From positions 78,629 to 142,628 of the forward strand of contig CAYPDT010000001.1 in assembly GCA_964409615.1 (NCBI GenBank): a stretch of 64,000 bases of DNA, read 5' to 3'. How positions within the stretch are numbered: position 1 is the stretch's first letter; each line of letters begins with the position of its first letter. The notes below the pieces were generated by a model that saw only the letters and a program-made list of their open reading frames with translations, searched no databases and was not told where the DNA came from. Origin of the DNA: an uncultured Candidatus Saccharibacteria bacterium. GTDB taxonomy: Bacteria > Patescibacteriota > Saccharimonadia > Saccharimonadales > AWTP1-31. Below are positions 1 through 64,000 of this stretch, piece by piece. A program made the translations under genes and the position numbers.

Positions 1-176
1 AGCAACGCCACGAGCAAACTGGTACGAAGATTCTGCTGACCGACAATCCGCTTTTCGTACGAACTGGTAATGGTGTCCAGTATCTGTTTGGTCTTAGCCA
101 ACTCTTCATTCGATAATCCGCTCTTAAAAACTGGTGCTGCGGGTGCTGGTCCTGCAGGTGCTGGCTGTGGTGACAT
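1..176 (-). CDS. MoxR-like AAA+ ATPase, N-terminal 58 codons only (gene runs off the left edge)
   Basis: Manual reverse translation from ATG at 174-176 gives MSPQPAPAGPAPAAPVFKSGLSNEELAKTKQILDTITSSYEKRIVGQQNLRTSLLVALL. The IVGQ..L...LLVALL segment is the conserved lead-in to Walker A in MoxR-type ATPases. Not in the ORF track because it is truncated. Confidence 0.5.
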   Translation of the reverse strand, partial: MSPQPAPAGPAPAAPVFKSGLSNEELAKTKQILDTITSSYEKRIVGQQNLRTSLLVAL

Positions 177-240
177 AGTTGGCATTGCTGATTGAGTTGG
201 TTGTTGGCCGAGTTGTTGAGGCTGCACGTGATTCTCCTTG

Positions 241-912
241 TTATTGCTGTGGTGTTAGTGGTTTCCAGAACTGCGAAATATTCATGGCTATCTGCTGCAG
301 GGTTTCTAATGGATACGGGTCGGTTTTCTCGAAGTAGTGGCCATCATCGAACATCGAACTCATCACATCCATCAGTCGCACTTGGTCGGCTGTCAGGCGC
401 ATAAGGTCGGCAGCATCAACATCGATATTGCCAACCGCAGCAATGACTGAGCGTGGACGATAAGGTTTCATAATATTCTTAATGGCACCAATATGTAGCT
501 GATCTTTGATGATGTCGGCGCACAAAATAACCAATCGGTCGTTAAAAACCTCTGGGTTTAGATGCCCGTAAACGCTAGCCGACTGATTAAGCCGCGAGAA
601 TGCTTGGCGTTTTTTATCTTCTATCACGCCGTGGTTTTCCATCATGATGTCTTCTACTTCAAACCGTGAAAGCGCAGGATTAACCGTATAACTTCCATCT
701 GAGCTTATAACCCCAAGCACACGGTTGTCGGCATCCAGTTGGATGGTTTCTGACACTAACGGATATATCCAACCATGAAGACTACTGGCCAACGATACTG
801 CCGTAGCAAGCGACGATTCTTTTAGGCAAACGATGATTGGTTCTGGCACCACGATAGAAGATATCTGAATTGCTAACCGGCTGCCCAAATCGGTTCGATC
901 AATATAGTACAT
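241..912 (-). CDS. Phosphoribosyltransferase-like protein (degenerate PRTase fold), function unknown
   Basis: 223-aa ORF. YIDRTDLGSRLA...IIVCLKESSLATAVSLASSL and RLVILCADIIKDQLHIGAIKNI resemble the stand-alone putative-PRTase family, but the acidic PRPP loop is degenerate. Motif match from memory only. Confidence 0.4.
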   Translation of the reverse strand: MYYIDRTDLGSRLAIQISSIVVPEPIIVCLKESSLATAVSLASSLHGWIYPLVSETIQLDADNRVLGVISSDGSYTVNPALSRFEVEDIMMENHGVIEDKKRQAFSRLNQSASVYGHLNPEVFNDRLVILCADIIKDQLHIGAIKNIMKPYRPRSVIAAVGNIDVDAADLMRLTADQVRLMDVMSSMFDDGHYFEKTDPYPLETLQQIAMNISQFWKPLTPQQ

Positions 913-1025
913 TGTTTCTCCACTGTTGAGAGTAATTATGGATGACTACATACATAAGCGCAAGCGTTAATGTGAATAATTACCCAGTAGTTTGTTATAC
1001 TTATGGCAATAACGAAAAATAAACA

Positions 1026-1361
1026 ATGACAAAATACCATCAAAAAGCACATCAAAAACAGCAAAAAGTTTTAGTCATCAAGAAACAAGCCAAAACAAAG
1101 CTTGTCGACCGCATGACATACCTGGTTGCCGCCATAGAGCCAATTGTCACCATTCCCCAGGTGTACGTTATCTTTCACGATAAAACCGCTGAAGGGATTG
1201 CCATTAGTTCGTGGATTGGCTACGAACTGTTCACTCTAATCTGGCTATGGTACGGCATCGTACACAAAGAAAAAGTTATTATTTTTTACCAGCTGTGCTG
1301 GCTAGTACTTCAGCTGGTAATCATTATTGGCGGCTTGATGTACGGGGCTAAGTGGATCTAA
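1026..1361 (+). CDS. Small PQ-loop / SemiSWEET-like membrane protein
   Basis: 111 aa. A basic N-terminus is followed by three hydrophobic helices with a PQ motif in helix 1 (IVTIPQVYVIF). Size and topology fit SemiSWEET/PQ-loop proteins. Confidence 0.5.
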   Translation: MTKYHQKAHQKQQKVLVIKKQAKTKLVDRMTYLVAAIEPIVTIPQVYVIFHDKTAEGIAISSWIGYELFTLIWLWYGIVHKEKVIIFYQLCWLVLQLVIIIGGLMYGAKWI

Positions 1362-1370
1362 ACCGATAGT

Positions 1371-2234
1371 CTACGCTGCCGGAGCATCGTAACGAACAAC
1401 TGGTGTGCTCAGATATTGCTGCGCACCAGCCAACAATACACGATCTACAGGAATTATAGAATCGACTACAGAGGGCCTGAAGTCTCGTATGCTAATGTCG
1501 CTGCCGTTCATTTTGGTGAAGAGTCCATAGAAAACTGCATCAGACATATTACGAAACACCATTGACGTTGCCGCCACAGCTGCGTAGTCGAGTGACTCTA
1601 CTGCACCCGTTACATGCTGAGTAAGGTCCTCAATGCCACGGTAGGCGGCATATGCTTTCATGGCACCCAGAGCAAACATAAATGTTCGCCCAACATGTGA
1701 CCCTCTTCGACCTATCTCTGGAAAGTACGCAACATCCAGCACATTAGACCTGATTGAGCTCTCGACGACGCCGCTTTTGATAGCGCCGTCAAGTGCTCGT
1801 GCCCAAGACACTGGCTGGTCTTGCAACCCACGGGCTGCGAGGCCGTCACGGATTTGTGCGGTGTCGAGGTCGACCGTGCCATCAGGGCGGTAATAAGCAC
1901 TGTAAAAACGGCGCGTGATATCGCTGCCCTGATTGGGGGCGCTTGAAGTTGTACCACGACTGAGCCGCGCTTTTTGCTTTACGCGAGTTAGCGACATAGT
2001 GCCGTCGAAATTAACACTGGCATTGGCATTCGTTTGTGTTTCGAGTGTGGCACTAGCAACTGTCAAGCTTCCTAAACCTCCGCCTGACCGAGCTAAGCGG
2101 CGTAGTCGAGTCGGATTAACCATGAGGCGGTCAGCGTCAAGCTCCTTCGGAACAGGCAAACGCCAGTCGATTTTATTTTTAGCAAACACCTCGGGTGCAC
2201 GCTCATCATTCACGGATATCCACATAAGTGACAT
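1371..2234 (-). CDS. Hypothetical protein
   Basis: ORF track gives 1371..2306. I prefer the internal Met (MSLMWISVNDE, ATG at 2232-2234) because the longer form overlaps the divergent neighbour. No recognisable motif. Confidence 0.4.
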   Translation of the reverse strand: MSLMWISVNDERAPEVFAKNKIDWRLPVPKELDADRLMVNPTRLRRLARSGGGLGSLTVASATLETQTNANASVNFDGTMSLTRVKQKARLSRGTTSSAPNQGSDITRRFYSAYYRPDGTVDLDTAQIRDGLAARGLQDQPVSWARALDGAIKSGVVESSIRSNVLDVAYFPEIGRRGSHVGRTFMFALGAMKAYAAYRGIEDLTQHVTGAVESLDYAAVAATSMVFRNMSDAVFYGLFTKMNGSDISIRDFRPSVVDSIIPVDRVLLAGAQQYLSTPVVRYDAPAA

Positions 2235-2306
2235 ATTATACTGTTGCCACATCAACTTTGCAAAACAATGTTGCGATGTTTGCAGTTTTATTTTATAATA
2301 CAACAA

Positions 2307-3182
2307 ATGTCAATCAATGTCTTCCCTGACCGCTATAGTACCGAGCTCAATATGCCTGAGCTTGAATTACCAATGAGCTATGGTATGAATTGTGGTTGGG
2401 GCACTATACAAGTCACTGAAGGTGCGCATGAAGCGTATGGCTTGACGCCTCTAGTGCCTACCGTTACCGACAGAAGCGACCTGCGTGCAACTAATGACAC
2501 GACGAAATCACTAGTAAAGGTAGTCTTGGCTGCGCCACATGAATTGCCCGAGCCACCTCAGGAAGGTTCTATTTGGACAAGTCACGTCCAAAGCAAATCA
2601 GATATCGGAATTCTAGTGGGTCTGGGGATGGACTTGCCCCGTGCGAAAGAACTGAAAAAAGCATCTTTATTTGAGCAATTTCAACCATTGTTAGGTGAAG
2701 ACCTGACAATTGACGAGGTCTTAGGACGGATGGTAACACCAGACAACGTGCCTATTATAGATACCATCGAGGCACAAACAAAAAGTCTAATAGCTCACCA
2801 ACTATCCAATTCTGTTTCTGATGAGACAAGCATTGCACTGGCTGCAAGAGAACGACACTACGATAACATGTCTATAAAACAGCGTTTGCAGATTTTGGGC
2901 GGCGTTGGCATAACATCGACATTTGCCCCGCTTTTTGTGGTCACCGCGCTAGAAGTACCATTACAACCCGCTTCTCTCGCGTTCCCGGCCGCCACCGCAC
3001 TTACAACGGCAGTGCTTTCGAGCCGTTCTCTTGGTCGTTGGCTTAGGCAGCAGCCTACTAGAGAAGCTGCGTTTTCAAATCACGCCGATTACGCTGGACA
3101 ACTAGTAGGCGATAACTTTCATGATGCCTATTGTACAAACCACTTCGACAATCAGTTCACACAGATGCTGCCACAAGATTAG
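2307..3182 (+). CDS. Hypothetical protein with C-terminal hydrophobic segments
   Basis: ORF 2244..3182. Likely start at MSINVFPDRY (2307). Hydrophobic stretch GGVGITSTFAPLFVVTALEV...AATALTTAVLS. No family recognised. Confidence 0.4.
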   Translation: MSINVFPDRYSTELNMPELELPMSYGMNCGWGTIQVTEGAHEAYGLTPLVPTVTDRSDLRATNDTTKSLVKVVLAAPHELPEPPQEGSIWTSHVQSKSDIGILVGLGMDLPRAKELKKASLFEQFQPLLGEDLTIDEVLGRMVTPDNVPIIDTIEAQTKSLIAHQLSNSVSDETSIALAARERHYDNMSIKQRLQILGGVGITSTFAPLFVVTALEVPLQPASLAFPAATALTTAVLSSRSLGRWLRQQPTREAAFSNHADYAGQLVGDNFHDAYCTNHFDNQFTQMLPQD

Positions 3183-3222
3183 CTGGCTTTAGATAATTTT
3201 CTGCAAGCAATCTAAGCTTGAA

Positions 3223-3798
3223 TTAGTTAGGACCATTAGAATCACCGGTTATAGGGTCAATACCGTAACCTGCCTGGCGCAGAGTAGCTAAGGCTTCGGC
3301 GGCCTCTGGGCCCACACGGTACTCAGAACCGATACGACAAACTACGGCTGACTGCGTGGCAAATCTCTCGCTCGTAAAGAAAACCCCGTCGTCCTGCAGC
3401 TGAAAATATGCATCATACAAGGCTGCAGTACGTTCTAGCGCATCACTTGGGCCAGTGAGCCCTGAAACATCTTCGTGGCTCATGCCTACAGCCTCGTCTA
3501 TCACTGGCTGATACACCCGATGAAAGCCTTCAACCAATTTTACTGGATTGGCTCGCTGCCCCTGCCAACCTTGCGGGCAGACTGGTGTTTCGTATGGCCA
3601 CAACTGGTTATCACTGGCAACATTGCCGATATCAAGCACTAAAACCGTTGTCGCCAAAAGTGCATTACCAGCTAAAACACCAGCAACCAAAGCGGCCCGC
3701 CTGAGCCCGGGGCGGTGGAAAAATGATTCTTGGTTGTCTTTTTCTGGTACTGGACTGGTGTTTCGTGGTGAAAACATAGAAGTATATTTTCTACGCAT
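3223..3798 (-). CDS. Hypothetical N-terminally membrane-anchored protein
   Basis: 191 aa. Single TM near the N-terminus (AALVAGVLAGNALLATTVLVL). No family recognised. Confidence 0.4.
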   Translation of the reverse strand: MRRKYTSMFSPRNTSPVPEKDNQESFFHRPGLRRAALVAGVLAGNALLATTVLVLDIGNVASDNQLWPYETPVCPQGWQGQRANPVKLVEGFHRVYQPVIDEAVGMSHEDVSGLTGPSDALERTAALYDAYFQLQDDGVFFTSERFATQSAVVCRIGSEYRVGPEAAEALATLRQAGYGIDPITGDSNGPN

Positions 3799-3885
3799 AT
3801 TTATGATTTGTCAATAACTGCCCACCCGCTGCATGACCTGATACATGCTTATGGTTAGATGGTATACTTCTACCAGAAGTAATCT

Positions 3886-5289
3886 ATGTCAAAATTCATA
3901 CATCTTACCGTCGATCACCTGCGACACGGCCGGGTTGTACACTACAAAGCTGGCGATGTATTAACTATAGCTTTTAAACAAAATATTGCAGGTTTTGGGG
4001 TACGGTTTGCGCCACTTCAAAGCTATCAATCATGGAACCTGCGCACAGTAAATAGTAGTGTGGGCCTTACCACCTATGCACCCAGTCAAGCATTTAGCCT
4101 AGACGGTATTCATCTTGAATTTGTCTCGCCAGGCGATGAGGGGCTCGAGATAGTTCCCCACCGGTCTGGTAAACAACTAATTATTCATACAACTAATGCA
4201 GGCGTATTACAACGACGCACACGAGCGCACAAAAGCTATGCCCCACCCCAGTGAGCTTATGACTTCTGGTTTACGACCTCCTGGACGCGTATGAGCCGAG
4301 AAAATGTAACAACAGATATAGCTGAGGCTAAGCAGCACCATCTCGCTCCACGAGTGTGGTTACTCGATGCAGGCTGGTCATCAGACGCATCATACTTAGA
4401 TTTCAATAAACGTCGATTTGCAGATGGAAATAACTTTCTGACTACTTTGCGCGACCAGCAGATACAACCGATCGTCTGGATGGCACCGTATATAACGGTT
4501 AAGACTAGGAACTGGGAACAGTTTCATGCCAATGGCTGGTTCGTTAAGGATGTCCATGGTAACTCAATGGTCTTTGCCGTGACTGGCGACAACTTGCAAT
4601 TTGGTTCGTATATCGACTATACCAATGAATCATTATTACAGTTTCTGCAGCAAAAAATTACCGCACTCCATCAAGCAGGATTACAAGGCATCATGTTTGA
4701 TTTTGGTGAATCTTTGCCTGACGGTGCTGTCTTCCAAAATTCTTCTCCAGCAGTAAATATTCACGCGCAACGTAGCCTTCAAGGTCATAACTGGTACGTT
4801 GGCGAAGCAAAGCGAGCCCTGCACCAAATAGTTCGACAATTTGATTTGTGTCTCATATCTCGTTCGGGATGGACAGATACCTATACCCACTCTGGCCTGT
4901 GGCTTGGAGACCAGTCGTCAGATATGTCACGCTTTGCAGGCCTCGGGAGTCTAACTTGGGGGTATAAAACTGCCTACGAAGCCGGCTATAACTTTGTAGG
5001 CATGGATATTGGGGGCTATTTTGGCTTTCCATCACCGCACGACTACAAACGCTGGCTAGACCTAGCCGTCACTATGCCGTTTGCCATGCTGCACGGCGCC
5101 TACCGCAATGACCCCTGGGATGAAGGCAGTGAGGTGCTCAGTCACTTCAGAAAACGCCGCGAGCAACATAACCAAATATGGCAAAACCCAACAAAAGTAA
5201 TTCCAGAATTTACAGTCAGCAGTAATACACTAAAGATAGAGAAGATACATGTTGCTAGCTTCACCTTCAATAATACAAACGTAAACTAA
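3886..5289 (+). pseudogene. Glycoside hydrolase family 31 (alpha-glucosidase/xylosidase-like) interrupted by an in-frame TGA
   Basis: ORFs 3886..4254 and 4291..5289 share a frame and are separated by TGA at 4252-4254. Read-through gives APPQ*AYDFWFTTSW, which aligns with the GH31 PPxWxxGxWxTTS motif (E. coli YicI LPPAWSFGLWLTTSF), with the stop at the conserved Trp. Downstream GH31 motifs: IMFDFGE, SRSGW...LWLGDQSS, GMDIGGY. Confidence 0.7.
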
Positions 5290-5333
5290 TCAGGATAAGC
5301 ACCTTCGAGTGCTCGTCATGAACGAACTGGCTT

Positions 5334-5519
5334 TTGCTTCGCAAAAGACTCAGTTCAAGTTTGGGTGACCAAGAAAAAGACCCCAGTCAAGCTGAGGTAC
5401 TTTTCTTGGTGGCTCCTCCCAGGGAAAACTGGAACGACATCTTCTCTGGAATCACTAGATTGAGCGATGAACTGGAGAAGCTCGGCATCGACATAGTTAT
5501 GGAGACCGACAATGCGTAG
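5334..5519 (+). CDS. Small hypothetical ORF overlapping the start of the PLD-like gene
   Basis: 61-aa ORF with a TTG start. Its end overlaps the ATG of the next gene by 8 nt. No motif; coding status uncertain. Confidence 0.25.
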   Translation: MLRKRLSSSLGDQEKDPSQAEVLFLVAPPRENWNDIFSGITRLSDELEKLGIDIVMETDNA

Positions 5520-6018
5520 ATTCCTCTTCCTGTTAGGTCAACGAGCCTACGATAACTCCGCTCTGCTTAGTTCGCAATTACTCAATGAGGAAGCTTTTTA
5601 TGACGTGTTCCTACATGATATTCGTCGAGCTAGAAGAAGTGTAATCATCGAAAGTCCATTCATCACCACGAAACGTTTACTTTTGTTGCACTATCCACTT
5701 AAAAGAGCACGCAAGCGGGGCGTACATATTGTTATAAACACCCGCGATCCAGATACACATAGAGGTTCAATGCGCCAACAAGCACGAGATGGCGTCGCTT
5801 GGTTACAACATCTAGGAGTAACGGTGATCTATACAGGTAATCTGCACCGCAAGCTAGCAATCATCGACCACCGCATATTGTATGAGGGCAGTCTGAATAT
5901 CTTGTCGCAGTCAGATAGTTGTGAAATGATGCGCCGTACCGACTCGGCAGAGCTTGTACGGCAAATGATACGCTTTACCAACCTCCGAAAGTGGTATAAG
6001 ATTGCAAATCATGAGTGA
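5512..6018 (+). CDS. Single-HKD phospholipase D / Nuc-like nuclease family protein (copy 1)
   Basis: 168 aa. HKD motif HRKLAIIDHRILYEGSLN in a Nuc-sized protein. Roughly 45% identical by eye to the ORF at 47536..48033. Confidence 0.75.
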   Translation: MRRFLFLLGQRAYDNSALLSSQLLNEEAFYDVFLHDIRRARRSVIIESPFITTKRLLLLHYPLKRARKRGVHIVINTRDPDTHRGSMRQQARDGVAWLQHLGVTVIYTGNLHRKLAIIDHRILYEGSLNILSQSDSCEMMRRTDSAELVRQMIRFTNLRKWYKIANHE

Positions 6019-6229
6019 TCACTTTACCGACGAAGACATTGCAGCAGTTGGACGTTATATGAAAATGTTTTATCCTGACCGTCCCGAAAAGGCCGAACCG
6101 GCTTACTGCTTGGCTTTCTTGGAGCACATCAAAGCGCGTATCGATGAAAACGTCCGCAGCATCGCACTTGATAACCCTGATAAGTTCGAAGAACTAGTCA
6201 ACGAATACGAAAAATCTCTAAACAGCTAG
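6002..6229 (+). CDS. Small helical partner protein of PLD-like nuclease (copy 1)
   Basis: 75 aa. Start overlaps the PLD stop by 17 nt. Homologous to ORF 47327..47518 (EDIAAVGRYM...DNPDKFEELV versus KDIESVMRYL...SNPELLEKLR). Confidence 0.5.
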   Translation: MQIMSDHFTDEDIAAVGRYMKMFYPDRPEKAEPAYCLAFLEHIKARIDENVRSIALDNPDKFEELVNEYEKSLNS

Positions 6230-6438
6230 AACGGCATTACGCTCGAAGACGACACTCCGAGTGCTTTAACGATCTTTTCTAGTGTTTTGAGTGATGGCAC
6301 AACTTCACCGCGTTCAATTTTGGCATAGTGATTCACCGTAGTACCGGCTCGCTTAGCGACCTCGGCCTGCGTGTAACCCTTCTTTTGTCGAGCAGACTGT
6401 AGTTTGTGACCGATGTGCTTGGAAGTTTTTTCTGACAT
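6226..6438 (-). CDS. XRE-family helix-turn-helix transcriptional regulator
   Basis: 70 aa. Classic HTH_3 pattern: LQSARQKKGYTQAEVAKRAGTTVNHYAKIERGEVVPSLKTLEKIVKALGV. Confidence 0.85.
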   Translation of the reverse strand: MSEKTSKHIGHKLQSARQKKGYTQAEVAKRAGTTVNHYAKIERGEVVPSLKTLEKIVKALGVSSSSVMPF

Positions 6439-6464
6439 ATTGTTATTTTACTACGACGATCATT

Positions 6465-7019
6465 TTATCTAGACCTTAAGCTTGGAAATTGCGAATTAAT
6501 AGGAGCATTCTGCGAGAAATCTACTGAACCATGCCATTCGTCCGCCAGTTCATCGGCAAATTCATTATCCAGCTCGTATATCTTACCGTCAGCTAGATCA
6601 AGAGCAATTCCTCGTATTTGGAGTCCGTCATCGTTACGATCAATAGCAATACTACTAGGACTGTGCTTTGTAACTTCAGTAGCAATCATATCTGCGGTAG
6701 GCCATTCATGTTCATCGGTGTGTTGTTGAGCTTGGACAATTTGCACGCTTGCAGCTTCAAAGCCAGCACCGAATTGTCTGACTAATCTTTCTACGTCCAA
6801 ATCTAGCATTCGAGCATGCGACAAATGCGCTAGCAGCCCTCTTTGTGCTTCAGGAGAGTACATAGCAATTGCCTTGCAGGTGAAGAGTCCCATGGTGGCC
6901 AAAAAGGGTCGTTCTGGCGTATGATCTGCCGCCACAAAGTAACCTTCTAAGACAGAGTAAAAGTCAATTTTTCTGTCCAAGGGTGAGGTAGAGAATGTTC
7001 TTATTTCACCAGATGTCAT
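6465..7019 (-). CDS. Hypothetical protein with CheD-like (Cys/His deamidase) motif pattern
   Basis: 184 aa, immediately upstream of the XRE gene. EGYFVA...PFLATMGLFTCKAIAMYSPEAQRGLLAHLSH parallels the CheD core GEY.V...TLGLGSCVAV...GMAHVMLP (Cys and His retained). From-memory alignment. Confidence 0.35.
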   Translation of the reverse strand: MTSGEIRTFSTSPLDRKIDFYSVLEGYFVAADHTPERPFLATMGLFTCKAIAMYSPEAQRGLLAHLSHARMLDLDVERLVRQFGAGFEAASVQIVQAQQHTDEHEWPTADMIATEVTKHSPSSIAIDRNDDGLQIRGIALDLADGKIYELDNEFADELADEWHGSVDFSQNAPINSQFPSLRSR

Positions 7020-7114
7020 AAGAATTATTATACCACTTATACTTATGTATGTAAATGCTACTATTTGACAGGATGCAGTTGTATATGTCCTAATAATCTG
7101 GTACTATGTATGTG

Positions 7115-7169
7115 GATTGGGGTGTCCCCAATCGGCATAAGGTCTCACTAGTTGAGGCTTTTTGTTTTT
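7115..7169 (+). terminator. Plus-strand two-hairpin element ending in a U-tract (orphan terminator or 3' end of a small RNA)
   Basis: Hairpin GATTGGGG-tgt-CCCCAATC (7115-7133). Then GTCTCA-ctagt-TGAGGC (7142-7158). Then TTTTTGTTTTT (7159-7169). Both neighbouring genes are on the minus strand. Confidence 0.35.
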
Positions 7170-7175
7170 CTATAA

Positions 7176-8465
<1,290 letters not shown>

Positions 8466-8480
8466 TGAGGTTGTACTCGT

Positions 8481-8915
8481 TTACTGAATAATTACTTGGC
8501 TGGCGGTTATCTTGTCGTCTGCGTCTTTGCCGATAACAATGACCTTGGCGCCAACTTGAATTGCTTCTCGGTTAGAACCGCCCGCACCTTTCTTGGTGAT
8601 TACAACTGAATCGGTGAATGTAGCGGTTTCAATCTTGTCTTTATTATTCTTAACGGTGATAGTCTTATCTGTTACCGCTTCGACAGTACCGACAATACTC
8701 CAATAGTTTCTATTCTCTTCAAGTTGGTCGGCCACTAAAGCGGTAGACTTCTTGGTTGTATCTTTGGTAGTGTTATCTGACTTTTTTGACTGTCTGCCAA
8801 GAAAGAAGGCGCCCACTAGGGCTAAGACAATGATAAAAATTGTCCCAATGAGAATAAATCGCGTTTTATTTGCAGGCTTTAAATTTGTCGTCACATTTGT
8901 ATTTGAATCTTGCAT
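8481..8915 (-). CDS. Hypothetical membrane-anchored small protein
   Basis: 144 aa. N-terminal TM (FILIGTIFIIVLALVGAFFLG) followed by a beta-rich domain. No family assigned. Confidence 0.5.
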   Translation of the reverse strand: MQDSNTNVTTNLKPANKTRFILIGTIFIIVLALVGAFFLGRQSKKSDNTTKDTTKKSTALVADQLEENRNYWSIVGTVEAVTDKTITVKNNKDKIETATFTDSVVITKKGAGGSNREAIQVGAKVIVIGKDADDKITASQVIIQ

Positions 8916-8945
8916 GACTCTCCTGGGAATTACACCTTAAATCTG

Positions 8946-8974
8946 TTGCTATTAAACTGTCATATCACTACAAT
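8946..8974 (+). promoter_or_regulatory. Candidate sigma70-type promoter of the giant kinase gene
   Basis: TTGCTA (8946-8951), 17-nt spacer, TACAAT (8969-8974). The ATG at 8989 is only 14 nt downstream and has no Shine-Dalgarno, implying a very short or leaderless 5' end. Confidence 0.35.
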
Positions 8975-8988
8975 TATATATAACACTT

Positions 8989-11900
8989 ATGGATAAAAAG
9001 AGGAAGTTTTTGCCGAGGGTGCTGAAGGCCACGTTGCAAAGTCGACGAGGTGCTATTCGTGTTGCCACTACGACTGTATTCGCAGCTTCTCTGGCCGTTC
9101 TTTTTAACTCCATTGATGCCTTAGGCTCAGCAACAACTCGTTTAAATAGATTACTGCTTGACCACAGTACTTTTGTGACGGCCATTGCTTTTATAGCAGT
9201 ACTCGTCCTGGCTGTGGTGCTGTATCTCCATATTGACTACCAGGCACATAAGCGGCCGCTTACAACCGAAGATAAGACGGTGGACTACAGTTTTCGGAAT
9301 CATGTGCGCGTTGTTACTATCCCCCTAATGGTCATGAAGTGGCGGCAATTTGCGGTAAGTTGTTTAGCACTCGGATTAGCTTTCGTGACGTATACCGGTA
9401 TATCAGTGAGCATGAGTAAAGGTACATTGGCAGCACCCGGTTCGCTATCCGTTACGATTAACCAGAAGGCCGGGACGGCAGATCCTAACCCATCATATAC
9501 TTCCGTATACACGGTGGTATTCTCTGTGCCAATAAGTAAGACAAGCTTTACTTCGAATGATATTACTTTCAGTGGAACTGCCGTAAGTCCTCAAATACAG
9601 TCAATTACCGAATCGGCACCTTTCAACAAGACGACGTATGAGGTTAGGGTGCAGGTAGCGGGTTCGGGCACGATAGTCCCCTCTATTGCCGCTGAGTCAG
9701 TCTCTGCAGAGAACTTTGATAACGGCACCAACCAGGCTTCGACATCAACTGATAACAGCGTTTCATATAATGGCACCTATACTCCAAATCAGTTCGTTAC
9801 TAAATGGAAAACTGATAACCCGGGCCTCACAGCTTCGAATCAGCTTGTAATCTACGCACAGCCTGGCTACACCTACAACCACACCATTAACTGGGGGGAT
9901 GGCAACATCCAGTCAGGGATAACAAATAGCCCAACGCATACCTACGCATCGCCTGGAACGTACACGGTTACTATTACTGGCCTGTTTCCTAAGTTCACCG
10001 CAGGGCCAGATGGACAGAAATTACTTAGTGTTGAACAGTGGGGCAACAATCCGTGGGAATCTCTTAATGGTGGGTTTAAGGATGCTACCAACTTTACGCT
10101 TGTCAATCTTGATGCACCAAACTTAAGTAATACGCTAGATTTCCATGAGTTGTTTATGAACGCTACTAACTTTAATACCAGTATTAATCACTGGGATGTG
10201 AGTCATGTAGTGGGTATGGCTGGAGTGTTTCGAGGTGCCACTTCATTCAATCAGCCCTTAAATAATTGGGACACTAGTAGCGCGACTAATATGAGCGCCA
10301 TTTTTGATGGCGCCACTTCCTTCAACCAGCCCTTAAATAATTGGGACGTGAGCCATGTTGGCAGTGGTTCGCTGCTATTCAGGGGTGCCACTTCCTTCAA
10401 CCAGCCCTTAAATAATTGGGACACGAGCGACTGGCTTGATATGGGCTCTACGTTTCTTAATGCCACTTCCTTCAACCAGCCCTTAAATCGATGGAATATT
10501 CGTAATGTTGCAGACGCCAATGGCGTCCTTTCCAATACCGGCATGTCGACGGTCAACTATGATATTACCTTGAAGGGCTGGGATACGCAGACGCTGCAAA
10601 GTGGCGTGACCATGGATGCCACTGGCATTACGTACTGTAGTGCTGAGTCACAAAGAGCAAATATTATCTCAACCTATGGTTGGACGATTAATGACGCAGG
10701 CAAGAACTGTACCACCCAGCAACCTTTTATCACTACCTGGAAAACCGACAACACGGGGGACATAAACGATCGAACTATAACTATCCCTACGCTGTTTGGC
10801 GGCTATAACTACGACGTAGATTGGGGGGATGGAAATACGAGCATTGGACAGACAGGGAATGCAAGTCACACCTATGCTATTCCAGGCACATATACTGTTT
10901 CGATATCGGGCACCTTCCCTCATCTGTACATGCAAAATTACGGTGGGGCGGAAAAGCTTTTGACTGTTGAGCAGTGGGGGACGAATTCGTGGCGGTCGAT
11001 GAGGAGCGCATTTTTGGGAGCCTCAAACCTAACTATTCAAGCGACCGATAAACCAGATCTTTCCAATGTCACTGACATGAACTACATGTTTTACTATGCC
11101 TCGTCCTTCAACCAACCCATTGAAGACTGGGATGTGAGTGGCATCACAAGTATGAACGGATTGTTTACAGGCGCTACATCCTTCAACCAGCCGCTCAATA
11201 CATGGGATGTAAGCAATGTGATAGATATGCATAATTTATTCGTAGGTGCCTCATCCTTCAACCAACCCATTGAAGATTGGGATGTCAGCAATGCGGGCGA
11301 TATGGGCGGTATGTTCTTTAACGCACTATCCTTCAACCAATCCCTGAATACATGGGATGTTAGTAATGCCGTGAATATGGCTGGTATGTTCACAGGTTCG
11401 CTTTTCAACCAACCACTCAATAGTTGGAATGTTAGTAGTGTTACTCATATGCAGAGTATGTTCTTCTACACACCGTTCAACCAACCCCTAAATAGTTGGA
11501 ACGTTAGTAATGTGACTACTATGGCCAATATGCTCTCCTACACACCGTTTAACCAACCACTCAATAGTTGGAATGTAGCTAACGTAACGAATATGAGTGG
11601 TATGTTCGATGGCGCCACTGCTTTCAATAGATCACTGGGTAGTTGGCATGTAGATAATGTCACGAATATGGTGGGCATGTTTGGTTTTGGTTCCGGACTC
11701 TCTGTTACGAATTACGACGCTACACTTACAGGTTGGAGTAATCGTCCGCTTCGTAATAATGTCACCTTTGATGCCGGCACCAGTCAATATTGTAATGCCG
11801 AAGCGCAGAGGCAAAGCATTATAACCTCACGTAGTTGGACTATTAATGATTCAGGTGAAGCCCCAGGGTGTGTGCCGACAGATCCAGATGATTTTATCAC

Positions 11901-14900
11901 TACCTGGAAAACCGATAACCCTGGCGACAGTGCAAGCAACCAGATAATGATACCAACAATTTCTGGACCATATACTTACGACTATGATGTCGACTGGGGT
12001 GACAACACGACGAGTGCTAACGTGACTACCTCTATAACACATACCTACGCCAGCCCAGGAACGTATACTGTAAAAATAAGTGGTGCATTTCCGAGCATAC
12101 AGTTTTGCGATATGGCAGAGGCGCAAAAATTGCTAACTATTGAACAGTGGGGAACTGGTGCATGGGAGCGGCTAGACTGTGCGTTCAGCGGAGCAACTAA
12201 CTTAACAATTCCTGCTACTGACGCACCAAATCTTTCATTTGTGACAGATATCTCATATATGTTCAGGGGTGCTGTAAGTCTCAATTCAGATCTCGAGTCC
12301 TGGGATGTAAGCCATATTAATCTGATGGGTGGAATGTTCTCCTACGCTACAGCATTCAACCAACCCCTGGATGGGTGGAATGTCGAAAACGTAACCCATA
12401 TGGGTGGAATGTTTGCGCATGCCTCTTCTTTTAACCAACCATTAAATGGGTGGAACACCGACAGCGTAGTTAATATGGGTGGAATGTTCTCCTACGCTAC
12501 AGCATTCAACCAAGATATTGGTGGATGGACCACTGACAATGTGACAAACATGGGTAGCATGTTCTCCTACGCTACAGCATTCAACCAGCCACTCAACAAC
12601 TGGGAGGTAGGCAACGTTACGGACATGGGTAGCATGTTTGGTGGTGCTACAAGCTTTGATCAGAATATTGGTGGATGGAGCGTGAGCAATCTTACAAATG
12701 CAGTTTCTATGTTCCAGGGTGCTAGTGCCTTCAACCAACCCCTGGATGGCTGGACTACACCCAGCCTCACAGACGTGTGGGGTATGTTTATGAACGCCAC
12801 GTCGTTTAACCAAGATATAAACGATTGGGATGTTACTCATGTCATAGCAACTAATAATCTATTTTATGGTGCCACGGCATTCAACCAACCCCTCAACAAC
12901 TGGGAGGTGGGTAACGTTACGGACATGGGGAGTATGTTTAGCGGTGCCACAAGCTTTGATCAGTCATTGGGCGACTGGGATGTTAGTGGCGCTGTAAACT
13001 TGGGGCACATGTTCTCTCTAGGTTCTGGCCTTTCCACCGTAAACTACGATGCAACACTCATTGGCTGGAATGCACTTGCTTTGCAGAATGACGTAAATTT
13101 TGGAGCTGGTACAAGTAGGTACTGTACTGCTGAGGCTGAGCGGCAAAATATCATAGATACGTTTGACTGGAATATTGTCGACCAAGGAAACGCCTGTGCC
13201 CCACAACGTCCCTTGATTATGAAGGTTAAAACTGATAATCCAGGCGACAGTGGCAACAATGAGTTCGAGGTGACATATGGTAATGACAGTGATACCTACG
13301 ACTTTGACGTAGATTGCGACAACGATGGCACGCCAGAGTTCACGCATCAAACGTATTCAGTCGTTTGTAGCTACCCGTCTGCAGGTGAATATGAAGTTGC
13401 GGTTTCTGGGGCATTTCCACACATGGCGCTCAACTCAGGAAATGGACACGATGCAGAGAAGATACTGGAAGTTCAGCAATGGGGTGATATTGAATGGCAT
13501 AGTATGGAAGGTATGTTCTGGGGAGCTTCAAATGTGCAAGTCACAGCGACGGACAGTCCAAATCTACAGGCTGTAACTAATATGAGCGCTATGTTCTACG
13601 AGGCAACCACGTTCAACGCAAATATAGGGTCATGGGACACTAGTAACGTCACAAATATGGCAATGATGTTCTACGGAGCCACCGCCTTCAACCAGTCCCT
13701 TAACGGTTGGAGTACTGGCAACGTTACAAATATGGGTGAAATGTTCAAAGAGGCTTCGAGTTTTAACGCAAATATTAGCAGTTGGAACACTGGTAATGTG
13801 ACCAATATGTTTGGTATGTTCAGTGACGGATCGATATTCAATCAGGATATTAGCGGCTGGAACACTGGTAATGTCACGGACATGTCAGAACTATTCTTTA
13901 GTAACAGCCATTTTAACCAGCCAATTGGGCAGTGGCAGACGGGTAGCGTGACTGCTATGCGAAGAATGTTTGGTAGCGCTGCGAACTTTAACCAAGACAT
14001 TGGGGGTTGGAATGTAGGTAATGTTACCAATATGTCCGAGATGTTCAACATGGCCACTACGTTTAACCAGCCGTTGGGTAGTTGGAACACCGGTAGTGTT
14101 ACGGATATGTCTTCAATGTTTACATTTGCAACTGTATTCAGCCAACCGATTAATTCTTGGAATGTAGGTAACGTCACAAATATGGCAATGATGTTTAATA
14201 GTGCACCTCAGTTTAATCAGCCATTGAGTAATTGGAATATTGATCAGGTGACCACTATGCAGTCAATGTTCGGTAGCTTTGTAGATTACATGGAATTTTA
14301 CTATGGCCCAGTTGCTGATTGGGATCAGAATTTTAAGACCATGGTTTTTGATGAGCTTTCACAGATTGTTGGTCATACTATGAACGAGCAGAATTATCAG
14401 ACTCTCGAATCAGGTATGTCGGCAACAAACTACGATGCTACGCTCATTGGTTGGAGTGCTCGCTCCTTGCAAGATGACGTCATTTTTGATGCCGGTTATA
14501 GCCGCTACTGCACTGCAGAGGTTGAGCGTCAAAGCATCATAGACACATTCGGGTGGACTATCAACGACCAAGGCAAGGAATGCCAACAATACTTATCGAC
14601 CGACATGAGTCTGGCCACCACATTAACAAATTCAGGAGCGATTAAGGTGGGAGATACGTTGAACTACACGCTCACCGTGCGAAATCATGGTCCAAACAAT
14701 GGTGACACTAATCATGATGCCTCAGTACTTACATTACTCCCAGCTACTGTGGAGTTTGTGTCTGCGGCCGGAACATCACCAGTGAACTGCACGGTGGTGT
14801 TAGCTGAAGACATAGGTATACCTGCTTTTGTGCAGCACTATTCTGGGCTGCAAGTAGTGTTCTGTATTTGGACACCAACACCACTCCTTACTCCTGGCGA

Positions 14901-16857
14901 TACGACAACTTTGAATATACAGACAAAACTTAAGTCGACCGTCCAAAATGGTAATGAAGTAAAGCTTCGTTCTTTGCTGTATTGGTATAACGATATCGAT
15001 AGGAGTGCTCTTGAGGATGCTCTTGATGACGGCGAAGATGTCTATCAACTTACGGGTAATAATATATCGAACTATGCGTTTACTTACACTACAACACCAG
15101 ACGTTCCTGATGTCCCGAATCCGCAGACACCAACAAATCCTAATCCCCCTGGAACACCTATACGACCAAGACCGACTACGCTTAGCCCCACAGTTAAAGG
15201 TGTGTGTGAGGCGCTAACGGTGCGTACCGTTGGTAGTGATCCATACGCTGTCCCACTGGCGGTAGTCTATACGGTAGAAACGACCGGTGATACTACGGGT
15301 ACAACGTACGTATATGATTTTGGGGATGGAACTACTCAGGAGTCGTCAGATAAGGTAGTCGAACACACCTACGACAAGTGGGGAACATATAGCGCAGCGG
15401 TGCGGCTAAAAACAGGTAACGGCCTAGCAGAGCAAAACCCACTTTGTTCTGTAAGGCTCGGCGTTGGCCAAGTAGTGGCAAAGGAATCAGTAGGTGTATT
15501 TGGAGGGGCATTGGCTTCCGTTCGTACGCACAATTTGCTTACACGAACCATTGCGCTACTGCCATTTGTGTTCACCTCACTTCTGCTTCTAATTGCCATG
15601 ATCTACCTGTGGCTGGCTTATCGAGATAAGAAACAACAAGATAAACTCAAGGAGTTGCTGGAGCGAAATAGAAAGACGCGCCAAAGTATTTCAAACTTTG
15701 TAGCGATTTCGTCGCACTACCTTAATACACCATTGGCTACTATGCAGGGTGCATTAGAAATACTTACCGCCGCCAAGCAAAAAGGAACTCTGACATCGAT
15801 AACGACCTACACGCTAGATGGTATACGAAAACAATTACAAGGACTGAGCAGCTATGTCCAAGGCATAGTCGGGCAGAATGAATCGGTGCTGCAGGCTGAT
15901 ACGAAGCAGGTGGGCTCTGTAGGCTTCGTAGAACTCGCTAAGACCAAGCGTATTTGGATGCCGTTAGCCATAACGGGTCTAATGGTAGCCATTGTTGATA
16001 TCGGTCTTACCTTGTCTGGTGGCTACAAGCTTGCAGAACTTCGACTAGCTAATGCCGTGGCGTTCTTTGCGCTGGCAGGTATTTCAATCATTGTAGCTGG
16101 CATTATGCGTTCTCGCAGTGAAGCGCTGCGGGCTGGAATTGAGCAAGAGCTGGCAAGTGAAAAAACACTACTGAGTCAAAAACAAGCACTTATCCATGAT
16201 ATCGCCGGACAACTTGAAAGCTACCAGCATCTACTCATTCAGGAGAGCGCTACTGTTCAACAACTCCCCGAAGGGCGACTATTCTTTAATGGCCTTAAAG
16301 ACTTTGGAAAACTGACCCAGTCGCTTATTTCCGGTGCGCGTTTTGCTACTTTGTCAGCATCACCTCAGTCGATATTGGCTACTGAGATCATCACCTCAGT
16401 AGTTACGTCACTTGATCCTGTCGCTAAGCAGAAGAATGTGACTATCCAATCTACTATAGAACCGGAAGTAACTATGCAGCTGGAAGGCAGTGAGGCGCGC
16501 TTCTTGCTCACAGCATTCCTGGACAATGCTATTAAGTTTAGTCCAGAAAACGCAAAGGTTGAGCTGCAGGCACGAAGACACGGCAAGCATGATATCTTCA
16601 CCATACGTGACGGAGGTCCTGGTATTGACCAGGCGATAGTCTCGCAGCTTTCACGGCCATTCACGAGAGGAACTGACACTATAACCTACAATAACCAAGG
16701 ACTCGGACTAGGACTCTATAACGCTAAAATACTTATAGAAAAACTTGGTGGATCGCTCGAATTAGCGGCAAGCACTCATGGGGCAGGCACGGTAGCAACT
16801 ATTACGCTTCCACATACAAATAGTCTACCTACGAGCATGGTGTATGCTCCAGCGTAG
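8989..16857 (+). CDS. Giant membrane sensor histidine kinase with a BspA/DUF285-type LRR, PKD and DUF11 ectodomain
   Basis: 2,622 uninterrupted codons. Three N-terminal TMs, then four super-modules of FNQPLxxWDVSxVTxMxxMF repeats with PKD-like DWGDG...HTYAxPGTYTV heads. Then DUF11 (YTLTVRNHGPNNGD), a Pro-rich linker, PKD and a TM. Kinase core: H-box SSHYLNTPL (His codon 15715-15717), two TMs, HATPase_c boxes LDNAIKFS, DGGPGID, GLGLGLYNAK. Confidence 0.85.
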   Translation: MDKKRKFLPRVLKATLQSRRGAIRVATTTVFAASLAVLFNSIDALGSATTRLNRLLLDHSTFVTAIAFIAVLVLAVVLYLHIDYQAHKRPLTTEDKTVDYSFRNHVRVVTIPLMVMKWRQFAVSCLALGLAFVTYTGISVSMSKGTLAAPGSLSVTINQKAGTADPNPSYTSVYTVVFSVPISKTSFTSNDITFSGTAVSPQIQSITESAPFNKTTYEVRVQVAGSGTIVPSIAAESVSAENFDNGTNQASTSTDNSVSYNGTYTPNQFVTKWKTDNPGLTASNQLVIYAQPGYTYNHTINWGDGNIQSGITNSPTHTYASPGTYTVTITGLFPKFTAGPDGQKLLSVEQWGNNPWESLNGGFKDATNFTLVNLDAPNLSNTLDFHELFMNATNFNTSINHWDVSHVVGMAGVFRGATSFNQPLNNWDTSSATNMSAIFDGATSFNQPLNNWDVSHVGSGSLLFRGATSFNQPLNNWDTSDWLDMGSTFLNATSFNQPLNRWNIRNVADANGVLSNTGMSTVNYDITLKGWDTQTLQSGVTMDATGITYCSAESQRANIISTYGWTINDAGKNCTTQQPFITTWKTDNTGDINDRTITIPTLFGGYNYDVDWGDGNTSIGQTGNASHTYAIPGTYTVSISGTFPHLYMQNYGGAEKLLTVEQWGTNSWRSMRSAFLGASNLTIQATDKPDLSNVTDMNYMFYYASSFNQPIEDWDVSGITSMNGLFTGATSFNQPLNTWDVSNVIDMHNLFVGASSFNQPIEDWDVSNAGDMGGMFFNALSFNQSLNTWDVSNAVNMAGMFTGSLFNQPLNSWNVSSVTHMQSMFFYTPFNQPLNSWNVSNVTTMANMLSYTPFNQPLNSWNVANVTNMSGMFDGATAFNRSLGSWHVDNVTNMVGMFGFGSGLSVTNYDATLTGWSNRPLRNNVTFDAGTSQYCNAEAQRQSIITSRSWTINDSGEAPGCVPTDPDDFITTWKTDNPGDSASNQIMIPTISGPYTYDYDVDWGDNTTSANVTTSITHTYASPGTYTVKISGAFPSIQFCDMAEAQKLLTIEQWGTGAWERLDCAFSGATNLTIPATDAPNLSFVTDISYMFRGAVSLNSDLESWDVSHINLMGGMFSYATAFNQPLDGWNVENVTHMGGMFAHASSFNQPLNGWNTDSVVNMGGMFSYATAFNQDIGGWTTDNVTNMGSMFSYATAFNQPLNNWEVGNVTDMGSMFGGATSFDQNIGGWSVSNLTNAVSMFQGASAFNQPLDGWTTPSLTDVWGMFMNATSFNQDINDWDVTHVIATNNLFYGATAFNQPLNNWEVGNVTDMGSMFSGATSFDQSLGDWDVSGAVNLGHMFSLGSGLSTVNYDATLIGWNALALQNDVNFGAGTSRYCTAEAERQNIIDTFDWNIVDQGNACAPQRPLIMKVKTDNPGDSGNNEFEVTYGNDSDTYDFDVDCDNDGTPEFTHQTYSVVCSYPSAGEYEVAVSGAFPHMALNSGNGHDAEKILEVQQWGDIEWHSMEGMFWGASNVQVTATDSPNLQAVTNMSAMFYEATTFNANIGSWDTSNVTNMAMMFYGATAFNQSLNGWSTGNVTNMGEMFKEASSFNANISSWNTGNVTNMFGMFSDGSIFNQDISGWNTGNVTDMSELFFSNSHFNQPIGQWQTGSVTAMRRMFGSAANFNQDIGGWNVGNVTNMSEMFNMATTFNQPLGSWNTGSVTDMSSMFTFATVFSQPINSWNVGNVTNMAMMFNSAPQFNQPLSNWNIDQVTTMQSMFGSFVDYMEFYYGPVADWDQNFKTMVFDELSQIVGHTMNEQNYQTLESGMSATNYDATLIGWSARSLQDDVIFDAGYSRYCTAEVERQSIIDTFGWTINDQGKECQQYLSTDMSLATTLTNSGAIKVGDTLNYTLTVRNHGPNNGDTNHDASVLTLLPATVEFVSAAGTSPVNCTVVLAEDIGIPAFVQHYSGLQVVFCIWTPTPLLTPGDTTTLNIQTKLKSTVQNGNEVKLRSLLYWYNDIDRSALEDALDDGEDVYQLTGNNISNYAFTYTTTPDVPDVPNPQTPTNPNPPGTPIRPRPTTLSPTVKGVCEALTVRTVGSDPYAVPLAVVYTVETTGDTTGTTYVYDFGDGTTQESSDKVVEHTYDKWGTYSAAVRLKTGNGLAEQNPLCSVRLGVGQVVAKESVGVFGGALASVRTHNLLTRTIALLPFVFTSLLLLIAMIYLWLAYRDKKQQDKLKELLERNRKTRQSISNFVAISSHYLNTPLATMQGALEILTAAKQKGTLTSITTYTLDGIRKQLQGLSSYVQGIVGQNESVLQADTKQVGSVGFVELAKTKRIWMPLAITGLMVAIVDIGLTLSGGYKLAELRLANAVAFFALAGISIIVAGIMRSRSEALRAGIEQELASEKTLLSQKQALIHDIAGQLESYQHLLIQESATVQQLPEGRLFFNGLKDFGKLTQSLISGARFATLSASPQSILATEIITSVVTSLDPVAKQKNVTIQSTIEPEVTMQLEGSEARFLLTAFLDNAIKFSPENAKVELQARRHGKHDIFTIRDGGPGIDQAIVSQLSRPFTRGTDTITYNNQGLGLGLYNAKILIEKLGGSLELAASTHGAGTVATITLPHTNSLPTSMVYAPA
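9793..14586 (+). repeat. Four tandem intragenic super-modules (about 9793-10725, 10726-11892, 11893-13213, 13214-14586) built from 66-75-nt LRR units
   Basis: Each module starts with F[IV]TxWKTDNPG and ends with NYDxTLxGW...YC.AE..R..II....W.I.D.G..C. By my count of FN(Q)-x-W cores there are 5+8+10+9 repeats. Nucleotide-identical stretches occur, for example 10312-10347 = 10387-10422 (36 nt) and 12325-12363 = 12475-12513 (39 nt). Confidence 0.85.
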
Positions 16858-16917
16858 GTTTGTAGCAAATAAACTACTTGTCTAAAGTAACCATAACCGT
16901 TACAGTTGGCAGTAACG

Positions 16918-17652
16918 ATGAGACAATCCAAATTGCGACTGTACTGTTTTTCGCCGCCTGTAATGTTGGCGACCTTTATTATCGAAATCGGACTATTCCT
17001 CTGGGTACTTGGTAAGTGGGGTGCAAAGAGTACGGCTAACAGGCTGGTGCTGGCAATATTATTCTTCCTGGCCTTGTTCCAGTTGGCTGAATATAACGTT
17101 TGTGGACGGTTTAATATAGACGCATTGACGTGGTCTCGCATCGGCTTTGTGTCCATTACGATGCTGCCGCCGCTTGGTATGTATCTAGTCTACGTCCTGG
17201 CTGGTAAGAAGGAGCGCGTATTAGCGTGGTTGAGCTATCTCATGGGTGCGGTGTTTATTTACATATTTGCGTTCAGTAGTGTGGCCTTTAACTCGCATGT
17301 CTGTGCTGGTAACTATGCCATCTTCCAGCTGAATGCAGATATGCACCTTGGTGGTCTGTACTTTATCTACTACTACGGCTGGTTATTCATGGCCATGGCT
17401 TTTGCGGCGCTATATGCCAGAACTGTCAAGAAAGCCCAGGCCAAGGCACTGTGGTATGTCATTGCAGGGTACTGCTTCTTCCTTATACCTACAACAGTAG
17501 TTAACATGGTCAAGCCCGAGACGATGAGCGGCATACCGAGTGTTATGTGTGGCTTTGCAGTTACCTGGGCACTGGTACTCGTGTTTGGTATTCTGCCCGT
17601 GACAAAAGAGATGTCCTCTGGCCCGAGTAAGAAAACAGTCAAGAAAAAGTAG
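16918..17652 (+). CDS. Polytopic membrane protein (about 7 predicted TM helices), function unknown
   Basis: ORF 16906..17652 (TTG); ATG at 16918 preferred. Almost entirely hydrophobic helices. Lies 48-60 nt downstream of the kinase gene on the same strand. Confidence 0.6.
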   Translation: MRQSKLRLYCFSPPVMLATFIIEIGLFLWVLGKWGAKSTANRLVLAILFFLALFQLAEYNVCGRFNIDALTWSRIGFVSITMLPPLGMYLVYVLAGKKERVLAWLSYLMGAVFIYIFAFSSVAFNSHVCAGNYAIFQLNADMHLGGLYFIYYYGWLFMAMAFAALYARTVKKAQAKALWYVIAGYCFFLIPTTVVNMVKPETMSGIPSVMCGFAVTWALVLVFGILPVTKEMSSGPSKKTVKKK

Positions 17653-17657
17653 CGTAC

Positions 17658-17685
17658 TTGACATTGCCGCCAATGCGGTTATGAT
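17658..17685 (+). promoter_or_regulatory. Strong sigma70-type promoter
   Basis: Consensus TTGACA (17658-17663), 16-nt spacer, TATGAT (17680-17685). Starts 6 nt after the stop of the upstream gene. Confidence 0.5.
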
Positions 17686-17691
17686 TAGAAT

Positions 17692-17803
17692 AATCGTGCG
17701 CTCTAGCGGCGTTTGCAAAACAAACATTGACCAAAACAAAAAGCACCCGCCGCGGGTGGGCGCGCACGACAGTGAGAACACCTCTTTTACGGAGGTGTTT
17801 TTG
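17692..17803 (+). ncRNA. Candidate structured small RNA or 5'-leader (about 110 nt), bounded by its own promoter and intrinsic terminator
   Basis: Long-range stem CGTGCGC (17694-17700) / GCGCACG (17764-17770) encloses a GC hairpin CACCCG-ccg-CGGGTG. Terminator ACACCTC-ttttacg-GAGGTGT plus TTTTTG lies at 17778-17803. No family recognised. Confidence 0.4.
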
Positions 17804-17866
17804 TTATTCGTACTCTTTACGCTTATGGTATACTTTTGGTAATACAATCTAAAACAAAAAAGATAT

Positions 17867-19426
17867 ATGGCACAAACAAAAAGAACTGCAAAGCGCCCGA
17901 CCGGAAGTAAGTCTAAAAGCACGCCCAACCCAATTTTGAAACAATTCACTAATCTGACTATGCGGAGCAAAGTCCTCGTTGGAGCTCTGCTGTTTGCATT
18001 AGTGGGCGGCGCTGTTGTAGCCTTTTCTAGTGCGGCAGATCCTAATACTGTGTCGGTGGACATTATTAAGACGCAGTATGCTTATCCGTCTAATGCTCTC
18101 TTTGTGTCTCCTGGCGGCAATGACTGTACTACTACTTCTTGCGGTACGCAGAATGCGCCGTATAAGACACTTAAATTCGCTGTCTCTAAGGCGGTTTCTG
18201 GTAATACCATTGTGATGCGTGAGGGAATTTACCGTGAAGCTCTTGGGAGCATGACCAAATCCCTGATGATACAGGCATATCCTAATGAAAAGGTCTGGCT
18301 GGATGGCTCAGATGTCATTCCACAAAATGAATGGATTCAAGATGGAACCAGCTGGCGCAAGGATAACTGGGTCGCAGCTAACGCAATGTGTCCTAAGAAG
18401 ACGACGCCAGAAGATCCAAGTAATCCAGATAATGTCGTTAATTATAGCTGTTACACCACTGACCCACAGGGCTCTAAATGGCTAGTCAATGCGGCAAATC
18501 CTGCATCTTTCTTGCCTGACATGTTCTTTGTAGACGGCATACAACTTAAGCAAGTGCTCACGCGTAACGAAGTTAAAGCTGGGACATTCTATATTAACCG
18601 AAATACTTCGCAGGTCTTTATCGGGGACAACCCAAGTGGTAAGCAGGTAGAAGGTTCAACAAGACAGCAGGCTATACAGTATTACAAAGCGGGCACTGCA
18701 GGTAGCAAGCTCCGCGGTATTGGTGTCCGTAAGTTTGCTTCTAAGATTGTCTTTACCTCTCAGCCAGGGCAGATTGAAGTGAGCAATGGCGCTAAAGGCA
18801 TTGAATTCGATAACATGGTCTTTACGCAGTCTGCCGCCAATGGATTGTTTGTAACTGGCTCAGCAGCAGATAAATCAACAGGGCTGGTGGTACGGAATAG
18901 TATCTTTGCAAACAATGGTACTTCTGGTTTGTCAGGCAACCAAGTCGACTCCATGACCGTCGAGAACAATATCTTCTATAACAACAATACCGAAAAAGCT
19001 GAGTGGGAGGGGGATTACGGATCCTTTGCCGGTTCTAAGATGGCTGTTATGACTAATTCAACAGTCAAGAACAACTTATTCCAGGGTAACTACGGTTCAG
19101 GCTTCTGGTGCGACTTAAGCTGCCAGAATAATGCTATCATCGGCAATATGTCACGAGATAACCTGGTCAATGGCATATACTACGAGATCAGCTTTGATGG
19201 CATCATTGCCTCTAACGTTACCTACGGCAATGGTGCGGCAGGACTTAAGGCCATAAAACAACATAATGAATGGCGAGGCTACAGAAGATACTGCCAGAGC
19301 GATGAACGAGACAATCCGCGAGTAAGCTTCGCTGAAAAGCAGGATGGTTGCTGGCTTGAATCGCTTCATAAACCAGTTGCTTGTCTTGAAGCCAATAGTG
19401 CTCCAAATATAGTTAGCAGACAATAA
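17867..19426 (+). CDS. Secreted or anchored right-handed parallel beta-helix repeat protein, probably 3'-truncated near 19250
   Basis: N-terminal TM (VLVGALLFALVGGAVVAF). Beta-helix repeats NSIFANNGTSG, NNIFYNNN, NNLFQGNYGSGFWCD, IIGNMSRDNLVNGIYYE. The last roughly 56 codons are antisense to hydrophobic MFS helices and look non-native. Confidence 0.6.
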   Translation: MAQTKRTAKRPTGSKSKSTPNPILKQFTNLTMRSKVLVGALLFALVGGAVVAFSSAADPNTVSVDIIKTQYAYPSNALFVSPGGNDCTTTSCGTQNAPYKTLKFAVSKAVSGNTIVMREGIYREALGSMTKSLMIQAYPNEKVWLDGSDVIPQNEWIQDGTSWRKDNWVAANAMCPKKTTPEDPSNPDNVVNYSCYTTDPQGSKWLVNAANPASFLPDMFFVDGIQLKQVLTRNEVKAGTFYINRNTSQVFIGDNPSGKQVEGSTRQQAIQYYKAGTAGSKLRGIGVRKFASKIVFTSQPGQIEVSNGAKGIEFDNMVFTQSAANGLFVTGSAADKSTGLVVRNSIFANNGTSGLSGNQVDSMTVENNIFYNNNTEKAEWEGDYGSFAGSKMAVMTNSTVKNNLFQGNYGSGFWCDLSCQNNAIIGNMSRDNLVNGIYYEISFDGIIASNVTYGNGAAGLKAIKQHNEWRGYRRYCQSDERDNPRVSFAEKQDGCWLESLHKPVACLEANSAPNIVSRQ

Positions 19427-20167
19427 GCTACCCACGTATGACAACGGAACATATTGTCGGTAATATGCTGGCATCATGTTCCATGCTGCGCCACCCACGC
19501 CACCACCTAAGATCGAAGCAAAACTCATCATCCGCAGGTGTGAGTTAGCTCGATAGTAGCGGAACGTATCACCGAGATGACTCAAGAAAGTTCCCGTTAC
19601 GGGTGTTGTTCGTGGCGGCTCAATGAGCGTGAAACTAGTGAGCACAGCCAACACTTGGGGCACAACAGAGATCCATAATACCCAGGTGTAGGATATGGCT
19701 GCGAAGATTGTCCCAGCAATAGCTGAAATGATCCCACCTACTTCTAGCGCAATATTGATCTTACTGTAATAGCGGTGAAATTCGTCTCGTTCCCCCGCGT
19801 GTCTGGCCGAATCGTACATGAGAGCATTGTTGGTTCCACTGAACAGCGCGAAACTGAGTCCCTGTAGTACTGCACCTACAAGCAACAAAGCGTAGGCAGG
19901 AGCGAGTGCATAGATGACAAGTCCGGCAAGACTTGCTACTGCGCCAATTCGCATACTAATTACTCTTCCAATCCGATCAGACATAATACCCGTTGGTATC
20001 TCTAGTACCGCTTGGGTAATCTGTACTGTTGCCCATACAGTCGCTCCGAGTGTAAAGGAATGCAAAATATGGGCAAAATATAGCACTAACACTACATAGT
20101 AGGGTTGTACGTTGGATAGGAACGTGAAGCGGAACAACGCCCGCATGTTGTGTTGCAATAGATTCAT
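19151..20167 (-). CDS. MFS transporter, probably 3'-truncated (about 10 of 12 TMs) near 19260
   Basis: 338 aa. About 10 TMs by my count, with the loop motif GIMSDRIGR. The tail KSCRTIAVGNVRGNDAIKADLVVYAIDQVIS is antisense to beta-helix coding sequence. Start overlaps the ABC-F stop by 4 nt. Confidence 0.65.
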   Translation of the reverse strand: MNLLQHNMRALFRFTFLSNVQPYYVVLVLYFAHILHSFTLGATVWATVQITQAVLEIPTGIMSDRIGRVISMRIGAVASLAGLVIYALAPAYALLLVGAVLQGLSFALFSGTNNALMYDSARHAGERDEFHRYYSKINIALEVGGIISAIAGTIFAAISYTWVLWISVVPQVLAVLTSFTLIEPPRTTPVTGTFLSHLGDTFRYYRANSHLRMMSFASILGGGVGGAAWNMMPAYYRQYVPLSYVGSLLSANYIWSTIGFKTSNWFMKRFKPATILLFSEAYSRIVSFIALAVSSVASPFIMLFYGLKSCRTIAVGNVRGNDAIKADLVVYAIDQVIS

Positions 20168-21627
20168 AGATGCAGCTCCTTAGTTGGCTGTAATGTCTCA
20201 GCAAAGTATGTATCGTGCGAAGCAAATAGTACTGCTCCTTGGTAGCGTTGCAGTGCCTCCTCAATGTGTTCGCGTGTTGGTAAGTCAAGGTGGTTTGTCG
20301 GTTCGTCCAAGATCAGTAAGTGATGCGAGGCGAGCAACAGCTTAGCAAAGCCAATCTTGGCTTGCTGGCCTCGTGATAGCTCCTCAACTGGTTTGGTGAG
20401 GTCATCTTTGGTAAGCCCCAAACTCCGTGCTTCTCGGAAAATGTCAGTCATATGAGCACCAGTGTGTTGTAAGTTAACAAGGCCAGATTGGTGGTGATCG
20501 AGCCCATCAACATCCTGGCTAAAATAGCCAACACTAACATTAGTGCCTATGTCTACTTGTCCGCTATCTGGTTGCAATCGTCCGGCAACAATACTCAGTA
20601 AGGTTGTTTTACCAGCTCCATTCGGCCCTTGTACATGGATGCGTTCGTTACCTCGGATCTCTAGATTGATTGAACGCAGACCAGATGCACCGTAGCGTTT
20701 TGTGACTTCAATTGCACGCAACACTAGCTTATCGCCATTAACCTGACCACCGAGTTTGATACCGTAGCTCTTAGCAAACTCTGGGCGTTCTACATCTTCC
20801 ATTTGATCGAGTCGTTTCTCTAACTGCTTGGCTTGTTGACCAAACTTATTGGTAACTCGATTCTTAAAGAAGTCACGTTGAGCCGTATCATGGTCATGTC
20901 GCGGCTTCATATGGCTATGGGTATGACTACCTTTTTCGCGTTGCTCACGCAGAGCAGCCGTTAGTCGGTTGCGTTCATCGATATTCTCTTGGTAGCGTGC
21001 CAATTCGCTTGCACGCTCTAGCTCCTTTTGCTGCTTATAGAAATCGTAGTTACCGCCATATTGCTTGAGGCTACCGTTATGCAGCTCTAACGTTTTAGTG
21101 GCTACCTGGTTAATGAACGCTCGGTCGTGACTAACCAACAATATTGCGCCATCAAAAGACGTAATGAAGCTACGCAGCCATTTAAGACCATCAGCATCGA
21201 GATTGTTAGTTGGTTCGTCTAGCAGTAACAACGAAGGCGTGGGATCTTGAGCCAGCACCACGGCAAAGCTAACCCGAGTCTTTTGGCCGCCACTCAAGGT
21301 TTTGACAGGTGCATCAAGATCTTTGTCTAAATCTACCTGCGACAAGGCGTACTGAATATGCCACGTCTCATGAGTAGCCGAAAAACTTTCTCGAATTGTT
21401 TTCCCTAAGGTCGCCTGTTGCGGAACATACCCGACCACGCCACGAAGTTGCACAGTACCACCATCTGGCTTAACTGTGCCGGTCAAGATCTGCAGTAAGG
21501 TAGTTTTGCCCGCACCGTTAGCACCGATTAAAGCAACTACCTCGTGGGCGTTAATGGCTAAACTGATATCATCTAGAACAGACAATCCGGAATATGATTT
21601 ACTGATATGGCGTAAGCTAAATGCCAT
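20164..21627 (-). CDS. ABC-F family ATPase (two ABC domains, no TMD), ARE/ribosome-protection-like size and linker
   Basis: 487 aa. Walker A GANGAGKTT and GPNGAGKTT. Signatures LSGGQKTRV and LSRGQQAKI. Walker B LLLLDEPTNNLD and LILDEPTNHLD. Long charged inter-domain linker. Confidence 0.9.
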   Translation of the reverse strand: MAFSLRHISKSYSGLSVLDDISLAINAHEVVALIGANGAGKTTLLQILTGTVKPDGGTVQLRGVVGYVPQQATLGKTIRESFSATHETWHIQYALSQVDLDKDLDAPVKTLSGGQKTRVSFAVVLAQDPTPSLLLLDEPTNNLDADGLKWLRSFITSFDGAILLVSHDRAFINQVATKTLELHNGSLKQYGGNYDFYKQQKELERASELARYQENIDERNRLTAALREQREKGSHTHSHMKPRHDHDTAQRDFFKNRVTNKFGQQAKQLEKRLDQMEDVERPEFAKSYGIKLGGQVNGDKLVLRAIEVTKRYGASGLRSINLEIRGNERIHVQGPNGAGKTTLLSIVAGRLQPDSGQVDIGTNVSVGYFSQDVDGLDHHQSGLVNLQHTGAHMTDIFREARSLGLTKDDLTKPVEELSRGQQAKIGFAKLLLASHHLLILDEPTNHLDLPTREHIEEALQRYQGAVLFASHDTYFAETLQPTKELHL

Positions 21628-21645
21628 GTTTTACTCCAATCAAAA

Positions 21646-21686
21646 AACCGAGCGATTATGCAGATATGCCACACATGCGCTCGGTT
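21646..21686 (-). terminator. Terminator/attenuator hairpin 20 nt upstream of the ABC-F start codon
   Basis: Minus strand: AACCGAGCG, 23-nt loop, CGCTCGGTT, then TTTTTG, then GGAG RBS and ATG. The loop contains the mini-ORF ATG TGT GGC ATA TCT GCA TAA (21676-21656). Confidence 0.5.
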
Positions 21687-21856
21687 TCTTTAGAAGTTAG
21701 GTTGAAAAATCAATCAATAGCAAAGCTACGCGTTCATGCGTGACATCTTAGCTGTTGATTAAATCTATCATTGGATATGTTCTTCCTTTACGTTTCAAGC
21801 ATATTAACATAACCGTTGTCATGTGTCAACTTTATGTAATTGCGCGCAAGGTTCTC

Positions 21857-22645
21857 TCAATCATAGCTTACAAATTCCAACGGCAACCCGTGATACACCA
21901 ACTCCTCATCCCAATCTACCTCAATCGGCCGCAACCAGATATTTTTCTCGCCACTCAGCAAGCGTTCTTCAGTTGTGGTGTAGAGTTCTGAATCCCACAT
22001 AAGGTCGGTTGACATCTTAATAATGCGTTTCTCGGTATTGTCGTTGCCAGCTACTAATAATAGGTATGGGTAGCGGTAGTCTACCTCGTCGGAGTAATCG
22101 ATATGCTGGTTTATGCGCTTTCGGATAATCCAGCTTTGTTCACCAGCAGGGATATATTCTACGAAGAGTTCTGGGGCATCTTCGTCGTCCGGTGACAGCA
22201 ATAGCCAAGGTATAGGGTTGATGTATGTTTCCGGGTCAAGTTGGTACTTGGTGTAGGTGCGGAACATTTTTGGGTAGTTGCGGTGTATATTCAGACTAAA
22301 CTTCGGATAGCGGTAGTATTCGTCTATCTGGTGTTCAGTAAAGTCCTTGTTTTTGTAGTGGATCTGGGTACGGGGGATATCTCGTGATTTTAGGTAGCGT
22401 ATGCCAGCAGGTGCTAAGTAATAGGTAGCTGGTCGTCTATCTATCCTGTAAGTGCCCTCGTATTTCTTCGCAACGTATCCTTGATCTACTAGTACTGCTA
22501 ATCTTTCGTATATTGTTGATCTGTCTTTCTTTAATAGTTCAGCTAGTAAGTCAGTTGTTAGGAATCGGTATTTTAGTAATGCTAGTAATATTGCAGTTTG
22601 TGAAGGACTAATTTTGTATCTTGCTCTTGTCTCCGCCCGTCTCAT
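21857..22645 (-). CDS. Replication-relaxation-family-like winged-helix protein (element A)
   Basis: 262 aa. N-terminal wHTH pattern SPSQTAILLALLKYRFLTTDLLAELL...TIYERLAVLVDQGYVAKK...YYLAPAGIRYL. Paralog of 33446..34213. Confidence 0.55.
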   Translation of the reverse strand: MRRAETRARYKISPSQTAILLALLKYRFLTTDLLAELLKKDRSTIYERLAVLVDQGYVAKKYEGTYRIDRRPATYYLAPAGIRYLKSRDIPRTQIHYKNKDFTEHQIDEYYRYPKFSLNIHRNYPKMFRTYTKYQLDPETYINPIPWLLLSPDDEDAPELFVEYIPAGEQSWIIRKRINQHIDYSDEVDYRYPYLLLVAGNDNTEKRIIKMSTDLMWDSELYTTTEERLLSGEKNIWLRPIEVDWDEELVYHGLPLEFVSYD

Positions 22646-22775
22646 GGTTTCTTCTCCTATATGTATATATAAAAGAGGAGAAGTTGAAAGTAAAGGTATA
22701 ACAGGTTAAAGTCATTTGTAAATTACCCTGTGCCTTAGTGGGGATTTTGAACAGCAGTTCTAGACAATAATAGTC

Positions 22776-22805
22776 TTGCAACTATTCATATTTGGGTGCT
22801 ATACT
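22776..22805 (+). promoter_or_regulatory. Candidate promoter for the small-ORF/recombinase A operon
   Basis: TTGCAA (22776-22781), 18-nt spacer, extended -10 TGCTATACT (22797-22805), about 35 nt upstream of the ATG at 22840. Confidence 0.4.
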
Positions 22806-22839
22806 ATCCATATAAAGCATAGTGCTAGAGGGTAGTAAT

Positions 22840-22980
22840 ATGGGTAGAACTAAGGGCGCAACCAACAAAGAAATACCGCTTCCAGAAGTCTATACATTAT
22901 CGCCGGAGCAACGCTTGCACGTTATAGCTGACTTGCTGATCGAACTCATATGCGAGGAAGAGGTATGCAGCCAGGAGTAG
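22840..22980 (+). CDS. Small element protein (46 aa, MGRTKGATNK...), homolog of 32505..32699
   Basis: Manually translated: MGRTKGATNKEIPLPEVYTLSPEQRLHVIADLLIELICEEEVCSQE. Aligns with MARTKGSKNKQTTALSEFVYMPSEERLKLIANLVIDRVIEDQ in element B. Overlaps the recombinase start in both elements. Not in the ORF track. Confidence 0.45.
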   Translation: MGRTKGATNKEIPLPEVYTLSPEQRLHVIADLLIELICEEEVCSQE

Positions 22981-24698
22981 AACGGCGTAACGCTGTCATA
23001 GCTATTCGGGTATCGTCCGATAAGCAGTTTCAGGAAGGCGATTCCCCAGAAGCACAACGTGAACAGCTCCAGCAACTTGCGGACAACCTGAATGCACAAG
23101 TGGCCAAGGTCTTTATATTTGCTGAATCTGGTGCAAAACTTCATCAGCCAATGCAGGAGGCAATCGATTACTGCGCCGACAGACGCAACAACATTCAGCT
23201 ATTCCTTATTAAGTCGATTGATCGGTTTACTCGTGGCGGTGCTGACTTTTACGCTCCTTTGAAACGCCAGCTTGATGCTATCGATGTACAGCTAGTAGAT
23301 AAATACGGCGTAATTAGTCAGAACCGAGTCAATACCTTAGAGCACTTGGGTGTGGAGTATAGCTGGAGTAAATATTCACCAAGTCAGAAGATTGAGTACT
23401 TAGAAGCCGAACGTGCCAAAGATGAACTACGTGACATATTAACCCGCACTGTCGGTGCATCGGTACGCTATACACGACTGGGTTACTGGATGCGACAACC
23501 GCCTTACGGTTTTGTGAGCGAGAAGACCGAAACCCGCAATGGCAAGCGTGCCATCTTAAAGCCCCAGCCTACTGAAGCTCCACTTATTAAACGGATGTTT
23601 GAAATGCGTGCCACAGGAACAATGCACGACAAAGACATTATTGCTGAGCTCAATCGCATGGGTTTTCGCACCAGAACGCACTATATACGAGACAAACAAG
23701 ACCGCTCAAAGATTATTAGTAGACGAGGTGGCAATCCACTCGATAAAGATGCTATGGACTTATTCCTACGTAATCCGATTTATGCTGGGGTTAATAACGA
23801 AAAGTGGACACAGGGCACACCAGTACGCACCGTGTTTGATGGGTTGGTGAGTATTGATACATTTAATGCTGCCAATCGGGGCAAAGTCATGATTATCGAG
23901 GACGGAAACGATATAGAGATTAAAAAGGAGGCAGCGCCAGAACACCAGCTCAACAAAGGAATTAAAAGCCCCGAGTTTGCCTATCGACGATTTATTGGTT
24001 GCTCGAAATGTGGCAGACCCATGTACGGTAGCTCCAATCGTGGACAAGGCGGTAAACTGTATCCGGCTTATCATTGCGACAAAGGACACTACTTCCGTAT
24101 TCCCAAAGCCGAGCTAGAGGCGACTGTTGTTGAGTTCGTAAAGAATATAGCCTTACCCCAAGAACAGATAGATCTAATAGCCAGCACCGTCATGGCTGAA
24201 TGGGATAAGCGCCTGGAGCACCTCGTAGCCGATCTAGCACGCTACGACACGCAGATTAAGGAACTGGAATTAGAGGCCGATATGGCCGTCAAAAAGCTTA
24301 AGATGGTCGAATCGGAAACAGCAATTAAATATATGGAGGCAGATCTTATGAACATCGAACAAAAGATACGTGAGCTACGAGCCGAGAAAGATAAGAAAAC
24401 GAGCGAGAAGCCGATAAACATGGAGCGAATCGTAGCGAGGGTTAAGTATTTTCTGGAACACCTCGATGAACTGCTCATAAAACAGATTGACCCGATCAAA
24501 AAAGCACAGTTCTTTGGGGTATTTTTCGATAAAATACCAACATACGCAGAATTAAAATCTGGAACTCAAAATGCGGCCAAATTAACAGAGGTCAGCAAGC
24601 TTTTTGAACTTGCCGACCTCAATTTACCTGGTTTGGTGGCTCCTCCCAGACTCGAACTGGGGACACAAGGCTCTTCAGGCCTCTGCTCTACCAACTGA
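22950..24698 (+). CDS. Large serine recombinase (element A)
   Basis: 582 aa. Catalytic region AVIAIRVSSDKQ...SIDRFTRGG, recombinase domain, Zn ribbon CSKCGRPMYG...YHCDKGHY, coiled coil. The last 21 codons (LVAPPRLELGTQGSSGLCSTN*) are the antisense of tRNA-Phe. Confidence 0.9.
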   Translation: MRGRGMQPGVERRNAVIAIRVSSDKQFQEGDSPEAQREQLQQLADNLNAQVAKVFIFAESGAKLHQPMQEAIDYCADRRNNIQLFLIKSIDRFTRGGADFYAPLKRQLDAIDVQLVDKYGVISQNRVNTLEHLGVEYSWSKYSPSQKIEYLEAERAKDELRDILTRTVGASVRYTRLGYWMRQPPYGFVSEKTETRNGKRAILKPQPTEAPLIKRMFEMRATGTMHDKDIIAELNRMGFRTRTHYIRDKQDRSKIISRRGGNPLDKDAMDLFLRNPIYAGVNNEKWTQGTPVRTVFDGLVSIDTFNAANRGKVMIIEDGNDIEIKKEAAPEHQLNKGIKSPEFAYRRFIGCSKCGRPMYGSSNRGQGGKLYPAYHCDKGHYFRIPKAELEATVVEFVKNIALPQEQIDLIASTVMAEWDKRLEHLVADLARYDTQIKELELEADMAVKKLKMVESETAIKYMEADLMNIEQKIRELRAEKDKKTSEKPINMERIVARVKYFLEHLDELLIKQIDPIKKAQFFGVFFDKIPTYAELKSGTQNAAKLTEVSKLFELADLNLPGLVAPPRLELGTQGSSGLCSTN

Positions 24699-24709
24699 GC
24701 TAAAGAGCC
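24634..24709 (-). tRNA. tRNA-Phe (anticodon GAA), CCA encoded
   Basis: Reverse complement folds as GGCUCUU-UA-GCUC-AGUUGGUA-GAGC-A-GAGGC-CUGAAGA-GCCUU-GUGUC-CCCAG-UUCGAGU-CUGGG-AGGAGCC-A-CCA (76 nt). Confidence 0.9.
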
Positions 24710-24785
24710 AGATTGTACTCGCGGACGAGCACAACTGCTGTTTGGTCAACGTGTCTAGGATACAGTATCAGGGGTAATTTTACAA

Positions 24786-25100
24786 TTACTTCTTCTTGAA
24801 TCGGCCAACATCGCGGGTGCTTAGTTTGCTAAGAACGCGCTCCATTGCTGGGTCTAGTTGTAAGCCCTGACTGTTTGCAATACAAATAGCTGCATGAATC
24901 ACATCTGCAAGTTCGTCTTCTAACAGTTCATGTTCTTCAGTAGGCTTTTTTGGCTTATCGCCATACTGGTGGTTCATAATGCGAGCAACTTCGCCAACCT
25001 CTTCTGTTAAGCGAGCCAAGATACTGAGCGGTTCCCAGTAAGGCTTTTCATATTGCTGTAGTTCATCATCAACACGTTTTTGGTAATCTGCTAACGACAT
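24786..25100 (-). CDS. MazG-like nucleotide pyrophosphohydrolase (small all-alpha NTP-PPase)
   Basis: 104 aa. LTEEVGEVARI...EELEDELADVIHAAICIANSQGLQL, the EExxE / ExxD metal-binding helices of the MazG family. Confidence 0.8.
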   Translation of the reverse strand: MSLADYQKRVDDELQQYEKPYWEPLSILARLTEEVGEVARIMNHQYGDKPKKPTEEHELLEDELADVIHAAICIANSQGLQLDPAMERVLSKLSTRDVGRFKKK

Positions 25101-25525
25101 AATTCAACAACTCCTATCTCATCGGGGTTAAAGTCGAGTCGCTTCATTTCATCGTGGTTAAAGTAACCGACTTCAGATGCTTCATCAGTAACGGTAAATT
25201 GGTCGCTGGCAAGTTGACCAGTGATAACAAGCTTGAGGGCGCGGTAATCGTATTTACTGTTTTTGCCATCCCAGAAACCTACTGGCGTGGCATCGATATG
25301 CTTGATATCCACGCCCAGCTCTTCTTGAATTTCTCGGCGGATACACTGCTCTACCGTTTCGCCGTAATCCCAACCACCCCCAGGCAAACACCAGCTACCG
25401 TCATCTTTGTTGCGCACCAACAGCGCACGGCCATCTGCATCGCGGACCATCAGCTTGATTGACACCCGGAAGAAAGAAGGCGGAATCACATACTGCTTGG
25501 TATCTATAGAGAAGCTATGGCTCAC
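25091..25525 (-). CDS. NUDIX hydrolase
   Basis: 144 aa. Complete Nudix box [24 protein letters not shown] (Gx5Ex7REUxEExGU). Confidence 0.85.
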
Positions 25526-26280
25526 TTACCCAGCTCTTTAGCGACAAATTTCTTAACATCACTCATAGAATCCATCAGCTGAGCTGGGAAGATAATGGTA
25601 CTGTTCTTTTCTACGGCGATTTCGCTGAGCACCTGCAGGTTGCGCAGCTGTAATGCAATTGGGTTCTTAGCAATCTCGGCTGCAGCCTCACCAAGCTTGG
25701 CAGCGCTTTGAGCCTCACCTTCTGCAGCGATAATCTTAGCTCGCTTTTCACGTTCTGCTTCTGCCTGCTTGGCCATAGCGCGTTGCATAGATTCTGGAAG
25801 GCGGATGTCTTTGAGCTCGACAGTACTAATGTACACGCCCCATTTTTCGGTAGCGATATCTAAGATAGATTTAATTTTCTCGTTAATGACCTTGGTTTCA
25901 CTGAGCACTTCGTCGAGATTACTCTGGCCAACAATATTACGAATAGTAGTTTGGGCAATTTGGTAAGTGGCCGATACAACATTACTGATTTCTACTAATG
26001 ACTTGATGGAGTTGTTTACCTGATAGTAGGCAACGGCACCAACTTCGATAGAAACGTTATCTTTGGTAATAATTTGCTGACTGTCGACTGGTAGCGTAAT
26101 GATGCGCATATCCACCTTTTTCATGATGTCAATAAACGGAATGATTACCCGCAGTCCAGCTAGCTTTGGTGCTGAGCGCACTCGGCCAAGTCGGAATACT
26201 ACGCCTTGCTCATACTGATTGACCAATCGTAGGCCCATAATTACACCAACGGCCACTAGAATTAACAGAAAAATCCACAT
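25522..26280 (-). CDS. SPFH / band-7 (stomatin-like) membrane protein
   Basis: 252 aa. N-terminal TM, then [11 protein letters not shown]...ITKDNV...VAYYQV and the C-terminal [21 protein letters not shown] coiled coil typical of the stomatin/HflK/C family. Confidence 0.9.
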
Positions 26281-26352
26281 TTCGCATCTCCTTTATATAT
26301 AGGTATCGTAGCACCAGACTCTCGAAAGCGAAACCATTTTTTGTTAGCTAGT

Positions 26353-27294
26353 TTACCAATTCAGATAAGCACCGTCCGGCTGGAAATACATTTCTCCGGT
26401 CTCTAAGATTTCTACCGAACCCGGCTCTAGAAATTCCGGAATCCGCTCTATTTTCTTCCACATGGGGATATCACTATTTCTGGCTGCCACATTGTCGCGT
26501 GTTAGAATGAAATTCTCAACAACTGATTGTGCTACTTTTTGCCCACGAAATTTATCTAAAACTGCTCGAGCAATCCGTTCATTCTTGCCTAACTGAGGAT
26601 ATCGCGGAGTAATTTGAAGTACATTATTGTCATACGACTTACTTGCTTCATCATATTCCCAGTCGGCATACTCTAAACCTACCGACCATTGGTCAACAGT
26701 GGGCAATCGGGCGCGTAGTTGTTGATGAGTTGCCGCGGGTTTGCCAGATTTAACGAGTAATTTACGGACACGGGGGCTGACGCCACCAATAACTGCCGTT
26801 TCTTCAATTCGGTCACCATATACTCCAACGTACAAGCATTCCCACCGTACGATACACGATGCGCATATTCTTTGTGCAAGTGGCAGTTGTTCTAGATGTA
26901 CTGGGTGGAATATCACTGGGTCTTTACCTTTACAGTTTGCATCTTTTTTAAGCAATTCGCGTAAATCATCTATATAGTCGAGGGTTGCCTGGTCTTTCAC
27001 CCGATTGTCTTCGTCGGCTTCGGCTAATAGTCGTCTGACCAATAGAGCGTGTTCAGATAGCTGCTGTGCATAACGCATAAGAAATTCCGGTATCAGTTGG
27101 TTTTGCTCCAACATACCAGAGCGAGCAAACAAGTCACGGACCAATTCAATATCCTCGCGTGAGGCAATAACATCTTCTAGTAATGACATGTCATTCTCAA
27201 TAGCAGCCATAAAAATCGTATTCTGGGTTTCACTAAAATCGCTAACTATTTCGCTTACTTCATCTTCAGTTAACCGCCGGCGGCGAATTGCCAC
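26353..27294 (-). CDS. 313-aa protein with an internal WhiB-like (Wbl) 4-Cys domain
   Basis: Residues 121-180 read CKGKDPVIFHP-x13-CASCIVRWEC...AVIGGVSPRVRKLL. This is C-x22-C-x2-C-x5-C with the DPxxFxP and G[VI]xGG..S..R motifs of Wbl proteins (nt 26755-26934). It is flanked by about 120-aa N- and C-terminal extensions. Confidence 0.55.
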   Translation of the reverse strand: MAIRRRRLTEDEVSEIVSDFSETQNTIFMAAIENDMSLLEDVIASREDIELVRDLFARSGMLEQNQLIPEFLMRYAQQLSEHALLVRRLLAEADEDNRVKDQATLDYIDDLRELLKKDANCKGKDPVIFHPVHLEQLPLAQRICASCIVRWECLYVGVYGDRIEETAVIGGVSPRVRKLLVKSGKPAATHQQLRARLPTVDQWSVGLEYADWEYDEASKSYDNNVLQITPRYPQLGKNERIARAVLDKFRGQKVAQSVVENFILTRDNVAARNSDIPMWKKIERIPEFLEPGSVEILETGEMYFQPDGAYLNW

Positions 27295-27344
27295 CGCGTG
27301 AGGCGTGGCCAGTATGGAAGATTGCTGGCCGGCCTCTGAGGGGC

Positions 27345-29009
27345 CTACGCTAAAAAACTTGGCGTCTTGCTGAGTGGCCTTACGGTTCGCGTAAAGGTTG
27401 GCTCTTTATAGCCAATTGGAGTAGCGGCTTGTAGCCAGGTGTCACCGGTTTCAGAATCGAATCTCAGCAACCCGTTTACATGGCTCGCATTATTCAACTT
27501 AGCAATCAAGGCGGTTATCTCGCCATGCAGTGTGTCTGAGTCTTTAGAAAGCAGACCGACTTCTTGGAGTCGAGGAATGTTAATTCGACAGTCTGGTGAA
27601 AGCACCAATAGATTCAAGAGCGTAACTTCTGGTCTACTAAATTGTAATGGCCTACCATTGAGTACACAGCGTTTAGCAGGCTCCAGACGTAGTAGTTCAA
27701 TATCGCCATCACGCGCAGGAATATAGTCGGCATGGACGTAGTCTCCTGCAAGGAAATTTCTCAATTTCGCAGGGTCTGCGCTTGGGTCACCGAGGTATTC
27801 GGCAAGTCGTGCAATATCCCACACTCCAAATTCCGCATCCACAAATGGTTCAGCAGTAGAATCCTCATCTTTTTCAGTGTCGCGATTTGCTTCGCCTGCA
27901 TTAGTTCTTTGAGTCAGTTGAGGAGATGGTTTTCTATCGGAATCTTTAGCCCCTCCTTCGTTCGCAGTAGAATCGTTATCTGAATATTCAACGACCCCAG
28001 ACGTAATTCTTGATGCTATGGCACGCTGATTAGGAATCAACTGACTCATAGAATCACCGGTGTATGCCTTTAGTCCTTTTAGTCGAGAGTTATACGCTCC
28101 AGGACTTAAAACTAATAGCTTGCACATGTCTTGATTACGCAAAAAACCAAAGGGTGAAAGGGCAAGCAAGATATTCATCACTTCACGCTGCCCTTCAAAC
28201 CGGACAACTGAAGTTGTACCGTCCGCATGCAATAACGTGTTGTTACTAATCGCCCGCAACGATGGCAACAAAGCGTCAAATTTACCGCCTCGGTATTCCG
28301 TATAAACGTCTACTAACCGCTGTCCCAAATGACCTTCAGCTAATTGACCTGGAATATCAAACATTTCTGTAACACGTATAAAGTCTGAAATTAATCCGCG
28401 CTTATCAACAAAATCAGGTAGCTCACCGCGCGAAATACAATCGAGTGCTTCATCTATGAATTGTTGTCTGGCAGTTCGCTCAACAGGAGCTGCTGCTTCA
28501 ACCGGCTGAGTGGTGATGATTGGCTGTGATTCGTCACTGCGTTCTATCAGCCAAACCAGGTCATCATCAGTATCTTGGTCGTCAGCTTCTATTACCGGAA
28601 GTACCGTATTAGCTTCTTCATCTAGCGTAGCTGGTGTTTCTACTGTTTGTGTTGGTGTTGGTGTTGGTGTTGGTGCTGGCGCCGGCGATTCCGCGCACGA
28701 ATCATCCAGGCAGAAGTCTTCTTCGGTAAGTTTGATTGCAGGCTGGGCAGCTACAGGTAATGCTGTTTCAACATCAGCTCGTGCTGCCTCTGGCAGCAAA
28801 ATAGACGTTCCTCCCAATAGTCGCTGCATTTCGGCAAGGACCGCCGTAGCTCTTTGTTCATCTGCGAACCCATCTACTCGTGCAAAGCTGTTTGCCAAAG
28901 CAATGTGTGCAAGCGCTTCACGTAAGTGGGCGTCGGCAGCAGTAATTTCTGCTGTCATCGATTGAGCAGCGTGTTCCATCCCATTACTTGCAGCAGTTGG
29001 AGTAGTCAT
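27345..29009 (-). CDS. Acidic 554-aa protein with a C-terminal OmpR/PhoB-type winged-helix (Trans_reg_C-like) domain and no receiver domain
   Basis: The C-terminus LRLEPAKRCVLNGRPLQFSRPEVTLLNLLVLSPDCRINIPRLQEVGLL...ITALIAKLN...IGYKE fits the Trans_reg_C pattern. Has a PAPAPTPTPTPT linker. Paralog of the divergent neighbour. Confidence 0.45.
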   Translation of the reverse strand: MTTPTAASNGMEHAAQSMTAEITAADAHLREALAHIALANSFARVDGFADEQRATAVLAEMQRLLGGTSILLPEAARADVETALPVAAQPAIKLTEEDFCLDDSCAESPAPAPTPTPTPTQTVETPATLDEEANTVLPVIEADDQDTDDDLVWLIERSDESQPIITTQPVEAAAPVERTARQQFIDEALDCISRGELPDFVDKRGLISDFIRVTEMFDIPGQLAEGHLGQRLVDVYTEYRGGKFDALLPSLRAISNNTLLHADGTTSVVRFEGQREVMNILLALSPFGFLRNQDMCKLLVLSPGAYNSRLKGLKAYTGDSMSQLIPNQRAIASRITSGVVEYSDNDSTANEGGAKDSDRKPSPQLTQRTNAGEANRDTEKDEDSTAEPFVDAEFGVWDIARLAEYLGDPSADPAKLRNFLAGDYVHADYIPARDGDIELLRLEPAKRCVLNGRPLQFSRPEVTLLNLLVLSPDCRINIPRLQEVGLLSKDSDTLHGEITALIAKLNNASHVNGLLRFDSETGDTWLQAATPIGYKEPTFTRTVRPLSKTPSFLA

Positions 29010-29136
29010 TCAACCTAGTGTACGTAGTTGTTATGTTCTGAGGCAAGGCGCAGGTATTAATTTACAACAATGCTTAGCAGACAAAGCGACAACTTTATTG
29101 ATTCGCTGGTATTGCAGTGCTATGCTTCGAGACAAG

Positions 29137-30531
29137 ATGACTATTCATACCGCACCAGCACTCCCATTGTCTCCAGAATTCAGTTTGCCGGAAGCATCTC
29201 TATCACCCGACGACCATTTACTGCGAGCGGCCGAACATATTGCGATTGCAGCTTTGCACGCATCACTTGCACAAGGCCAAGAAACCGATAGACTCCAGCC
29301 TATCGCACAAGAACTCTCCATACAATTAGGTGAAATAGAACGCTTGCTACCAGCTGCCGCCGTGGCACTATCTACCATTGTTGCACCTCCTGAGGTAGAG
29401 ACTCCCGAAGTGACAATCGACCTTGCCGATAATCCTGATGGTTCTACAGCAGAACCAACAATTACTACCATCGAGGATGTACTACCTCATCCAGTTTCTG
29501 AAGAGACTCCAGAGCACTCACCACAACCCGAATTATTTGATGACGCAACTCGGGCAAGATACCAGACAGTTTTGGGGAAAATTTTTGGAGACGACTCTAT
29601 TCAAGACCTGCATGATTCGGCGCTCATTCAACTCTTCCAAAGTGTAAGCTCGCGGTACACAGACATGACCATCACTCGACTGAGCAGTCAGGCAAAGCAA
29701 GACCGTGCTGCACAATTACAGCTTCATCTAGATGGAAAATCCAACCTTGAAATTGCTCAACAATATGGCAGCACTCGAGAAGCAATCAGTCAGGCTCTGC
29801 GGAAATTCTACGAAAGTTTTAACAGTCGGGTTACGCCAGAAGAGCTCGAGCAAACGCTTTCCAATGCCCAGGACGAAGTATTAAAACCAGAAGCATTGGA
29901 CGCTGCAACCACTGAAAAACCCGAAATACACCTGACCGACAGCGGCATAGTCATCAACAATGTTTGGTACGCAGCATCATCCGAACAATTACCCTACCTA
30001 GATATAATGCTCAATCTTGATACTGCAATTAGCGCTTCACGCTTAGCAGCCAAGCTCTCGAGTAGCGATGATGCAGCTACCAATTCTGAGGTTGACGTCG
30101 CCGAAGAGGCGTTGATTGACCTGCACCGACGAGGTATTGTAGAAGAAGTAAGTCATGAAATTGATGGTGAGATTCTAGTTGAATATAGAGTAAGCGCTAA
30201 TCCTGAAATTGGACTCAAGCGGAGAAATATTGTCACCATTGACGATAAAGTGCTCTACCTGACTGATTTAGATGTTGACGTACTGCAAATACTGACCGCA
30301 GATTTCATCTCGCTAAACACTAGTGCTATTTCGAGACTATTGAGCCCCGACCAACTTCTCACCAAACCAGTTTTCGATAAAATGGCCCGTGGTATCAAAA
30401 AATACTTAATTCCACAGGGTATTGTACAAAAAGTCTATCCACCGGATAGTCAAGTTACACCTGAATTTCAAGTTTCAAGTCAGTATTTCGGCGCTGTGCA
30501 CGATACTATCGCTGAACTAAAACGCAACTAA
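29137..30531 (+). CDS. Paralog of 27345..29009: sigma-70 region-4/LuxR-like HTH plus C-terminal OmpR-type winged helix, no receiver domain
   Basis: ORF track 29098..30531. Start chosen at MTIHTAPA to match the paralog's MTTPTAA. HTH LHLDGKSNLEIAQQYGSTREAISQALRKF. C-terminus IVTIDDKVLYLTDLDVDVLQILTADFISLNTSAISRLL. Confidence 0.5.
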   Translation: MTIHTAPALPLSPEFSLPEASLSPDDHLLRAAEHIAIAALHASLAQGQETDRLQPIAQELSIQLGEIERLLPAAAVALSTIVAPPEVETPEVTIDLADNPDGSTAEPTITTIEDVLPHPVSEETPEHSPQPELFDDATRARYQTVLGKIFGDDSIQDLHDSALIQLFQSVSSRYTDMTITRLSSQAKQDRAAQLQLHLDGKSNLEIAQQYGSTREAISQALRKFYESFNSRVTPEELEQTLSNAQDEVLKPEALDAATTEKPEIHLTDSGIVINNVWYAASSEQLPYLDIMLNLDTAISASRLAAKLSSSDDAATNSEVDVAEEALIDLHRRGIVEEVSHEIDGEILVEYRVSANPEIGLKRRNIVTIDDKVLYLTDLDVDVLQILTADFISLNTSAISRLLSPDQLLTKPVFDKMARGIKKYLIPQGIVQKVYPPDSQVTPEFQVSSQYFGAVHDTIAELKRN

Positions 30532-30555
30532 CTGGTGCATTCACTCAAACAAATT

Positions 30556-30576
30556 AAAAACCCACCGACAGGTGGG
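30556..30576 (-). terminator. Intrinsic terminator downstream of tRNA-Val
   Basis: Minus strand: CCCACC-tgtc-GGTGGG followed by TTTTT, 9 nt after the tRNA-Val 3' end. It also sits 25 nt after the stop of the plus-strand gene. Confidence 0.6.
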
Positions 30577-30584
30577 ATGTAATA

Positions 30585-30661
30585 TGGTGGGCGCTGAGGG
30601 ACTCGAACCCCCGACCCCCTCGGTGTAAACGAGGTGCTCTAGCCAGCTGAGCTAAGCGCCC
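30585..30661 (-). tRNA. tRNA-Val (anticodon UAC), CCA encoded
   Basis: Reverse complement GGGCGCUUAGCUCAGCUGGCUAGAGCACCUCGUUUACACCGAGGGGGUCGGGGGUUCGAGUCCCUCAGCGCCCACCA. Anticodon loop UUUACAC. Confidence 0.9.
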
Positions 30662-30729
30662 AAACCAATAGCAACTATTTTACACTTTTCACTAATATTA
30701 TTCAAGCTGTTAGTATAGTTAAACGCTAT

Positions 30730-30758
30730 TTACGAACCACTACCAAAAATGGTAGAAT
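30730..30758 (+). promoter_or_regulatory. Candidate promoter of tRNA-Leu(GAG)
   Basis: TTACGA (30730-30735), 17-nt spacer, TAGAAT (30753-30758). The tRNA starts 13 nt downstream. Confidence 0.5.
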
Positions 30759-30770
30759 AACCGTTGATTT

Positions 30771-30857
30771 GCGCGAGTGCTGGAATTGGTAGACAGGCTA
30801 CGTTGAGGTCGTAGTGTTCGCAAGGACGTGGAGGTTCAAGTCCTCTCTCGCGCACCA
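30771..30857 (+). tRNA. tRNA-Leu (anticodon GAG), long variable arm, CCA encoded
   Basis: GCGCGAGUGCUGGAAUUGGUAGACAGGCUACGUUGAGGUCGUAGUGUUCGCAAGGACGUGGAGGUUCAAGUCCUCUCUCGCGCACCA. Anticodon loop UUGAGGU. Confidence 0.9.
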
Positions 30858-32533
30858 CAAGTGACCAATTGGTCACTTTTTACTTTAAAGAGCTCATTCA
30901 GACCTGTTATTAGGCTTGGGTTTGTGGTTCCAGATTCTATTTCTGCATAGGTTGGAGTTTGGTTAAAAAGTACTCCAAAAAAGTTAGCTTTTTTAAGCGG
31001 ATCACTCTGTTGTAACAGTAGGTAATCCATGTGTTCCAGAAAGTATCTTAGGTACTTCAGAACTAGGTCAAAATTAAGTGGTTCTTTTGCTTTCTTCACT
31101 AGTTTTTCCTCCTCCAGTGTTTTAATTTCTTTCTCGATCTTCACTACATCCTCCTCAATGTATTTAATAGCGGTTTTACTACTCAGCATCTTGAGCTTAT
31201 CGACTAAAGCCCCTAATTGCAGTTGCAACTCAGTAATTCGCTCATCTATGGATCGAGTCTCGACTCCCAGTGATTCTTGACGCGTTGCCCATGTTTCTTC
31301 CAGAACAGTGATCAAACTGTCTATCTGCTCTTGTGGCATGGTTACACGGCGTACAAATTGCTCAATAGTACTCTCGAACTCATCTTTTGCGACACGAAAA
31401 TAGTGGCCACGCTTGTTGCAGTGGTAAGCGGGATACTTTTTCCCACTCCGACCCTGAGATGCGCTACCGTAGAGCGGCTTCTCGCAACCTGAGCACATAA
31501 CAATCTTTCTATATGGATAGTCTGCGTTAAATCTACCTTTACGCTGTTGGTGTTCAGGAGCTTCGCGCTTGATTATCTTAGTCTTACCATCGTCCTCTAC
31601 GAGCGTAATCTTGCCTCGGTTAGCCTTGTTGAAGTCCTCATACGTCACGAGACCTTCAAACTTTGCCTTAACAGGCTCGCTATCAGTCCATTTCTCGCAT
31701 ATAACTCCAGCGTAGATAGGATGCTCAATAAACTTCCAAAATCGCTTCAGTGTAAGCTTATTGCCACCCATTGTTTTGGATACCTTGCCACTTGATATAG
31801 TTTTTCGCCTAATCATGGTTCGCGACTTGTAGCCTAAGCGGTTAATCTCATCAACAATCTGCTGGTCAGTTAAATTACCCTGGGAACGGAGTTCAAACAT
31901 CTTTAATACGTAAAACTCCTCACTCTCAACTGGCGCAAGTATGTAGCGTTTGCCATTTGGCGTATCAATACGCTGACTGCAATATCCATAAGGCGCACGC
32001 CGCATATAGTAGCCAAGTCGCGTGTAACGGACTTCTGCGCCTATCATACGGCTCATAATGTCTCTTAGTTCAGACTTTGCTCGTTCGGCTTCTAGTAGCT
32101 CTGTAGTGTGAGATGGCGAAAACTTGCTCCAATAATACTCCACCCCGAGGTGCTCCAGAGTATTAACCTTAACATTGCTAATAACCCCATACATATCTAT
32201 TAGCTCGATCCCTCGCGGCTCTAGCTGTCGTTTCAGCTGATCGTAGAAGTAAGATCCGCCACGCGTAAATCTGTCGATAGACTTAACCAGCACTACCTCA
32301 ATTCCATTTTTAGGATTAATTGCATAGTCGATTAGATTTTGCATCGGCTGTTCTTCGTGCGATGCAGATTCAAGGTAGGTCAGTGTTTTTACGATACGAA
32401 GATTACGATTTGGTGCGAACTTCTGCCCTTGTTCTATTTGCGCATCGGGTGAATCACCATCAATACTTTGGCCTGGCGTAGAAGCACGAACGCCCAGTAG
32501 TGTATTACGTGGTCGAGATTGTTCCAATAGCAT
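30836..32533 (-). CDS. Large serine recombinase (element B)
   Basis: 565 aa, roughly 55% identical by eye to recombinase A. LLGVRASTPGQ...SIDRFTRGG. Zn ribbon CSGCEKPLYG...YHCNKRGHY. The last 7 codons (CGARERT*) are the antisense of the tRNA-Leu acceptor/T-arm. Confidence 0.9.
   Translation of the reverse strand: MLLEQSRPRNTLLGVRASTPGQSIDGDSPDAQIEQGQKFAPNRNLRIVKTLTYLESASHEEQPMQNLIDYAINPKNGIEVVLVKSIDRFTRGGSYFYDQLKRQLEPRGIELIDMYGVISNVKVNTLEHLGVEYYWSKFSPSHTTELLEAERAKSELRDIMSRMIGAEVRYTRLGYYMRRAPYGYCSQRIDTPNGKRYILAPVESEEFYVLKMFELRSQGNLTDQQIVDEINRLGYKSRTMIRRKTISSGKVSKTMGGNKLTLKRFWKFIEHPIYAGVICEKWTDSEPVKAKFEGLVTYEDFNKANRGKITLVEDDGKTKIIKREAPEHQQRKGRFNADYPYRKIVMCSGCEKPLYGSASQGRSGKKYPAYHCNKRGHYFRVAKDEFESTIEQFVRRVTMPQEQIDSLITVLEETWATRQESLGVETRSIDERITELQLQLGALVDKLKMLSSKTAIKYIEEDVVKIEKEIKTLEEEKLVKKAKEPLNFDLVLKYLRYFLEHMDYLLLQQSDPLKKANFFGVLFNQTPTYAEIESGTTNPSLITGLNELFKVKSDQLVTCGARERT
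30861..30881 (+). terminator. Perfect 16-bp palindrome plus T5, 3 nt after tRNA-Leu(GAG): tRNA terminator and/or recombinase att core
   Basis: GTGACCAATTGGTCAC (30861-30876) followed by TTTTT. It lies inside the 3' end of the recombinase B coding sequence on the opposite strand. Confidence 0.45.
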
Positions 32534-32699
32534 GGTCTACCCTCAACTTACGCTCTATATGCTTATCGCCCTTTTGATCTTCTATTACACGATCAATCAC
32601 TAGATTTGCTATAAGCTTTAACCGTTCTTCACTCGGCATGTATACAAACTCGGATAGGGCGGTCGTCTGTTTATTCTTTGAGCCTTTGGTGCGTGCCAT
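32505..32699 (-). CDS. Small element protein (MARTKGSKNK...), homolog of 22840..22980
   Basis: ORF 32505..32732. Start set at MARTKG by homology with element A. Overlaps the recombinase B start by 29 nt. Confidence 0.5.
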   Translation of the reverse strand: MARTKGSKNKQTTALSEFVYMPSEERLKLIANLVIDRVIEDQKGDKHIERKLRVDHAIGTISTT

Positions 32700-32700
32700 C

Positions 32701-32883
32701 TTATAACTTCTTTCGGCTCGCCTTGGCTTCAAAGCCTAGGCTTATCTCTCGTTTAGTGAGTTTTCCGGTAATCTCATTCTGAACAAAGCAAATAATCCGG
32801 ACATCGGCAATCTCTACAATCATCTCTCCAACTGCTAATACTTTGAGCATTTGTCTTCTGTTTGATGATTTGACCTTACCCAT
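32701..32883 (-). CDS. Small hypothetical protein (element B)
   Basis: 60-aa ORF tightly packed between the RHH gene and the MARTKG gene. No motif recognised. Confidence 0.3.
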   Translation of the reverse strand: MGKVKSSNRRQMLKVLAVGEMIVEIADVRIICFVQNEITGKLTKREISLGFEAKASRKKL

Positions 32884-32945
32884 GTCTACCCTCCACTAAA
32901 AAACGTACCGTTGATAGGTACGCTTATAACTCGACTAACAGGAGG

Positions 32946-33158
32946 TTATTTCTCCCAGGGTCTGCCTGGTTTAGGTCTGTCTTTTAATTCTTGTTCCACT
33001 AACTTTTTAAGTTCTTTGTCGCCAGAACTGGCAAGGAGCTTCAGGATGAGTTCGCTAAGTGTCTTGCCGTTTTTCTGGGCAACAGCTTTAGCGCGGCTAC
33101 GAACCGCGTCTGACACTCGTATCTGCATACTCACTATCTTCCTGGACATAAGCCCCAT
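32946..33158 (-). CDS. Ribbon-helix-helix (CopG/Arc-like) DNA-binding protein (element B)
   Basis: MQIRVSDAVRSRAKAVAQKNGKTLSELILKLL shows the beta-strand then helix-helix pattern of RHH repressors. The true start may be the internal Met (about 33128). Confidence 0.55.
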   Translation of the reverse strand: MGLMSRKIVSMQIRVSDAVRSRAKAVAQKNGKTLSELILKLLASSGDKELKKLVEQELKDRPKPGRPWEK

Positions 33159-33445
33159 TTTAATACTTAATCAGTTTTTCTGCTACATATACCCTCGTTT
33201 AGCCGAATTATTAACGTACCTTCTACATATAAATAGTATTACTAATTAAACTAAATAGCAATACTAATTAACGATTTTCTGACGTAATATTTACTCCAAT
33301 AAAGGTTGCTACCGTAAGCAACGATTATTACTTAAATTAACAGATGTAAACCTACCTCAATATTCTTCCTCTATTATATAAATATAAGAGTGACAAGAGT
33401 ATAGTACAGAGACAGGAATAGAGAGCGGTGGTGAGAGAGTGTTAG

Positions 33446-34213
33446 ATGCCAAGAAAAGAGTACAAGTTAAATCAAAATCAAGTACAGTTTTTAAAACTAT
33501 TGTTTAAGTTTAGGTTTGCAAATACTGAGTTATTAGCAAGATATAAGAGTGTCAGTCAGACAGCTATTAAGAAAACATTGGCTAACCTTACTGAACGAAA
33601 GCTCATTGATCGACACTACGGCAGTTCCTACAAGTTCAGCGGTAGAGGCGCTGAGTACTACCTTACCCTTGAGGGTATGAAGTTGCTTAGGGATATGGGG
33701 CTAAGCCAGAAAGCCATGCGGACTATGTATAACAATACAAAGGCGACGCTTGAGTTTAGGCAACAATGTCTAGATATATTTGCAGCTTACTTACGATTAC
33801 GAGAACTCTATCCTGAAACCTTTAGTATGTTTACCCGTTCTGAGCTGGCTGATTTCGCTTATTTCCCCCAACCCTCACCAGATCTCTATTTGATACGCAA
33901 AACACCCTTAGATGACCTGATAAACGAGTACATGCTAGAAATAAACACCGACGCACGCTTTTTCGTCCAAAAAAAGCGGTTAGATGTCTATTTTGAACAC
34001 GCCGACTCAGGGGAGTGGGATGATCAGGGTAATGGCTATCCAATCTTGCTGTGGATATGTGGGGATAGTCGTATGGAAATGAAAGTACAAAAATATCTAG
34101 AGAACAGATTAGATGATCTTGAGGTGCGCACTACTACTTTGAAAGCATTGCTCAATAAGCACTCTCAGGAAAAAGTAATTTGGAGTACTGAAGAAAAGCT
34201 AGTTGATTTATAA
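33446..34213 (+). CDS. Replication-relaxation-family-like winged-helix protein (element B)
   Basis: 255 aa. LNQNQVQFLKLLFKFRFANTELLARY...TAIKKTLANLTERKLIDRH...YYLTLEGMKLL. Paralog of 21857..22645. A 9-bp hairpin at 34245-34266 follows. Confidence 0.55.
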   Translation: MPRKEYKLNQNQVQFLKLLFKFRFANTELLARYKSVSQTAIKKTLANLTERKLIDRHYGSSYKFSGRGAEYYLTLEGMKLLRDMGLSQKAMRTMYNNTKATLEFRQQCLDIFAAYLRLRELYPETFSMFTRSELADFAYFPQPSPDLYLIRKTPLDDLINEYMLEINTDARFFVQKKRLDVYFEHADSGEWDDQGNGYPILLWICGDSRMEMKVQKYLENRLDDLEVRTTTLKALLNKHSQEKVIWSTEEKLVDL

Positions 34214-34469
34214 CTTCACTTGGCATTATATAAAATAACAAGCCACCTTGTCGCTTGCGACGAGGTTTGATCGTAATATAGTGGAGGTCTGGATACATTC
34301 AGTGACGACAATCACCCGAGAATCATACGTTTTGCTTTCTTTATCATACCGGCCAGTGCACGTTATGAGATTAAGTTGCTAGGCTCATTTTCAAAACTGC
34401 ATGATTTGTATGTATGTAGTTATTACCTCAACACGTCTTATGAATCAGCGTTATCGATTGGTATCTAAG

Positions 34470-37400
34470 TCAATCTAAGCCTGTTGTTGGCTTGATGATA
34501 TAGCTGTTCTGGCCGCCCACCTCGCCTTTTAGTCGTGGGAGACTAATCTTCACGCTCGTACCAGCTCCTACTTCACTGTCTATGGATATGGTCCCGCCGC
34601 TCTGTTCAATGACATGCTTGGCTACAAACATGCTCAAACCAAGTCCTTGGTGATCAAACGTCTGGGTGTCCGTACCACGCTGTAGTGGCTCAAATAGTCC
34701 ATTAAGTACTTCGGGGCTGAGGCCTGGACCATTGTCGCTCACCTTAATGGACACCTTATTTCTCTGGCTTTGCGCCCCTACAACTGCCTTGCTTCCTGCA
34801 GGGCTGTACTCTATTGCATTGCCAATAACGGCACTGAGAATGTAGTCGAGCTGGTCAGATTGAAGCGGCACTAACAGACCGTCCGCCACATTAGACTGTA
34901 ACGTACTGCCCTTTTCTTGTGCTAATCTTTGAACCGCAGGTTCAATAGATTGTTTGTAGTAACTTGCTGCGTCCACAGAAGCTGCTGGATTAATCTGCGT
35001 CAGACGTTGGTAACTCGTAAGTTCCTGAGTCAGCTTGTGCAACATGGTTAGTCCGTTGACAAGTAGATGAGCGTCAGGAAGCTGTGCCATACCTTCAGTC
35101 CCTTGACTCAACTGGTCGGTGTGGTGCTGCAAAGCAGGCGCTACTGACTGCAGGAGCTCTTCTTTTTGCTTGGTCACCATCTGAACATTTGCTAATTCTC
35201 GGTCGATGTCAGCATGTAAGACTTTGGATCGCTTATGGTAGACGTAGTAAATTCCAATAAGCAGCGCACTGAAAATGGCTAGGAGTATCAAGTTAACGAG
35301 GCGGGCACCGCGCTTCTCGTAGGCACCTGTCAACAGCAGGGTCAGGTCAATAGCGGCGATAGCCAGGGCAATCCCAAGCAAGCTAGCCCACATCGTACGT
35401 GCCTTAGTGAGCAGTTTTTGGTCAGAATCCGCGAAGCTTGATTGACCACCCTGTGCCAGTGAGGCTTCCACTGAACCTTCGAAACCTTGCACCGTTGAAC
35501 GCAGTGCAATGAGTTTCTGCCCAAAGTTGGCAAGGAATATACTATCCAGTGTATGCTTGCTGGTCATGAGTTCATGGGCACCCTGCAAAACTGCTAACGG
35601 CGTATTAAGGTAGTGGGTGATGATCTCAAGGAATTGCTGAGTCATGCTGGCTCGTTGTTTAGCTTTTGCGATGGCCTGCTGAGCATCTCGTGTAAAGCGG
35701 TACTCTCGCCATGCTTGCAGTACATAAGCAAGCGCAAGCAACAGGAGTAAGGATATGAATAGGTAGTAATCTGCTCCAGGCTTTCGAAGCATGTCACTAC
35801 CTGATGAGCTCTTTTTGGTAGTCGCTCGATCTCTAGTCTGCCGGTACAAATTCTTAGGTGTTGGTATGTTACTTTTGTCTAGATTAGTATTTTGAGAGCT
35901 CGTTGGCGCACGAGGAACGGAGCTGATACTAACTGTTACGGCACAAGTATTTGCGACAGTTGTTGTACCCTGACTGGTTTTAATCCGCGCGGTTGCTTTG
36001 TATGTCCCATTCTTTATATACCTATGATTGGCGGCGGGCGCAGATGACTCAATACTGCTACCGTCTCCAAAATCAAATAAGTAGGACTGAATATTAGTGT
36101 TACTGACTTGTCCCTTTGCCGTGAAGCTAACATCTAGTGGTGCCGTTCGTAGTGCGTTGCTAGTGTCTGCCAGTGCTACGAGGCGAGTGCAGGCATAGCT
36201 GGTCGTTGGCTGAGTAGGCGGAGGTACACTGGGTGTATGATAGGTGGCACGCGCTGCATTATTGATAGGCAATAAGGTCAGATCTTGATGCATGGCATAG
36301 GCGTTTTCAAACTGCTGCAAAGAATCTGATTCGTTTGCATCATCCAAATAATATCCCCCGAAGATAGCACCTTCGGCAGTAGTAATGGTCGCCGTCAGGG
36401 TTATATCGAACTCTATACTTTGATCAACTGCCAGTGGAATTGAATCATCTGCAGCAACACACGCAATCAACCCATTGTTAGGATAAAGATCATTGAAGTA
36501 TGGGTCATCAAAATCAGAGCCAGTTCCGATGTATTGACACCCGACCTGACTCGTATTTGTGTTGGAAACATAGGTGAATCCAGCTGGCATAAAGTAGTAT
36601 AGTCCACCACCAAAGAATGAATTATATGGCCCATAATTTGTAATCGTAATGTGCGACGATACCGTTGCTCCACTCTGTATAGGTGATGGTCCTGGCGCAG
36701 TAATAGCCAGTCCGAAATCAGTCTGAATCACGGTATTAATACGGATGTTATGGTTGGAGCCAAGCGTAAGGCCGCCACCGAGCGGCCATCGAGCGCTATC
36801 TAGCGATAGATCTTGTATATTTTGGTACTTTATACTGCCACCATTAAGAGACAGGAAATCGGGACTTACGTAGGACCAATCTAGATCAGTCGTATTGTCG
36901 CCTGGCGACACTGTGTAGGTGAACGTCAGAACTGCTGTCCCCGATCCTCCGGTATACTGAGCGGTCAGTCCGTCACGCAAGTTCAGTTGGGGCGCGCCAG
37001 TAACATAGACTGGGGTGGCAAACGTTAACTTTAGGGCAATTACCGTACCCACACCATATGTTCCATCGGGGGTTGATGTATCAATGGTTGGCACCTCACA
37101 CTTCTCGCCTGCATCGATGATGACCCAGTTGTAGTCGGCTGTAAGCGTTTGATGAACTGTAATAGCCTGGCAATACGCTACACTAGGTGCATCAAGTGGC
37201 ACATTCGACTGAACGCCATGTGCTAGCCATCCGATAAGAGATTGATCGTAGCTCTGCAAAGAAAAACCTTCTGAGCCGATCAGCATTCCTTCCATAGTTG
37301 TGACATTGCCAACATCCCAGGTATCAAGTGACTGGTCAAAGGCGCTGGCATTCTGGAACATACCTCCCATATTAGTAACATGGCTCACATCCCAGCCGTT

Positions 37401-37520
37401 GAGGGATTGGTTGAAGGATGTAGCTCCACTGAACATTCTATTCATGTTGGTAACATGGCTCACATCCCAGTCGCCCAGCGGCTGGTCGAAGGCGCTGGAA
37501 TTCATGAACATACCATCCAT
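34470..37520 (-). CDS. Sensor histidine kinase paralog, C-terminal fragment (3 LRR units, cap, Ig-like, DUF11, PKD, TM, H-box, TM hairpin, HATPase_c)
   Basis: 1,016 aa. AFDQPLGDWDVSHVTNM repeats. H-box ITHYLNTPLAVLQGAHEL. HATPase_c boxes IGNAIEYS, DNGPGLS, GLGLSMFVAKHV. Same frame as 37536..39044, with only a TAA plus 5 sense codons between them. Confidence 0.8.
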   Translation of the reverse strand: MDGMFMNSSAFDQPLGDWDVSHVTNMNRMFSGATSFNQSLNGWDVSHVTNMGGMFQNASAFDQSLDTWDVGNVTTMEGMLIGSEGFSLQSYDQSLIGWLAHGVQSNVPLDAPSVAYCQAITVHQTLTADYNWVIIDAGEKCEVPTIDTSTPDGTYGVGTVIALKLTFATPVYVTGAPQLNLRDGLTAQYTGGSGTAVLTFTYTVSPGDNTTDLDWSYVSPDFLSLNGGSIKYQNIQDLSLDSARWPLGGGLTLGSNHNIRINTVIQTDFGLAITAPGPSPIQSGATVSSHITITNYGPYNSFFGGGLYYFMPAGFTYVSNTNTSQVGCQYIGTGSDFDDPYFNDLYPNNGLIACVAADDSIPLAVDQSIEFDITLTATITTAEGAIFGGYYLDDANESDSLQQFENAYAMHQDLTLLPINNAARATYHTPSVPPPTQPTTSYACTRLVALADTSNALRTAPLDVSFTAKGQVSNTNIQSYLFDFGDGSSIESSAPAANHRYIKNGTYKATARIKTSQGTTTVANTCAVTVSISSVPRAPTSSQNTNLDKSNIPTPKNLYRQTRDRATTKKSSSGSDMLRKPGADYYLFISLLLLLALAYVLQAWREYRFTRDAQQAIAKAKQRASMTQQFLEIITHYLNTPLAVLQGAHELMTSKHTLDSIFLANFGQKLIALRSTVQGFEGSVEASLAQGGQSSFADSDQKLLTKARTMWASLLGIALAIAAIDLTLLLTGAYEKRGARLVNLILLAIFSALLIGIYYVYHKRSKVLHADIDRELANVQMVTKQKEELLQSVAPALQHHTDQLSQGTEGMAQLPDAHLLVNGLTMLHKLTQELTSYQRLTQINPAASVDAASYYKQSIEPAVQRLAQEKGSTLQSNVADGLLVPLQSDQLDYILSAVIGNAIEYSPAGSKAVVGAQSQRNKVSIKVSDNGPGLSPEVLNGLFEPLQRGTDTQTFDHQGLGLSMFVAKHVIEQSGGTISIDSEVGAGTSVKISLPRLKGEVGGQNSYIIKPTTGLD

Positions 37521-38025
37521 GCCATAGTATGAATATTAGAGTCCACCGGTACCAACAACACTTGAAGTGTCCCAACTATTGAGGGGCTGGTTGAAGGATG
37601 TAGCTCCACTGAACATTAGAGCCATGTTTGTAACACTGCCTGTATTCCAACTATTGAGGGGCTGGTTGAAGGACAAAGCTCCGGAGAACATACTCTCCAT
37701 TGAGAGTACTGCATCAGTGTCCCAACTATTGAGGGGCTGGTTGAAGGATGTAGCTCCACTGAACATTAGAGCCATGTTTGTAACACTGCCTGTATTCCAA
37801 CTATTGAGGGGTTGATTAAATGTTGGGGTGTTCAAAAACATTCTTGACATATTTGTAACACTGCCTGTATTCCAACTATTGAGGGGCTGGTTGAAGGATG
37901 TAGCCCCCCAGAACATCCCTCTCATGTCGGTAACGTTGCTGGCGTCCCAGTCGCCCAGCGGATAGTCAAAGGCGCTGGCATTCTGGAACATACCTCCCAT
38001 ATTAGTAACATGGCTCACATCCCAG
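37335..38025 (-). repeat. 61-nt perfect direct repeat (37335-37395 = 37965-38025) flanking the in-frame stop
   Basis: GTCAAAGGCGCTGGCATTCTGGAACATACCTCCCATATTAGTAACATGGCTCACATCCCAG occurs twice, 630 nt apart, one copy on each side of the TAA at 37536-37538. Confidence 0.9.
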
Positions 38026-39044
38026 GAGTTTAGAGGCTGATTAAAACTCGATGCCCCAGAGAACATACCATCCATAGCAGTTACACTACTCACATCCCAA
38101 CTGTCGAGGGGTTGATTAAAAGCAGAAGCATCCTGAAACATGTTGTTCGTATAGGTAACATGGCTCACATCCCAGGAGTTTAGAGGCTGATTCACTTTAC
38201 TGGCTCCATGAAACATATTGTCCATGTAAGTAACATTGGACAAATCGGGTGTATCTGTTGCGGTGATCGTAAGGTTGGAAGCATTTTCGAACGAAGACGC
38301 CATGCTCGCCCACTGATTCGTTCCCCATTGTTCTACGGTCAGTAGTTCCGGAGCATTTGCCGGACTCAGAAGCATGCGAGGGAATGTCCCAGTTATCTTA
38401 ACGGTATACACTCCTGTGGATGCATACGTATGATATGCAGCATCAGTAACACCCATATCCACTGCGCTATCCCCCCAATCAATATCGTAGTTGTAACCGC
38501 CCAAACTATAGGAGGGTATGGAAAGTGCCTTGCTAGCATTTTGAATATTCCAAGTAGTCACAAACTCATCAGGGGCATAAGCGTAGGTTCGACTTAATTG
38601 CACGGCCGCCGCAGTTATCAATAAGGTGAGCAGGACTCCAGTATACCCCGACCATAGCAATAATCTTTTCTTGTAGTACAGTGCTCTAGGAATAAACACC
38701 GCCTTGGCATGATGCAGCAACCCGTATCGAACCCTCGGGTCTTCCACTATGAGTGGTCTTTGGTGCCGCTTGTAGTCGAGCTGGTAGCAAATACTCAGCA
38801 CTATTACTAACAGGAGAGCTATGCATCCTAGAACAGCAAGTACAGCTAGGTAATCAATCTTGTTACCGGTAAACAGTAGTCTCCAGATGTCCCGACTTAA
38901 CGAAGAGGTGGAGCGGAGTGACAATGATATGAAAATCATGAGCAACAATGACCCGGCTACAATCATGAAATCTCTGCTATGATTGGTCAGACGGGTTCTG
39001 TGACTATAAAATCGGGTACTAATTCTGTTTCTGGTCTTACGCAT
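37536..39044 (-). CDS. Sensor histidine kinase paralog, N-terminal fragment (3 TMs, PKD-like head, 9 DUF285 LRR units), ending at an in-frame TAA
   Basis: 502 aa. N-terminus is homologous to the giant kinase (CYQLDYKRHQRPLIVEDPRVRY versus YLHIDYQAHKRPLTTEDKTVDY). FVTTWN...DIDWGDS...HTYASTGVYTVKITG. Stop TAA is at 37536-37538 (minus strand). Confidence 0.8.
   Translation of the reverse strand: MRKTRNRISTRFYSHRTRLTNHSRDFMIVAGSLLLMIFISLSLRSTSSLSRDIWRLLFTGNKIDYLAVLAVLGCIALLLVIVLSICYQLDYKRHQRPLIVEDPRVRYGLLHHAKAVFIPRALYYKKRLLLWSGYTGVLLTLLITAAAVQLSRTYAYAPDEFVTTWNIQNASKALSIPSYSLGGYNYDIDWGDSAVDMGVTDAAYHTYASTGVYTVKITGTFPRMLLSPANAPELLTVEQWGTNQWASMASSFENASNLTITATDTPDLSNVTYMDNMFHGASKVNQPLNSWDVSHVTYTNNMFQDASAFNQPLDSWDVSSVTAMDGMFSGASSFNQPLNSWDVSHVTNMGGMFQNASAFDYPLGDWDASNVTDMRGMFWGATSFNQPLNSWNTGSVTNMSRMFLNTPTFNQPLNSWNTGSVTNMALMFSGATSFNQPLNSWDTDAVLSMESMFSGALSFNQPLNSWNTGSVTNMALMFSGATSFNQPLNSWDTSSVVGTGGL
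37566..37811 (-). repeat. 96-nt perfect tandem duplication (37566-37661 = 37716-37811; 150-nt period, two LRR units)
   Basis: Base-by-base comparison of the two stretches shows them identical. First mismatches are at 37565/37715 and 37662/37812. Confidence 0.9.
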
Positions 39045-39167
39045 AATGCATCTAGCTAAGGGGATTACCTTTACATAATGTTTCCGTTTAAGCTTTATTA
39101 CTTTAAGTATAGCGGTCTTGCTCGCTACAAACTAGCGCTGAGTACTTGCGTGCCATACCAATAAAAT

Positions 39168-39785
39168 CTATAGCAGAGCAGCAATACTCTTAAGCATTCC
39201 TATATCAATCTCAACCTCTGGGTCAAGTTTACTAATAGTAATGGTGACTACAGTACTGTCCTTTAGATAGTGGAGTTGATTTGAGTCTTCGGTATAGTGC
39301 GCCGCTCCAGCAAGACCAGCTATTGCCTTGCCGTTGTCCTGGATCATACGGGTATAGATCTTTTGGGCCTCAGCCTGGTCATCTATAGTACGCGCAGTAA
39401 TACTGACCGCCCGTAATTTCTGAGTATTCGACTGAGTTACTGCATATGAGCACCCCGCTGTGGTTCCCTCACTCGTTTTGACATCTGGAAATGGAATCAT
39501 TTTTTCTTGAATTGGCTCGCCGATTATGCCCTGGATCTGATTCCTAGTGATTTTTTTACAGATTGTGCTGCTAGAATTTTCGGGGAGCTTCATAAAGCTA
39601 CCAGCATCTATAGGCTTGGATTGGGGACTCCTGAAGACCACCTTATCTCCATCATCACTAGAGGACTTGCGTACCTGCCAGAAAACAATAGAGAGTGCAA
39701 TAACAAGAAGAGCCACAGCTACACGCATGACTAGCGATCTGCGACTAGTCTTGTAGGTACGTCGTAGTGGCCGCTCCATTTTCAT
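39168..39785 (-). CDS. Hypothetical membrane-anchored protein
   Basis: ORF 39168..39854. Start set at MKMERPL (39785), which removes the overlap with the upstream gene. Single TM VAVALLVIALSIVFW. Confidence 0.45.
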   Translation of the reverse strand: MKMERPLRRTYKTSRRSLVMRVAVALLVIALSIVFWQVRKSSSDDGDKVVFRSPQSKPIDAGSFMKLPENSSSTICKKITRNQIQGIIGEPIQEKMIPFPDVKTSEGTTAGCSYAVTQSNTQKLRAVSITARTIDDQAEAQKIYTRMIQDNGKAIAGLAGAAHYTEDSNQLHYLKDSTVVTITISKLDPEVEIDIGMLKSIAALL

Positions 39786-39804
39786 CACTATATGCGCCGC
39801 TTCA

Positions 39805-42750
39805 TTAGCGAGCAGGCCTTCTGTGGCGACGCAAAAGCCAGAGAGAACCACCAAGCAACAATATAGGCAGCAAGACGGACACTATTCGCTGACCGGTCTC
39901 TCCTAGAGCATTAATCAGTCCGCCACCATTTCCACTATTACCAGAGCCACCTGGCGTTTCTGGACTTGGGATAGTGTAGGCAGCGAGCGCGATACCCTGC
40001 CCCAGCGAGTTAGCAGTAAAGTCATCAATAGCATCAGTACCAAGCACATATGCGTTGGCAAAGACTTGTTGGCCCATATAGCTTTCGGGATCACCATAGA
40101 CAATTGGTACAAGCATGGCAAAGTTTGTGAAACCATCCTCTACCGTTCCGTTCACCGTGGCAACCACGTGCACCGTAATGGATTCGCCACTGGCAAGCTC
40201 TCCTGCACCAGTGTAGAAACAATGAATGACATTATAGTTTGGGTGGCCCGAGAAGAATGGCAGTGCGTTGGCCGGCGCCAGCATACTACAGGTCACATCA
40301 TCACCCTCCGCCGAAACAAAATCAAGATTATCGGGAAGTACGTCAAGAATCAGATCCTTTTGAACTGGTACTGACCCATCAGCCGGAGACAAGTCAGCCG
40401 GAAATGGCCCATTATTCGTAGCCGTTATAGTGTAGTTCAGAGTAGCTTGATCGGCCACATCTTGTGGATTATCTAGCGTCTTTGTAATACTCATATCACT
40501 TGTAAAGCTCGTAGCGTAGGCGATGTTGTTATTAGGCCGAGCTAAAAGATAGTCCACTACGTCACTCCCGCTCGCAAACGCAGCCAAAACTGTTCCATAG
40601 TCCGGATCTCCTTGTGTGAGAGGGCCAATAACAAAGTTAGCTTGCGTACTCGGCGTGTCGTTTACGACTGTTCCCGAAACAACGACCGAGACACTCTCCC
40701 CTTCGCTCAGGATCTTAGTGCCGTCCACATAGCCACAAAGTACAATTTCGTACGCTGTATGATTTGGGAAGTAGCTACCAAAGTACGCTCCAGCTGAACC
40801 AGGACCACCGCCTATACATTCCACGCCAGTATCTGTAGTAGAGCTGAGGAAAGCGACACCGGGTGGCATAAGATCGGCTAGTAGATCATTCGAACCATGG
40901 CTACTGCCGTCCCAATAGCTAATATCAAGTGGCTCAGGGCCTTTGTTGGTCAGTGAAATCTCATACTGGACAACCTGGCCCGTTACCATGGCCTCCGGAT
41001 TGAGTAGTCGTTTGCTTACGGCGAGATCGCTGGGTGGAGTTCCTGCTGCACCAAACTCACTCGTAGCACCAAACCCATTAGGGCTATCCTCATCGATCTC
41101 AGTTGCTGTCATAGTTATATTGTCATGATTGATACCGGTCAGAGTGTGATTCAATATGCTTTGGCCATTACCCGCGTAGACAATATCGACTGAACCAAGA
41201 TAGTGCTCACCCTCGCCCGGGCCATCAGTGTCGGCAACGGTATTACTAAAGAATTCTATTCGGTAATTGCCAGCCGCACCCTGATACGAATAATCCACTT
41301 TAGTGTTGCCACCCGACTCAGTCACCCTAAAGTAGGTTGGGTAGTTTAGTTTACCATTCGGTCCTGTATCGTTGTCGGTGGAGTCGTTCACAACCGGGCC
41401 ACCCCCACCGATACTAATACCTCGGTGATCATTGTCGTGTATAGAATTCTGCGAAATCGACACATGCTGTGCGTTACCCAGGATACCTATGCCATCGAGA
41501 TAAGTAGGGTTGGTATTACTGTGTGCATTGGCAATAATATTTTTTTCTATCCTGATGTAATCGCTGTCATCAGTAACTGTAATCTGATTTTCGGGTGTTG
41601 GATATGCGGTGGTGTTATCGTCCATAACACCTAAGTTATTACCAACAACCTGTATGTTCGTAGACGGATCGTCGGTGATTGTAGAATTACCAATAGTTAA
41701 CTCTTTTGAGTATTCACCGGCCATAACGTTTTTTCCTGCGGCATTCGTGGATCCAACAACCGAATCCGTAACACCACCTAAGAAAATGCCTGACGCTCTG
41801 GCAGTGCAACCACTACAAGTCTGGGGTGCCGATGCATTAAACATAATACGGTTCGCCTGAATCGTAAGACCCGAAACATCTTCTGCTCTCACCGCACCAA
41901 AGGTATTACTCTTAATAGTATTGCCTGCTCCAGTAGCCGTGCCACCAATAAAAGCGTTGGTAGCCCCTTCAGACAGAACGATTCCTGTACCCTTTGCGGC
42001 CGTAAATAAGTTGGCGACCGCATCAGCGCCAACACCGATAAAGTTGCCCAGGATGCGCAAGTTATTGGATGGGTCACCCGTCGAACCACTGGCGACGATA
42101 CAACTTTCGGTGCAGTAGCCTAGTATATTGCGGTCGGCGGCGGCCGTACCACCAATGGTCACGTTATCTGAGTTATTAATAACCACCGAGTTCACAAAAC
42201 CATCGGTCTTTTGTTTACCATAGCCAGCTGTCTGTGTGTCGAGGTAACTACCGAGTAGCTTAAAGCCGTCAGCATGATCAAGTACAATGTTGCCGTCTTC
42301 AGAGTCAGCTATATTAAGACCTTGCAGCGTTACGTTGGGCGCAGTAACGGTAAAACCACCACCAGCATTAGTGTTATATACAGCAACTCGAACAGTACCG
42401 TTAAATGGCTGGGGAGCCTGGTTGGTGTTCTTTACGGAGTCACCTTGTGTGTATCCATCAATGAATACACTCTGCGTAATAGTCATAGGGCTGAGTGGTT
42501 CAATAAACTTATCGCCTACGGCGTCACTATCAATGCTAAAGACAATGCTATCTTGGTCACTTGGGTTGCCATTACCATTAGCATCCACAATAGCCTGCCG
42601 CAGTGAACCTGCCCCTGAATCGTTGATATTAGTCACGGTAAACGTCTGTGGAGCGGCATAGACGTGATTTGTGAACGTCCCTACTCCGAGAAAAGCCAAC
42701 ACCGCCAAGGCAGGTAGAAACCAAGACGATCGTGATCGTTTAATAATCAT
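39805..42750 (-). CDS. Large surface protein: signal peptide, CSLREA-like/right-handed beta-helix, two DUF11 repeats, LPXTG-like sorting signal (LGETG)
   Basis: 981 aa. FTVTNINDSGAGSLRQAIVDAN. DUF11 motifs YEISLTNKGPEPLD and YTITATNNGPFPAD. C-terminus INALGETGQ, then hydrophobic IVSVLLPILLLGGSLWLL, then RRHRRPAR. Confidence 0.7.
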   Translation of the reverse strand: MIIKRSRSSWFLPALAVLAFLGVGTFTNHVYAAPQTFTVTNINDSGAGSLRQAIVDANGNGNPSDQDSIVFSIDSDAVGDKFIEPLSPMTITQSVFIDGYTQGDSVKNTNQAPQPFNGTVRVAVYNTNAGGGFTVTAPNVTLQGLNIADSEDGNIVLDHADGFKLLGSYLDTQTAGYGKQKTDGFVNSVVINNSDNVTIGGTAAADRNILGYCTESCIVASGSTGDPSNNLRILGNFIGVGADAVANLFTAAKGTGIVLSEGATNAFIGGTATGAGNTIKSNTFGAVRAEDVSGLTIQANRIMFNASAPQTCSGCTARASGIFLGGVTDSVVGSTNAAGKNVMAGEYSKELTIGNSTITDDPSTNIQVVGNNLGVMDDNTTAYPTPENQITVTDDSDYIRIEKNIIANAHSNTNPTYLDGIGILGNAQHVSISQNSIHDNDHRGISIGGGGPVVNDSTDNDTGPNGKLNYPTYFRVTESGGNTKVDYSYQGAAGNYRIEFFSNTVADTDGPGEGEHYLGSVDIVYAGNGQSILNHTLTGINHDNITMTATEIDEDSPNGFGATSEFGAAGTPPSDLAVSKRLLNPEAMVTGQVVQYEISLTNKGPEPLDISYWDGSSHGSNDLLADLMPPGVAFLSSTTDTGVECIGGGPGSAGAYFGSYFPNHTAYEIVLCGYVDGTKILSEGESVSVVVSGTVVNDTPSTQANFVIGPLTQGDPDYGTVLAAFASGSDVVDYLLARPNNNIAYATSFTSDMSITKTLDNPQDVADQATLNYTITATNNGPFPADLSPADGSVPVQKDLILDVLPDNLDFVSAEGDDVTCSMLAPANALPFFSGHPNYNVIHCFYTGAGELASGESITVHVVATVNGTVEDGFTNFAMLVPIVYGDPESYMGQQVFANAYVLGTDAIDDFTANSLGQGIALAAYTIPSPETPGGSGNSGNGGGLINALGETGQRIVSVLLPILLLGGSLWLLRRHRRPAR

Positions 42751-45055
42751 AACTATCTACCTCGTGACCTGTGTCAGTTTTAAGCGTCAGTGTATGGGGA
42801 GAAACAGTGTCTAGATCGTTTGAGTACTGACCCGCTACCAATACGCTGGCATGCCCTGCCTTATAGCCCGCATCATCACGTAGCAGATATATGTCACCAT
42901 TTGCAGGGATGACCGAACCAGCCGGAATGGTGTAGTCGATGCCTTCCATGAGCCATCCGGAAATATCTACGGGCGTATTTGATGAGTTACTTAATTTAAC
43001 AAGCTCACTAGCGTTAGTACCGCTAGCTACCACCTGTGATATAGAGACAGAGTTTTGCTGCGTTAACGTCTGTGACAATGGTATCGCCCAATCATTGCGA
43101 TGTTCGGCTACAAGAGTATGCTTTTGTGACATTATCCCCGAGAGAACATCAAAGTTGGGTGTTCGACTAAACCCTGGCTGTGATGGCCACTTAGCTTGGT
43201 CCAAGACACTATCTGCACCGTACAATGTATTAAGTTGAGAAACTTTTGTATGGAGTTGATCGCTACTGTAGAACTTGTCTACGAGCGTCCGTAGTCTACG
43301 GTAGTATGCGGCCTTCAGTTCAGGCTGATCATAGATAGCCTGCAGGGCAGCCTTCTCGCCGAGGGACATGTACGGTGCCGAGTTATAAGGACTCACGATA
43401 TTAAGGGGATCAAGCTGATACAGCAAATCCAGATCCCACGCCAGGGGTGTCCAGCGTTCCGTATCATTACTGCGATACAAAAGCGTGTTGCTAAAGAGCG
43501 ATGAGTCATGACCCCGCAAGATGGCCATGATAGCCATATTGTTAATCATTGCCGGGACATCGTTCTCGTCGAGCGCATAGTTTCTGCGGGCAGGATCTTT
43601 CCTATCGAGCGTCATATGCGACTGCCAGAGATCACGATCTGCGGTATCTGAACCCATAACTATCTCATACCAGTCTTCGATAAGTGTTCCGTTATTGAAG
43701 CCTTTTTCCTGACGCCATTCTTTCTCATACTTCTCTGCAAAGATATAGGAGCCTTCAAACTGCCCGTTTCGTTGCAAACGTACCGCACTAATATCCGGCA
43801 CTGCTGCCCCTGACTGTTCAACTACCCACCATGCAGCCAAAGTACGACCAATACTTGCTGTGGCGTAATCACTGTTCAAATGGAACTCATCCAATTCACG
43901 GTTACTCCCACCTGCTAGATTTATCTTGTGACCAGTTGGTAGATTAAACTTAAAGGACTTTTTAGGGAAAGATCTTGAATACTCGCCCTTAATACGAACT
44001 CGGGAGTTATCAAAAATCTTGTCCCCGTATGCTACAACTGCAGGAAAGGTGACATTATCGTTAACATGGTTTGTCGTCATGTCCGTAAAGTCAGCATCGT
44101 CAATGTACCAGTTAATAATAGGCGCATTGGAGGTGACCGCTGGGTTCTTTACGGCGTAACCCAGGTAGTTAATCGAGTCGTCATTACCGGGATTTGTTTT
44201 AGTACCGTCCCCGTTCGTAGCCGATATCTTAAACCGTACGAGCGTCGATGCCACTTGCCCAGGAATCTCCGCCCCATATACTCCGTCGCTGGCAGCTCCG
44301 TCGCCACTATTGCCGTCATCGTTCATAGTAATGGTTTGCTCAGCATCAAAGTTAGTGCGATACACCAAATCTACGCTATCAGCGTCAGCTACATTTGCCG
44401 TCACCACAACTGCACTCGCCGGATCTATGTTGGATGGCTGCGAAACATTGGTGATAGTTGGCGTGTTGAGTAACATCTGACTATTTACTGCTCCTGGGGT
44501 GGGTGCGCCGAGGCTTGCTGCCCAGTTGGCCGGTGCGGTGTTGTCTAGATCTACGTCCTTTAATTCCAACGAGGGACCAGAACCGTCAGGACTAGTTGGC
44601 CACAGATCTCGATCTGAATACGTTACAGTACTAATGACGTTTCGAGTGGGGGTAGCATTATCGCTCAGTGTTACTGTTTCGCCGCTGTTAGATAGATTAC
44701 CGGTGTACTCTGCGATTGGCGTGACGCCTGCGTAGGTTCCTTGTGTAGCCGAGATACTAGGTGACACCACTACATAACCGTGTGACGGGATACTGTGCGA
44801 AGGCCCAAAACAAAGGGTAATACCAGCTGTAAAACACCAGCCATCAAGCTGTATTGTGCTTCCTGTCTTGTTGTATAACTCAAGATAGTCATCACTCGTG
44901 AGGTCAGAAGCAGCATGGTACATTATCTCGTTAATCACCACGTCATTAAGACTAGCCGCCTGGGCGTGACGCAGATTTAACGCAAAAGCAGCCCCCATAC
45001 TGAGAACTATGACCGCTGCAACTATAATGCCTACCGTACGTTTAATTTTAAACAT
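42740..45055 (-). CDS. CotH-family protein flanked by lamin-tail (LTD) domains
   Basis: ORF 42740..45097. Start set at MFKIKRTVG (signal/TM). LTD VVINEIMYHAASDLTSDDYLELYNKTGSTIQLDGWCF. CotH core RVRIKGEYSRSFPKKSFKFNL...LNSDYATASIGRTLAAWW...RLQRNGQFEGSYIFAEKYEK. C-terminal LTD-like LVKLSNSSNTPVDISGW. Confidence 0.7.
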   Translation of the reverse strand: MFKIKRTVGIIVAAVIVLSMGAAFALNLRHAQAASLNDVVINEIMYHAASDLTSDDYLELYNKTGSTIQLDGWCFTAGITLCFGPSHSIPSHGYVVVSPSISATQGTYAGVTPIAEYTGNLSNSGETVTLSDNATPTRNVISTVTYSDRDLWPTSPDGSGPSLELKDVDLDNTAPANWAASLGAPTPGAVNSQMLLNTPTITNVSQPSNIDPASAVVVTANVADADSVDLVYRTNFDAEQTITMNDDGNSGDGAASDGVYGAEIPGQVASTLVRFKISATNGDGTKTNPGNDDSINYLGYAVKNPAVTSNAPIINWYIDDADFTDMTTNHVNDNVTFPAVVAYGDKIFDNSRVRIKGEYSRSFPKKSFKFNLPTGHKINLAGGSNRELDEFHLNSDYATASIGRTLAAWWVVEQSGAAVPDISAVRLQRNGQFEGSYIFAEKYEKEWRQEKGFNNGTLIEDWYEIVMGSDTADRDLWQSHMTLDRKDPARRNYALDENDVPAMINNMAIMAILRGHDSSLFSNTLLYRSNDTERWTPLAWDLDLLYQLDPLNIVSPYNSAPYMSLGEKAALQAIYDQPELKAAYYRRLRTLVDKFYSSDQLHTKVSQLNTLYGADSVLDQAKWPSQPGFSRTPNFDVLSGIMSQKHTLVAEHRNDWAIPLSQTLTQQNSVSISQVVASGTNASELVKLSNSSNTPVDISGWLMEGIDYTIPAGSVIPANGDIYLLRDDAGYKAGHASVLVAGQYSNDLDTVSPHTLTLKTDTGHEVDSYDY

Positions 45056-45233
45056 GTGTGTTTCTCCGAACCAGCCTAAATAGCTTATGCCTACCAAGTA
45101 TACTATACATTCAACAGATTTATAATCTATACACCTAACTCACTCTGGGATTCAGTACAGGTACCTTACATTTGGATCTCCTGGTACGCTTTAGTTCGAA
45201 GATGCATAAGCGTATACTTGCAGTAGAATTCTT

Positions 45234-45785
45234 ATGAAAAAAAAGACCCCCTTCCAGCGTCAACGCACTAAACGACGCGTCCGGCAGTTATCGCAGCTGT
45301 TTGTGGTGCTCAGTATGATGACGGTAGGGGTTTATATCCTGGGCAACAGCTTTGCCGAGGTACCGTCCCAATCCTACTATGCTGCTCCCACTGGTACGGC
45401 CGCCGGTGATGGTTCTCTTGAGAAGCCATGGGATCTAAAAACAGCACTACTCAACAAGACGGTGATTAACCCGGGCGATAATCTCTGGCTCCGTGCGGGC
45501 ACGTATGGGACAGGTGCCAAAACTACTTTCGTTGATGATCTGAACGGTAGCCGAGAACAGCCGATCACGATTCGTAATTATAACAATGAACGGGCGACTA
45601 TCGATGGCAATATTACGGTCAATGGTAATTACAATCGATTATGGGGGCTTGAAGTCACCAATTCGTTCCTTGAGCGTAATACTACACTCGGTGAAAGAGT
45701 GGGTGGACTGACGCTGTATGGCAAAGGAGGATATGTTGGCAGGATCTTTGGTTGGCAACATAGGCGAAGGCAAAGCTCCGCTTAA
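45234..45785 (+). pseudogene. Right-handed beta-helix protein, N-terminal fragment only (3'-truncated near 45720)
   Basis: Signal-anchor, then YYAAPTGTAAGDGSLEKPWDLKTAL...PGDNLWLRAGTY...ITIRNYNNERATIDGNITVNG. The ORF then degenerates (GRIFGWQHRRRQSSA*), exactly where an amidase frame begins. Confidence 0.5.
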
Positions 45786-46668
45786 TTCACTCTATCCAGA
45801 TAGATTTACGGGCGGCTCATCTTCAGGTTCAGCATCGGCAGTCGCAGGAGATCTAGTGGATTTTGCCATTGGAACAGATACTGCTGGCTCTGTCCGTGTA
45901 CCAGCAGCGGCATGCGGGTTATACGGTATACGACCTACCTACGGGGATATAGGTACAGAGGGCGTGTTGCCGTGGGGTGCTTCCTTTGATACGGTCGGTA
46001 TTCTGTCTAAAGACCTAGGGCTAGTTCGAGATGTCTATAAAATACTCAGCGAGAACTCATTACAGACCAATGAGATTACAAAAATTCTGCTTCCAAGAGA
46101 TTGTCTTGAACAGGTAAGTCCTGAGACTGCAGAAGCAGTGACACTATTTGCTAATGAACTTGCTGAAAAACACAATATTAAACTCGAAGAAATTGATTTT
46201 GCTGAGTATGTTAGTCAGGATACCGCTGATTTGTTCGGTCGAATGGCTGGTCGAGATAATTGGAATGCACACGGTGAATGGATAAAAGCTAATTGGGATT
46301 CCCTTGCAGCCGATCTACAGACTAGGATGGAAGGCGCAGAGCAGTTCGCTGCCGACACTCAAGATAAAATTGATTCCGATAAGCAAGCTCGTGAGAACTT
46401 TACCGAGTCGGTTAGCCAGATAGTGAGTAGCGGCACAATACTTGTTATACCCGTTTTATATGACTTACCTCCAAAGCGCGATGCATCACCCGACGAACTC
46501 TTTAACTACAGAAAGATGGCCGTAAGATTAAATGCCGTAAGCGGACTGAGTGGTTTACCGGAAGTAGTTGTGCCAGTGCTTAATAAAAGTAATGACTTAA
46601 CTTATGGTGTGGGCTTAATAGGCTCAAAAAATTCAGAACTAGATATATTAGAATTTCTAATTAACTAA
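45718..46668 (+). pseudogene. Amidase-signature family enzyme (GatA-like), lacking about 130-150 N-terminal residues
   Basis: GGSSSGSASAVAGDLVDFAIGTDTAGSVRVPAAACGLYGIRPTYG is the AS-family signature. Normal members carry a long N-terminal region before it. Here the frame opens only about 30 codons upstream. Confidence 0.65.
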
Positions 46669-46698
46669 GTTGCCCATCGTTTTTGCTATAGTTAGATT

Positions 46699-47349
46699 AT
46701 GACAACTGAGGATGCCTACAAGTTATTTAGAACACCAAAAAACCTCCAGCAGCATATGTTGACCGTAACAGGCTTAATTTGTGCAGTTCAAGAACATTGG
46801 AGCGGTGATGACATAGACTGGGATGGCTTGATTAGAGCTGGGTTGCTACACGACCTTGGTAATGTTATTAAGTTTGATTTAGATAAATTTCCTCAGCTAC
46901 TTGGCGATGAACTGCCCCGAATTGAGTTCTGGAGAGAAGAACAAAAACGTCTAATAGCTAAGTATGGAAATGACGACCATGCTGCAACGGGTAAGATGCT
47001 CGACGAGCTTGGAGTAGATTCCAAGATCAAAGAAACTATACAGGCAAAGTCATTTGGAAACATACGGAAAACTGCATCATCCAGCAATTGGCTACCAAAG
47101 ATACTTCAATACTGCGACCTCAGAACATCACCACATGGGCTTATGACACTCGACGAACGAGTAAGTGATATTGAGGAGCGTTACGACAAATATGCTGGCA
47201 GATCAGATTTTCCTGAAATGATAGCAGCTGCTAAGTCTATAGAAAGCGAAATCGAACAATCCATAGATACTGACTTGGAGCAGATCATAACTAACGACAG
47301 TGCGGCTAAATTCAAGAACAAGCTGCTTACGTATCAAGTTCAGCTCTAA
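46699..47349 (+). CDS. HD-domain phosphohydrolase
   Basis: 216 aa. H...HD motif (QQHMLTV...GLLHDLGNVIKF) and downstream conserved D/H positions. Confidence 0.7.
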   Translation: MTTEDAYKLFRTPKNLQQHMLTVTGLICAVQEHWSGDDIDWDGLIRAGLLHDLGNVIKFDLDKFPQLLGDELPRIEFWREEQKRLIAKYGNDDHAATGKMLDELGVDSKIKETIQAKSFGNIRKTASSSNWLPKILQYCDLRTSPHGLMTLDERVSDIEERYDKYAGRSDFPEMIAAAKSIESEIEQSIDTDLEQIITNDSAAKFKNKLLTYQVQL

Positions 47350-47518
47350 GCTTCTCTAATAGCTCTGGATTACTGTGTGCCATGCCATGAAAACCCGCAC
47401 GCAGATCTTCAAGCAAAGAGATTGCCATTTCACGAGTCGCATTCTCTGGGTCATGAGCCTGTAAGTAGCGCATTACACTCTCTATGTCTTTTTCGTTGAT
47501 CTCATATTTCTTAGTCAT
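47327..47518 (-). CDS. Small helical partner protein of PLD-like nuclease (copy 2)
   Basis: 63 aa, homologous to 6002..6229, located 17 nt downstream of PLD copy 2. Confidence 0.5.
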   Translation of the reverse strand: MTKKYEINEKDIESVMRYLQAHDPENATREMAISLLEDLRAGFHGMAHSNPELLEKLRAELDT

Positions 47519-47535
47519 AATTACTCCTTACTATA

Positions 47536-48033
47536 TCACCAATAGAACCTCTTTAACCCCAAGAACCGTACCATCTGCTTCGTCAGCTCCTCCGATTCAA
47601 TTCGCCTCATAATCTCAGCGCTATTGCTTTGAGAGAGAATATTGAGGCTGCCCTCATATAATATTCGTCCGTCTAAGACAGCTATTTTGCGGTGATGGTA
47701 GTTACTAAAGAACCTTACCTTAACGCCAATACTTCTAAGAGACTTGGTGGCTACCCACGCTTGAATTCGTAGTTGCTCGTCATGGTGACCAGGAAAGCGT
47801 GTATTAACCCTCACCCTAACGCCACGTTTAACCAACTTTCTTAAAGTAGGAGCTAGTGCATTAACTCTAGTGACTGTCATATAAGGACTTTCAATGATCA
47901 CCTCTGTGTGACAGCGCTTTAAATCTCGCAAAAAAGTTGGATAGAAGCCTTTCTCGTTATACAATGTTGATGTTAGCAAGTCGGATGGAGACGGGGGTCG
48001 TCGCAAAAACCTAAACATGACTATCCTCCCCAT
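47536..48033 (-). CDS. Single-HKD phospholipase D / Nuc-like nuclease family protein (copy 2)
   Basis: 165 aa. HHRKIAVLDGRILYEGSLNILSQSNSAEIMRR. Collinear with copy 1 over its whole length. Confidence 0.75.
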   Translation of the reverse strand: MGRIVMFRFLRRPPSPSDLLTSTLYNEKGFYPTFLRDLKRCHTEVIIESPYMTVTRVNALAPTLRKLVKRGVRVRVNTRFPGHHDEQLRIQAWVATKSLRSIGVKVRFFSNYHHRKIAVLDGRILYEGSLNILSQSNSAEIMRRIESEELTKQMVRFLGLKRFYW

Positions 48034-48200
48034 CCAAGTACATTACCTTACCATTTTGGTAAACAACACCCAGCGCTTCTATTTTGGATTGTAGCAAATA
48101 TATGTCCTGCATAAGTGGTTCAAATAACAATCCAGTGAGCGCACCAAGTATAATGTCCAGCTACGGTTGGATTTTTTATTTTCGTTCATTACAGCTCAGA

Positions 48201-48656
48201 CTAGTTCGGAGCGTCAGCTGTTTGGCTGATTGCCACCTTGGCCACCGCAATACCTCGTGCAACATCGAGTAATTCTTGATGCTCGGCTAAAGCTTGGTCT
48301 GGTATGAATTCAGTGAAGACAAGTTGGTCAACAACCTTGATAAACGTCTTACGAGCTGCTTCGAGTTCGCCCTGAGTCATTGAACTCCGAACATCCAAGT
48401 ATCTAAAGAAGGTACGCGTCACTAATGAACCATCAGTGAAGTCTGCTGGCAAATCAAAATCCCGAGCACGAGCCATGTGGACGGGGTCTTCGACCGTAAC
48501 ATCAAGAGGGCTCCAACCTAACAACGTTGGTTCCTCTACTTGGCCTGCCGCTATAGTGCTGGTGCGCCATTCTTTCTTAAGTGATTGTTCAAGTCTGCCT
48601 ACATTAACAGGCTGACGACTACGGAAGCCTGATTTCGGCACTTGTTTTTTAGTCAT
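48201..48656 (-). CDS. Hypothetical protein
   Basis: 151-aa ORF; no motif recognised. Confidence 0.4.
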   Translation of the reverse strand: MTKKQVPKSGFRSRQPVNVGRLEQSLKKEWRTSTIAAGQVEEPTLLGWSPLDVTVEDPVHMARARDFDLPADFTDGSLVTRTFFRYLDVRSSMTQGELEAARKTFIKVVDQLVFTEFIPDQALAEHQELLDVARGIAVAKVAISQTADAPN

Positions 48657-48726
48657 ATATACATATTGTACAATGTTTTTTGTTTTTTTGCCACACTTAT
48701 GGTACGATTGGTCCTAGTCTTTATCT

Positions 48727-49428
48727 ATGAAAATCATCGAATCTTCACCCCCACCAATTATTGGTTTTGCCGAAATTGACCCTCGACTGCAGTTTCACGG
48801 CAACTACTCATTTGACAGTGTTGCTGGCGTTGCAGAACTTGGAGAGGTACTAGCCAAAAAAACCGTGCATATTGATTGGGTTGAGGTCACTGAAGCAATC
48901 GCGCCGGTTTGGAGGCAAGCGGAAGCAGATTTTAGAAATCTCTACAATTTAGCCGATGACGTCGTCTTACGACATAGCTTGCGGGTTCGACCAGATAGCA
49001 TGCAAGATGTTAGCCCCCCCATCTATGGACCGACCTTGCGTGAGTTGATGGGATTTCCAAAACGTACTCACTCCCGCCCTGGGGGCGCGCACATTGATGT
49101 GAATGTACTGGCACATCCTGGTAGGGCACGATATACCTATGCAAGCTCTGCATCTACCGAGTTCTTTTTAGGGAAGCGCTGGATTATACCGTTTAACCCC
49201 GATACTGGTGTAGAGTCTCCACGCATTGCTTCTGTACTGATGGAGACCCTGGCTAACAGTCTCTTCATATTGCCACAACTGAGACATTCTATGTATTATC
49301 AGCCGCAGCCAGGGTCAATCGTTCGTGTTGGAACTCAAGTCCACCGAAAGCCAAGCCGAGCATATAGCGGCCCTGAAGCTGGGATTCTTATCGTTAACGA
49401 TATAGGCGTTAAGAGAGCACCTAAATAA
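48727..49428 (+). CDS. Hypothetical protein
   Basis: 233-aa ORF; no motif recognised. Confidence 0.4.
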   Translation: MKIIESSPPPIIGFAEIDPRLQFHGNYSFDSVAGVAELGEVLAKKTVHIDWVEVTEAIAPVWRQAEADFRNLYNLADDVVLRHSLRVRPDSMQDVSPPIYGPTLRELMGFPKRTHSRPGGAHIDVNVLAHPGRARYTYASSASTEFFLGKRWIIPFNPDTGVESPRIASVLMETLANSLFILPQLRHSMYYQPQPGSIVRVGTQVHRKPSRAYSGPEAGILIVNDIGVKRAPK

Positions 49429-49437
49429 GTACGCACC

Positions 49438-51075
49438 CTAAGTGCGGGGTAAATGGTGCGCCAGGTGCTCCATGGAGTACTCATGGCGCAGTAGTGGCTT
49501 AATGTCATCTAGGGTGACATCTATTTTGACTCCAGGGTTGAGCGTGCCGTACGGGTCAAAAATAAGTTTGAGCTTTTGGAATACGCCGTACATAGCATCA
49601 CCGTAGAGCTTGCTCAAGTAAGGTGCTCGCAAGCGGCCGTCACCATGCTCACCGCTCGTGCTACCACCAAGGCTAATTACCATATTGTAGTATTCGTCGA
49701 TAATCTTGAAGACTTTTTGGCGATCGCCAATTTGACTGAGATCCAAGAAAGGTTGCATGTGTAAATTAGCATTTCCAGCATGTCCCCACAGGGCAACTTG
49801 TAAATTATAGCGATTGAAGAGCTCGTAAGCCTGCGTAATGTACTCTTGGAACTTCTCTACCGGTACGATACCGTCTTCTATAATTGGTATCGCTTTTGTG
49901 TTGCCCTCAGAGTGTGCAGCAACAGCAGCAGCACTATGACGAATTTTCCAGAGTCGCTCTTTTTCAATCTCTTCAGTTTCTAGGCGATACTGGATTTGTG
50001 ACTTAGTTAGAATTTTAGTAACTTTTTTGGCCATGCGTTTTTGCAAACGGATGTTTGCATCGTCAAACTCAATCAAGACAATCATCTTATGGAATGGCTT
50101 CTCTACAATTCCCTTCAGCTGATTAGGGCTGTGTACATCAATAAATTTTAGAAGATTTTCGTCAACCATTTCCATGGCGCTTGGGCTGTCTGATAATGAC
50201 CGAATTTCGGCCAAGACCTGTTCGGCAACTGATAGGTCATCGAAGAAAGCTGCAATAAGAGTTGTTTCTGGATTGTAGGCCACTGTCTTGATAGTCGCTT
50301 CGGTAACGATACCTAATGTTCCCTGAGAACCAACAATAAGCGGAGTTAGGTCAAAGGAGCCGTCTTTGCGTTTTACGTCGGCGAGCGCATAGCCAGCCGA
50401 ATTTTTACTGACGTGGAGTTTTGCATCGTTAATGGTTGCTTTCTTTTCCTCGATGAGCGCATCTACTGCTCGGTACAGCTCGCCCTCGAAGTTGGTCAAG
50501 CCCATCTTTTTGCTGAGTTCACGCTTGCTGAGTCGACGAGTTTCGATGACTTCACCATTAGCCAAAACAACTCGGAGAGTTTTTACGTAATCACGTGTAA
50601 CTCCATACTTCATGCTCTTTTCACCCGCAGCATTGTTGGCAATTGCACCACCAACCGTGCTGTACTCAATAGATGAAGGGAATGGCGGCAAGAAACGACC
50701 GTGGGTGTGCAACGTCTGCTGCAACTTACCATATGTTAAGCCTGGCTCTATAACCACATCACCAGTCTTACCATCGAGCTCTAAAATTCGGTTCATGTGT
50801 GCTGGGAAGACCATAAGCACGCCACTACCAACAGCGGCACCCGCTTGGTCGGTGCCAAGCCCGCGAGCAGTTATTGGGATTACCCGACCGCGTTCGGCAA
50901 GCTGCCACGTAAATCGTGCCGTTTTACGCACATCACTTTCGTTACGCGGATACACTACCAGCGAAGGTGTGACTGCGAAGACACTACCATCTGTTGAAAA
51001 ATACTTCCGAATCGCTGGAGTTGCGGTAACTTCTCCATGTAAATGTTCTTGTAAATACTGCGCGACTTTGCTCAT
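49438..51075 (-). CDS. FAD-linked oxidase (GlcD / D-lactate dehydrogenase-like)
   Basis: 545 aa. FAD_binding_4 pattern VVYPRNESDVRKTARF...ITARGLGTDQAGAAVG...LMVF and the C-terminal FAD-oxidase domain GGSTSGEHGDGRLR. Confidence 0.85.
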   Translation of the reverse strand: MSKVAQYLQEHLHGEVTATPAIRKYFSTDGSVFAVTPSLVVYPRNESDVRKTARFTWQLAERGRVIPITARGLGTDQAGAAVGSGVLMVFPAHMNRILELDGKTGDVVIEPGLTYGKLQQTLHTHGRFLPPFPSSIEYSTVGGAIANNAAGEKSMKYGVTRDYVKTLRVVLANGEVIETRRLSKRELSKKMGLTNFEGELYRAVDALIEEKKATINDAKLHVSKNSAGYALADVKRKDGSFDLTPLIVGSQGTLGIVTEATIKTVAYNPETTLIAAFFDDLSVAEQVLAEIRSLSDSPSAMEMVDENLLKFIDVHSPNQLKGIVEKPFHKMIVLIEFDDANIRLQKRMAKKVTKILTKSQIQYRLETEEIEKERLWKIRHSAAAVAAHSEGNTKAIPIIEDGIVPVEKFQEYITQAYELFNRYNLQVALWGHAGNANLHMQPFLDLSQIGDRQKVFKIIDEYYNMVISLGGSTSGEHGDGRLRAPYLSKLYGDAMYGVFQKLKLIFDPYGTLNPGVKIDVTLDDIKPLLRHEYSMEHLAHHLPRT

Positions 51076-51173
51076 GGCCCCTCTTATGTATAGGAAAGCT
51101 TAACTGTTTTTCTTTCATTCATAATAGCACAAACTAGTGCTCTGTCGGTATTCAATTCCAGATAAAATAATAC

Positions 51174-51659
51174 CTATTTTACGGAGTCAGCAGATAGTGT
51201 TGCACCGTGTTTAACAAGTGCGCCGGTAATGGCATTGCGTATGCTAAGGACATTTTCCATACCGAACAAACGATAGCCGGTATAAAACCACATGTACTGA
51301 AAACTGTACGGCTGAACCTCAATGAGGGTCTCTGCTGTTCGAATCTGGATGCGAGCCCAGTTGATCGCACCACCCTGGCGAACAGACGCCTGCTTAAGAT
51401 TAATCACTTCTTGCCTGCCCTTGTTTACAAAATCTATGGTTGCCGTACTGCCCTGCAATGTTAGTACTGCCTTGCTATTGATGGCCAGCTTGCCCGAAGA
51501 TTGCACCGAGGCATAGCAATTAATTACTGGGTTGGGCTGGTTGCAGGCTTCGGTAATTGCCTGCACCTTCTTTTTATCGCGAACGTATTGATATACCGAA
51601 CTCACAACGGCTAGAACTATCAATATTGGTGGAATATAACTTGTTATGTTTGTGCTCAT
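51174..51659 (-). CDS. Hypothetical N-terminally anchored protein (last gene of a 4-gene unknown operon)
   Basis: 161 aa. TM IPPILIVLAVVSSVY. Start overlaps the upstream stop by 4 nt. Confidence 0.45.
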   Translation of the reverse strand: MSTNITSYIPPILIVLAVVSSVYQYVRDKKKVQAITEACNQPNPVINCYASVQSSGKLAINSKAVLTLQGSTATIDFVNKGRQEVINLKQASVRQGGAINWARIQIRTAETLIEVQPYSFQYMWFYTGYRLFGMENVLSIRNAITGALVKHGATLSADSVK

Positions 51660-53569
51660 ACCGCTATTCTAGGTGACTCCGCTTGTTTATCCAAATCATC
51701 TGGTTTTGCCATCCAATATTTAGCACGAGGAAATAATTCTAGTTGATTTGCCACAAATTGCTGCAAAAATTCTAAGCCTTTTCTGGTTTCACCAGAAAGA
51801 ATTTGGGTCTTATAAGAATTTGACCGGACAAATAAAAGAACGGCTGGTGGATTAAGATGTCTATCCCACTCAACAACTGCAAAATAAGATAGTGCTGGCC
51901 CGAACTTCACAATCGTTTGCTCACTATTGTCATCAGTATTTATATGAACATCTAGTAACCCTGAATCGGTGATAACCTCTACCCACTGGGTATCTTTCCT
52001 AACTGGTATTTGATACGTTGCACTATCAAAACCAAATTGTTCAGATTCGTCGTTTATCTGCAGGTCTTTCTCGCAAATTAAGCCGACACTAAAATTTCGA
52101 ATATCGCTTGCCTGCAGATTCTCAACCAGCTCTGCCAGCCCAACCGACTGAGTTGTGAGCACCAAGCCGCCTTTTTCTGTATGGTCTGCAATAGCATATT
52201 TTTTAGAATCTGTGATAGATTTGAATTTCATACGAGCAACACTTTGCAGCACACGTTCTTTATTACCAGCCACTACTTTCTCTACGGCATCGCTCAAACT
52301 ATCAGATGAACCGAGCGAATAACACAAAACTTTTCTTACGAACATCTGCTTTACTTGGTGTAGCTCTTTGGCATATTCCTCAAGCAACAAAACTCGAGTT
52401 GCTACATGCAGATAACCCCCCAGTAAACTCTGAAAATTAAAGTCGTTATTCTCGTCAAACATGTAGCCCTCGAGGTCAATATCATTGGGGTCTGTAACAT
52501 CGAGCAAATCCTGGATAGCGAGTGGTAGTGAGTTGTCTAGTAGACTTTCGAGTGAGCTATCCAGTAACTCTTGCACCCGATTCGCATTACACTCCAGCCA
52601 GTAGTCGAATAGCTCAAGCTCATTATCAATATCGAATGGAGAATGGTCTTCGTACATAGCGGTTACTAGGTTGGCAAAAATATAACTTTCCATCTGGGGT
52701 ATTGTTTCGGTACGATTGATATTAACTGGGAGCTGGCTCATAGCATATGTCACAATATCTTGCTCGGTTATCGGCGTTTGATCATTTTTCGATTGCTTAA
52801 ATTGCATACGATAGGCACTCAGGAATGTCTGTGTTAATTCCAAGCCATCCTCCGTGCCACCCAAAGCAAGCGCAGTCTGGCTTATCGCAGAGTACACTTC
52901 TCTGAAGTCTTGGTAGACATCTCGCACAGTTATTGGTTCATCGCCGATATCTAGGGGTTCGCCATGAAAGCTGTCGGTGTCTATCAAACTACCGAGCGCA
53001 GTTATGTTTTGCTCATTCGGATATTTACATGCCAGTCCGAGAGCGTGAATTTTAGCAAGATTACTACCTGCGAACTGAATAGTTTGCTCAGTAAGGAATC
53101 TCCGAACATCTGCAGGATTGGTAGAGTCGAATGGTAGTTGCCCAGGTTTTATAAAGTGACGATTATATTTGGCAAATAACTCTTCCCTCAATTCAGGTTG
53201 AGCCAAATCAATCATTCGCATACTTGTATCCATAGCTCGTGCACTCACCATAAACGTTTCTCTGGTCAATTGTCCCTGCATTTCGGCTAGCTTCTCGGCA
53301 GTTCGCTTTTCTTCGGGGAGACGATTCCAGTCCGCCAACACAAGGCTGTCTTTATACGCTTGTAATGTCATTTTTTGGTGTGCATCTGTTTGCTCATCAA
53401 GGAGTGGTTTAGCAAAATACGTTGGCTCACTCAGCCCTAGTAAGTATTCAGTTCCGACTCCTGCAGCTCTTAACAGTGCCGAAACCCGTGCAACCCGCCC
53501 AAGCACTGCCAACTCCTGCAGCCCAAATGCAGTGTACCGTTCGCTCGACCCCGCAGATTGGGTGAGCAC
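51656..53569 (-). CDS. Hypothetical 637-aa protein
   Basis: Long uninterrupted ORF with coding-like composition. No motif I can recognise. Confidence 0.5.
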   Translation of the reverse strand: MLTQSAGSSERYTAFGLQELAVLGRVARVSALLRAAGVGTEYLLGLSEPTYFAKPLLDEQTDAHQKMTLQAYKDSLVLADWNRLPEEKRTAEKLAEMQGQLTRETFMVSARAMDTSMRMIDLAQPELREELFAKYNRHFIKPGQLPFDSTNPADVRRFLTEQTIQFAGSNLAKIHALGLACKYPNEQNITALGSLIDTDSFHGEPLDIGDEPITVRDVYQDFREVYSAISQTALALGGTEDGLELTQTFLSAYRMQFKQSKNDQTPITEQDIVTYAMSQLPVNINRTETIPQMESYIFANLVTAMYEDHSPFDIDNELELFDYWLECNANRVQELLDSSLESLLDNSLPLAIQDLLDVTDPNDIDLEGYMFDENNDFNFQSLLGGYLHVATRVLLLEEYAKELHQVKQMFVRKVLCYSLGSSDSLSDAVEKVVAGNKERVLQSVARMKFKSITDSKKYAIADHTEKGGLVLTTQSVGLAELVENLQASDIRNFSVGLICEKDLQINDESEQFGFDSATYQIPVRKDTQWVEVITDSGLLDVHINTDDNSEQTIVKFGPALSYFAVVEWDRHLNPPAVLLFVRSNSYKTQILSGETRKGLEFLQQFVANQLELFPRAKYWMAKPDDLDKQAESPRIAV

Positions 53570-53602
53570 AGCTTTTGTAACGTTGTTGCCCTTTAAGTTA
53601 AC

Positions 53603-53905
53603 CTATGTAAATGGGTTTCCAAATTCATCTGTCCAGTATTCTGGTAAAGATTCATCGCGTACTTCAAAAGACCGCACATGTATTGGCGTAAGACGCTCCA
53701 TCCGCTGACTATCCTGGGCCTCTGAGCCAAATTCGTCATCATTAAATGGCAAAGAATTTTCTGCACCTTCTGTAAATAAAAACGGACACCGTGTCAACAA
53801 GTCCTTAATGTATCGCCGACCCGGCTCAAAGCCTGCAATCTCGTGTGCAACATTGAAGTCACCAATATCGGTGACTTCGTAACAAGGAACGGTGCGTTGA
53901 ATCAT
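53603..53905 (-). CDS. Hypothetical protein
   Basis: 100-aa ORF in the same operon; no motif. Confidence 0.4.
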   Translation of the reverse strand: MIQRTVPCYEVTDIGDFNVAHEIAGFEPGRRYIKDLLTRCPFLFTEGAENSLPFNDDEFGSEAQDSQRMERLTPIHVRSFEVRDESLPEYWTDEFGNPFT

Positions 53906-53916
53906 GCAGTATCTAA

Positions 53917-54291
53917 CTATGGCTTAGCGGCAGTGGTCGTGGATTTTTTGGTTGGAGTCGGGCCCTGAGGTGGTGTAATTGAACTATTCATATCCATAAG
54001 TGCACTGTACGTTACCACCTTGCCTGCAAATTGCTGAAATTGACTTTCGTCTAATGGCGGCACCACTTCTAGGGTACCTGCTTCCATAAAGCGCCGATGC
54101 AACACAGACGCTACCTCGTAGCGCATGCCACGACTATCGCCCTGGCTGGCCACAATTGCCATGCCCTCTGCCTCTAGATCTGCGAGCAGTGTCAGTAAAC
54201 CTTCTCGTGGAGCTGGTGTGTGCAAAGCACTAATCTGCTCATCGAGCATTAAGAATGTATCTGCCTGTGGTAAATTTTCTAATCCTGCCAT
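53917..54291 (-). CDS. Hypothetical protein
   Basis: 124-aa ORF, first gene of the operon, 60 nt downstream of the tRNA-Leu(CAG) 3' end. Confidence 0.4.
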   Translation of the reverse strand: MAGLENLPQADTFLMLDEQISALHTPAPREGLLTLLADLEAEGMAIVASQGDSRGMRYEVASVLHRRFMEAGTLEVVPPLDESQFQQFAGKVVTYSALMDMNSSITPPQGPTPTKKSTTTAAKP

Positions 54292-54351
54292 AATAACTCC
54301 TTGCTTTTGTATAATTAAATACTACAAACCACTGAAAAGCAAAAGTTAGTT

Positions 54352-54438
54352 TGGTGCGGATGAAAGGACTTGAACCTTCACAGGATTGCTCCCACTACGA
54401 CCTGAACGTAGCGCGTCTACCAATTCCGCCACATCCGC
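54352..54438 (-). tRNA. tRNA-Leu (anticodon CAG), long variable arm, CCA encoded
   Basis: Reverse complement GCGGAUGUGGCGGAAUUGGUAGACGCGCUACGUUCAGGUCGUAGUGGGAGCAAUCCUGUGAAGGUUCAAGUCCUUUCAUCCGCACCA. Anticodon loop UUCAGGU. Confidence 0.9.
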
Positions 54439-54541
54439 ACATTGTTGCCTCGCGCCGCGCGTCTACGATTGCCATAAGGCCGCCACAGTCGCACAGCTAG
54501 AACTCTGTAATTCTAATCTATTGCGGGCTGCTTCTCAAGTG

Positions 54542-56329
54542 TTATGGGTTGGCCGGACGGTTTGCCACACGCACCATCCACTTTTCAACATTGTTAAAGC
54601 GATCAGCACCACTGTTCATACTGGTTGGTGAAAAGCCATAGAAACTATCCCGCGCTACATATAAGTATCGTGGCTGGTACAGGGCTAATGCTGGTGCATC
54701 TTGCTGCCATGCTTCCAAGAACGGCTTGTACTTTACAGCACGCACAAAGTCTTCGCTGCGAGTTCGACCACCTTCTAGAGCTTTATCGGCAACAGGTGAT
54801 TTATATTCAGAAAAGTTCAGACGGCTAGCCGAGCGAGAGTCTGCCTGGCTGCTATGCCAGAATGCAAACACATCAGGGTCGGCACCAAGAGCAATGCCGT
54901 ATAGCAAGGCATCGTAGGTGTGCCCTACTAGGGCAGACTGTAGTTCCTGGTCTTCCAGCTTAATAACTTTCACGTCTACGCCTAGCTCTCGCCACTGGTC
55001 TTTGAGATTTTTAGAAACAGTGTCGTAGACTGGATTTTTTTGAGTAGTGAGCATAAAGGTCAAAGGCTGTTTACTCTTAAAACGAATACCGTTAGCACCA
55101 ACTTTCCAGCCAGCAGCATCGAGCGCTTGCTTGGCAGCATCGATATTACCAGTCTGCTGTTTTATGGTCGGGTCGTAACCAATCTGACCTTTAAGCAACG
55201 GGCCGTAAGCCGGTAATACTGGCCGTCCGAGGTTGACCAAAATATCACCTACTTTTGTGCCCGATACAAGCGCGCGGCGCACCGCAGGGTCGGCGAAAAT
55301 ATCAGATGATGACTTAAAGAATACCATCACTTCATTAGTCAAGGGTACGTTATAAGCCTTGGTGGCAACATCGTCTTTTAGCTCATCGGGCATTGTACTT
55401 AAACCTGCTGCAGCGTTGACTTCTCGGCTAACCAAAGCATCTTTGAGCCGCTCTTCACTGGCAAAGCTTCGCATGATAAATTTGTCGATTTTTGGTGCTC
55501 CACCGACGTAATTTTCGTTGGGTACTAACGCTATACGCTGCTCACGCGCATCGGGGTCGGCCGATACAACCTCTACCGCTTCCCACTTGAAGGGGCCTGA
55601 GCCTACTGGGTTGCGGGTGTTAAACGGCGAAGATCGCAATTGTGATGGCGGGGTATCAGCCAGTAAATGCTTTGGCACAATGCCGTTGGTCATAGAGTAC
55701 GGGAAGGCACTCAAAATACTGGGCAACGTAAAGACAATCGTTTTTTTGTTGGGAGTCTCAACCTTAATGCCCTGCCAACTGCTGGCTAGCGGTGATTTGG
55801 CATCGGGATTCTGAATCATCTTGTAGGTGTATAGTACATCCGCAGATGTCAGCTCGGTACCATCGTGCCACTTTAAGTTATCTTTTAGGGTGACAGTATA
55901 GATTGTGCCCGATTCGTCCAATTGCCAGTTCTTGGCTAAATCACCAACTAATTTGTTGTTTTGGTCTGCTTTGAATAATCCAGAAAATACCAAACGCTCT
56001 ACACTACCATCCACGCTACCGGTAGCGTACAGAGGACTGACGTTAGTAAACGTACCGACAATACCTTCGGTAAAGATACCGCCAGGAGTTGGCGTGGCCG
56101 ATAGGTAATGATTACCCAGGGTTCGTGTTTGATACAATACTCCGCCAATCAACAATACAAACAAAACCACCCAGGCTGCAACGAAGCGTCGTACTTTGGT
56201 AAGTCGACTTAATCGAGTAAAGAAATGTTTCTCCAGCTGGTCTTCAGTTTGAGTACCAAACTCCTCGACCTGCTGTTTACTTCGTCTAAATTGACGCCGC
56301 CATCGTAACTTGGTGGTGCGATCAATCAT
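54542..56329 (-). CDS. ABC transporter substrate-binding protein, family 5 (peptide/nickel, OppA/DppA-like), N-terminally TM-anchored
   Basis: 595 aa. TM VAAWVVLFVLLIGGVLY, then an SBP_bac_5-like sequence (LVGDLAKNWQLDESGTIYTVTLKDNLKWHDGTELTSADV...). Confidence 0.85.
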   Translation of the reverse strand: MIDRTTKLRWRRQFRRSKQQVEEFGTQTEDQLEKHFFTRLSRLTKVRRFVAAWVVLFVLLIGGVLYQTRTLGNHYLSATPTPGGIFTEGIVGTFTNVSPLYATGSVDGSVERLVFSGLFKADQNNKLVGDLAKNWQLDESGTIYTVTLKDNLKWHDGTELTSADVLYTYKMIQNPDAKSPLASSWQGIKVETPNKKTIVFTLPSILSAFPYSMTNGIVPKHLLADTPPSQLRSSPFNTRNPVGSGPFKWEAVEVVSADPDAREQRIALVPNENYVGGAPKIDKFIMRSFASEERLKDALVSREVNAAAGLSTMPDELKDDVATKAYNVPLTNEVMVFFKSSSDIFADPAVRRALVSGTKVGDILVNLGRPVLPAYGPLLKGQIGYDPTIKQQTGNIDAAKQALDAAGWKVGANGIRFKSKQPLTFMLTTQKNPVYDTVSKNLKDQWRELGVDVKVIKLEDQELQSALVGHTYDALLYGIALGADPDVFAFWHSSQADSRSASRLNFSEYKSPVADKALEGGRTRSEDFVRAVKYKPFLEAWQQDAPALALYQPRYLYVARDSFYGFSPTSMNSGADRFNNVEKWMVRVANRPANP

Positions 56330-56349
56330 AAAACTCTCCCACTAAAGTT

Positions 56350-56562
56350 TTACGCTAAAATACCCAGGATCAACGACACTCCAAACACGAGCACCATGAC
56401 AATGGTAATCTGGTGAATTGTCTTGTCTGAACCACGTCGGACACTGTTGACTTCTCCACCACCACCAAGGCCTGCGCCCAAAGATGCGCCACGAGTTTGG
56501 ACCAAGATAAGAATTGTAGAGAGTACCGCAGAGACGATAGTTATGTAGTTAAATATGTTCAT
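56350..56562 (-). CDS. secG: Preprotein translocase subunit SecG
   Basis: 70 aa. Two TMs separated by a Gly-rich loop (LVQTRGASLGAGLGGGGE), the typical SecG layout. Confidence 0.75.
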   Translation of the reverse strand: MNIFNYITIVSAVLSTILILVQTRGASLGAGLGGGGEVNSVRRGSDKTIHQITIVMVLVFGVSLILGILA

Positions 56563-56921
56563 CGTTCTTCTAGTATAGTTGTTACAAGATAATTTACCAA
56601 GCCGATAACCATACCGGCAAGCATGGCTGCACCAAAGTTAGTGACGTGCAGTGGCGCATAAACCTTGCTAACTAACATGACCATTAGCCCATTAATTACC
56701 AGCATGAACAAGCCAAGGCTGAACAAGATTGCTGGAAGAGACAAAATAATGACAATTGGTTTAATGACGGTATTTACCAAAGCGAGTATTAAACCAGAGA
56801 TAATTATCACACCCAAACGCTGGTCGTAGTTGATGCGACCGCCGAGCAGGCCGGCTGCAATCCACAGACCAAGGCCACTCACAAACCAGCGAATTAGAAA
56901 CCGCGAGAAGGGCTTTTTCAT
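56559..56921 (-). CDS. Phage-holin-family-4 / YvlD-like 4-TM membrane protein
   Basis: 120 aa. WFVSGLGLWIAAGLL...ALVNTVIKPIVIILSLPAILFSLGLFMLVINGLMV resembles the PF04020 family. Confidence 0.6.
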   Translation of the reverse strand: MKKPFSRFLIRWFVSGLGLWIAAGLLGGRINYDQRLGVIIISGLILALVNTVIKPIVIILSLPAILFSLGLFMLVINGLMVMLVSKVYAPLHVTNFGAAMLAGMVIGLVNYLVTTILEER

Positions 56922-56983
56922 AGTTAAAAACAGTATAGCATGATGCTTATGAATAGTCTCTGTCTTTCAGCTACTATGTAATC

Positions 56984-58207
56984 TTAGAGGTCGTTAGATA
57001 ACCCTTCGGTCAATATGCTGTATCCGGTTTCGGTAATCAGTATGTCATCTTCAAGTCGAACACCCAAGCCTTCTTCTTGGATATAAATTCCAGGCTCAAC
57101 GGTAAGCACCATACCAGGCTCAAGAGGCCGGTCATAATCGCCAATATCATGTACGTCTATACCCAGGTGATGCGAGGTTGCGTGCGGGAAGAAGCGACGA
57201 ACTTCCTCGTGCTCAACGTTTTTTATAAGGCCCAAGCTACGTAATTTTTCGCCCATAAACTGCTCTATCTTTTGCTCATTATCTCGTACAACAGCGCCCG
57301 GCTTGAGTAAGGTATACGCATATTGCTGCACTTCTAGAACCGCCTCATAAACTTGCTTCTGGCGTTTTGTTGGCTGACCATTAAGTGAGTATGTTCGACT
57401 GATGTCGGCGGCGTAGCCAGCTACTTCTGCACCCACATCGAGCAGGAGCAGTCCTTTTGGGTCGAGTGGACTATTGTTGTGCATGTGATGGATAATGGCA
57501 GCGTTTGCACCGCCAGCAACGATAGGGTCAAAGGCATGACCACCGTTGCCATTCCATCTAAATCCATGGGTAATGTCGGCTTCTATCTGATATTCGTGTG
57601 TATACTTGGCAAGTTTGCGCTTAACTTTTTTAAGAGTATCGACCGTAATACTAATCGCTTGATTGATTGCGGCTATCTCTTCTGGCTGTTTAGTCATGCG
57701 CATAACTGCAAAGTGCTGTCGTAAATCAAGTAACTCAATAGATTCATTGACTTCTTTAATCTTTTTAACCAACTGAGCACGGCCAGGGTTTGTATAGAAG
57801 CCATAAACATCGATGTACTCTGGTGGTGGCGCTAAAGTTGCTACGTGTTTTACTTTGTGTAGCCGAGAGGATAGTTTTTTCCACCCGGTTTTTGCATCAT
57901 ATACCGTAGTAATGCCTGAGGTACGGGTAAATTTTTCGGCATCGCTTTCACCTAAGAAATCGCGCTGATACTGAGATTGCTCTGGCACAATCAAATATTC
58001 TTTATCTTTATCAAGAACTAAAATCACTTCTGGGTCAGTGATGCCCGTGAGGTAGTAAAAGTTGCCATCTTGCTGAAAAAAGGTTTCATCGATACCTTTC
58101 TGCAATGGCACACTTGCAGATAGCACTATAGGAGCAGTACCCTGGAACAAAGTTCGTAGCTTCTGACGATTGGCACTATAGAATCCTGCCGAAAAGAAGT
58201 CACTCAT
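56984..58207 (-). CDS. Xaa-Pro aminopeptidase (peptidase M24B)
   Basis: 407 aa. LLLLDVGAEVAGYAADISRT, HATSHHLGIDVHD, VLTVEPGIY, GVRLEDDIL are the M24 metal ligand motifs. Confidence 0.9.
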   Translation of the reverse strand: MSDFFSAGFYSANRQKLRTLFQGTAPIVLSASVPLQKGIDETFFQQDGNFYYLTGITDPEVILVLDKDKEYLIVPEQSQYQRDFLGESDAEKFTRTSGITTVYDAKTGWKKLSSRLHKVKHVATLAPPPEYIDVYGFYTNPGRAQLVKKIKEVNESIELLDLRQHFAVMRMTKQPEEIAAINQAISITVDTLKKVKRKLAKYTHEYQIEADITHGFRWNGNGGHAFDPIVAGGANAAIIHHMHNNSPLDPKGLLLLDVGAEVAGYAADISRTYSLNGQPTKRQKQVYEAVLEVQQYAYTLLKPGAVVRDNEQKIEQFMGEKLRSLGLIKNVEHEEVRRFFPHATSHHLGIDVHDIGDYDRPLEPGMVLTVEPGIYIQEEGLGVRLEDDILITETGYSILTEGLSNDL

Positions 58208-58255
58208 ACAAGAGATTAGTATACCACTAAGCTAATTATGAGCAGTAAGGATATG

Positions 58256-59752
58256 TTATTTGCGAGCAGCTCTTAGGTACTGCATGAGCACCGTAGCTTT
58301 CTTATCGCCTAGCATGTGTATCAATTCATCTTTACGTGCCTGCTGAACACCCCGCAAGCTACCAAATGTACGAATTAACTTCTTGCGAGTAGCCGGTCCG
58401 ATGCCGGGCACATCATCGAGAATACTCGATGTCTGGCGCTTAACTTTCAGAACACTGTGGTAGCTAACTGCAAAGCGATGTGACTCGTCACGTATACGTT
58501 GTAATAGTTTCACGATATTACTATTGTTGGGCAGGTCTACGAGCGTATAGTCTTCACTCTCTCGGCTAAAGCCTCGTAACTTCAATACCACCTTCGGGTC
58601 CAGGCGGGTTGCCGCCCAATTGTTACGTACAACGATCTCTTCGTGTTTTTTTGCCAAACCAATCATAGGTATTTTCAGCCCTTTTGCCTCAACTACTCCT
58701 GATGCAGCGGCTAACTGCCCCTTACCACCATCAATTAGTAGTAAGTCAGGCATACCCCATTCTTTTATATTCTTTTCACTCAAACGTCGCTCCATAGTTT
58801 CACGCATGTGGTCGAAGTCATCATTCGTTTGATTTCTTTGCTTGAACTTACGGTAGTTGGCTTTATCGGCAACTCCATTAGTAAAAACAACCATACTGGC
58901 TACCACGTCAGTACCGCTCATGTGCGAGATATCGTAACCCTCGATGCGTCGCGGTACTTTCTGTAATCCAAGCAAATCCGTCAGCTCTACCAGAGCATGA
59001 TCTTTAGATAAATCCAGAAATTCCTTGTCGCTAAACAAGACTCTGCGGTCGAGGTCATTGAGTGCAGTAATTCGGTTGCGTAGCTTGGCGGCCTGTTCAA
59101 ATTCCTTCGCCTTAGAAGCAATCTTCATTTCTTTTTCAAGCTCTGCAACAATTGTTCGTTTCTTGCCTTCCAGAACTTTTACGAGCCTACGAAGCGAAGC
59201 TTTATACTCTTTCTCATCTAACTCACCGGTCTCGGGGCCAGGGCACAAGTGCAGATGAACAAGCAGGCAAGCACGTTGTGGCAATATGGTATGAGTTGAA
59301 TATGGAAAAATTTTGCGTAAAAATTTCAACGCTCGTTTAACGGCAATAGTACTGAGAAACGGCCCATAGTAAGTAGCACCGTCGTCGAGCGGACGCCGGG
59401 TCATGGTTACAGTTGGATATTGATCTTTGAAATTTATCCGTACAAAGCTTTGACTTTTATCATCGCGCAGCAGAATGTTATAGCGCGGCATGTAGCGGCG
59501 AATCATTTCGGCTTCAAGAAATAATGCGTCGAATTCGCTATCTACAACCTGCCAGTCTGTATCAACAATTTCTGATACTAGTAAATCCGTTTTTGGGTCA
59601 CGGGCCCGTGATTTTTGAAAGTACTGTCGTACACGATTTTTCAAAATAGCTGCCTTGCCCACATAAATGATTTGCCCAGTCTTGTCTTTATGGAAATAGA
59701 CACCTGGTTGGGCGGGAAGTTCTTTGAGCTTGGCTTTAAGTTGGTCGTTCAC
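58256..59752 (-). CDS. uvrC: Excinuclease ABC subunit C (short form)
   Basis: 498 aa. GIY-YIG PGVYFHKDKTGQIIYVGKA..LKNRVRQY. UVR motif EFEQAAKLRNRITAL. Endonuclease domain. C-terminal HhH IPGIGPATRKKLIRTFGSL. Confidence 0.9.
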   Translation of the reverse strand: MNDQLKAKLKELPAQPGVYFHKDKTGQIIYVGKAAILKNRVRQYFQKSRARDPKTDLLVSEIVDTDWQVVDSEFDALFLEAEMIRRYMPRYNILLRDDKSQSFVRINFKDQYPTVTMTRRPLDDGATYYGPFLSTIAVKRALKFLRKIFPYSTHTILPQRACLLVHLHLCPGPETGELDEKEYKASLRRLVKVLEGKKRTIVAELEKEMKIASKAKEFEQAAKLRNRITALNDLDRRVLFSDKEFLDLSKDHALVELTDLLGLQKVPRRIEGYDISHMSGTDVVASMVVFTNGVADKANYRKFKQRNQTNDDFDHMRETMERRLSEKNIKEWGMPDLLLIDGGKGQLAAASGVVEAKGLKIPMIGLAKKHEEIVVRNNWAATRLDPKVVLKLRGFSRESEDYTLVDLPNNSNIVKLLQRIRDESHRFAVSYHSVLKVKRQTSSILDDVPGIGPATRKKLIRTFGSLRGVQQARKDELIHMLGDKKATVLMQYLRAARK

Positions 59753-59774
59753 CCTTCTATTATAGCGTCAGTAC

Positions 59775-60905
59775 TTATGATACTGGAACAACAGTAATAG
59801 TGTGTTTATCGCAGCTGACTAAATTCTTTGCCTTCAAACGGATATTAGCTTTACCATCATCATCCTGGTGGTCGCTGGTTTCTTCAGCATATTTAGTTGA
59901 AACGTCTTCAAATTCTTTGTAAAAATCTGCCACCGACGAGTCAACTTGCGACTGTGCGTACTCAGCAAAATCGGTGTCGAATGTAACTGTAATATTGCCT
60001 GGGTCAATACCATCAAGCTTCTCTGAGAACACCGTAGCATTGTGCTTGATAGCCTCTACTAATGCACCCTCACCTTCTTTCTGGATAGCGCACGCCGTAG
60101 CGATTTCGCCGGCGTTCTTGACTGTGCCATCTTCATGCTCAACTACTTTGCCCTCTTTGTTTTTCTTCTCGTAACCAAACGCAATGCGTGATGCCCATTG
60201 CCTCTCATTATCGCCATTGCAAACATCCACGCCACCTGTTGCGATTTTTACATCTGGGAGCCCACTCGAAACATCGACACTGGTAGCCGTCGACAGATTG
60301 CCAACGACTTCGATAGTGCCTTTATTACCTTTGCGTGTAATCTTGGCTTCAGAGACTAAGATGTCAGCATCGGCCGTGGTTTCGAGTCGCTGGTCTATGC
60401 CAGCATCACAGTTGAATGGTAGGTACGGTCGATCTAATGAATTGGTTGCCGTATAGTCAAATGATGAATCAATAGTGGCATAGGTAATAGTCCGGTCATA
60501 CACAACCTCTGACTCAACCTTATCAATTTCGACCGATAGGTCATGGGTTGCATCTGGGCCAATCTGAGGCATATGTGGCATATGCTCCGAGACATATTTT
60601 GCACCTGCAAGTAGAGCTCCGGCAGTAACCACAACACCTAAAGTTTTGAACATCCAGCGTCGCTTTGGACGCGTCACCACATCAACCGTGATAGTCGGCC
60701 GCGGCCCCTCATTCGAGTCACCTACTCGCTCCCCGCCGGTCAGTGGCGTTACTGCCTGCTCCTCTTGATTTTGATGCATCTGGTTTGTTTCTGATGGAGC
60801 ATGCTGTTGCTCCCACTGTTCGCGAGCCTGTTCATCGTGCTCAAACGCAACAACCTGCTCACCGTTAGGTATTCCAAATCCTCTAATCGAAATATTGTCT
60901 TCCAT
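59775..60905 (-). CDS. Hypothetical membrane-anchored protein
   Basis: 376 aa. One TM (FKTLGVVVTAGALLAGAKYV) after an acidic N-terminal region. No family recognised. Confidence 0.45.
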   Translation of the reverse strand: MEDNISIRGFGIPNGEQVVAFEHDEQAREQWEQQHAPSETNQMHQNQEEQAVTPLTGGERVGDSNEGPRPTITVDVVTRPKRRWMFKTLGVVVTAGALLAGAKYVSEHMPHMPQIGPDATHDLSVEIDKVESEVVYDRTITYATIDSSFDYTATNSLDRPYLPFNCDAGIDQRLETTADADILVSEAKITRKGNKGTIEVVGNLSTATSVDVSSGLPDVKIATGGVDVCNGDNERQWASRIAFGYEKKNKEGKVVEHEDGTVKNAGEIATACAIQKEGEGALVEAIKHNATVFSEKLDGIDPGNITVTFDTDFAEYAQSQVDSSVADFYKEFEDVSTKYAEETSDHQDDDGKANIRLKAKNLVSCDKHTITVVPVS

Positions 60906-60914
60906 ACATTCTCC

Positions 60915-63476
60915 TTAAGAAATAATCTGATTAATCTTTAGTTGCTCTATAAGCGCCAAGGTTTTTTCAACATACTGCTTGTCGATGCTATAGCTGCTAA
61001 CACCCTTAGTTCCCTGTCGAGTAGCAATACTGCCGTCGGGATTCAGCTCGTGTACCAATCCTTCGAGGTATAGCTTTGCATCATCTTTATGCGCGGCGGC
61101 GTCGGCGTACCAAGGCTTTTCGGTAATGAGTCGTGCATGATCTTCAATCGATTCAGCGAACGAACCATATGCCCGATATACATTTACGCCGTTAGCTCGC
61201 TCTTTGGTTTCAATGCTTATTGACGGACCTTCTGCACCAGCCGGCATTCGTACACCGAACAGATTAAATGCTCGAGTTGCCACCACGCTTGTGCCGTATG
61301 CACTTTCTAGACTTGCCTGGGCCAAAAGCACTTGTGGATTAACATTGTAGCGTGGAGCAATTTCGGCCACGACTGGAGCTATTGTTTTGAGAAAATTCTT
61401 TTGAGTCTCGTTTAGTTTTAATCCGTCAATCACAGCACTATCAACCTTCAGACTTTCAGGTTTTTTCTCAGCGGGTGCTGTGGTCTCTGGGGCAGGCGCA
61501 GGAGCAGGTGTGGCCTCGGTTTTCTTACGAATCTGCTCAGCGACCCAAGTCTCTAGTGCACCATGAATTTGGGTGTGCTTCTCGGGGCTAATAGCACGAG
61601 CGCGGTTTCCAATCCACAAATCTTCTTCGGTGCTTAGTAGTAGGTTTTTCGCTCGTAAACCAGATGCAGGTAAATTAAAAATCTTGTTGAAAATGAAGTG
61701 GTCGTGGTCTTCGTGTTCCATATCATCATCAAAAATCATAAATGCGTAGCCAAGTGCTTCATTTACTTTTTTAATAACAGCACGATTGCTGGAAACGACT
61801 TTCTGAACCACCCGCACGTCACCAACCTTGAGTCGTGCTGCGAACAACAACATATCTACGGTGAACTCTTCGCTGTAATTTGGTGAAAACTTACTATCGA
61901 ATACTGGCCCAGTAGAGTACTGCGTGACTGTCAAGTCTCGCTGGCTTGATACATCAAGCATCTGGCCATAGTTGTGACTATTATGAAACGGCGAGTTTGC
62001 ATCACGAATACGCAGCAATGAGCCGGCGAACTGCGGGTATTTCATGTAAATGAATTGCTCGAAGGCTTCTGACATAGCCCGCATAGATGCTTCTACCTGA
62101 GGAGTTGTATATCGTTCAGCACCCATAGTTCTCTCGGCTACCGTCCGAAGTCGTGTAGCACCTTGTATTTCATTAGGAAGCGCCATTTTGACGTATCCAG
62201 CCGGCAAGCCAGGGTAACGGTCAGGGTCATTTGGAGCATATGCGGCATCGGCTGCTTTTACTGCCTCGACCAAATCACTCAGGTCGATAGTTGATGCATT
62301 GATATTAACGGCACCAAGCAGCTCATTAACTCTGGCTACCTCGGGTGAAACTGGTTCAGCCAATACCTCAGGGATTGTAGTTGTAGTAGTCTCAGGTGCT
62401 ATGGTGGTTGTTTCTGGCGCTGAAGTTGTGGTGTCTGCAGCTGATGTACTGGTTTCTGCAACCTGCAAAAGACCAGTCGTAGTTGTTATAGCTTCAACAG
62501 GTATTGCATCCGCTGGAATTGCAAGTGTATCACCCCCATCAAAACCAGGGTCAAGTTCAGCCAACACAGCCGTGTCGCTGTCGGTTGCCTCTGCAACACC
62601 AGGGAGTTGTACCGCTTGTTCGGGTGTTACATTTGTCTTAGCAGAAATAAGAACAACTGGCTTAGGAATAATAATCGACGTCGCCTTTACAGCAACTGGT
62701 TGGTCAGCTGCAAGATCTTGCAGTGAATCATTGGCAGCTCGAAGTAAGTTCGGAGCAACGCCAAATCGCTGTGACAACGACTGGATTGATTCACCATATT
62801 TTGGTGCATAAGCAGTACCTTGTGCGTCCAATCGAACACTCTTGCCTGCTGGCAATACATCCATTTCACCGGGCACCGCACCAAGCTGAGGTGCCAACTG
62901 GTTCGCGACCTCATCAGAATCCATATCTAGACCCACCGCCAAGTCGTAGACACGCACTGGCTTGTCGGGCACTGTATAGTTAACTGTTATCACTTTTGGC
63001 ATTTGCATCGGCGAAACGTTATCAAGTGACGTAGCCTCAGAAGTTTCAGCAGCATGAGGTAATACCTGTCCGATTATGCCAAGACTTAGGGCAACTGCAG
63101 TCATTGCAACACCGGCAATTTTCCGTTGTTTACGGTCAAGACGTTGCCAGATAGCGCTTGAAATTTCATAAATATCTCGCCCTAAACTATGCTCTTCTTC
63201 GTCAACTTGGGATTGTGCTTCTGAAAGCACATTCGAAAGCCGTGACGTATTACGAGTAAAGTCTTGCGAGGTAACAACTGCGGGCATAGCTATTTCGGTT
63301 GCTTCGCTTGGAAGTCGAACCAAAACAGGGTCAAATGAACCACCTGCAGGTCCATAGATACCGGTGCGCTTACCTTCTGCTTCAAACACTTCTAGCAGAA
63401 CTGCATCGGGGAATGGTGCAAACGGGTCTTGTTCGGGTCCTGCATGTTCAGGACCAAAATTGGTAGTATCCGACAT
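60915..63476 (-). CDS. Peptidoglycan hydrolase: TM anchor, LysM-like repeats, C-terminal glucosaminidase (FlgJ/muramidase-type) domain
   Basis: 853 aa. C-terminus VNPQVLLAQASLESAYGTS...NLFGV...YRAYGSFAESIEDHARLI matches the mannosyl-glycoprotein endo-beta-N-acetylglucosaminidase family. LysM-like GESIQSLSQRFGVAPNLLRAAN. Confidence 0.7.
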   Translation of the reverse strand: MSDTTNFGPEHAGPEQDPFAPFPDAVLLEVFEAEGKRTGIYGPAGGSFDPVLVRLPSEATEIAMPAVVTSQDFTRNTSRLSNVLSEAQSQVDEEEHSLGRDIYEISSAIWQRLDRKQRKIAGVAMTAVALSLGIIGQVLPHAAETSEATSLDNVSPMQMPKVITVNYTVPDKPVRVYDLAVGLDMDSDEVANQLAPQLGAVPGEMDVLPAGKSVRLDAQGTAYAPKYGESIQSLSQRFGVAPNLLRAANDSLQDLAADQPVAVKATSIIIPKPVVLISAKTNVTPEQAVQLPGVAEATDSDTAVLAELDPGFDGGDTLAIPADAIPVEAITTTTGLLQVAETSTSAADTTTSAPETTTIAPETTTTTIPEVLAEPVSPEVARVNELLGAVNINASTIDLSDLVEAVKAADAAYAPNDPDRYPGLPAGYVKMALPNEIQGATRLRTVAERTMGAERYTTPQVEASMRAMSEAFEQFIYMKYPQFAGSLLRIRDANSPFHNSHNYGQMLDVSSQRDLTVTQYSTGPVFDSKFSPNYSEEFTVDMLLFAARLKVGDVRVVQKVVSSNRAVIKKVNEALGYAFMIFDDDMEHEDHDHFIFNKIFNLPASGLRAKNLLLSTEEDLWIGNRARAISPEKHTQIHGALETWVAEQIRKKTEATPAPAPAPETTAPAEKKPESLKVDSAVIDGLKLNETQKNFLKTIAPVVAEIAPRYNVNPQVLLAQASLESAYGTSVVATRAFNLFGVRMPAGAEGPSISIETKERANGVNVYRAYGSFAESIEDHARLITEKPWYADAAAHKDDAKLYLEGLVHELNPDGSIATRQGTKGVSSYSIDKQYVEKTLALIEQLKINQIIS

Positions 63477-63509
63477 AGCATCCTCCTAATGTCGTTACAT
63501 ATAACTACC

Positions 63510-63537
63510 AAAAAGCGGTCTGGTGGCCCAAACCGCT
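63510..63537 (-). terminator. Intrinsic terminator downstream of trhO
   Basis: Minus strand: AGCGGT-ttgggccaccag-ACCGCT followed by TTTTT. Confidence 0.5.
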
Positions 63538-63668
63538 CATAATCGAGAGTGGTTTTGTTGCCCGGTTACGCTAGCGACTCCACAATACTCAAGCGTCCAA
63601 ATACGAGTAATGCTTCACTGTCTACAACCAAAACTTTTTGGTGAATGCATAATACTACATTTTTGATA

Positions 63669-64000
63669 TTATGTCAATACTGTAGTTTTATCTTGTTCGG
63701 TGGATGTTGCATGGTTTTCACAGTGAGTTTCTTGCGAACAACTATCGCACACCAACACCAGTCGATTGCAGCTTTTGTCTGCACAGTTGATGTAACGACT
63801 GGTTTTACCGCCACAATGGATGCACTCACCAATATCCACTGATTTATCCGAAAAACGATGGGTCATACGGTCGTCAAAAATATGTAACGCACCTTCCCAC
63901 AAGCCCTCGTCGCCGTATTTTTCGCCATACTTTACGATGCCACCATCAATTTGGTAAACCTCTTTGAAGCCCCGGTTTTTCATCAGTACACTTAGTGCTT
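63669..64000 (-). CDS. trhO: Rhodanese-domain tRNA uridine(34) hydroxylase TrhO/YceA-like, C-terminal part (gene runs off the right edge)
   Basis: GFKEVYQIDGGIVKYGE...GALHIFDDRM, followed by the Cys-rich tail CIHCGGKTSRYINCADKSCNRLVLVCDSC typical of UPF0176/TrhO. The frame stays open to the window edge. Confidence 0.65.
   Translation of the reverse strand, partial: ALSVLMKNRGFKEVYQIDGGIVKYGEKYGDEGLWEGALHIFDDRMTHRFSDKSVDIGECIHCGGKTSRYINCADKSCNRLVLVCDSCSQETHCENHATSTEQDKTTVLT

Follow-up and report, generated by a model that had tools for sequence, protein, structure and literature searches.

In HisKA-type kinases, an acidic residue directly after the His of the H-box serves as the general base for autophosphorylation. 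The transmembrane (TM) sensor kinases of this type (class I; Thermotoga HK853, PhoR, EnvZ and CpxA) share several features with the giant protein described here: the N, G1, F and G2 boxes, an H-box (SHELRTPL type there, SHYLNTPL here), a sensor domain between TM helices, and a DHp-CA fold that was recovered by both profile and fold searches. Unlike these kinases, the giant protein has two DHp-like hairpins split by a TM hairpin, with the His on the distal hairpin and none on the CA-proximal one. It also differs in having Tyr for the acidic +1 residue, six predicted TM segments, no adjacent response regulator and an ectodomain 5-20 times the usual size. We know of no characterized kinase in which the His hairpin is split from the CA domain by a membrane hairpin. 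DivL, a His-less pseudokinase of Caulobacter, has a DHp-CA core without the phospho-acceptor His, as has the second hairpin with its CA domain (DHp2-CA) here; however, DivL has Tyr in the place of the His, lacks a second, His-bearing DHp, and is a cytoplasmic PAS protein rather than a giant surface receptor. The intramembrane-sensing kinases BceS and LiaS also carry short TM hairpins directly upstream of DHp-CA, but their extracellular part is minimal and their His sits in the DHp next to CA.

The repeats of the giant protein lead to a different group, the surface proteins with DUF285/PARCEL repeats ('BspA family LRR') known from Mycoplasma, Listeria and others. The likeness consists of very strong repeat matches, units of 24-25 aa, and an LRR-like solenoid in our model of super-module 2. 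Those surface proteins are lipoproteins or wall-anchored and carry no signalling domain, whereas the arrays of the giant protein are organized in head-array-cap super-modules and fused to a kinase. Only by analogy can it be compared with the Bacteroides hybrid two-component sensors (HTCS; periplasmic beta-propeller, Reg_prop/Y_Y_Y) and the plant LRR receptor kinases, in which a big outer binding domain built of repeats is linked to a kinase across the membrane. The likeness to the Bacteroides propeller sensors lies in the NHL propellers of the giant protein's family relatives. HTCS proteins have a canonical DHp-CA and bring receiver and DNA-binding domains of their own, and plant LRR-RLKs are Ser/Thr kinases; the signalling parts of both lack homology to those of the giant family beyond the generic histidine-kinase fold. 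Literature searches on DUF285, PARCEL, BspA and Saccharibacteria/Patescibacteria kinases gave nothing relevant, in agreement with the original prediction, which knew of no characterized sensor kinase with a DUF285/BspA array as its input domain, and no description of the giant receptor-kinase family was found in the literature searched.

Gene layout and predicted ectodomain

The gene lies in a 64-kb window of a Candidatus Saccharibacteria genome; the window is the whole stretch of DNA that was analysed. As predicted, it is a single uninterrupted reading frame whose parts follow the order three N-terminal TM helices, Ig-like region, four super-modules, DUF11, Pro-rich linker, PKD, TM, H-box and HATPase_c. 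The features of the whole gene and of its part upstream of the kinase module are:

8989..16857, + strand: whole gene of the putative giant receptor kinase, single ORF of 2,622 codons including the stop
8989..9423, + strand: N-terminal constant module, three predicted TM helices and a conserved cytoplasmic TM2-TM3 loop (hydropathy, conservation)
9436..9792, + strand: Ig-like region (aa 150-268), conserved in eight family representatives, without a Pfam match
9793..10725, + strand: super-module 1, beta-sandwich head, 5 PARCEL/DUF285 units, Cys-pair cap (Pfam, unit HMM)
10726..11892, + strand: super-module 2, head, 8 units, cap (unit HMM, AlphaFold2)
11893..13212, + strand: super-module 3, head, 9-10 units, cap (unit HMM); its core, nt 11917-13041, is a cassette unlike that of the orthologue
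13213..14592, + strand: super-module 4, variant head LIMKVKTDN, 9 units, an insert of ~45 aa, cap (motifs, unit HMM)
14602..14961, + strand: DUF11 (CLIPPER/TIGR01451-type) domain (PF01345, 29.7 bits, aa 1872-1991)
15094..15180, + strand: Pro-rich linker (aa 2036-2064), read from the sequence
15166..15483, + strand: membrane-proximal PKD domain, approximate limits aa 2060-2165 (best PKD_4/PKD stretch aa 2094-2149)

The first 15 nt of the PKD part overlap the Pro-rich linker part. L001 has a Pro/Thr-rich linker at the equivalent position.

The Pfam and NCBIfam searches found DUF285, TIGR02167, PKD, DUF11 and HATPase_c, with HisKA just under its cut-off. DUF285 (PF03382) reached 1074.7 bits over 12 stretches (cut-off 25), while PKD_4 and PKD matched four and three stretches, respectively; the NCBIfam matches were the PARCEL repeat TIGR02167 (268 bits, cut-off 30) and Mbov_0838. 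Promoter and terminator scans gave nothing above chance.

A unit HMM identified 31 full PARCEL units of 24-25 aa each (type FNQxLxxWDVSxVTxMxxMF), distributed over the super-modules as 5, 8, 9 (plus one weak) and 9, which agrees with the earlier count of 5, 8, 10 and 9. The head motif F[IV]T[TK]WKTDN, expected in all super-modules, is present at aa 269, 580 and 969; the fourth head, at aa 1409, is the variant LIMKVKTDN. The caps carry the motif NYD[AI]TLxGW at aa 523, 908, 1352 and 1814. The AlphaFold2 model of super-module 2 (pLDDT 88.7, pTM 0.84) consists of a 7-strand beta-sandwich head, a solenoid with one strand per repeat and a two-helix cap. Its best PDB matches were LRR ectodomains, with weak scores (E 6e-3), and no solved structure of a sequence relative was found.

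Hydropathy analysis predicted six TM segments, at aa 21-39, 62-80, 122-140, 2187-2205, 2322-2340 and 2355-2373. The three N-terminal helices and the one after the PKD domain had been recognized before; the two at aa 2322-2340 and 2355-2373, between the H-box and the ATPase domain, had been missed, and the total is six instead of four. The N-terminal segment aa 40-145 (TM2-loop-TM3) matched at least 24 family representatives (E 1e-5 to 1e-16), including ones of the NHL/fn3 types without DUF285, and also a second protein encoded in the window (paralogue 2). A downstream start at M114/M116, which would leave a single signal-anchor, was rejected because TM1, TM2 and the loop upstream of it are conserved in paralogue 2 and in these relatives. 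The cytoplasmic faces, as read from the sequence, are flanked by positive residues. All Cys residues except C125, in TM3, sit in the ectodomain, where most occur in pairs spaced by 17-26 residues, each cap holding one pair; the kinase module is free of Cys. The TM topology, the positive-inside distribution and the restriction of Cys to the ectodomain are consistent with its predicted location on the extracytoplasmic surface.

The C-terminal kinase module

The C-terminal ~440 aa contain the following features:

15547..15618, + strand: TM4, running on into the H-box helix (hydropathy; a single helix in the AlphaFold2 model, module residues 2-85)
15619..15897, + strand: DHp1, His-bearing helical hairpin (HisKA match aa 2235-2291; HK853 alignment)
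15712-15735, + strand: H-box SHYLNTPL, with H2243 as presumed phospho-acceptor (HK853 H-box alignment, family conservation)
15946..16116, + strand: TM5-TM6 hairpin with conserved intramembrane polar residues (hydropathy, AlphaFold2, family alignment)
16117..16347, + strand: DHp2, degenerate His-less helical hairpin joined directly to CA (HK853 collinearity, fold match)
16369..16818, + strand: CA (HATPase_c) domain (HATPase_c 63.5 bits, aa 2506-2610)
16519-16545, + strand: N box
16606-16626, + strand: G1 box
16654-16671, + strand: F box
16699-16719, + strand: G2 box

One gene thus fuses a DUF285/PARCEL LRR ectodomain to a C-terminus of histidine-kinase type, as had been claimed, with the H-box His and the N, G1, F and G2 boxes intact. 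The H-box and the HATPase_c domain are both present, but the core is not the simple one described previously; its order is TM4-DHp1(His)-TM5-TM6-DHp2(no His)-CA. DHp1 and CA are separated by ~215 residues and one membrane hairpin.

HisKA matched aa 2235-2291 with 25.5 bits, just below the 26.9-bit Pfam cut-off. In the alignment of 134 family members, the H-box His is invariant (134/134), and Thr at +4 (128/134) and Pro at +5 (130/134) are nearly so. The residue directly after the His is Tyr in 118 members, including the giant protein, and otherwise His (11), Phe (3), Asn (1) or Gln (1); an acidic E/D was found there in none of the 134. The DHp of HK853 aligned to both DHp1 and DHp2, and its DHp plus CA was collinear with DHp2-CA. 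The canonical His column in DHp2 corresponds to G2407, which is not conserved across the family. Another residue of this hairpin, H2403 (LIHDIAG), was rejected as phospho-acceptor because it lies off the canonical column and is itself unconserved.

A set of 22 diverse members, which are only 23-34% identical, shows no variation in the residues of the N, G1 and G2 boxes; little or no variation is seen at N2513, D2541, G2543, G2545, G2571 and G2573. Polar residues are conserved in the membrane hairpin: the TM5 position occupied by D2337 is N/D in 109 of the 134 members, and position 2356, at the start of TM6, is Q/E/H in 114. The AlphaFold2 monomer model of the module (pLDDT 81.4, pTM 0.74) shows two helical hairpins, a TM hairpin and a CA fold. 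Its best PDB fold matches were DHp-CA cores, with DivL at the top and BceS among the top matches. These alignments and predictions indicate that the kinase core is atypical, with the putative phospho-acceptor His on the upstream DHp and the CA domain on a second, His-less DHp.

Tblastn with five receiver-domain queries detected no receiver domain in the 64-kb window, nor near the relatives L002, L003, L004, L012 and L082; nearly all of the ordinary kinase loci scanned as positive controls had an adjacent receiver domain. Because the window and the relatives have no response regulator nearby, the direct coupling of contact to phosphorylation proposed in the original prediction is a step that we infer.

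A family with variable ectodomains

A kinase-module profile built from the giant protein was used in an exhaustive search of representative proteins, which revealed a family: 240 representatives matched the C-terminal module profile at E<=1e-30. Word-indexed searches had a much smaller yield. The one with the C-terminal module gave a single family member (P0001), generic kinases having swamped the candidates, and the one with a 22-sequence profile gave two, only proteins of <800 aa. The whole ~440-aa module is located at the extreme C-terminus in 132 of the best 150 of the 240 representatives. These carriers, at least 132 in number, have a median length of 1,516 aa and a maximum of 4,494 aa, and 38 are above 2,000 aa. 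L002, L003, L004 and L012 also carry the C-terminal module end to end. L002 and L003 carry the label Candidatus Saccharibacteria, and L004 and L012 that of 'bacterium' only; the representatives have no taxonomy. The family has no name in Pfam and NCBIfam. Exact look-ups gave no record of the giant protein, the fragment of paralogue 2 or P0135.

The architecture is not singular; it turned out to be one ectodomain variant within a populous family. DUF285 occurs in 15 of the best 150 representatives, and other family members have an NHL propeller, fn3, GLUG or Big_7 in the ectodomain. P0160, with DUF285, and P0168, with an NHL propeller, share 88% identity in their last 572 aa but are unrelated upstream. 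Comparison of the sequences showed that the N-terminal TM module and the C-terminal kinase module are the constant parts of the family and that the predicted ectodomains are variable cassettes.

An independent Saccharibacteria MAG (L002) encodes an orthologue of 2,641 aa with an identical Pfam set. The giant protein (W1) and this orthologue are 96-100% identical outside super-module 3 and 42-51% identical within it, and the core of super-module 3 (nt 11917-13041) had no blastn match to L002. The second copy in the window is:

34470..39044, - strand: paralogue 2, of equivalent architecture, with one super-module (11 units)

Paralogue 2 contains a single TAA at 37536-37538. Stop recoding was rejected, and the TAA is a simple nonsense change or sequencing error, because it aligns to a Tyr in the intact relative P0141. 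If it is a nonsense codon, at least one copy is therefore dispensable or decaying.

Proposed mechanism, alternatives and meaning

Our favoured explanation, which we consider somewhat probable, is that the protein is a six-TM cell-surface receptor in which a giant, exchangeable, adhesin-like ectodomain is placed between two constant modules. The ectodomain, with four DUF285/PARCEL LRR super-modules plus Ig-like, DUF11 and PKD domains, would be held by the membrane at both ends, and its LRR solenoids may bind a ligand on a partner cell or surface, or take mechanical load. The signal would pass via TM3/TM4 and the polar TM5-TM6 hairpin and alter the geometry of the two membrane-proximal helical hairpins. 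H2243, invariant on DHp1, would then be phosphorylated by the CA domain that is tied to the His-less DHp2 and would pass the phosphoryl group to a response regulator whose gene lies elsewhere in the genome. The conserved motifs of heads and caps may serve as recombination sites at which LRR arrays are swapped, and whole ectodomain types may be exchanged across the family, so that recognition would diversify while the signalling chassis is kept. Against this explanation stand the lack of a nearby receiver, the lack of an acidic +1 residue, the distance of DHp1 from CA and the nonsense codon of paralogue 2. The signalling function is presumed.

It is unlikely that adhesion or surface coating is the main role of the protein and that its kinase-like module serves to anchor it in the membrane, or as a pseudokinase scaffold, without phosphotransfer signalling. 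The public names of relatives ('surface protein', 'uncharacterized repeat protein') would suit such a role, as would the His-less DHp attached to CA, which recalls the pseudokinase DivL, the top fold match; H2243 without an acidic residue after it and the missing neighbouring regulator point the same way. A mere anchor, however, would not keep catalytic residues, and this weakens the proposal: all 134 aligned members retain the DHp1 His, 128-130 of them have Thr+4 and Pro+5, and the ATP-binding boxes are all invariant or nearly so among members with as little as 23-34% identity.

Quite unlikely is a sensor of intramembrane or envelope stress of the BceS/LiaS type, which would act via TM5-TM6 and the N-terminal TM module and display the ectodomain as a passenger. 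The polar residues conserved in TM5 and at the start of TM6, the constancy of six TM helices beside ectodomains interchangeable among unrelated folds, and the place of BceS among the top fold matches are in line with this idea. The BceS match, however, has an rmsd of 28 Å, so the likeness is at the domain level only. In addition, the ectodomain is a covalent insertion between TM3 and TM4, where sensor domains classically sit, and full-length members never dispense with it, always keeping >500-4,000 aa there, which suggests functional coupling.

A repeat-induced assembly chimera of a DUF285 surface-protein gene and a kinase gene is highly improbable: the gene is repeat-rich, super-module 3 differs between the W1 and L002 assemblies, and the 11.7-kb block around the gene is flanked by truncated genes in the window and loses L002 synteny on both sides, but the synteny breaks, at 7531 and 19253, fall outside the gene, the DNA repeats are only 60-89% identical and <=175 nt long, the two independent assemblies agree at 96-98% nucleotide identity over the N-terminus and the ectodomain-kinase junction, and paralogue 2, P0191 (whose contig has 942 kb) and >100 long representatives have the join too. 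The L002 orthologue and the paralogue in the window show that the gene is not a misassembly, and together with the 15 DUF285-bearing family representatives they bear out the adhesin-kinase join as genuine.

Within the receptor-kinase explanation, a wider reading would make these proteins host-recognition receptors of epibiotic Saccharibacteria. It joins four parts: the family would be lineage-specific; a hypervariable adhesin ectodomain shuffled by recombination would set which partner-cell surface is recognized; contact would become a phosphorylation signal in that the His-less DHp-CA would phosphorylate the duplicated membrane-proximal DHp within one six-TM assembly, an intramolecular pseudo-dimer and a new kind of kinase core; and the output would go to an unlinked regulator of attachment or feeding. 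That all four hold jointly is doubtful.

The Saccharibacteria that have been cultivated live in attachment to host bacteria; their recognition of the host and their response to it are largely unexplained. The terms histidine kinase, two-component and sensor kinase are absent from a Patescibacteria genetics study and from a perspective. Current annotation labels such proteins by their repeats only, and the signalling domain is therefore hidden. Current models of cis and trans autophosphorylation do not cover a conserved arrangement with a membrane hairpin and a degenerate second DHp between the phospho-acceptor hairpin and the ATPase. The genomes are small (one relative lies on the 942-kb contig), yet up to 4,494 codons are spent on a surface protein wired to a kinase, and its presumed binding part is exchanged between near-identical strains. 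The family members are candidates for sensing host-cell contact, and the gene family offers concrete candidates for host recognition and response in Saccharibacteria.

The reading frame of W1 and its ectodomain

W1, the giant kinase protein, was encoded by one ORF of 2,622 codons (8989..16857, plus strand), as judged by the ORF listing and a translation free of internal stops; the single uninterrupted frame of the original prediction was thus confirmed. Pfam analysis matched DUF285, PKD, DUF11 and HATPase_c, with HisKA slightly under its cut-off, placing both an H-box region and an ATPase domain at the C-terminus.

Features of W1 (amino acid positions) and of the second family copy in the window (nucleotide positions)
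12 stretches, DUF285 (Pfam, 1074.7 bits)
PKD_4/PKD (Pfam matches)
1872-1991, DUF11 (Pfam)
2235-2291, HisKA (Pfam, 25.5 bits, slightly under the 26.9 cut-off)
2506-2610, HATPase_c (Pfam, 63.5 bits)
269, 580, 969 and 1409, super-module heads
523, 908, 1352 and 1814, super-module caps
34470-39044, minus strand, paralogue 2, with TAA at 37536-37538

The NCBIfam models for the PARCEL repeat (TIGR02167) and the Mbov_0838 PARCEL lipoprotein also matched W1, and many sensor-kinase models matched its last ~150 residues, every one under its cut-off. Location of the heads and caps showed that the four predicted super-modules are real. They contained 5, 8, 9 and 9 full units; this matches the predicted 5, 8, 10 and 9, the third array having a tenth, weak unit. 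In an AlphaFold2 model of super-module 2 (pLDDT 88.7, pTM 0.84), a beta-sandwich of seven strands formed the head, the solenoid had a single short strand in every 24-25 residues, and two helices made up the cap. Its nearest PDB structures, weakly matched, were LRR ectodomains (LRRTM2, Nogo receptor, TLRs; best E 6e-3), and no sequence-related solved structure was found. The ectodomain is a genuine DUF285/PARCEL array. Each cap carried one Cys pair; all Cys residues lay in the ectodomain except one in TM3, and the kinase module had none, a distribution that fits an extracytoplasmic ectodomain.

A scan of one genome per species identified a module 97% identical to that of W1 in L002, a locus of a Candidatus Saccharibacteria MAG (CALCZR010000007.1). 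The L002 orthologue, an ORF of 2,641 aa, matched the same set of Pfam families, and its nucleotides were 98.3% and 96.1% identical to the window over two blocks that covered both ends of the gene and the junctions. Repeats within the W1 gene have diverged to 60-89% identity and do not exceed 175 nt. Paralogue 2 showed the order 3 TM, head, 11 units, cap, Ig, DUF11-like, PKD, followed by TM, ITHYLNTPLA, 2 TM, coil and HATPase_c; its frame was broken by a single TAA (37536-37538), where the intact representative P0141, 62% identical, has Tyr. These results argue against a misassembly of adhesin and kinase parts: the gene is not an artefact, and W1 is very probably a real member of the family of proteins ending in this ~440-aa module.

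A kinase module with two DHp hairpins

Hydropathy analysis gave six TM segments in W1. The predicted helices flanking the ectodomain were present, but the predicted total of four was too low, with an extra pair (aa 2322-2340 and 2355-2373) separating the H-box from the ATPase domain. We modelled aa 2180-2622 with AF2, using 22 diverse family members as input (pLDDT 81.4, pTM 0.74). TM4 and the H-box helix formed one long helix, which with a return helix made a hairpin, DHp1; after a disordered linker came TM5, then TM6 continuing into a 70-residue helix whose return helix completed a second hairpin, DHp2, followed by the CA alpha/beta domain. A fold search with the module returned the DHp-CA cores of DivL, HK853, CpxA, ZraS and BceS.

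When PDB sequences were searched by profile, HK853, a Thermotoga histidine kinase, aligned to both hairpins through its one DHp: DHp1 (…FlsitsHYLnTPlailqg…) paired with FIANISHELRTPLTVIKG, and DHp2 plus CA was collinear with HK853 residues 7-250. In the family alignment, the DHp1 His was kept in 134/134 sequences, Thr at +4 in 128 and Pro at +5 in 130; the +1 residue was Tyr in 118 and Glu or Asp in none. The canonical His column of DHp2 was G2407 in W1 and varied among the 134 sequences (Q/E/S/A/K/G/D). TM5 contained N/D in 109/134, and the start of TM6 Q/E/H in 114/134. The double alignment of the HK853 DHp, together with His conservation in DHp1 alone, indicated that the module core is a duplicated DHp, in which the His is absent from the CA-proximal hairpin and kept in the distal, membrane-proximal one. 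The predicted H-box and HATPase_c were both present, but the His-bearing DHp does not adjoin CA.

Constant ends and variable ectodomains

We searched 1.84 billion representative proteins exhaustively with a profile, which yielded 240 representatives at E<=1e-30. Among the best 150 of these, 132 had the complete ~440-aa module at the extreme C-terminus (median length 1,516 aa; 86 over 1,000 aa, 38 over 2,000 aa; maximum 4,494 aa). Many short representatives are probably contig fragments, for example P0001, whose frame, with an upstream PT-rich linker, is open to the contig end. The P0001 gene call begins within TM4 (L001 1-441, a Logan SRR14932698 contig), and 'NPPLNQWDFTSIWK' is encoded in the open frame as well. 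L003 and L012, loci of GLUG/fn3-type relatives, have this motif ahead of the linker too; it seems to be an ectodomain element conserved close to the membrane in the non-DUF285 subgroup.

DUF285 occurred in 15 of the best 150 representatives (five confirmed by Pfam), and one DUF285 member lay on a 942-kb contig; other ectodomains were NHL/SGL beta-propellers, fn3, GLUG and Big_7. The DUF285-kinase fusion is less singular than the original prediction held, since it recurs and is one among many ectodomain variants. The N-terminal TM2-loop-TM3 region of W1 was conserved in at least 24 representatives regardless of ectodomain type. Since this region and the C-terminal module are common to members with differing ectodomains, the family has two constant ends and a cassette in the middle.

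Outside aa ~977-1400, W1 and its L002 orthologue were 96-100% identical in all 100-residue windows; within it, identity was 42-51% with no blastn match. The breakpoints lay directly after the conserved head motif and directly before the cap motif, and no module of the window was a source of the L002 array (at most 48% identity). P0160 (DUF285) and P0168 (NHL propeller) were 88% identical over their last 572 residues and unrelated upstream; P0141 (DUF285) and P0143 (NHL) shared 44% identity over the N-terminal 190 aa and 63% over the C-terminal 464 aa, with unrelated middles. DUF285-bearing members were dispersed among the kinase-module clusters. The three comparisons support exchange of ectodomain cassettes. 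The W1/L002 difference may possibly be an assembly chimera joined at the head and cap sequences, which are short and conserved; the other two pairs likewise suggest cassette exchange.

Public labels for family proteins were 'surface protein' and 'uncharacterized repeat protein (TIGR01451 family)', and the module as a whole has no model of its own in Pfam or NCBIfam. No description of family or module was found in the 8 million papers and preprints searched, an incomplete coverage that leaves room for an earlier description elsewhere; two Patescibacteria papers, checked for specific terms, gave none.

Neighbouring genes and a proposed mechanism

The 11.7-kb block around the giant gene (7531-19253) was 96-98% identical to L002 1949-13728, with synteny lost at both ends. 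At the left break, an NAD-dependent DNA ligase that has 676 aa in L002 was cut to the C-terminal 339 aa (7446-8465), and a DUF3800 fragment (7176-7595, minus) overlapped the start of the truncated ORF; at the right break, a beta-helix protein had 519 aa (17867-19426; 870 aa in L002). The synteny stops and truncated genes point to a transferred or recombined block, or to a chimeric contig. Two small PLD-like (PLDc_2) proteins were encoded at 5512-6018 (plus) and 47536-48033 (minus); DUF3800 and PLDc_2 genes are typical of defence or mobile regions.

Two large serine recombinase genes (22950-24698, plus; 30836-32533, minus), each abutting a tRNA gene (24637-24709 and 30588-30661), enclosed ~6 kb of orphan genes, one of which encodes a WhiB-like protein (26353-27294); genes resembling TrmB (21857-22645) and Replic_Relax (33446-34213) lay just outside. 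The region separates the two kinase paralogues and has the look of a single integrated element or a pair of them. Paralogue 2 adjoined a cluster of large surface-type proteins: a 981-aa DUF11 protein (39805-42750, minus) and one of 785 aa that combines lamin-tail (LTD) and CotH kinase domains (42740-45097, minus). A c-di-GMP-II riboswitch (63551-63634, minus; 57.3 bits, over the gathering score) lay directly upstream of an 853-aa ORF (60915-63476, minus) that ends in an N-acetylglucosaminidase (peptidoglycan hydrolase) domain; in an epibiont, it may place an enzyme that cuts cell walls under second-messenger control.

Gene neighbourhood was not conserved across family loci. The downstream gene in the window and L002 encodes a polytopic membrane protein of 248 aa without Pfam match (16906-17652, plus, 49 nt from the W1 gene with no terminator between; L002 11381-12127); it was absent beside more distant members. 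Downstream in L003 and L012 were a guanylate-kinase-like gene, HrcA and GrpE, with DnaK too in L012. With CheY, PhoB, OmpR, NarL and Spo0F as queries, tblastn found no receiver domain in the whole 64-kb window or in L002, L003, L004, L012 and L082, and none lay within 8-10 kb of the gene at any family locus examined. Pfam scans of the other large window ORFs found no two-component parts. Ordinary kinase loci from the same scan nearly all had an adjacent regulator, including the Saccharibacteria locus L026.

W1 may work like the HisKA transmembrane sensor kinases, but it departs from them in two defining features: it has no acidic residue at +1 to the His, and its His-bearing DHp does not adjoin CA. 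A linked regulator, usual for such kinases, is missing as well. In HisKA proteins the +1 acid is the general base for autophosphorylation, and Thr/Asn at +4 supports phosphatase activity. The missing acid calls for caution; given both roles, DHp1 could serve poorly as an autokinase substrate, could be a site of phosphatase activity or phosphotransfer, or could use another base.

W1 and its family have a defined domain order, conserved His and ATP-binding boxes, two DHp-like hairpins and constant ends around a variable middle. We propose that the ectodomain would lie outside the cell, where it may bind a partner surface or bear load; its change would travel across the six-TM assembly, the DHp2-borne CA domain would phosphorylate H2243 of DHp1, and the phosphoryl group would pass to a distant regulator. 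The chances of this whole scheme being right are about even. Both the family and the kinase core that defines it go further beyond the usual than the original prediction had recognised.

Follow-up and report, generated by a model that had tools for sequence, protein, structure and literature searches.

tRNA-targeted islands of a Saccharibacteria genome and a large serine recombinase gene probably divided when its island integrates

A large serine recombinase (LSR) gene that ends inside a tRNA gene raises the question of what kind of element it belongs to, and of what becomes of the protein's C-terminus once that element moves. We addressed this question in a 64-kb stretch of a Saccharibacteria genome, hereafter the window, to which all positions refer (Table 1). 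As the original prediction had stated, the open reading frame (ORF) of the recombinase, LSR-A, has no stop codon of its own and reads 65 nt into tRNA-Phe(GAA) up to a first stop in the D-arm (TGA 24696-24698), the antisense tRNA thereby encoding the last 15 residues of the protein (LELGTQGSSGLCSTN). The 46-aa MGRTKG ORF and the wHTH gene that had been reported beside it are present as well. In our reading, which we hold with high confidence, the surrounding island A was inserted by a recombinase of a CPR (candidate phyla radiation) family whose attP lies inside its own ORF, so that integration splits the gene and excision restores it. We observe the island boundaries, direct repeats, empty sites, a conserved in-frame tail, both protein forms and a family-wide pattern.

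Two cargo islands at tRNA genes

At one end of a 19.2-kb mobile island, the flagged genes form its recombination module. Because window position 5422 is joined to 24633 in two contigs that represent natural empty sites (L099 and L103), island A comprises 19,227 bp (5407-24633); both contigs carry one core copy between flanks of 100 % identity, and thus the empty sites that the original prediction proposed to look for at the tRNA-Phe locus were found. The core repeat, 17 nt long if the preceding T is counted, has a single further match in the 64-kb window, where 0.01 would be expected by chance. An identical distal module was seen in three different outside flanks, all of which diverge exactly left of TGGTGG. 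Two loci with unrelated flanks (L006 and L007) carry the proximal module at 89 % identity, and segment 19246-24710 is common to L007 and L090 at 89–93 % nucleotide identity, the other flanks being different. Dyad symmetry around the att cores is weak.

A second island of 17.3 kb, island B (30858-48146), occupies tRNA-Leu; in its empty site, L098, one 8-nt copy connects window positions 30857 and 48139. Across L098, L099 and L103 flank identity amounts to 99–100 %, and both islands are polymorphic for presence or absence, their junctions at the tRNA target being precise and marked by direct repeats. Precise empty sites with 100 % flank identity occur in the same sample series as occupied sites, which suggests recent excision or insertion. 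Island A is hence the tRNA-abutting integrative element that had been predicted, a cargo island integrated at a tRNA 3' end and driven by a large serine recombinase, and the source genome harbours at least two related islands, probably three. Neither island A nor island B contains virion, packaging or lysis genes, so that they do not qualify as prophages; LSR relatives were not detected in the IMG/VR scan, and the attP junction of island A was absent from the viral_contigs and IMG/VR scan.

Table 1. Features of islands A and B, with positions in the 64-kb window.
Feature	Position	Strand	Basis or remark
attR core of island A (distal junction)	5407-5422	+	exact 16-nt copy of tRNA-Phe 3' end, TGGTGGCTCCTCCCAG
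Severed LSR-A 3' end, LVAPPR followed by ENWNDIFSGITRLSDELEKLGIDIVMETDNA and stop	5406-5519	+	same frame relative to core as LSR at attL
PLD-family (PLDc_2) nuclease-like gene, island A	5512-6018	+	Pfam PF13091, E = 4.5e-11
Conserved backbone ORF, 72 aa	6011-6229	+	position conserved
XRE-type HTH regulator, distal backbone	6226-6438	-	PHROG transcriptional regulator, E = 2.5e-14
Island A cargo	6465-21627	.	Pfam
Cargo: 184-aa ORF and DUF3800 fragment	within 6465-21627		Pfam
Cargo: LigA C-terminal fragment, truncated	7446-8465		Pfam
Cargo: DUF285/PKD/HisKA-HATPase surface protein, 2622 aa	8989-16857		Pfam
Cargo: beta-helix protein, truncated	17867-19426		Pfam
Cargo: MFS gene, truncated	19151-20167		Pfam
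Cargo: ABC-F	20164-21627		Pfam
wHTH protein, proximal backbone, distantly Replic_Relax-like	21857-22645	-	Pfam TrmB 3.9e-7, HTH_36
Inverted repeat CTTCTCCT/AGGAGAAG around TATA-rich core	22651-22683	.	divergent intergenic region
Small basic MGRTKG protein, 46 aa	22840-22980	+	ORF overlapping LSR-A start
LSR-A, integrated form, 577 aa	22965-24698 (alternative start 22950)	+	ORF, Pfam, fold match
Hairpin, 14-bp stem and T-rich tail, inside LSR-A 3' coding region	24588-24620	- (tRNA strand)	
attL core of island A (proximal junction)	24634-24649	within tRNA-Phe 3' end	repeat, empty sites
tRNA-Phe(GAA), island A target, CCA encoded	24634-24709	-	tRNA call, empty sites
tRNA-Leu(GAG), island B target	30771-30857	+	tRNA call, empty site
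attL core of island B, TGGTGCGC (minus-strand reading)	30850-30857		
LSR-B, integrated form, 565 aa	30836-32533	-	ORF, Pfam, comparison with LSR-A
wHTH protein of island B	33446-34213	+	Pfam, comparison with wHTH-A
PLDc_2 nuclease-like gene, island B	47536-48018	-	Pfam E = 5.5e-13
Island B distal end: 8-nt core 48139-48146, then in-frame severed LSR-B tail, LTGLLFEPLMQDIYLLQSKIEALGVVYQNGKVMYLDGEDSHV and stop	48011-48146	-	

Together, the two islands make up 36.5 kb of the 64-kb window. Giant surface proteins, defence genes and cassettes of the ABC-F, MFS, aminoglycoside-phosphotransferase and acetyltransferase kinds are among the cargo of the islands. The MFS/beta-helix junction at 19246 and the LigA and DUF3800 fragments are internal truncations of island A, and therefore this copy may be decaying. 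We also considered ABC-F as a host flank and rejected this, as ABC-F is island cargo; a metagenome scan with ABC-F for empty sites gave 4 weak loci. A displaced tRNA fragment was sought near 21600-21900 and 34180-34500 and none was found, the true boundaries lying much further out, and the repeats within 21000-35000 were chance repeats only.

The recombinase and its severed tail

LSR-A belongs to the large serine recombinases by its Pfam domains Resolvase, Recombinase and Zn-ribbon: a resolvase-type catalytic domain at the N-terminus (PF00239, E = 9.5e-8), a recombinase domain (PF07508, E = 3e-6) and a zinc ribbon just below the Pfam cut-off (PF13408, E = 9.6e-5). R15 of the R-x-S motif and the nucleophilic S17 are invariant in alignments of 23 and 50 sequences; Cys 346, 349 and 371 are invariant in the first of these, and an AF2 model places a coiled coil (helices 401-482) within the zinc ribbon. 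The protein matches the PHROG integrase family (E = 1e-37), and its fold matches that of the solved full-length serine integrase complexes 9dxf and 9y66 (Foldseek, E = 1e-18, ~567 columns); a PDB sequence search detected the TP901-1 catalytic domain alone (E = 4e-7). With dN/dS values of 0.03–0.05, LSR bodies in the integrated state are under strong purifying selection. Integration by LSR-A through an attP x attB reaction with a 2-bp staggered crossover is predicted, its genetic footprint being the precise empty and occupied sites with common cores of 8–17 nt.

This LSR family is specific to the CPR. Among 80 CPR loci taken from species representatives, the LSR ORF stops inside or beyond the antisense tRNA in 65, and 10 more end at contig ends. 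The tRNA overlap of these 65 integrated forms varies from 11 to 569 nt; in LSR-B it is 22 nt, antisense tRNA-Leu giving the last 4 residues and the stop. LSR-A and LSR-B are 48 % identical, and their alignment stops at KLFEL, before the tRNA-derived part, in agreement with the original prediction.

The natural 3' end of the gene is found at the other end of the island. Read directly, 31 codons that follow the distal core lead to the stop TAG 5517-5519, and the LSR-A tail that they encode is homologous to that of P0065 (tblastn, E = 2.7e-4) and to the tails of the full-length homologues P0059, P0077, P0089 and P0097. An in-frame tail after the distal core recurs in island B (42 codons) and in two other genomes (L096 and L097), so the original prediction of a target-derived C-terminus that excision alters is supported. 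The tails evolve at dN/dS 0.20–0.45, the value of 0.20 stemming from LSR-A versus L096, and in the AF2 model the tail forms a helix (567-583) after a low-confidence linker that is encoded by attP. A tail-like match at 49440-49484 was rejected, being out of frame and inside a FAD-oxidase-like gene.

In all four distal ends (islands A and B, L096 and L097) the tail stop overlaps the start of the nuclease gene as ATGnnTAG, namely as ATGcgTAG in island A and as ATGttTAG with a probable ATG at 48016-48018 in island B, and downstream of the full-length LSR in L094 and L095 lies the same PLD gene or a Mrr_cat gene. The place of the 72-aa ORF is taken by ORFs of 63–75 aa in island B (47327-47518), L094, L095, L096, L097 and L106, and tblastn with both window copies returned no relatives in these five contigs. 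An HTH_3 gene stands at the XRE-equivalent position in L094–L097 and L106.

Both forms of the protein are represented outside the window, full-length ones occurring in metagenomes. P0075 with a tRNA tail and P0065 with a long tail are 97 % identical over 562 aa and diverge right after the core; by exact look-up, P0075 was not on record. Full-length LSRs with attP-type gene order occur on seven contigs (L001–L005, L094 and L095) in the circularly permuted order wHTH, small ORF, LSR, nuclease, 70-aa ORF, XRE, and these could be tandem-island junctions instead of free circles. A search of the 80 genome loci, taken with 6-kb flanks that are shorter than typical islands, by tail HMM and PLD tblastn yielded no distal ends except L095.

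According to the mechanism that we propose, attP would be located in the LSR ORF, 31 codons ahead of its natural stop, and the free form would end ...LNLPGLVAPPR-ENWNDIFSGITRLSDELEKLGIDIVMETDNA and stop, translationally coupled via ATGnnTAG to the PLD nuclease gene. Recombination within the first 6–8 nt of the tRNA 3' end (TGGTG..) would split the LSR-nuclease operon: with attP inside the ORF, integration removes the last 31 codons and puts antisense-tRNA sequence in their place, whereby tail and nuclease would come to lie 19 kb off at attR and the LSR body would run into the antisense tRNA to a chance stop. Since the tail is in frame after the distal repeat, excision of island A would rebuild the longer LSR, with the predicted junction CCTGGTTTGGTGGCTCCTCCCAGGGAAAACTGG. 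The tRNA itself is left intact, and the hairpin in the LSR coding region would stand in for its lost downstream terminator. Such hairpins are general over 64 loci (mean dG −14.0 versus −8.2 kcal/mol in controls) with covarying arms, and we regard the one at hand as a candidate element-supplied terminator for tRNA-Phe.

Possible consequences of the tail exchange

We infer that activity or stability is not the same in the two LSR isoforms, so that direction or expression would be switched according to the state of the island, and that the nuclease is expressed together with LSR from the free form only. Our tentative model, to which we attach rather low confidence, is that the tail swap acts as a directionality and expression switch encoded in DNA topology. 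Full-length LSR, co-translated with the PLD nuclease and made from the free form only, would drive integration. Integration would then turn the enzyme into the tail-less, tRNA-tailed isoform with other properties, perhaps able to excise the island together with the small basic protein, perhaps silenced, and would uncouple the nuclease. This small protein, which has no family match in Pfam, PHROG and a further family search, is a candidate accessory or directionality factor, and a small ORF was found at the equivalent position upstream of LSR in every locus inspected.

It is possible, if doubtful, that the split is instead a by-product of compaction, the tail being neutral, both forms equivalent and another factor, for instance the MGRTKG protein, determining direction. 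The tail may indeed be dispensable, because the junction lies behind the coiled coil and every catalytic and DNA-binding domain, and the integrated-form tails, arbitrary in length, are evidently tolerated; the constant presence of the small ORF suits this explanation too. Against a neutral tail speak the frame and length class, the W-N...L..L..LG motif and the helix predicted for it, all kept across lineages whose LSRs are ~50–60 % identical, its dN/dS although it is not translated as LSR when integrated, and the nuclease coupling in four of four distal ends.

It appears improbable that the integrase is ‘suicidal’ as in the SSV-type systems discussed below, a tail-less LSR being inactive and the islands fixed unless full-length LSR acts in trans. 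The conceptual parallel with SSV-family integrases, whose ORF contains attP (PMC7253208), the several related islands of the source genome and the internal decay of island A would fit, but what is lost are the last 31–42 of ~600 residues and not a catalytic half, purifying selection acts strongly on the integrated LSR bodies, and the empty sites are precise, identical in their flanks and drawn from the same sample series. The original prediction of a unit of about 2.9 kb bounded at 21691, taken here as a self-contained integrative mini-plasmid with wHTH replication protein, small protein and LSR, is refuted by the empty sites: these genes do form a conserved block, and the similarity of L006 and L008 to the window ends just left of the wHTH gene, but 5407-24633 is present or absent as one unit with no repeat or junction at 21691, the three genes are its proximal backbone, the loss of similarity marks the backbone/cargo boundary (in L096 the island of L008 extends over 16 kb, as far as a tail and PLD end of its own), and no replication protein was identified.

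The predicted replication-relaxation character of the wHTH protein survives in part. Orthologues in L092, L095 and L097 have precomputed PF13814 (Replic_Relax) matches; wHTH-A has none in Pfam, and wHTH-B, 28 % identical to it, stays below threshold (E = 8.7e-4, 19.9 bits versus a cut-off of 25.3). Only the N-terminal wHTH shows the resemblance, and no replication gene was identified in the islands, which leaves a weak family resemblance in place of the suggested plasmid character. The inverted repeat with its TATA core exists as described, and related ones with TATATGTATATATAAAAG cores, whose arms change together, occur in many loci; its left arm is at the same time the Shine-Dalgarno sequence of the wHTH gene. 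We consider it a candidate operator or promoter.

Relation to known systems

LSR-A resembles the serine integrases phiC31, Bxb1, TP901-1, A118 and SPbeta in its R-x-S catalytic motif, its recombinase domain and its zinc ribbon with inserted coiled coil, and likewise in att sites that are short and share little identity with their partners, crossover taking place within few bases. The family differs from them in its CPR hosts, in targeting tRNA 3' ends and in an attP inside the integrase ORF; to our knowledge, attP lies outside the integrase coding sequence in the studied serine integrases. A survey from 2020 described the targeting of tRNA genes by serine integrases as not reported before and still to be proven, with 4.9 % compared to 44.5 % for tyrosine integrases (PMC7192596). 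The LSR family demonstrates that a serine integrase can be specialised for the 3' ends of tRNA genes.

The nearest analogues of the split LSR gene are the SSV-type integrases of archaeal viruses and plasmids and the integration-dependent immunity of mycobacteriophages. The archaeal SSV-type integrases share with LSR-A an attP inside the integrase ORF and a gene partitioned on integration, but they are tyrosine recombinases of archaea and LSR-A is a serine recombinase of bacteria, so the likeness is functional only. The integration target of SSV1 is a tRNA gene. In SSV-type elements such as SSV1 and pT26-2, attP lies in the ORF and excision reconstitutes the integrase gene (PMC7253208). The SSV-type gene is thereby turned into two inactive pseudogenes, whereas LSR loses its last 31–42 codons only and its body continues into antisense tRNA.

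In certain mycobacteriophages the free and integrated protein forms also differ at the C-terminus; unlike in LSR-A, the split gene encodes a repressor, their integrase being of the tyrosine type. The longer repressor form is degraded via a C-terminal tag, whereas the LSR tails are acidic and helical, without an ssrA-like ending. In this integration-dependent immunity (BPs, Brujita, cluster P), attP lies near the 3' end of the gene and the C-terminal switch is regulatory (PMC4557955). The tycheposons of Prochlorococcus are alike in being cargo islands beside tRNA genes with tandem and degenerate copies, but the great majority of them use a tyrosine recombinase and have partial tRNA copies of ~40 nt at their flanks. 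A split integrase is not described for them, and a minority of 27/937 carry a large serine recombinase (10.1101/2020.12.28.424599).

Our literature search returned no report of a serine integrase with attP in its own ORF, nor of CPR tRNA islands. Genome engineering makes major use of serine integrases, and the way in which their direction is chosen is under active study. A natural LSR family in which the recombination reaction alters the enzyme's own coding sequence offers a new mode of control that is directly testable. If the tail exchange acts as a switch, direction would be controlled without, or besides, a classical recombination directionality factor, and the mechanism would serve an entire family of tRNA-targeted islands by which cargo, resistance-like genes among it, is moved between CPR bacteria. 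The islands represent a main vehicle of gene flow in these tiny-genome bacteria, and defined attB/attP pairs at tRNA genes could become integration tools for such hard-to-manipulate hosts. The closest LSR homologues in databases can also be read anew, as 108 of 120 end in an antisense-tRNA peptide, and these "GIEPLLPG"-type ends belong to real integrated-state ORFs and not to gene-calling noise.

Two serine-integrase islands and their empty sites

The open reading frame of LSR-A, the large serine recombinase (LSR) beside tRNA-Phe(GAA), closes at a TGA (24696–24698) in the D-arm, 65 nt within the tRNA gene, and that of LSR-B ends 22 nt within tRNA-Leu(GAG). The original prediction was correct in its reading of LSR-A up to this stop, and the MGRTKG ORF, the winged-helix (wHTH) gene and the 8-bp inverted repeat that it described are all there. 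Resolvase, Recombinase and zinc-ribbon domains were found in the LSR-A ORF, which matches a PHROG integrase family (E = 1e-37). R15 and S17 are invariant in the LSR family, and the AlphaFold model of an LSR-A homologue resembles solved full-length serine-integrase complexes (Foldseek E = 1e-18). By fold and motifs the island LSR is a serine integrase; it differs from known members in its target and in carrying attP, the site of the free form, within its own ORF.

The same prediction had assigned these genes to a mini-plasmid-like element of 2.9 kb with a boundary at 21691; both its nature and its extent proved wrong. Around 21691 there is neither a repeat nor a piece of a tRNA gene. One exact 16-nt second copy of the tRNA-Phe 3' end, TGGTGGCTCCTCCCAG, is found at 5407–5422, with 0.01 expected by chance. 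Contigs with empty sites were retrieved by exact look-up of the MazG protein adjoining tRNA-Phe. The search for empty sites was successful for both islands, each being precisely absent from close relatives, and their joins define the extents listed in the table. Furthermore, the distal module of island A occurs at 100 % identity beside three different outside flanks, with divergence exactly left of TGGTGG in all three.

We initially read the ABC-F gene as host flank and rejected this, since other contigs have it beside the same wHTH/LSR module, accompanied there by MFS, APH and acetyltransferase genes. Two loci, L007 and L090, match window 19246–24710 at 89–93 % identity and have unrelated other flanks.

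The exact repeats measure 16–17 nt for island A, 9 nt for the L008/L096 island, 7–8 nt for L097 and 8 nt for island B, which confines the crossover to the first 6–8 nt of the tRNA 3' end. This zone covers the CCA together with the discriminator and the first bases of the acceptor; the element sequence to its right merely imitates the tRNA.

Features of islands A and B (window coordinates)
Feature	Position	Strand	Remarks
Island A	5407–24633		19,227 bp
Empty site of island A (L099 and L103, two samples)	1–5422 joined to 24633 onward		single 17-nt core copy; flank identity 100 %, L103 tRNA side 99.8 %
Severed tail, island A	5406–5519		GAGG 8 nt upstream
ABC-F + MFS cassette, island A	19151–21627		common to the L007, L090–L093 and L053 islands at 70–93 % nucleotide identity
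wHTH gene, island A	21857–22645	minus	present
Inverted repeat, island A	22651–22683		8-bp arms; present
MGRTKG ORF	22840–22980		46 aa; present
LSR-A ORF	22950–24698	plus	true start M at 22965, from comparison with 577-aa homologues
Hairpin at tRNA-Phe	24588–24620	minus	
tRNA-Phe(GAA)	24634–24709	minus	CCA encoded (ARAGORN, window)
Island B	30858–48146		second complete island, 17,289 bp (17.3 kb), at tRNA-Leu(GAG); backbone as in island A
Empty site of island B (L098)	24756–30857 joined to 48139–49389		99.2 % and 99.8 % identity; single 8-nt core copy
LSR-B	30836–32533	minus	48 % identical to LSR-A
Hairpin at tRNA-Leu	30859–30878	plus	
Inverted repeat, island B	33363–33399		
Island B cargo, DUF285/PKD/HATPase proteins	34470–37520, 37536–39044		
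Island B cargo, further			DUF11 protein, LTD/CotH protein, amidase, HD protein

Recombinase ends read from tRNA genes

LSR-A has 1631 homologues at E ≤ 1e-10. Among the 120 closest, 108 end in a peptide encoded by the antisense of a tRNA T-arm and acceptor, with signatures such as ...MVTPRGIEPLLPG, ...LVAPPRLELGT... and ...MVTPAGFEPAIF..., and, among the tails inspected by eye, the CCA end is repeatedly crossed in the nTG-GTG register. Six others carry a different tail of ~30 aa with a common W-N/K...L..L..LG pattern, and the last six are partial sequences or have other tails. With one genome per GTDB species scanned, 356 loci were located, 80 of which were retrieved; besides Saccharibacteria, their sources are WWE3, Microgenomates, Roizmanbacteria and Parcubacteria. 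The LSR ORF stops within or past an opposite-strand tRNA in 65 of the 80 (Glu-UUC 25, Glu-CUC 15, Phe 9, Gln 8; also Leu, Lys, Asn, Asp, Arg and Ser), while ten are cut by contig ends and five are exceptions. A search of IMG/VR for LSR relatives returned none. The tRNA-reading end is thus family-wide and no local accident.

In 2020, tRNA genes as targets of serine integrases were called previously unreported and in need of proof, with a share of 4.9 % compared to 44.5 % for tyrosine integrases (PMC7192596). Split integrase genes, termed "suicidal", are described for archaeal SSV-type tyrosine integrases (PMC7253208), and C-terminal switching through an attP inside the gene is described for mycobacteriophage repressors (PMC4557955). 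Prochlorococcus harbours tRNA-adjacent cargo islands, a minority of them with LSRs (10.1101/2020.12.28.424599). In the openly accessible literature we found no description of an attP-split serine integrase or of these CPR islands.

The severed tail and the free form

Read onward in the LSR register, the distal copy of island A encodes LVAPPR-ENWNDIFSGITRLSDELEKLGIDIVMETDNA-stop. This tail shares homology with the alternative ends of the six long homologues (E = 2.7e-4 in the window when the tail of the long homologue P0065 served as tblastn query), and a PLDc_2 nuclease-like gene starts on an ATG that overlaps the tail stop (ATGcgTAG). The same logic predicted the distal end of island B at 48139–48146; its 8-nt repeat, TGGTGCGC, is directly followed in the LSR-B frame by LTGLLFEPLMQDIYLLQSKIEALGVVYQNGKVMYLDGEDSHV-stop, likewise overlapping a PLDc_2 gene start. 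Two unrelated genomes with housekeeping genes outside (L096, L097) share this arrangement. The L096 distal end, TTGGTGG followed by ACTCTACC..., encodes LVDSTRENWNDILSELAKLSDKLEKLDIDTIMESSDA-stop, and its contig also carries the L008 LSR and tRNA-Phe, at a distance of 16 kb; the L097 tail, LVNSRVLNWKQLSLSIEQISNKLEALGIDEIMEADNV-stop, is on the same contig as a tRNA-Glu LSR.

The dN/dS of the tail is 0.20–0.45 versus 0.03–0.05 for the LSR body. As the core starts with (A/T/C)TG GTG at the severed tails (window 5406–5519, L106 4895–5008, L109 34–147), the tail could be translated alone in the integrated state, giving a peptide of ~37 aa. Gene callers annotate a lone tail peptide in L106 and L109.

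Full-length LSRs of 590–602 aa are encoded on contigs L001–L004, L094 and L095. A small ORF and a wHTH gene precede the LSR, and a nuclease gene (Mrr_cat or PLDc_2) comes directly after it, then a 70-aa ORF and an XRE gene, exactly the order expected of a circularised island A or B. Judged by this order, each contig would represent an excised circle or else a junction between tandem islands. The homologues P0075, with a tRNA-Glu tail, and P0065 match at 97 % identity across 562 aa and separate just past ...THLV(T/S)S; both the tRNA-tailed and the long-tailed protein exist. Excision would produce the attP junctions ...CAATTTACCTGGTTTGGTGGCTCCTCCCAGGGAAAACTGGAACGAC... from island A and ...CAATTGGTCACTTGTGGTGCGCTCACTGGATTG... 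from island B, and with the former a full-length LSR-A of 593 aa in place of the integrated 577 aa; a scan of viral contigs for the attP junction was negative. At L018 4590–4851, an LSR, a 28-nt tRNA-Phe 3' fragment, a stretch of ~150 nt containing a decayed tail (ENSPW...) and an intact tRNA-Phe follow one another, probably a tandem-island remnant.

The proposal of a target-supplied LSR C-terminus that changes on excision proved right, and comparative evidence now backs it strongly. The element is a serine-integrase island whose integrase gene is split in an SSV-like way. Such islands are real and general across CPR bacteria, and they are open to tractable experiments.

Consequences of integration and cargo

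The free form would be ordered as wHTH (minus), inverted repeat/TATA control region, small basic protein, LSR with attP, tail, nuclease, 72-aa protein and XRE (minus). The backbone nuclease is of the PLD or Mrr type, and cargo is located between XRE and wHTH. In the AF2 model, all recognised LSR domains including the coiled coil (401–482) precede the junction; the residues encoded by attP (about 530–566) were modelled at low confidence as a linker, and the tail forms a short helix (567–583). Given this order and layout, integration has three effects: the tRNA stays intact, the LSR loses its tail helix and gains at least three arbitrary residues, and the nuclease and downstream genes are parted from the LSR operon. 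Conservation suggests that the isoform change may control LSR direction, activity or stability.

Directly past the tRNA 3' end, within the LSR coding sequence, the tRNA strand forms a hairpin. Across 64 loci its mean stability is −14.0 kcal/mol versus −8.2 for control segments, with 40/64 loci against 8/64 controls at −12 or lower, and its arms covary in the Phe clade. The hairpin probably stands in for the tRNA terminator removed by integration, making it a candidate element-supplied terminator.

The region separating the wHTH gene from the LSR operon retains an inverted repeat around a TATATGTATATATAAAAG-like core in both islands and many other loci. The arms of this repeat vary in step (CTCCT/AGGAG, CTCTT/AAGAG, TCTAC/GTAGA), and it is a candidate operator at which the wHTH protein would act.

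The ABC-F + MFS cassette is cargo of an antibiotic-resistance-like kind that moves from island to island among Saccharibacteria. APH and acetyltransferase genes join it in relatives, and IS transposases adjoin it in L090. At window 19246, a truncated MFS gene (338 vs 388 aa) abuts a truncated beta-helix gene, with ORFs overlapping on opposite strands; this junction reads as a deletion or recombination scar within island A. At 7176–8465, a DUF3800 fragment (139 aa vs 248 aa in L106 and L108) directly adjoins a C-terminal fragment of NAD-dependent DNA ligase (OB, Zn, HhH and BRCT, without the adenylation domain); both are gene debris in island A.

A 2622-aa protein of island A (8989–16857) combines 12 DUF285 repeats and domains of the PKD and DUF11 types with a histidine-kinase module (HisKA/HATPase) at its C-terminus; island B has a shorter protein resembling a paralogue (34470–37520). 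Outside the window, a third LSR with a tRNA-Glu tail and a PLD-A-identical protein (P0075 / P0241) indicate that the source genome probably carries a third island of the LSR family. An IS1595-type transposase lies by the wHTH gene of L097 (20117–20495), at the usual place of the small ORF and LSR. The natural variant L102 is without a 3.65-kb host segment (window 26807–30456), the deletion joining a WhiB-like ORF (26353–27294) to a 477-aa ORF (29098–30531).

Follow-up and report, generated by a model that had tools for sequence, protein, structure and literature searches.

The literature restricts WhiB-like (Wbl) proteins to Actinobacteria and actinophages (PMC6282962, PMC13013590). Their origin is given as unknown in reviews and in a 2026 structural paper, and our literature search returned no paper in which WhiB is tied to a genome of Saccharibacteria or Patescibacteria. 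Canonical members, such as S. venezuelae WhiB (8dy7 and 8dy9) and M. tuberculosis WhiB1 (6ono and 5oay), are proteins of ca. 80 to 130 amino acids with a basic C-terminal tail. Binding to region 4 of sigma-A has been tied to an aromatic patch in which at least two of the positions AP1 to AP4, including at least one of AP2 and AP3, are aromatic; 98.7% of Wbls satisfy this criterion, and a non-aromatic residue at AP1 or AP2 is tolerated in natural Wbls (WhiB6, WhiB4) (PMC13013590). In WhiB7/WblC the core is followed by an AT-hook, and multi-domain Wbl proteins also have precedents (PMC6282962 and matches in BFVD). The window analyzed here, i.e., the whole stretch of 64,000 nucleotides, carries a gene in which a Wbl core is combined with two further domains (Table 1).

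Table 1. Features of the long Wbl gene and its surroundings (window positions)
Feature	Position	Strand	Basis or remarks
Long Wbl gene	26353..27294	-	ORF, 313 aa, GTG start, stop 26353-26355; Pfam Whib above threshold
N-terminal all-helical domain, residues 1-112	26959..27294	-	AlphaFold helices; motif RRLT-EE-V...Q..LF.A.I.ND
Wbl [4Fe-4S]-type core, residues 113-183	26746..26958	-	Profile, PDB, and Foldseek matches; cluster binding predicted
C-terminal domain, residues 186-313 (about 130 aa)	26356..26739	-	Family-specific, winged-helix-like; family alignments and model
554-aa gene, upstream of Wbl gene	27345..29009	-	50-nt gap; homologues upstream in relatives
Divergent intergenic region	29010..29136	.	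Between the 554-aa and 477-aa paralogues
477-aa paralogue of 554-aa gene	29098..30531	+	Divergent; start probably ATG 29137; HTH-like residues ~193-252
Downstream neighbours: Band7/SPFH 25522-26280, NUDIX 25091-25525, MazG 24786-25100	24786..26280	-	Pfam
tRNA-Phe, left boundary	24634..24709	-	3' end overlapped by 3' end of serine recombinase 22950-24698 (+)
tRNA-Val 30585-30661 (-) and tRNA-Leu 30771-30857 (+), right boundary	30585..30857	.	tRNA genes

A sequence-only reading of this DNA had seen a WhiB-like domain with the spacing C-x22-C-x2-C-x5-C, embedded in a far longer protein, and both points hold: coordinates, residues, and spacing are as quoted, and the core is internal to a protein of three domains. 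The cysteines are C121, C144, C147, and C153 (codons 26932-26934, 26863-26865, 26854-26856, and 26836-26838), the DPVIFHP motif occupies residues 125 to 131, the AVIGG turn residues 167 to 171, and VSPRVRKLL runs to residue 180. The Pfam profile proposed as a check, PF02467 (Whib), matched with an E value of 4.9e-7 and 30.6 bits (gathering score, 23.6). The spacer of 27 residues given there for WhiB1 agrees with the phmmer alignment to 6ono, which leaves the first spacer of the query 5 residues short. As for the “GVWGG-like” motif, the two glycines are kept but the Trp is lost, its position reading I/Y/M/Y/T across the family.

The WhiB families of PHROG matched the 313-aa protein with E values down to 9.6e-9. 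Among PDB sequences, phmmer with the single protein as a query retrieved S. venezuelae WhiB (8dy9_H, E value of 5e-4), and the family profile retrieved the same chain at 2.4e-9, WhiB1 at 3e-7, WhiB4 at 2.4e-4, and WhiB7 at 1.5e-3. An exhaustive search of 1.84 billion proteins found ca. 70 short Wbl proteins matching residues ~105 to 190 (E value of ≤1e-3). The AlphaFold model, in which confidence in the core is moderate (pLDDT of 64 to 80), had 8dy9_H and 8dy7_H as its top PDB matches in Foldseek (probability of 1.00, TM on target of 0.76/0.69, E values of 0.06 to 0.1) and fitted WhiB7 with an rmsd of 1.5 Å over 51 residues. The Wbl domain of this protein is genuine, and the resemblance goes well beyond chance.

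Compared with the canonical proteins, the core has the same cysteine spacing as S. venezuelae WhiB, to which it aligns without gaps, and it shares with WhiB and WhiB1 the DPxxF[FH]P motif after the first Cys, the helical core, and the GG turn. The differences are the length of 313 aa, the internal position, the presence in Saccharibacteria instead of Actinobacteria, and the replacement of the basic tail (the canonical SERERRR is lost or degenerate) by a folded domain of ca. 130 aa. In the phmmer alignment to WhiB1 (6ono), AP2 and AP3 are F129 and H130, a pair in keeping with the published aromatic-patch criterion; the canonical Trp residues at AP1 and AP4 have become L115 and I169. The AP2/AP3 pairs of the five subfamilies, F/H, F/H, M/H, F/F, and F/Y, agree with the same criterion. 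Given the lost Trp residues and the weak basic tail, the sigma interface may be altered or abandoned; rpoD, sought for its His-Pro docking motif, was not found in the window or in the Saccharibacteria loci examined. The layout recalls WhiB7/WblC, in which a DNA-contacting element stands behind the Fe-S Wbl core; here, this element is predicted to be a globular winged-helix-like domain instead of a short AT-hook, and there is no sequence relationship beyond the core. With the multi-domain Wbls, the core alone aligns (full-length TM of 0.2 to 0.3; for Phrann and Geralt, rmsd of about 20 Å), and they have no detectable counterpart of the N- or C-terminal domains.

The N-terminal domain was modeled as helical (H10-118) with a pLDDT mostly of 64 to 85 and a weak linker at residues 80 to 100. 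Its motif is kept in four of the five subfamilies, even 5' of called starts, and the domain is absent from the P0005 subfamily. DUF3349 (PF11829), the sole Pfam hint, was rejected as an assignment (16.6 bits against a threshold of 28.3, E value of 0.014), and no DUF3349 structure was among the Foldseek matches of the AlphaFold model. The conservation of the motif in distant relatives and the 6 synonymous versus 3 non-synonymous changes between strains in codons 1 to 28 support the GTG start, which has no Shine-Dalgarno sequence ahead of it.

The C-terminal domain is common to the long proteins in the family alignment, with W212, A242, G251, and R266 invariant. Its model (pLDDT of 78.6, pTM of 0.71) has the order helix, short strand, helix, helix, and beta-hairpin, as in the OmpR/PhoB and forkhead winged helices, and its compact Foldseek matches were mostly winged-helix DNA-binding domains (OmpR-C, PhoB, forkhead, ToxR, and GlnR), none of them significant (E values of 0.13 to 1.5, TM of 0.36 to 0.54) and all from models built from 5 to 6 sequences. 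The best structural matches were OmpR-C (2jpb and 1odd; top E value of 0.13, probability of 0.82, TM of 0.36 to 0.42), PhoB (1gxp), FOXN1, and ToxR. The identity to these winged helices is only 8 to 18%, the 313-aa protein has no receiver domain, and no Pfam family, Trans_reg_C included, matched the C-terminal domain.

Among 1.84 billion representatives, searched exhaustively, only five clusters showed the full three-domain architecture, and the long-Wbl family comprises five 50% clusters, about 17 sequences among 15 billion proteins. The exact protein is present in NCBI on a contig of 698,658 bp, and near-identical copies in IMG are labeled “hypothetical protein.” Word-indexed searches with the protein, the family alignment, and an alignment of the 554-like proteins recovered near-identical proteins only. 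A scan of GTDB species representatives with the single protein as a query gave no match, and this search was insensitive, having missed P0005 in a representative MAG. The relatives score 43.3, 27.0, 24.5, and 18.5 bits with the Pfam Whib profile (threshold, 23.6). The four cysteines and the G170-G171 pair do not vary among the five subfamilies, which are mutually just 25 to 30% identical.

That the genome is not actinobacterial, and may be of Saccharibacteria, had been guessed beforehand, and UvrC bears this out, being 57 to 87% identical to ca. 20 Saccharibacteria MAGs and ~31 to 36% to other Patescibacteria (GC content, 46%). One long-Wbl cluster (P0005) lies in a named Saccharibacteria MAG (CAZXLT01), and the contigs of the family all have 44 to 48% GC and homologous neighbors. 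Synteny at the locus is kept in relatives with flanking genes that are now 35 to 63% identical. The Wbl gene is under strong purifying selection (dN/dS of 0.047 versus strain L003), and its composition is native to the genome (GC content of 44.5% versus 46% for the window, with GC3 low, not high). Neighbor joining, run without bootstrap, placed the cores of the long proteins in one group, and these proteins also have the C-terminal domain in common. On these grounds (host genome, P0005 in a MAG, GC content, synteny, dN/dS, composition, and grouping of the cores) we count the gene as resident and functional, and regard it as kept by selection in a small Saccharibacteria lineage, not as a fresh import.

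The synteny extends to both sides of the gene. Band7 lies downstream of Wbl in four relatives (L001, L003, L032, and L047), accompanied by NUDIX in L001 and L047, with Band7 83% (L032) and 44% (L047) identical to the copy in the window; the conserved synteny also takes in homologues of the 981-aa and LTD-CotH genes. Upstream, the 554-aa gene, which is probably co-transcribed with the Wbl gene, is fast-evolving and the most consistently conserved partner of the long Wbl, adjoining it in every relative, with homologues directly 5' of it in L030 (549 aa, E value of 3e-23), L048 (304 plus 227 aa), L003 (171 plus 339 aa), and L047 (96-aa remnant). Its product matched no Pfam, PHROG, or PADLOC family. 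A segment near its C terminus, LxGRxLxxxxxExxxLNLLxLSP, looks OmpR-like by inspection and has a weak PDB match to CarR (E value of 0.59). Kinship between the C-terminal domain of the Wbl and the 554-like protein was rejected by hhalign (probability of 0.1%).

The divergent 477-aa protein is related to the 554-aa one through its N terminus (36% identity over 53 aa; both start MT(T/I)(P/H)TA), and L030 has a 553-aa orthologue at the same divergent position (E value of 3e-27). Its helix-turn-helix, similar to those of KorA and sigma region 4, is sub-threshold (PF16509 KORA, 22.1 against 26.7 bits; TIGR02937, E value of 0.0027). The intergenic region between the two paralogues presumably holds the promoters and operators of the module; no convincing operator-like palindromes were common to this region and that of L030, and a scan for promoters and terminators (24600-30900) predicted sites no more often than it did in shuffled sequence.

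We consider the 313-aa protein to be a lineage-specific three-domain Wbl-type Fe-S transcription regulator with its own DNA-binding module, at a probability of roughly 55%. By homology, a [4Fe-4S] cluster would be bound by the four invariant cysteines, and its state (O2, NO, redox, or iron) would gate activity. F129 and H130, which correspond to F17 and F18 of WhiB1, could allow the core to bind the cell's own primary sigma factor at region 4; the partner might alternatively be another sigma-4-like HTH, e.g., that of the neighboring 477-aa protein. The C-terminal domain, judging from a weak fold match, would give sequence-specific DNA contacts in place of the basic tail or AT-hook, and the linkage of the genes suggests that the long Wbl may work jointly with the 554-aa protein.

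The strongest competing account, which we regard as distinctly less probable, is that the Wbl, 554-aa, and 477-aa genes form a small exchangeable accessory cassette, e.g., a module for regulation or immunity belonging to a degraded integrative element or plasmid. Such a cassette would control genes of the element and not cellular physiology. The family is very sparsely distributed, the helix-turn-helix of the 477-aa protein recalls, below threshold, that of a plasmid repressor, and the GC3 of the three genes (0.355 to 0.379) lies 1.4 to 2 SD under the window mean. In CAZXLT01, a Wbl without the N-terminal domain and just 28% identical stands beside a Band7 that is 83% identical, a pattern that fits an accessory cassette open to exchange better than a core gene under steady inheritance. 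The 554 gene, moreover, occurs in two pieces in one strain, and in L047 just a 96-aa remnant is left; the 5.9-kb Wbl segment is bounded by tRNA genes on both sides, between two integration hot spots. Against this, genes for an integrase, for replication or transfer, and for structural proteins are all missing from the segment, three subfamilies keep the place beside Band7/NUDIX, purifying selection on the Wbl gene is strong, and neither PHROG (554-aa and 477-aa proteins) nor the PADLOC defense-system scan (all three proteins) gave a match.

It is improbable, in our judgment, that the Wbl-like core of the long proteins is a degenerate relic, binding zinc or nothing and serving as a structural hinge without Fe-S sensing or sigma binding. 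The lost Trp residues and SERERRR tail would fit such a relic, as would the subfamily P0003, which scores 18.5 bits, below the cutoff of Pfam, and carries Met at AP2. However, relaxed constraint would not be expected to preserve the cysteines with their spacing, the glycines of the turn, and the aromatic pair at AP2 and AP3 together across subfamilies as divergent as these, and substitutions at AP1 or AP2 occur in natural Wbls, as noted above for WhiB6 and WhiB4.

Slightly less probable still is a recent horizontal acquisition, by which a foreign actinobacterial or actinophage Wbl would sit in a Saccharibacteria genome. Besides the described restriction of Wbls to Actinobacteria and their phages, this finds support in the epibiotic life of cultured Saccharibacteria on Actinobacteria (PMC12369343), in the view that phages move wbl genes, and in the mobile elements that flank the segment. 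These elements comprise two paralogous large serine recombinases that abut the tRNA genes on either side, the right one (30836-32533, minus strand) overlapping the 3' end of tRNA-Leu, and both lie outside the two tRNA genes bounding the segment. No att-type repeats of the 3' ends of tRNA-Phe and tRNA-Leu were found in the window. The nearby replication-relaxation-like genes had been taken as a related signal, which did not survive: the open reading frame at 33446-34213 is sub-threshold (PF13814, 19.9 against 25.3 bits), it and its paralogue (21857-22645) pair with the recombinases outside the tRNA-bounded segment, and such genes are absent from the Wbl neighborhoods of relatives. They are parts of two distinct serine-recombinase elements, both located at tRNA genes.

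The sequence-only reading had also suggested acquisition from the host or its phages, which is not supported as a recognizable event. The closest short Wbls are only 33 to 45% identical and align over the core of ~70 residues alone, GC and GC3 are native or low instead of high, and the locus is syntenic and under purifying selection, as described above. IMG/VR and INPHARED, searched for the long architecture on viral contigs and phage genomes, yielded ordinary phage Wbl cores only and neither of the terminal domains, and a phage origin of the whole architecture was thus rejected. Since there is no close actinobacterial or phage donor (≤45%, core only) and the composition is native, any transfer must be ancient. 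An ancient capture of the core would be the most economical origin: most likely, an actinobacterial host or an actinophage was the source long ago, and the core would then have gained its extra domains and would since have been kept in one chromosomal neighborhood of a narrow Saccharibacteria lineage. That the long Wbl mimics host Wbls and acts on the sigma-A of the host is very unlikely, the 313-aa protein having no secretion signal or other positive sign of such action.

With the regulator reading, a resident Wbl family in Saccharibacteria would extend Wbls to a second phylum, whose cultured members are attached to Actinobacteria, and would add a new architecture, a core joined to a folded putative DNA-binding domain. 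It would also offer a natural test of whether the core can function with a non-actinobacterial sigma-70. The long Wbl is among very few recognizable candidates for transcription factors bearing a sensory cofactor in these reduced genomes and could therefore serve as a handle on environmental sensing by epibionts. More speculatively, and in our view doubtfully, Wbls would not be confined to Actinobacteria and their phages, and a Saccharibacteria lineage would run a Wbl-based Fe-S sensing module of its own (the long Wbl with its built-in winged-helix domain and co-evolving 554 and 477 partners), acting either without sigma or with a sigma-70 of non-actinobacterial type; the redox, NO, or iron cues sensed by the actinobacterial host could then be read by the epibiont as well. 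Three points limit the significance: the rarity of the family, functional steps that are all inferred, and host-to-epibiont gene flow, which is expected in itself.

Some other Wbls were encountered along with the family. The scan of JGI metagenomes gave two short contigs with ordinary Wbl cores. Placement of two further proteins, P0063 and P0068, by means of Saccharibacteria loci and of S16 and LeuRS against PDB sequences was not diagnostic; both are N-terminally extended canonical Wbls, encoded on contigs (L049 and L050) of 52 to 53% GC.

The GTG-initiated ORF codes for a 313-aa product that belongs to the WhiB-like (Wbl) superfamily by tests of sequence, motif and fold. Residues 121 to 180 are as given in the sequence-only reading. 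Its cysteine spacing, C-x22-C-x2-C-x5-C, is that of C121, C144, C147 and C153, and its DPxxFxP motif is present as DPVIFHP after the first Cys; the GVWGG-like motif also claimed there is AVIGG (residues 167 to 171), a turn motif that is in part lost. The hmmscan check proposed at that stage aligned PF02467 with residues 117 to 178 (E 4.9e-7, 30.6 bits versus a gathering score of 23.6). PHROG WhiB families match with E values down to 9.6e-9, and no NCBIfam model matches the protein. Using the single protein, phmmer against the PDB retrieved Streptomyces venezuelae WhiB (8dy9_H, E 5e-4, ungapped over the Cys motif) and Mycobacterium tuberculosis WhiB1 (E 0.07); with the family profile, the values were 2.4e-9 and 3e-7, and WhiB4 and WhiB7 were also recovered. 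The best structural matches of the AlphaFold model (mean pLDDT 74.7) were WhiB chains in the PDB (TM 0.76 on target) and, among viral structures (BFVD), phage WhiBs. This is the only Wbl domain in the 64-kb window. We found no Shine-Dalgarno sequence before the GTG; the start is supported by the N-terminal motif RRLT-EE-V...Q..LF.A.I.ND, kept in distant relatives and also upstream of their called starts, and by the differences between strains in codons 1 to 28 (6 synonymous, 3 non-synonymous).

The organism had been correctly guessed to be a member of the Saccharibacteria. UvrC is 87% identical to that of one Saccharibacteria MAG and 57 to 83% to those of ca. 20 more, against about 31 to 36% for other Patescibacteria. 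Wbl, Band7 and UvrC proteins identical to the window's are all encoded on one 698,658-bp NCBI contig. DUF285, LTD-CotH and giant surface-protein genes are among those of the window, whose GC content is 46%.

A word-indexed search of 5.8 billion proteins recovered just one protein, 97% identical, and exhaustively searching 1.84 billion cluster representatives with phmmer gave 75 matches, only five of which extend beyond the Wbl core: P0001 (97%) and P0002 to P0005 (28 to 30% identity, 243 to 339 aa). These five clusters contain ca. 17 sequences in total, and near-identical proteins are annotated as hypothetical in IMG. The remaining matches are ordinary Wbls, mostly of 72 to 157 aa, aligned over residues ~105 to 190 with 31 to 52% identity. 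The long proteins group together in a neighbor-joining tree built from the core without bootstrap. Throughout the family alignment there is no change at the four Cys, at G170-G171 or, in the C-terminal domain, at W212, A242, G251 and R266, and the N-terminal helical domain is present in all subfamilies except P0005. The P0002 gene call (283 aa) is probably too short; in-frame sequence upstream of its ATG encodes ALTAEELDEHVAELSDAQSALF, the conserved N-terminal motif, and no canonical start codon lies between the two.

Features of the window and gene orders on other contigs (L numbers), with the long Wbl clusters (P numbers)
Sequence	Position (strand)	Feature or gene order	Remarks
Window	5512-6018 (+); 47536-48033 (-)	Two small PLD-like (PLDc_2) proteins	165-168 aa; 42 kb apart
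Window	7446-8465 (+)	NAD-dependent DNA ligase ORF
Window	8989-16857 (+); 34470-39044 (-); 39805-45097 (-)	Large predicted surface/secreted-type genes
Window	21857-24709; 30771-34213	Integrative elements
Window	21857-22645; 33446-34213	wHTH partners of recombinases	~260 aa
Window	22950-24698 (+)	Large serine recombinase	Just outside tRNA-Phe boundary; PHROG integrase match
Window	24710-30584	Wbl segment
Window	26353-27294 (-)	Long Wbl gene
Window	27345-29009 (-)	554-aa gene
Window	29098-30531 (+)	477-aa gene
Window	30836-32533 (-)	Large serine recombinase	Just outside tRNA-Leu boundary; PHROG integrase match
Window	58256-59752	UvrC
Window	60915-63476 (-)	853-aa protein
Window	63551-63634 (-)	c-di-GMP-II riboswitch
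Window, L001, L003		554-aa - Wbl - Band7 - NUDIX (- MazG)	Query, P0001
L003	414-2060	Split 554-aa gene	ORFs of 171 aa and 339 aa
L047		1285-aa - 96-aa remnant of 554 family - Wbl - Band7 - NUDIX	P0003; 1285-aa gene homologous to window 39805-42750
L032		Wbl - Band7	P0005; Band7 83% identical to window's
L030		553-aa divergent from 549-aa - Wbl; then homologues of 981-aa and LTD-CotH genes	P0002; 553-aa orthologous to 477-aa (E 3e-27), 549-aa to 554-aa (E 3e-23)
L030	6343-7368	P0002 gene call
L048		304+227-aa (split 554 homologue) - Wbl	P0004
L049	10001-10720	Second kind of extended Wbl
L050	7146-7835	Second kind of extended Wbl

The long Wbl gene, by the gene orders in the window and relatives, occupies a recognizable chromosomal neighborhood, in which it is accompanied most constantly by the 554-like gene directly upstream (a gap of 50 nt in the window). 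P0005 lies on CAZXLT010000019, whose accession prefix is that of a Saccharibacteria MAG contig with a UvrC 76% identical to the window's; the GC content of all other long-Wbl contigs is 44 to 48%, and all have homologues of genes in the window. The Wbl of the CAZXLT MAG shows 28% identity to the window's, although the Band7 beside it shows 83%, which suggests that divergent versions are swapped at this locus. The 554-aa protein and the 477-aa protein are paralogous; both start MT(T/I)(P/H)TA, have long acidic and proline-rich linkers and lack matches to known families. A KorA/sigma-4-like HTH scores sub-threshold in the 477-aa protein. By inspection, we tentatively read a C-terminal stretch of the 554 family as OmpR-like; the one match in line with this is PDB CarR (E 0.59). 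Together with the Wbl, both genes would form one regulatory module.

Within the core, F129 and H130 align with WhiB1 F17/F18, retaining the cluster-proximal aromatic pair. This pair (AP2-AP3 of the aromatic patch) is F/H, F/H, M/H, F/F and F/Y over the five subfamilies; both Trp completing the canonical patch are absent (L115, I169), and the basic tail is degenerate. AP2-AP3 are the critical sigma contacts, and 98.7% of Wbls have two or more aromatic residues in the patch, with one of AP2-3 among them (PMC13013590), as does the long Wbl. The core would hold a [4Fe-4S] cluster and dock on sigma factor region 4. The conserved C-terminal domain is folded confidently in the model (pLDDT 85 to 95 over much of it), and its compact structural matches are mostly winged-helix DNA-binding domains (OmpR-C, PhoB, forkhead, ToxR, GlnR). 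All of these matches fall short of significance (best E 0.13, TM 0.36 to 0.54), so that the DNA binding this domain would provide should be read as a lead, not as a finding.

The Wbl gene is clearly functional. Compared with the L003 strain, it shows 52 synonymous against 10 non-synonymous differences (dN/dS 0.047); the value for Band7 is 0.005 and that for the 554-aa gene, much higher, 0.19. The same strain, 97% related, has its 554-aa gene broken into two ORFs inside the acidic/proline-rich linker. The GC content of the Wbl gene is 44.5% and its GC3 (0.38) slightly low, as in the 554-aa and 477-aa genes; nothing in its composition points to a high-GC donor. According to the literature, all other known Wbls belong to Actinobacteria and actinophages (PMC6282962, PMC13013590), and the cultured Saccharibacterium TM7x grows on an actinobacterial host (PMC12369343). 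Acquisition from the host or its phages had been proposed from the sequence. We found no full-length relatives in IMG/VR, BFVD or 50,697 phage genomes, the last giving three core-only matches (33 to 35% identity), and the nearest Wbl cores do not exceed 45% identity; a recent acquisition is therefore not supported. The most economical history, not demonstrable here, is a core captured long ago with domains added later.

The Wbl segment has tRNA-Phe at one boundary and tRNA-Val and tRNA-Leu at the other. Each flanking recombinase gene overlaps with its 3' end the 3' end of the adjoining tRNA gene (Phe, Leu). The recombinases are paralogous (48% identical), and their wHTH partners, Replic_Relax/TrmB-like, are 28% identical (E 2e-22). 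Each pair belongs to an integrative element inserted at a tRNA gene; the two elements are related and mirror each other in orientation, and a search of the window for att repeats gave none. Lying 5' of both tRNAs, the Wbl segment is outside both elements. The replication-relaxation-like gene of the sequence-only reading is the partner at 33446-34213, sub-threshold in Pfam and paired with the recombinase beyond the Wbl segment.

Compared with the Wbl superfamily as described, the long Wbl differs in size, internal core, partial turn-motif loss and host phylum. Multi-domain precedents are WblP, a fusion with an ECF sigma factor (PMC6282962), and actinophage WhiBs of ~210 to 250 aa (BFVD matches), which have the core alone in common with this family. 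We class the long Wbl as a Saccharibacteria-specific form. Its specialist interest lies in the break with "exclusively actinobacterial" and in the new architecture; on the other hand, the family is rare, host-to-epibiont gene flow comes as no surprise, and all functional steps are inferred. A second kind of extended Wbl (229 to 239 aa, on L049 and L050, of 52 to 53% GC) has an N-terminal extension, a canonical core with GIWGG and a SERERRR tail, and its conserved syntenic place is between Mur ligase/Ddl genes and leuS. PDB searches with S16 and LeuRS of these contigs gave no close organism, mycobacteria included.

The large-gene cluster of the window includes a 2622-aa ORF and DUF285-PKD-HATPase_c, DUF285, 981-aa DUF11 and LTD-CotH proteins; homologues of the last two lie near the long Wbl gene in L030 and L047. 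The two PLDc_2 genes are perhaps paralogues that code for nuclease or phospholipase-D-family proteins. The ligase ORF has only the OB-fold end, Zn finger, HhH and BRCT domains, and might be a ligA that is disrupted or split; we found no adenylation domain upstream of it, where a PLD-like gene, an XRE-type HTH and two minus-strand genes, both unknown, are located. The riboswitch (57.3 bits versus a gathering score of 53.5) is preceded by a TTGACA/TATTAT promoter-like site and followed by a terminator-like stem, an AGGAGG ribosome-binding site and the 853-aa protein, which has a glucosaminidase (peptidoglycan hydrolase) domain.
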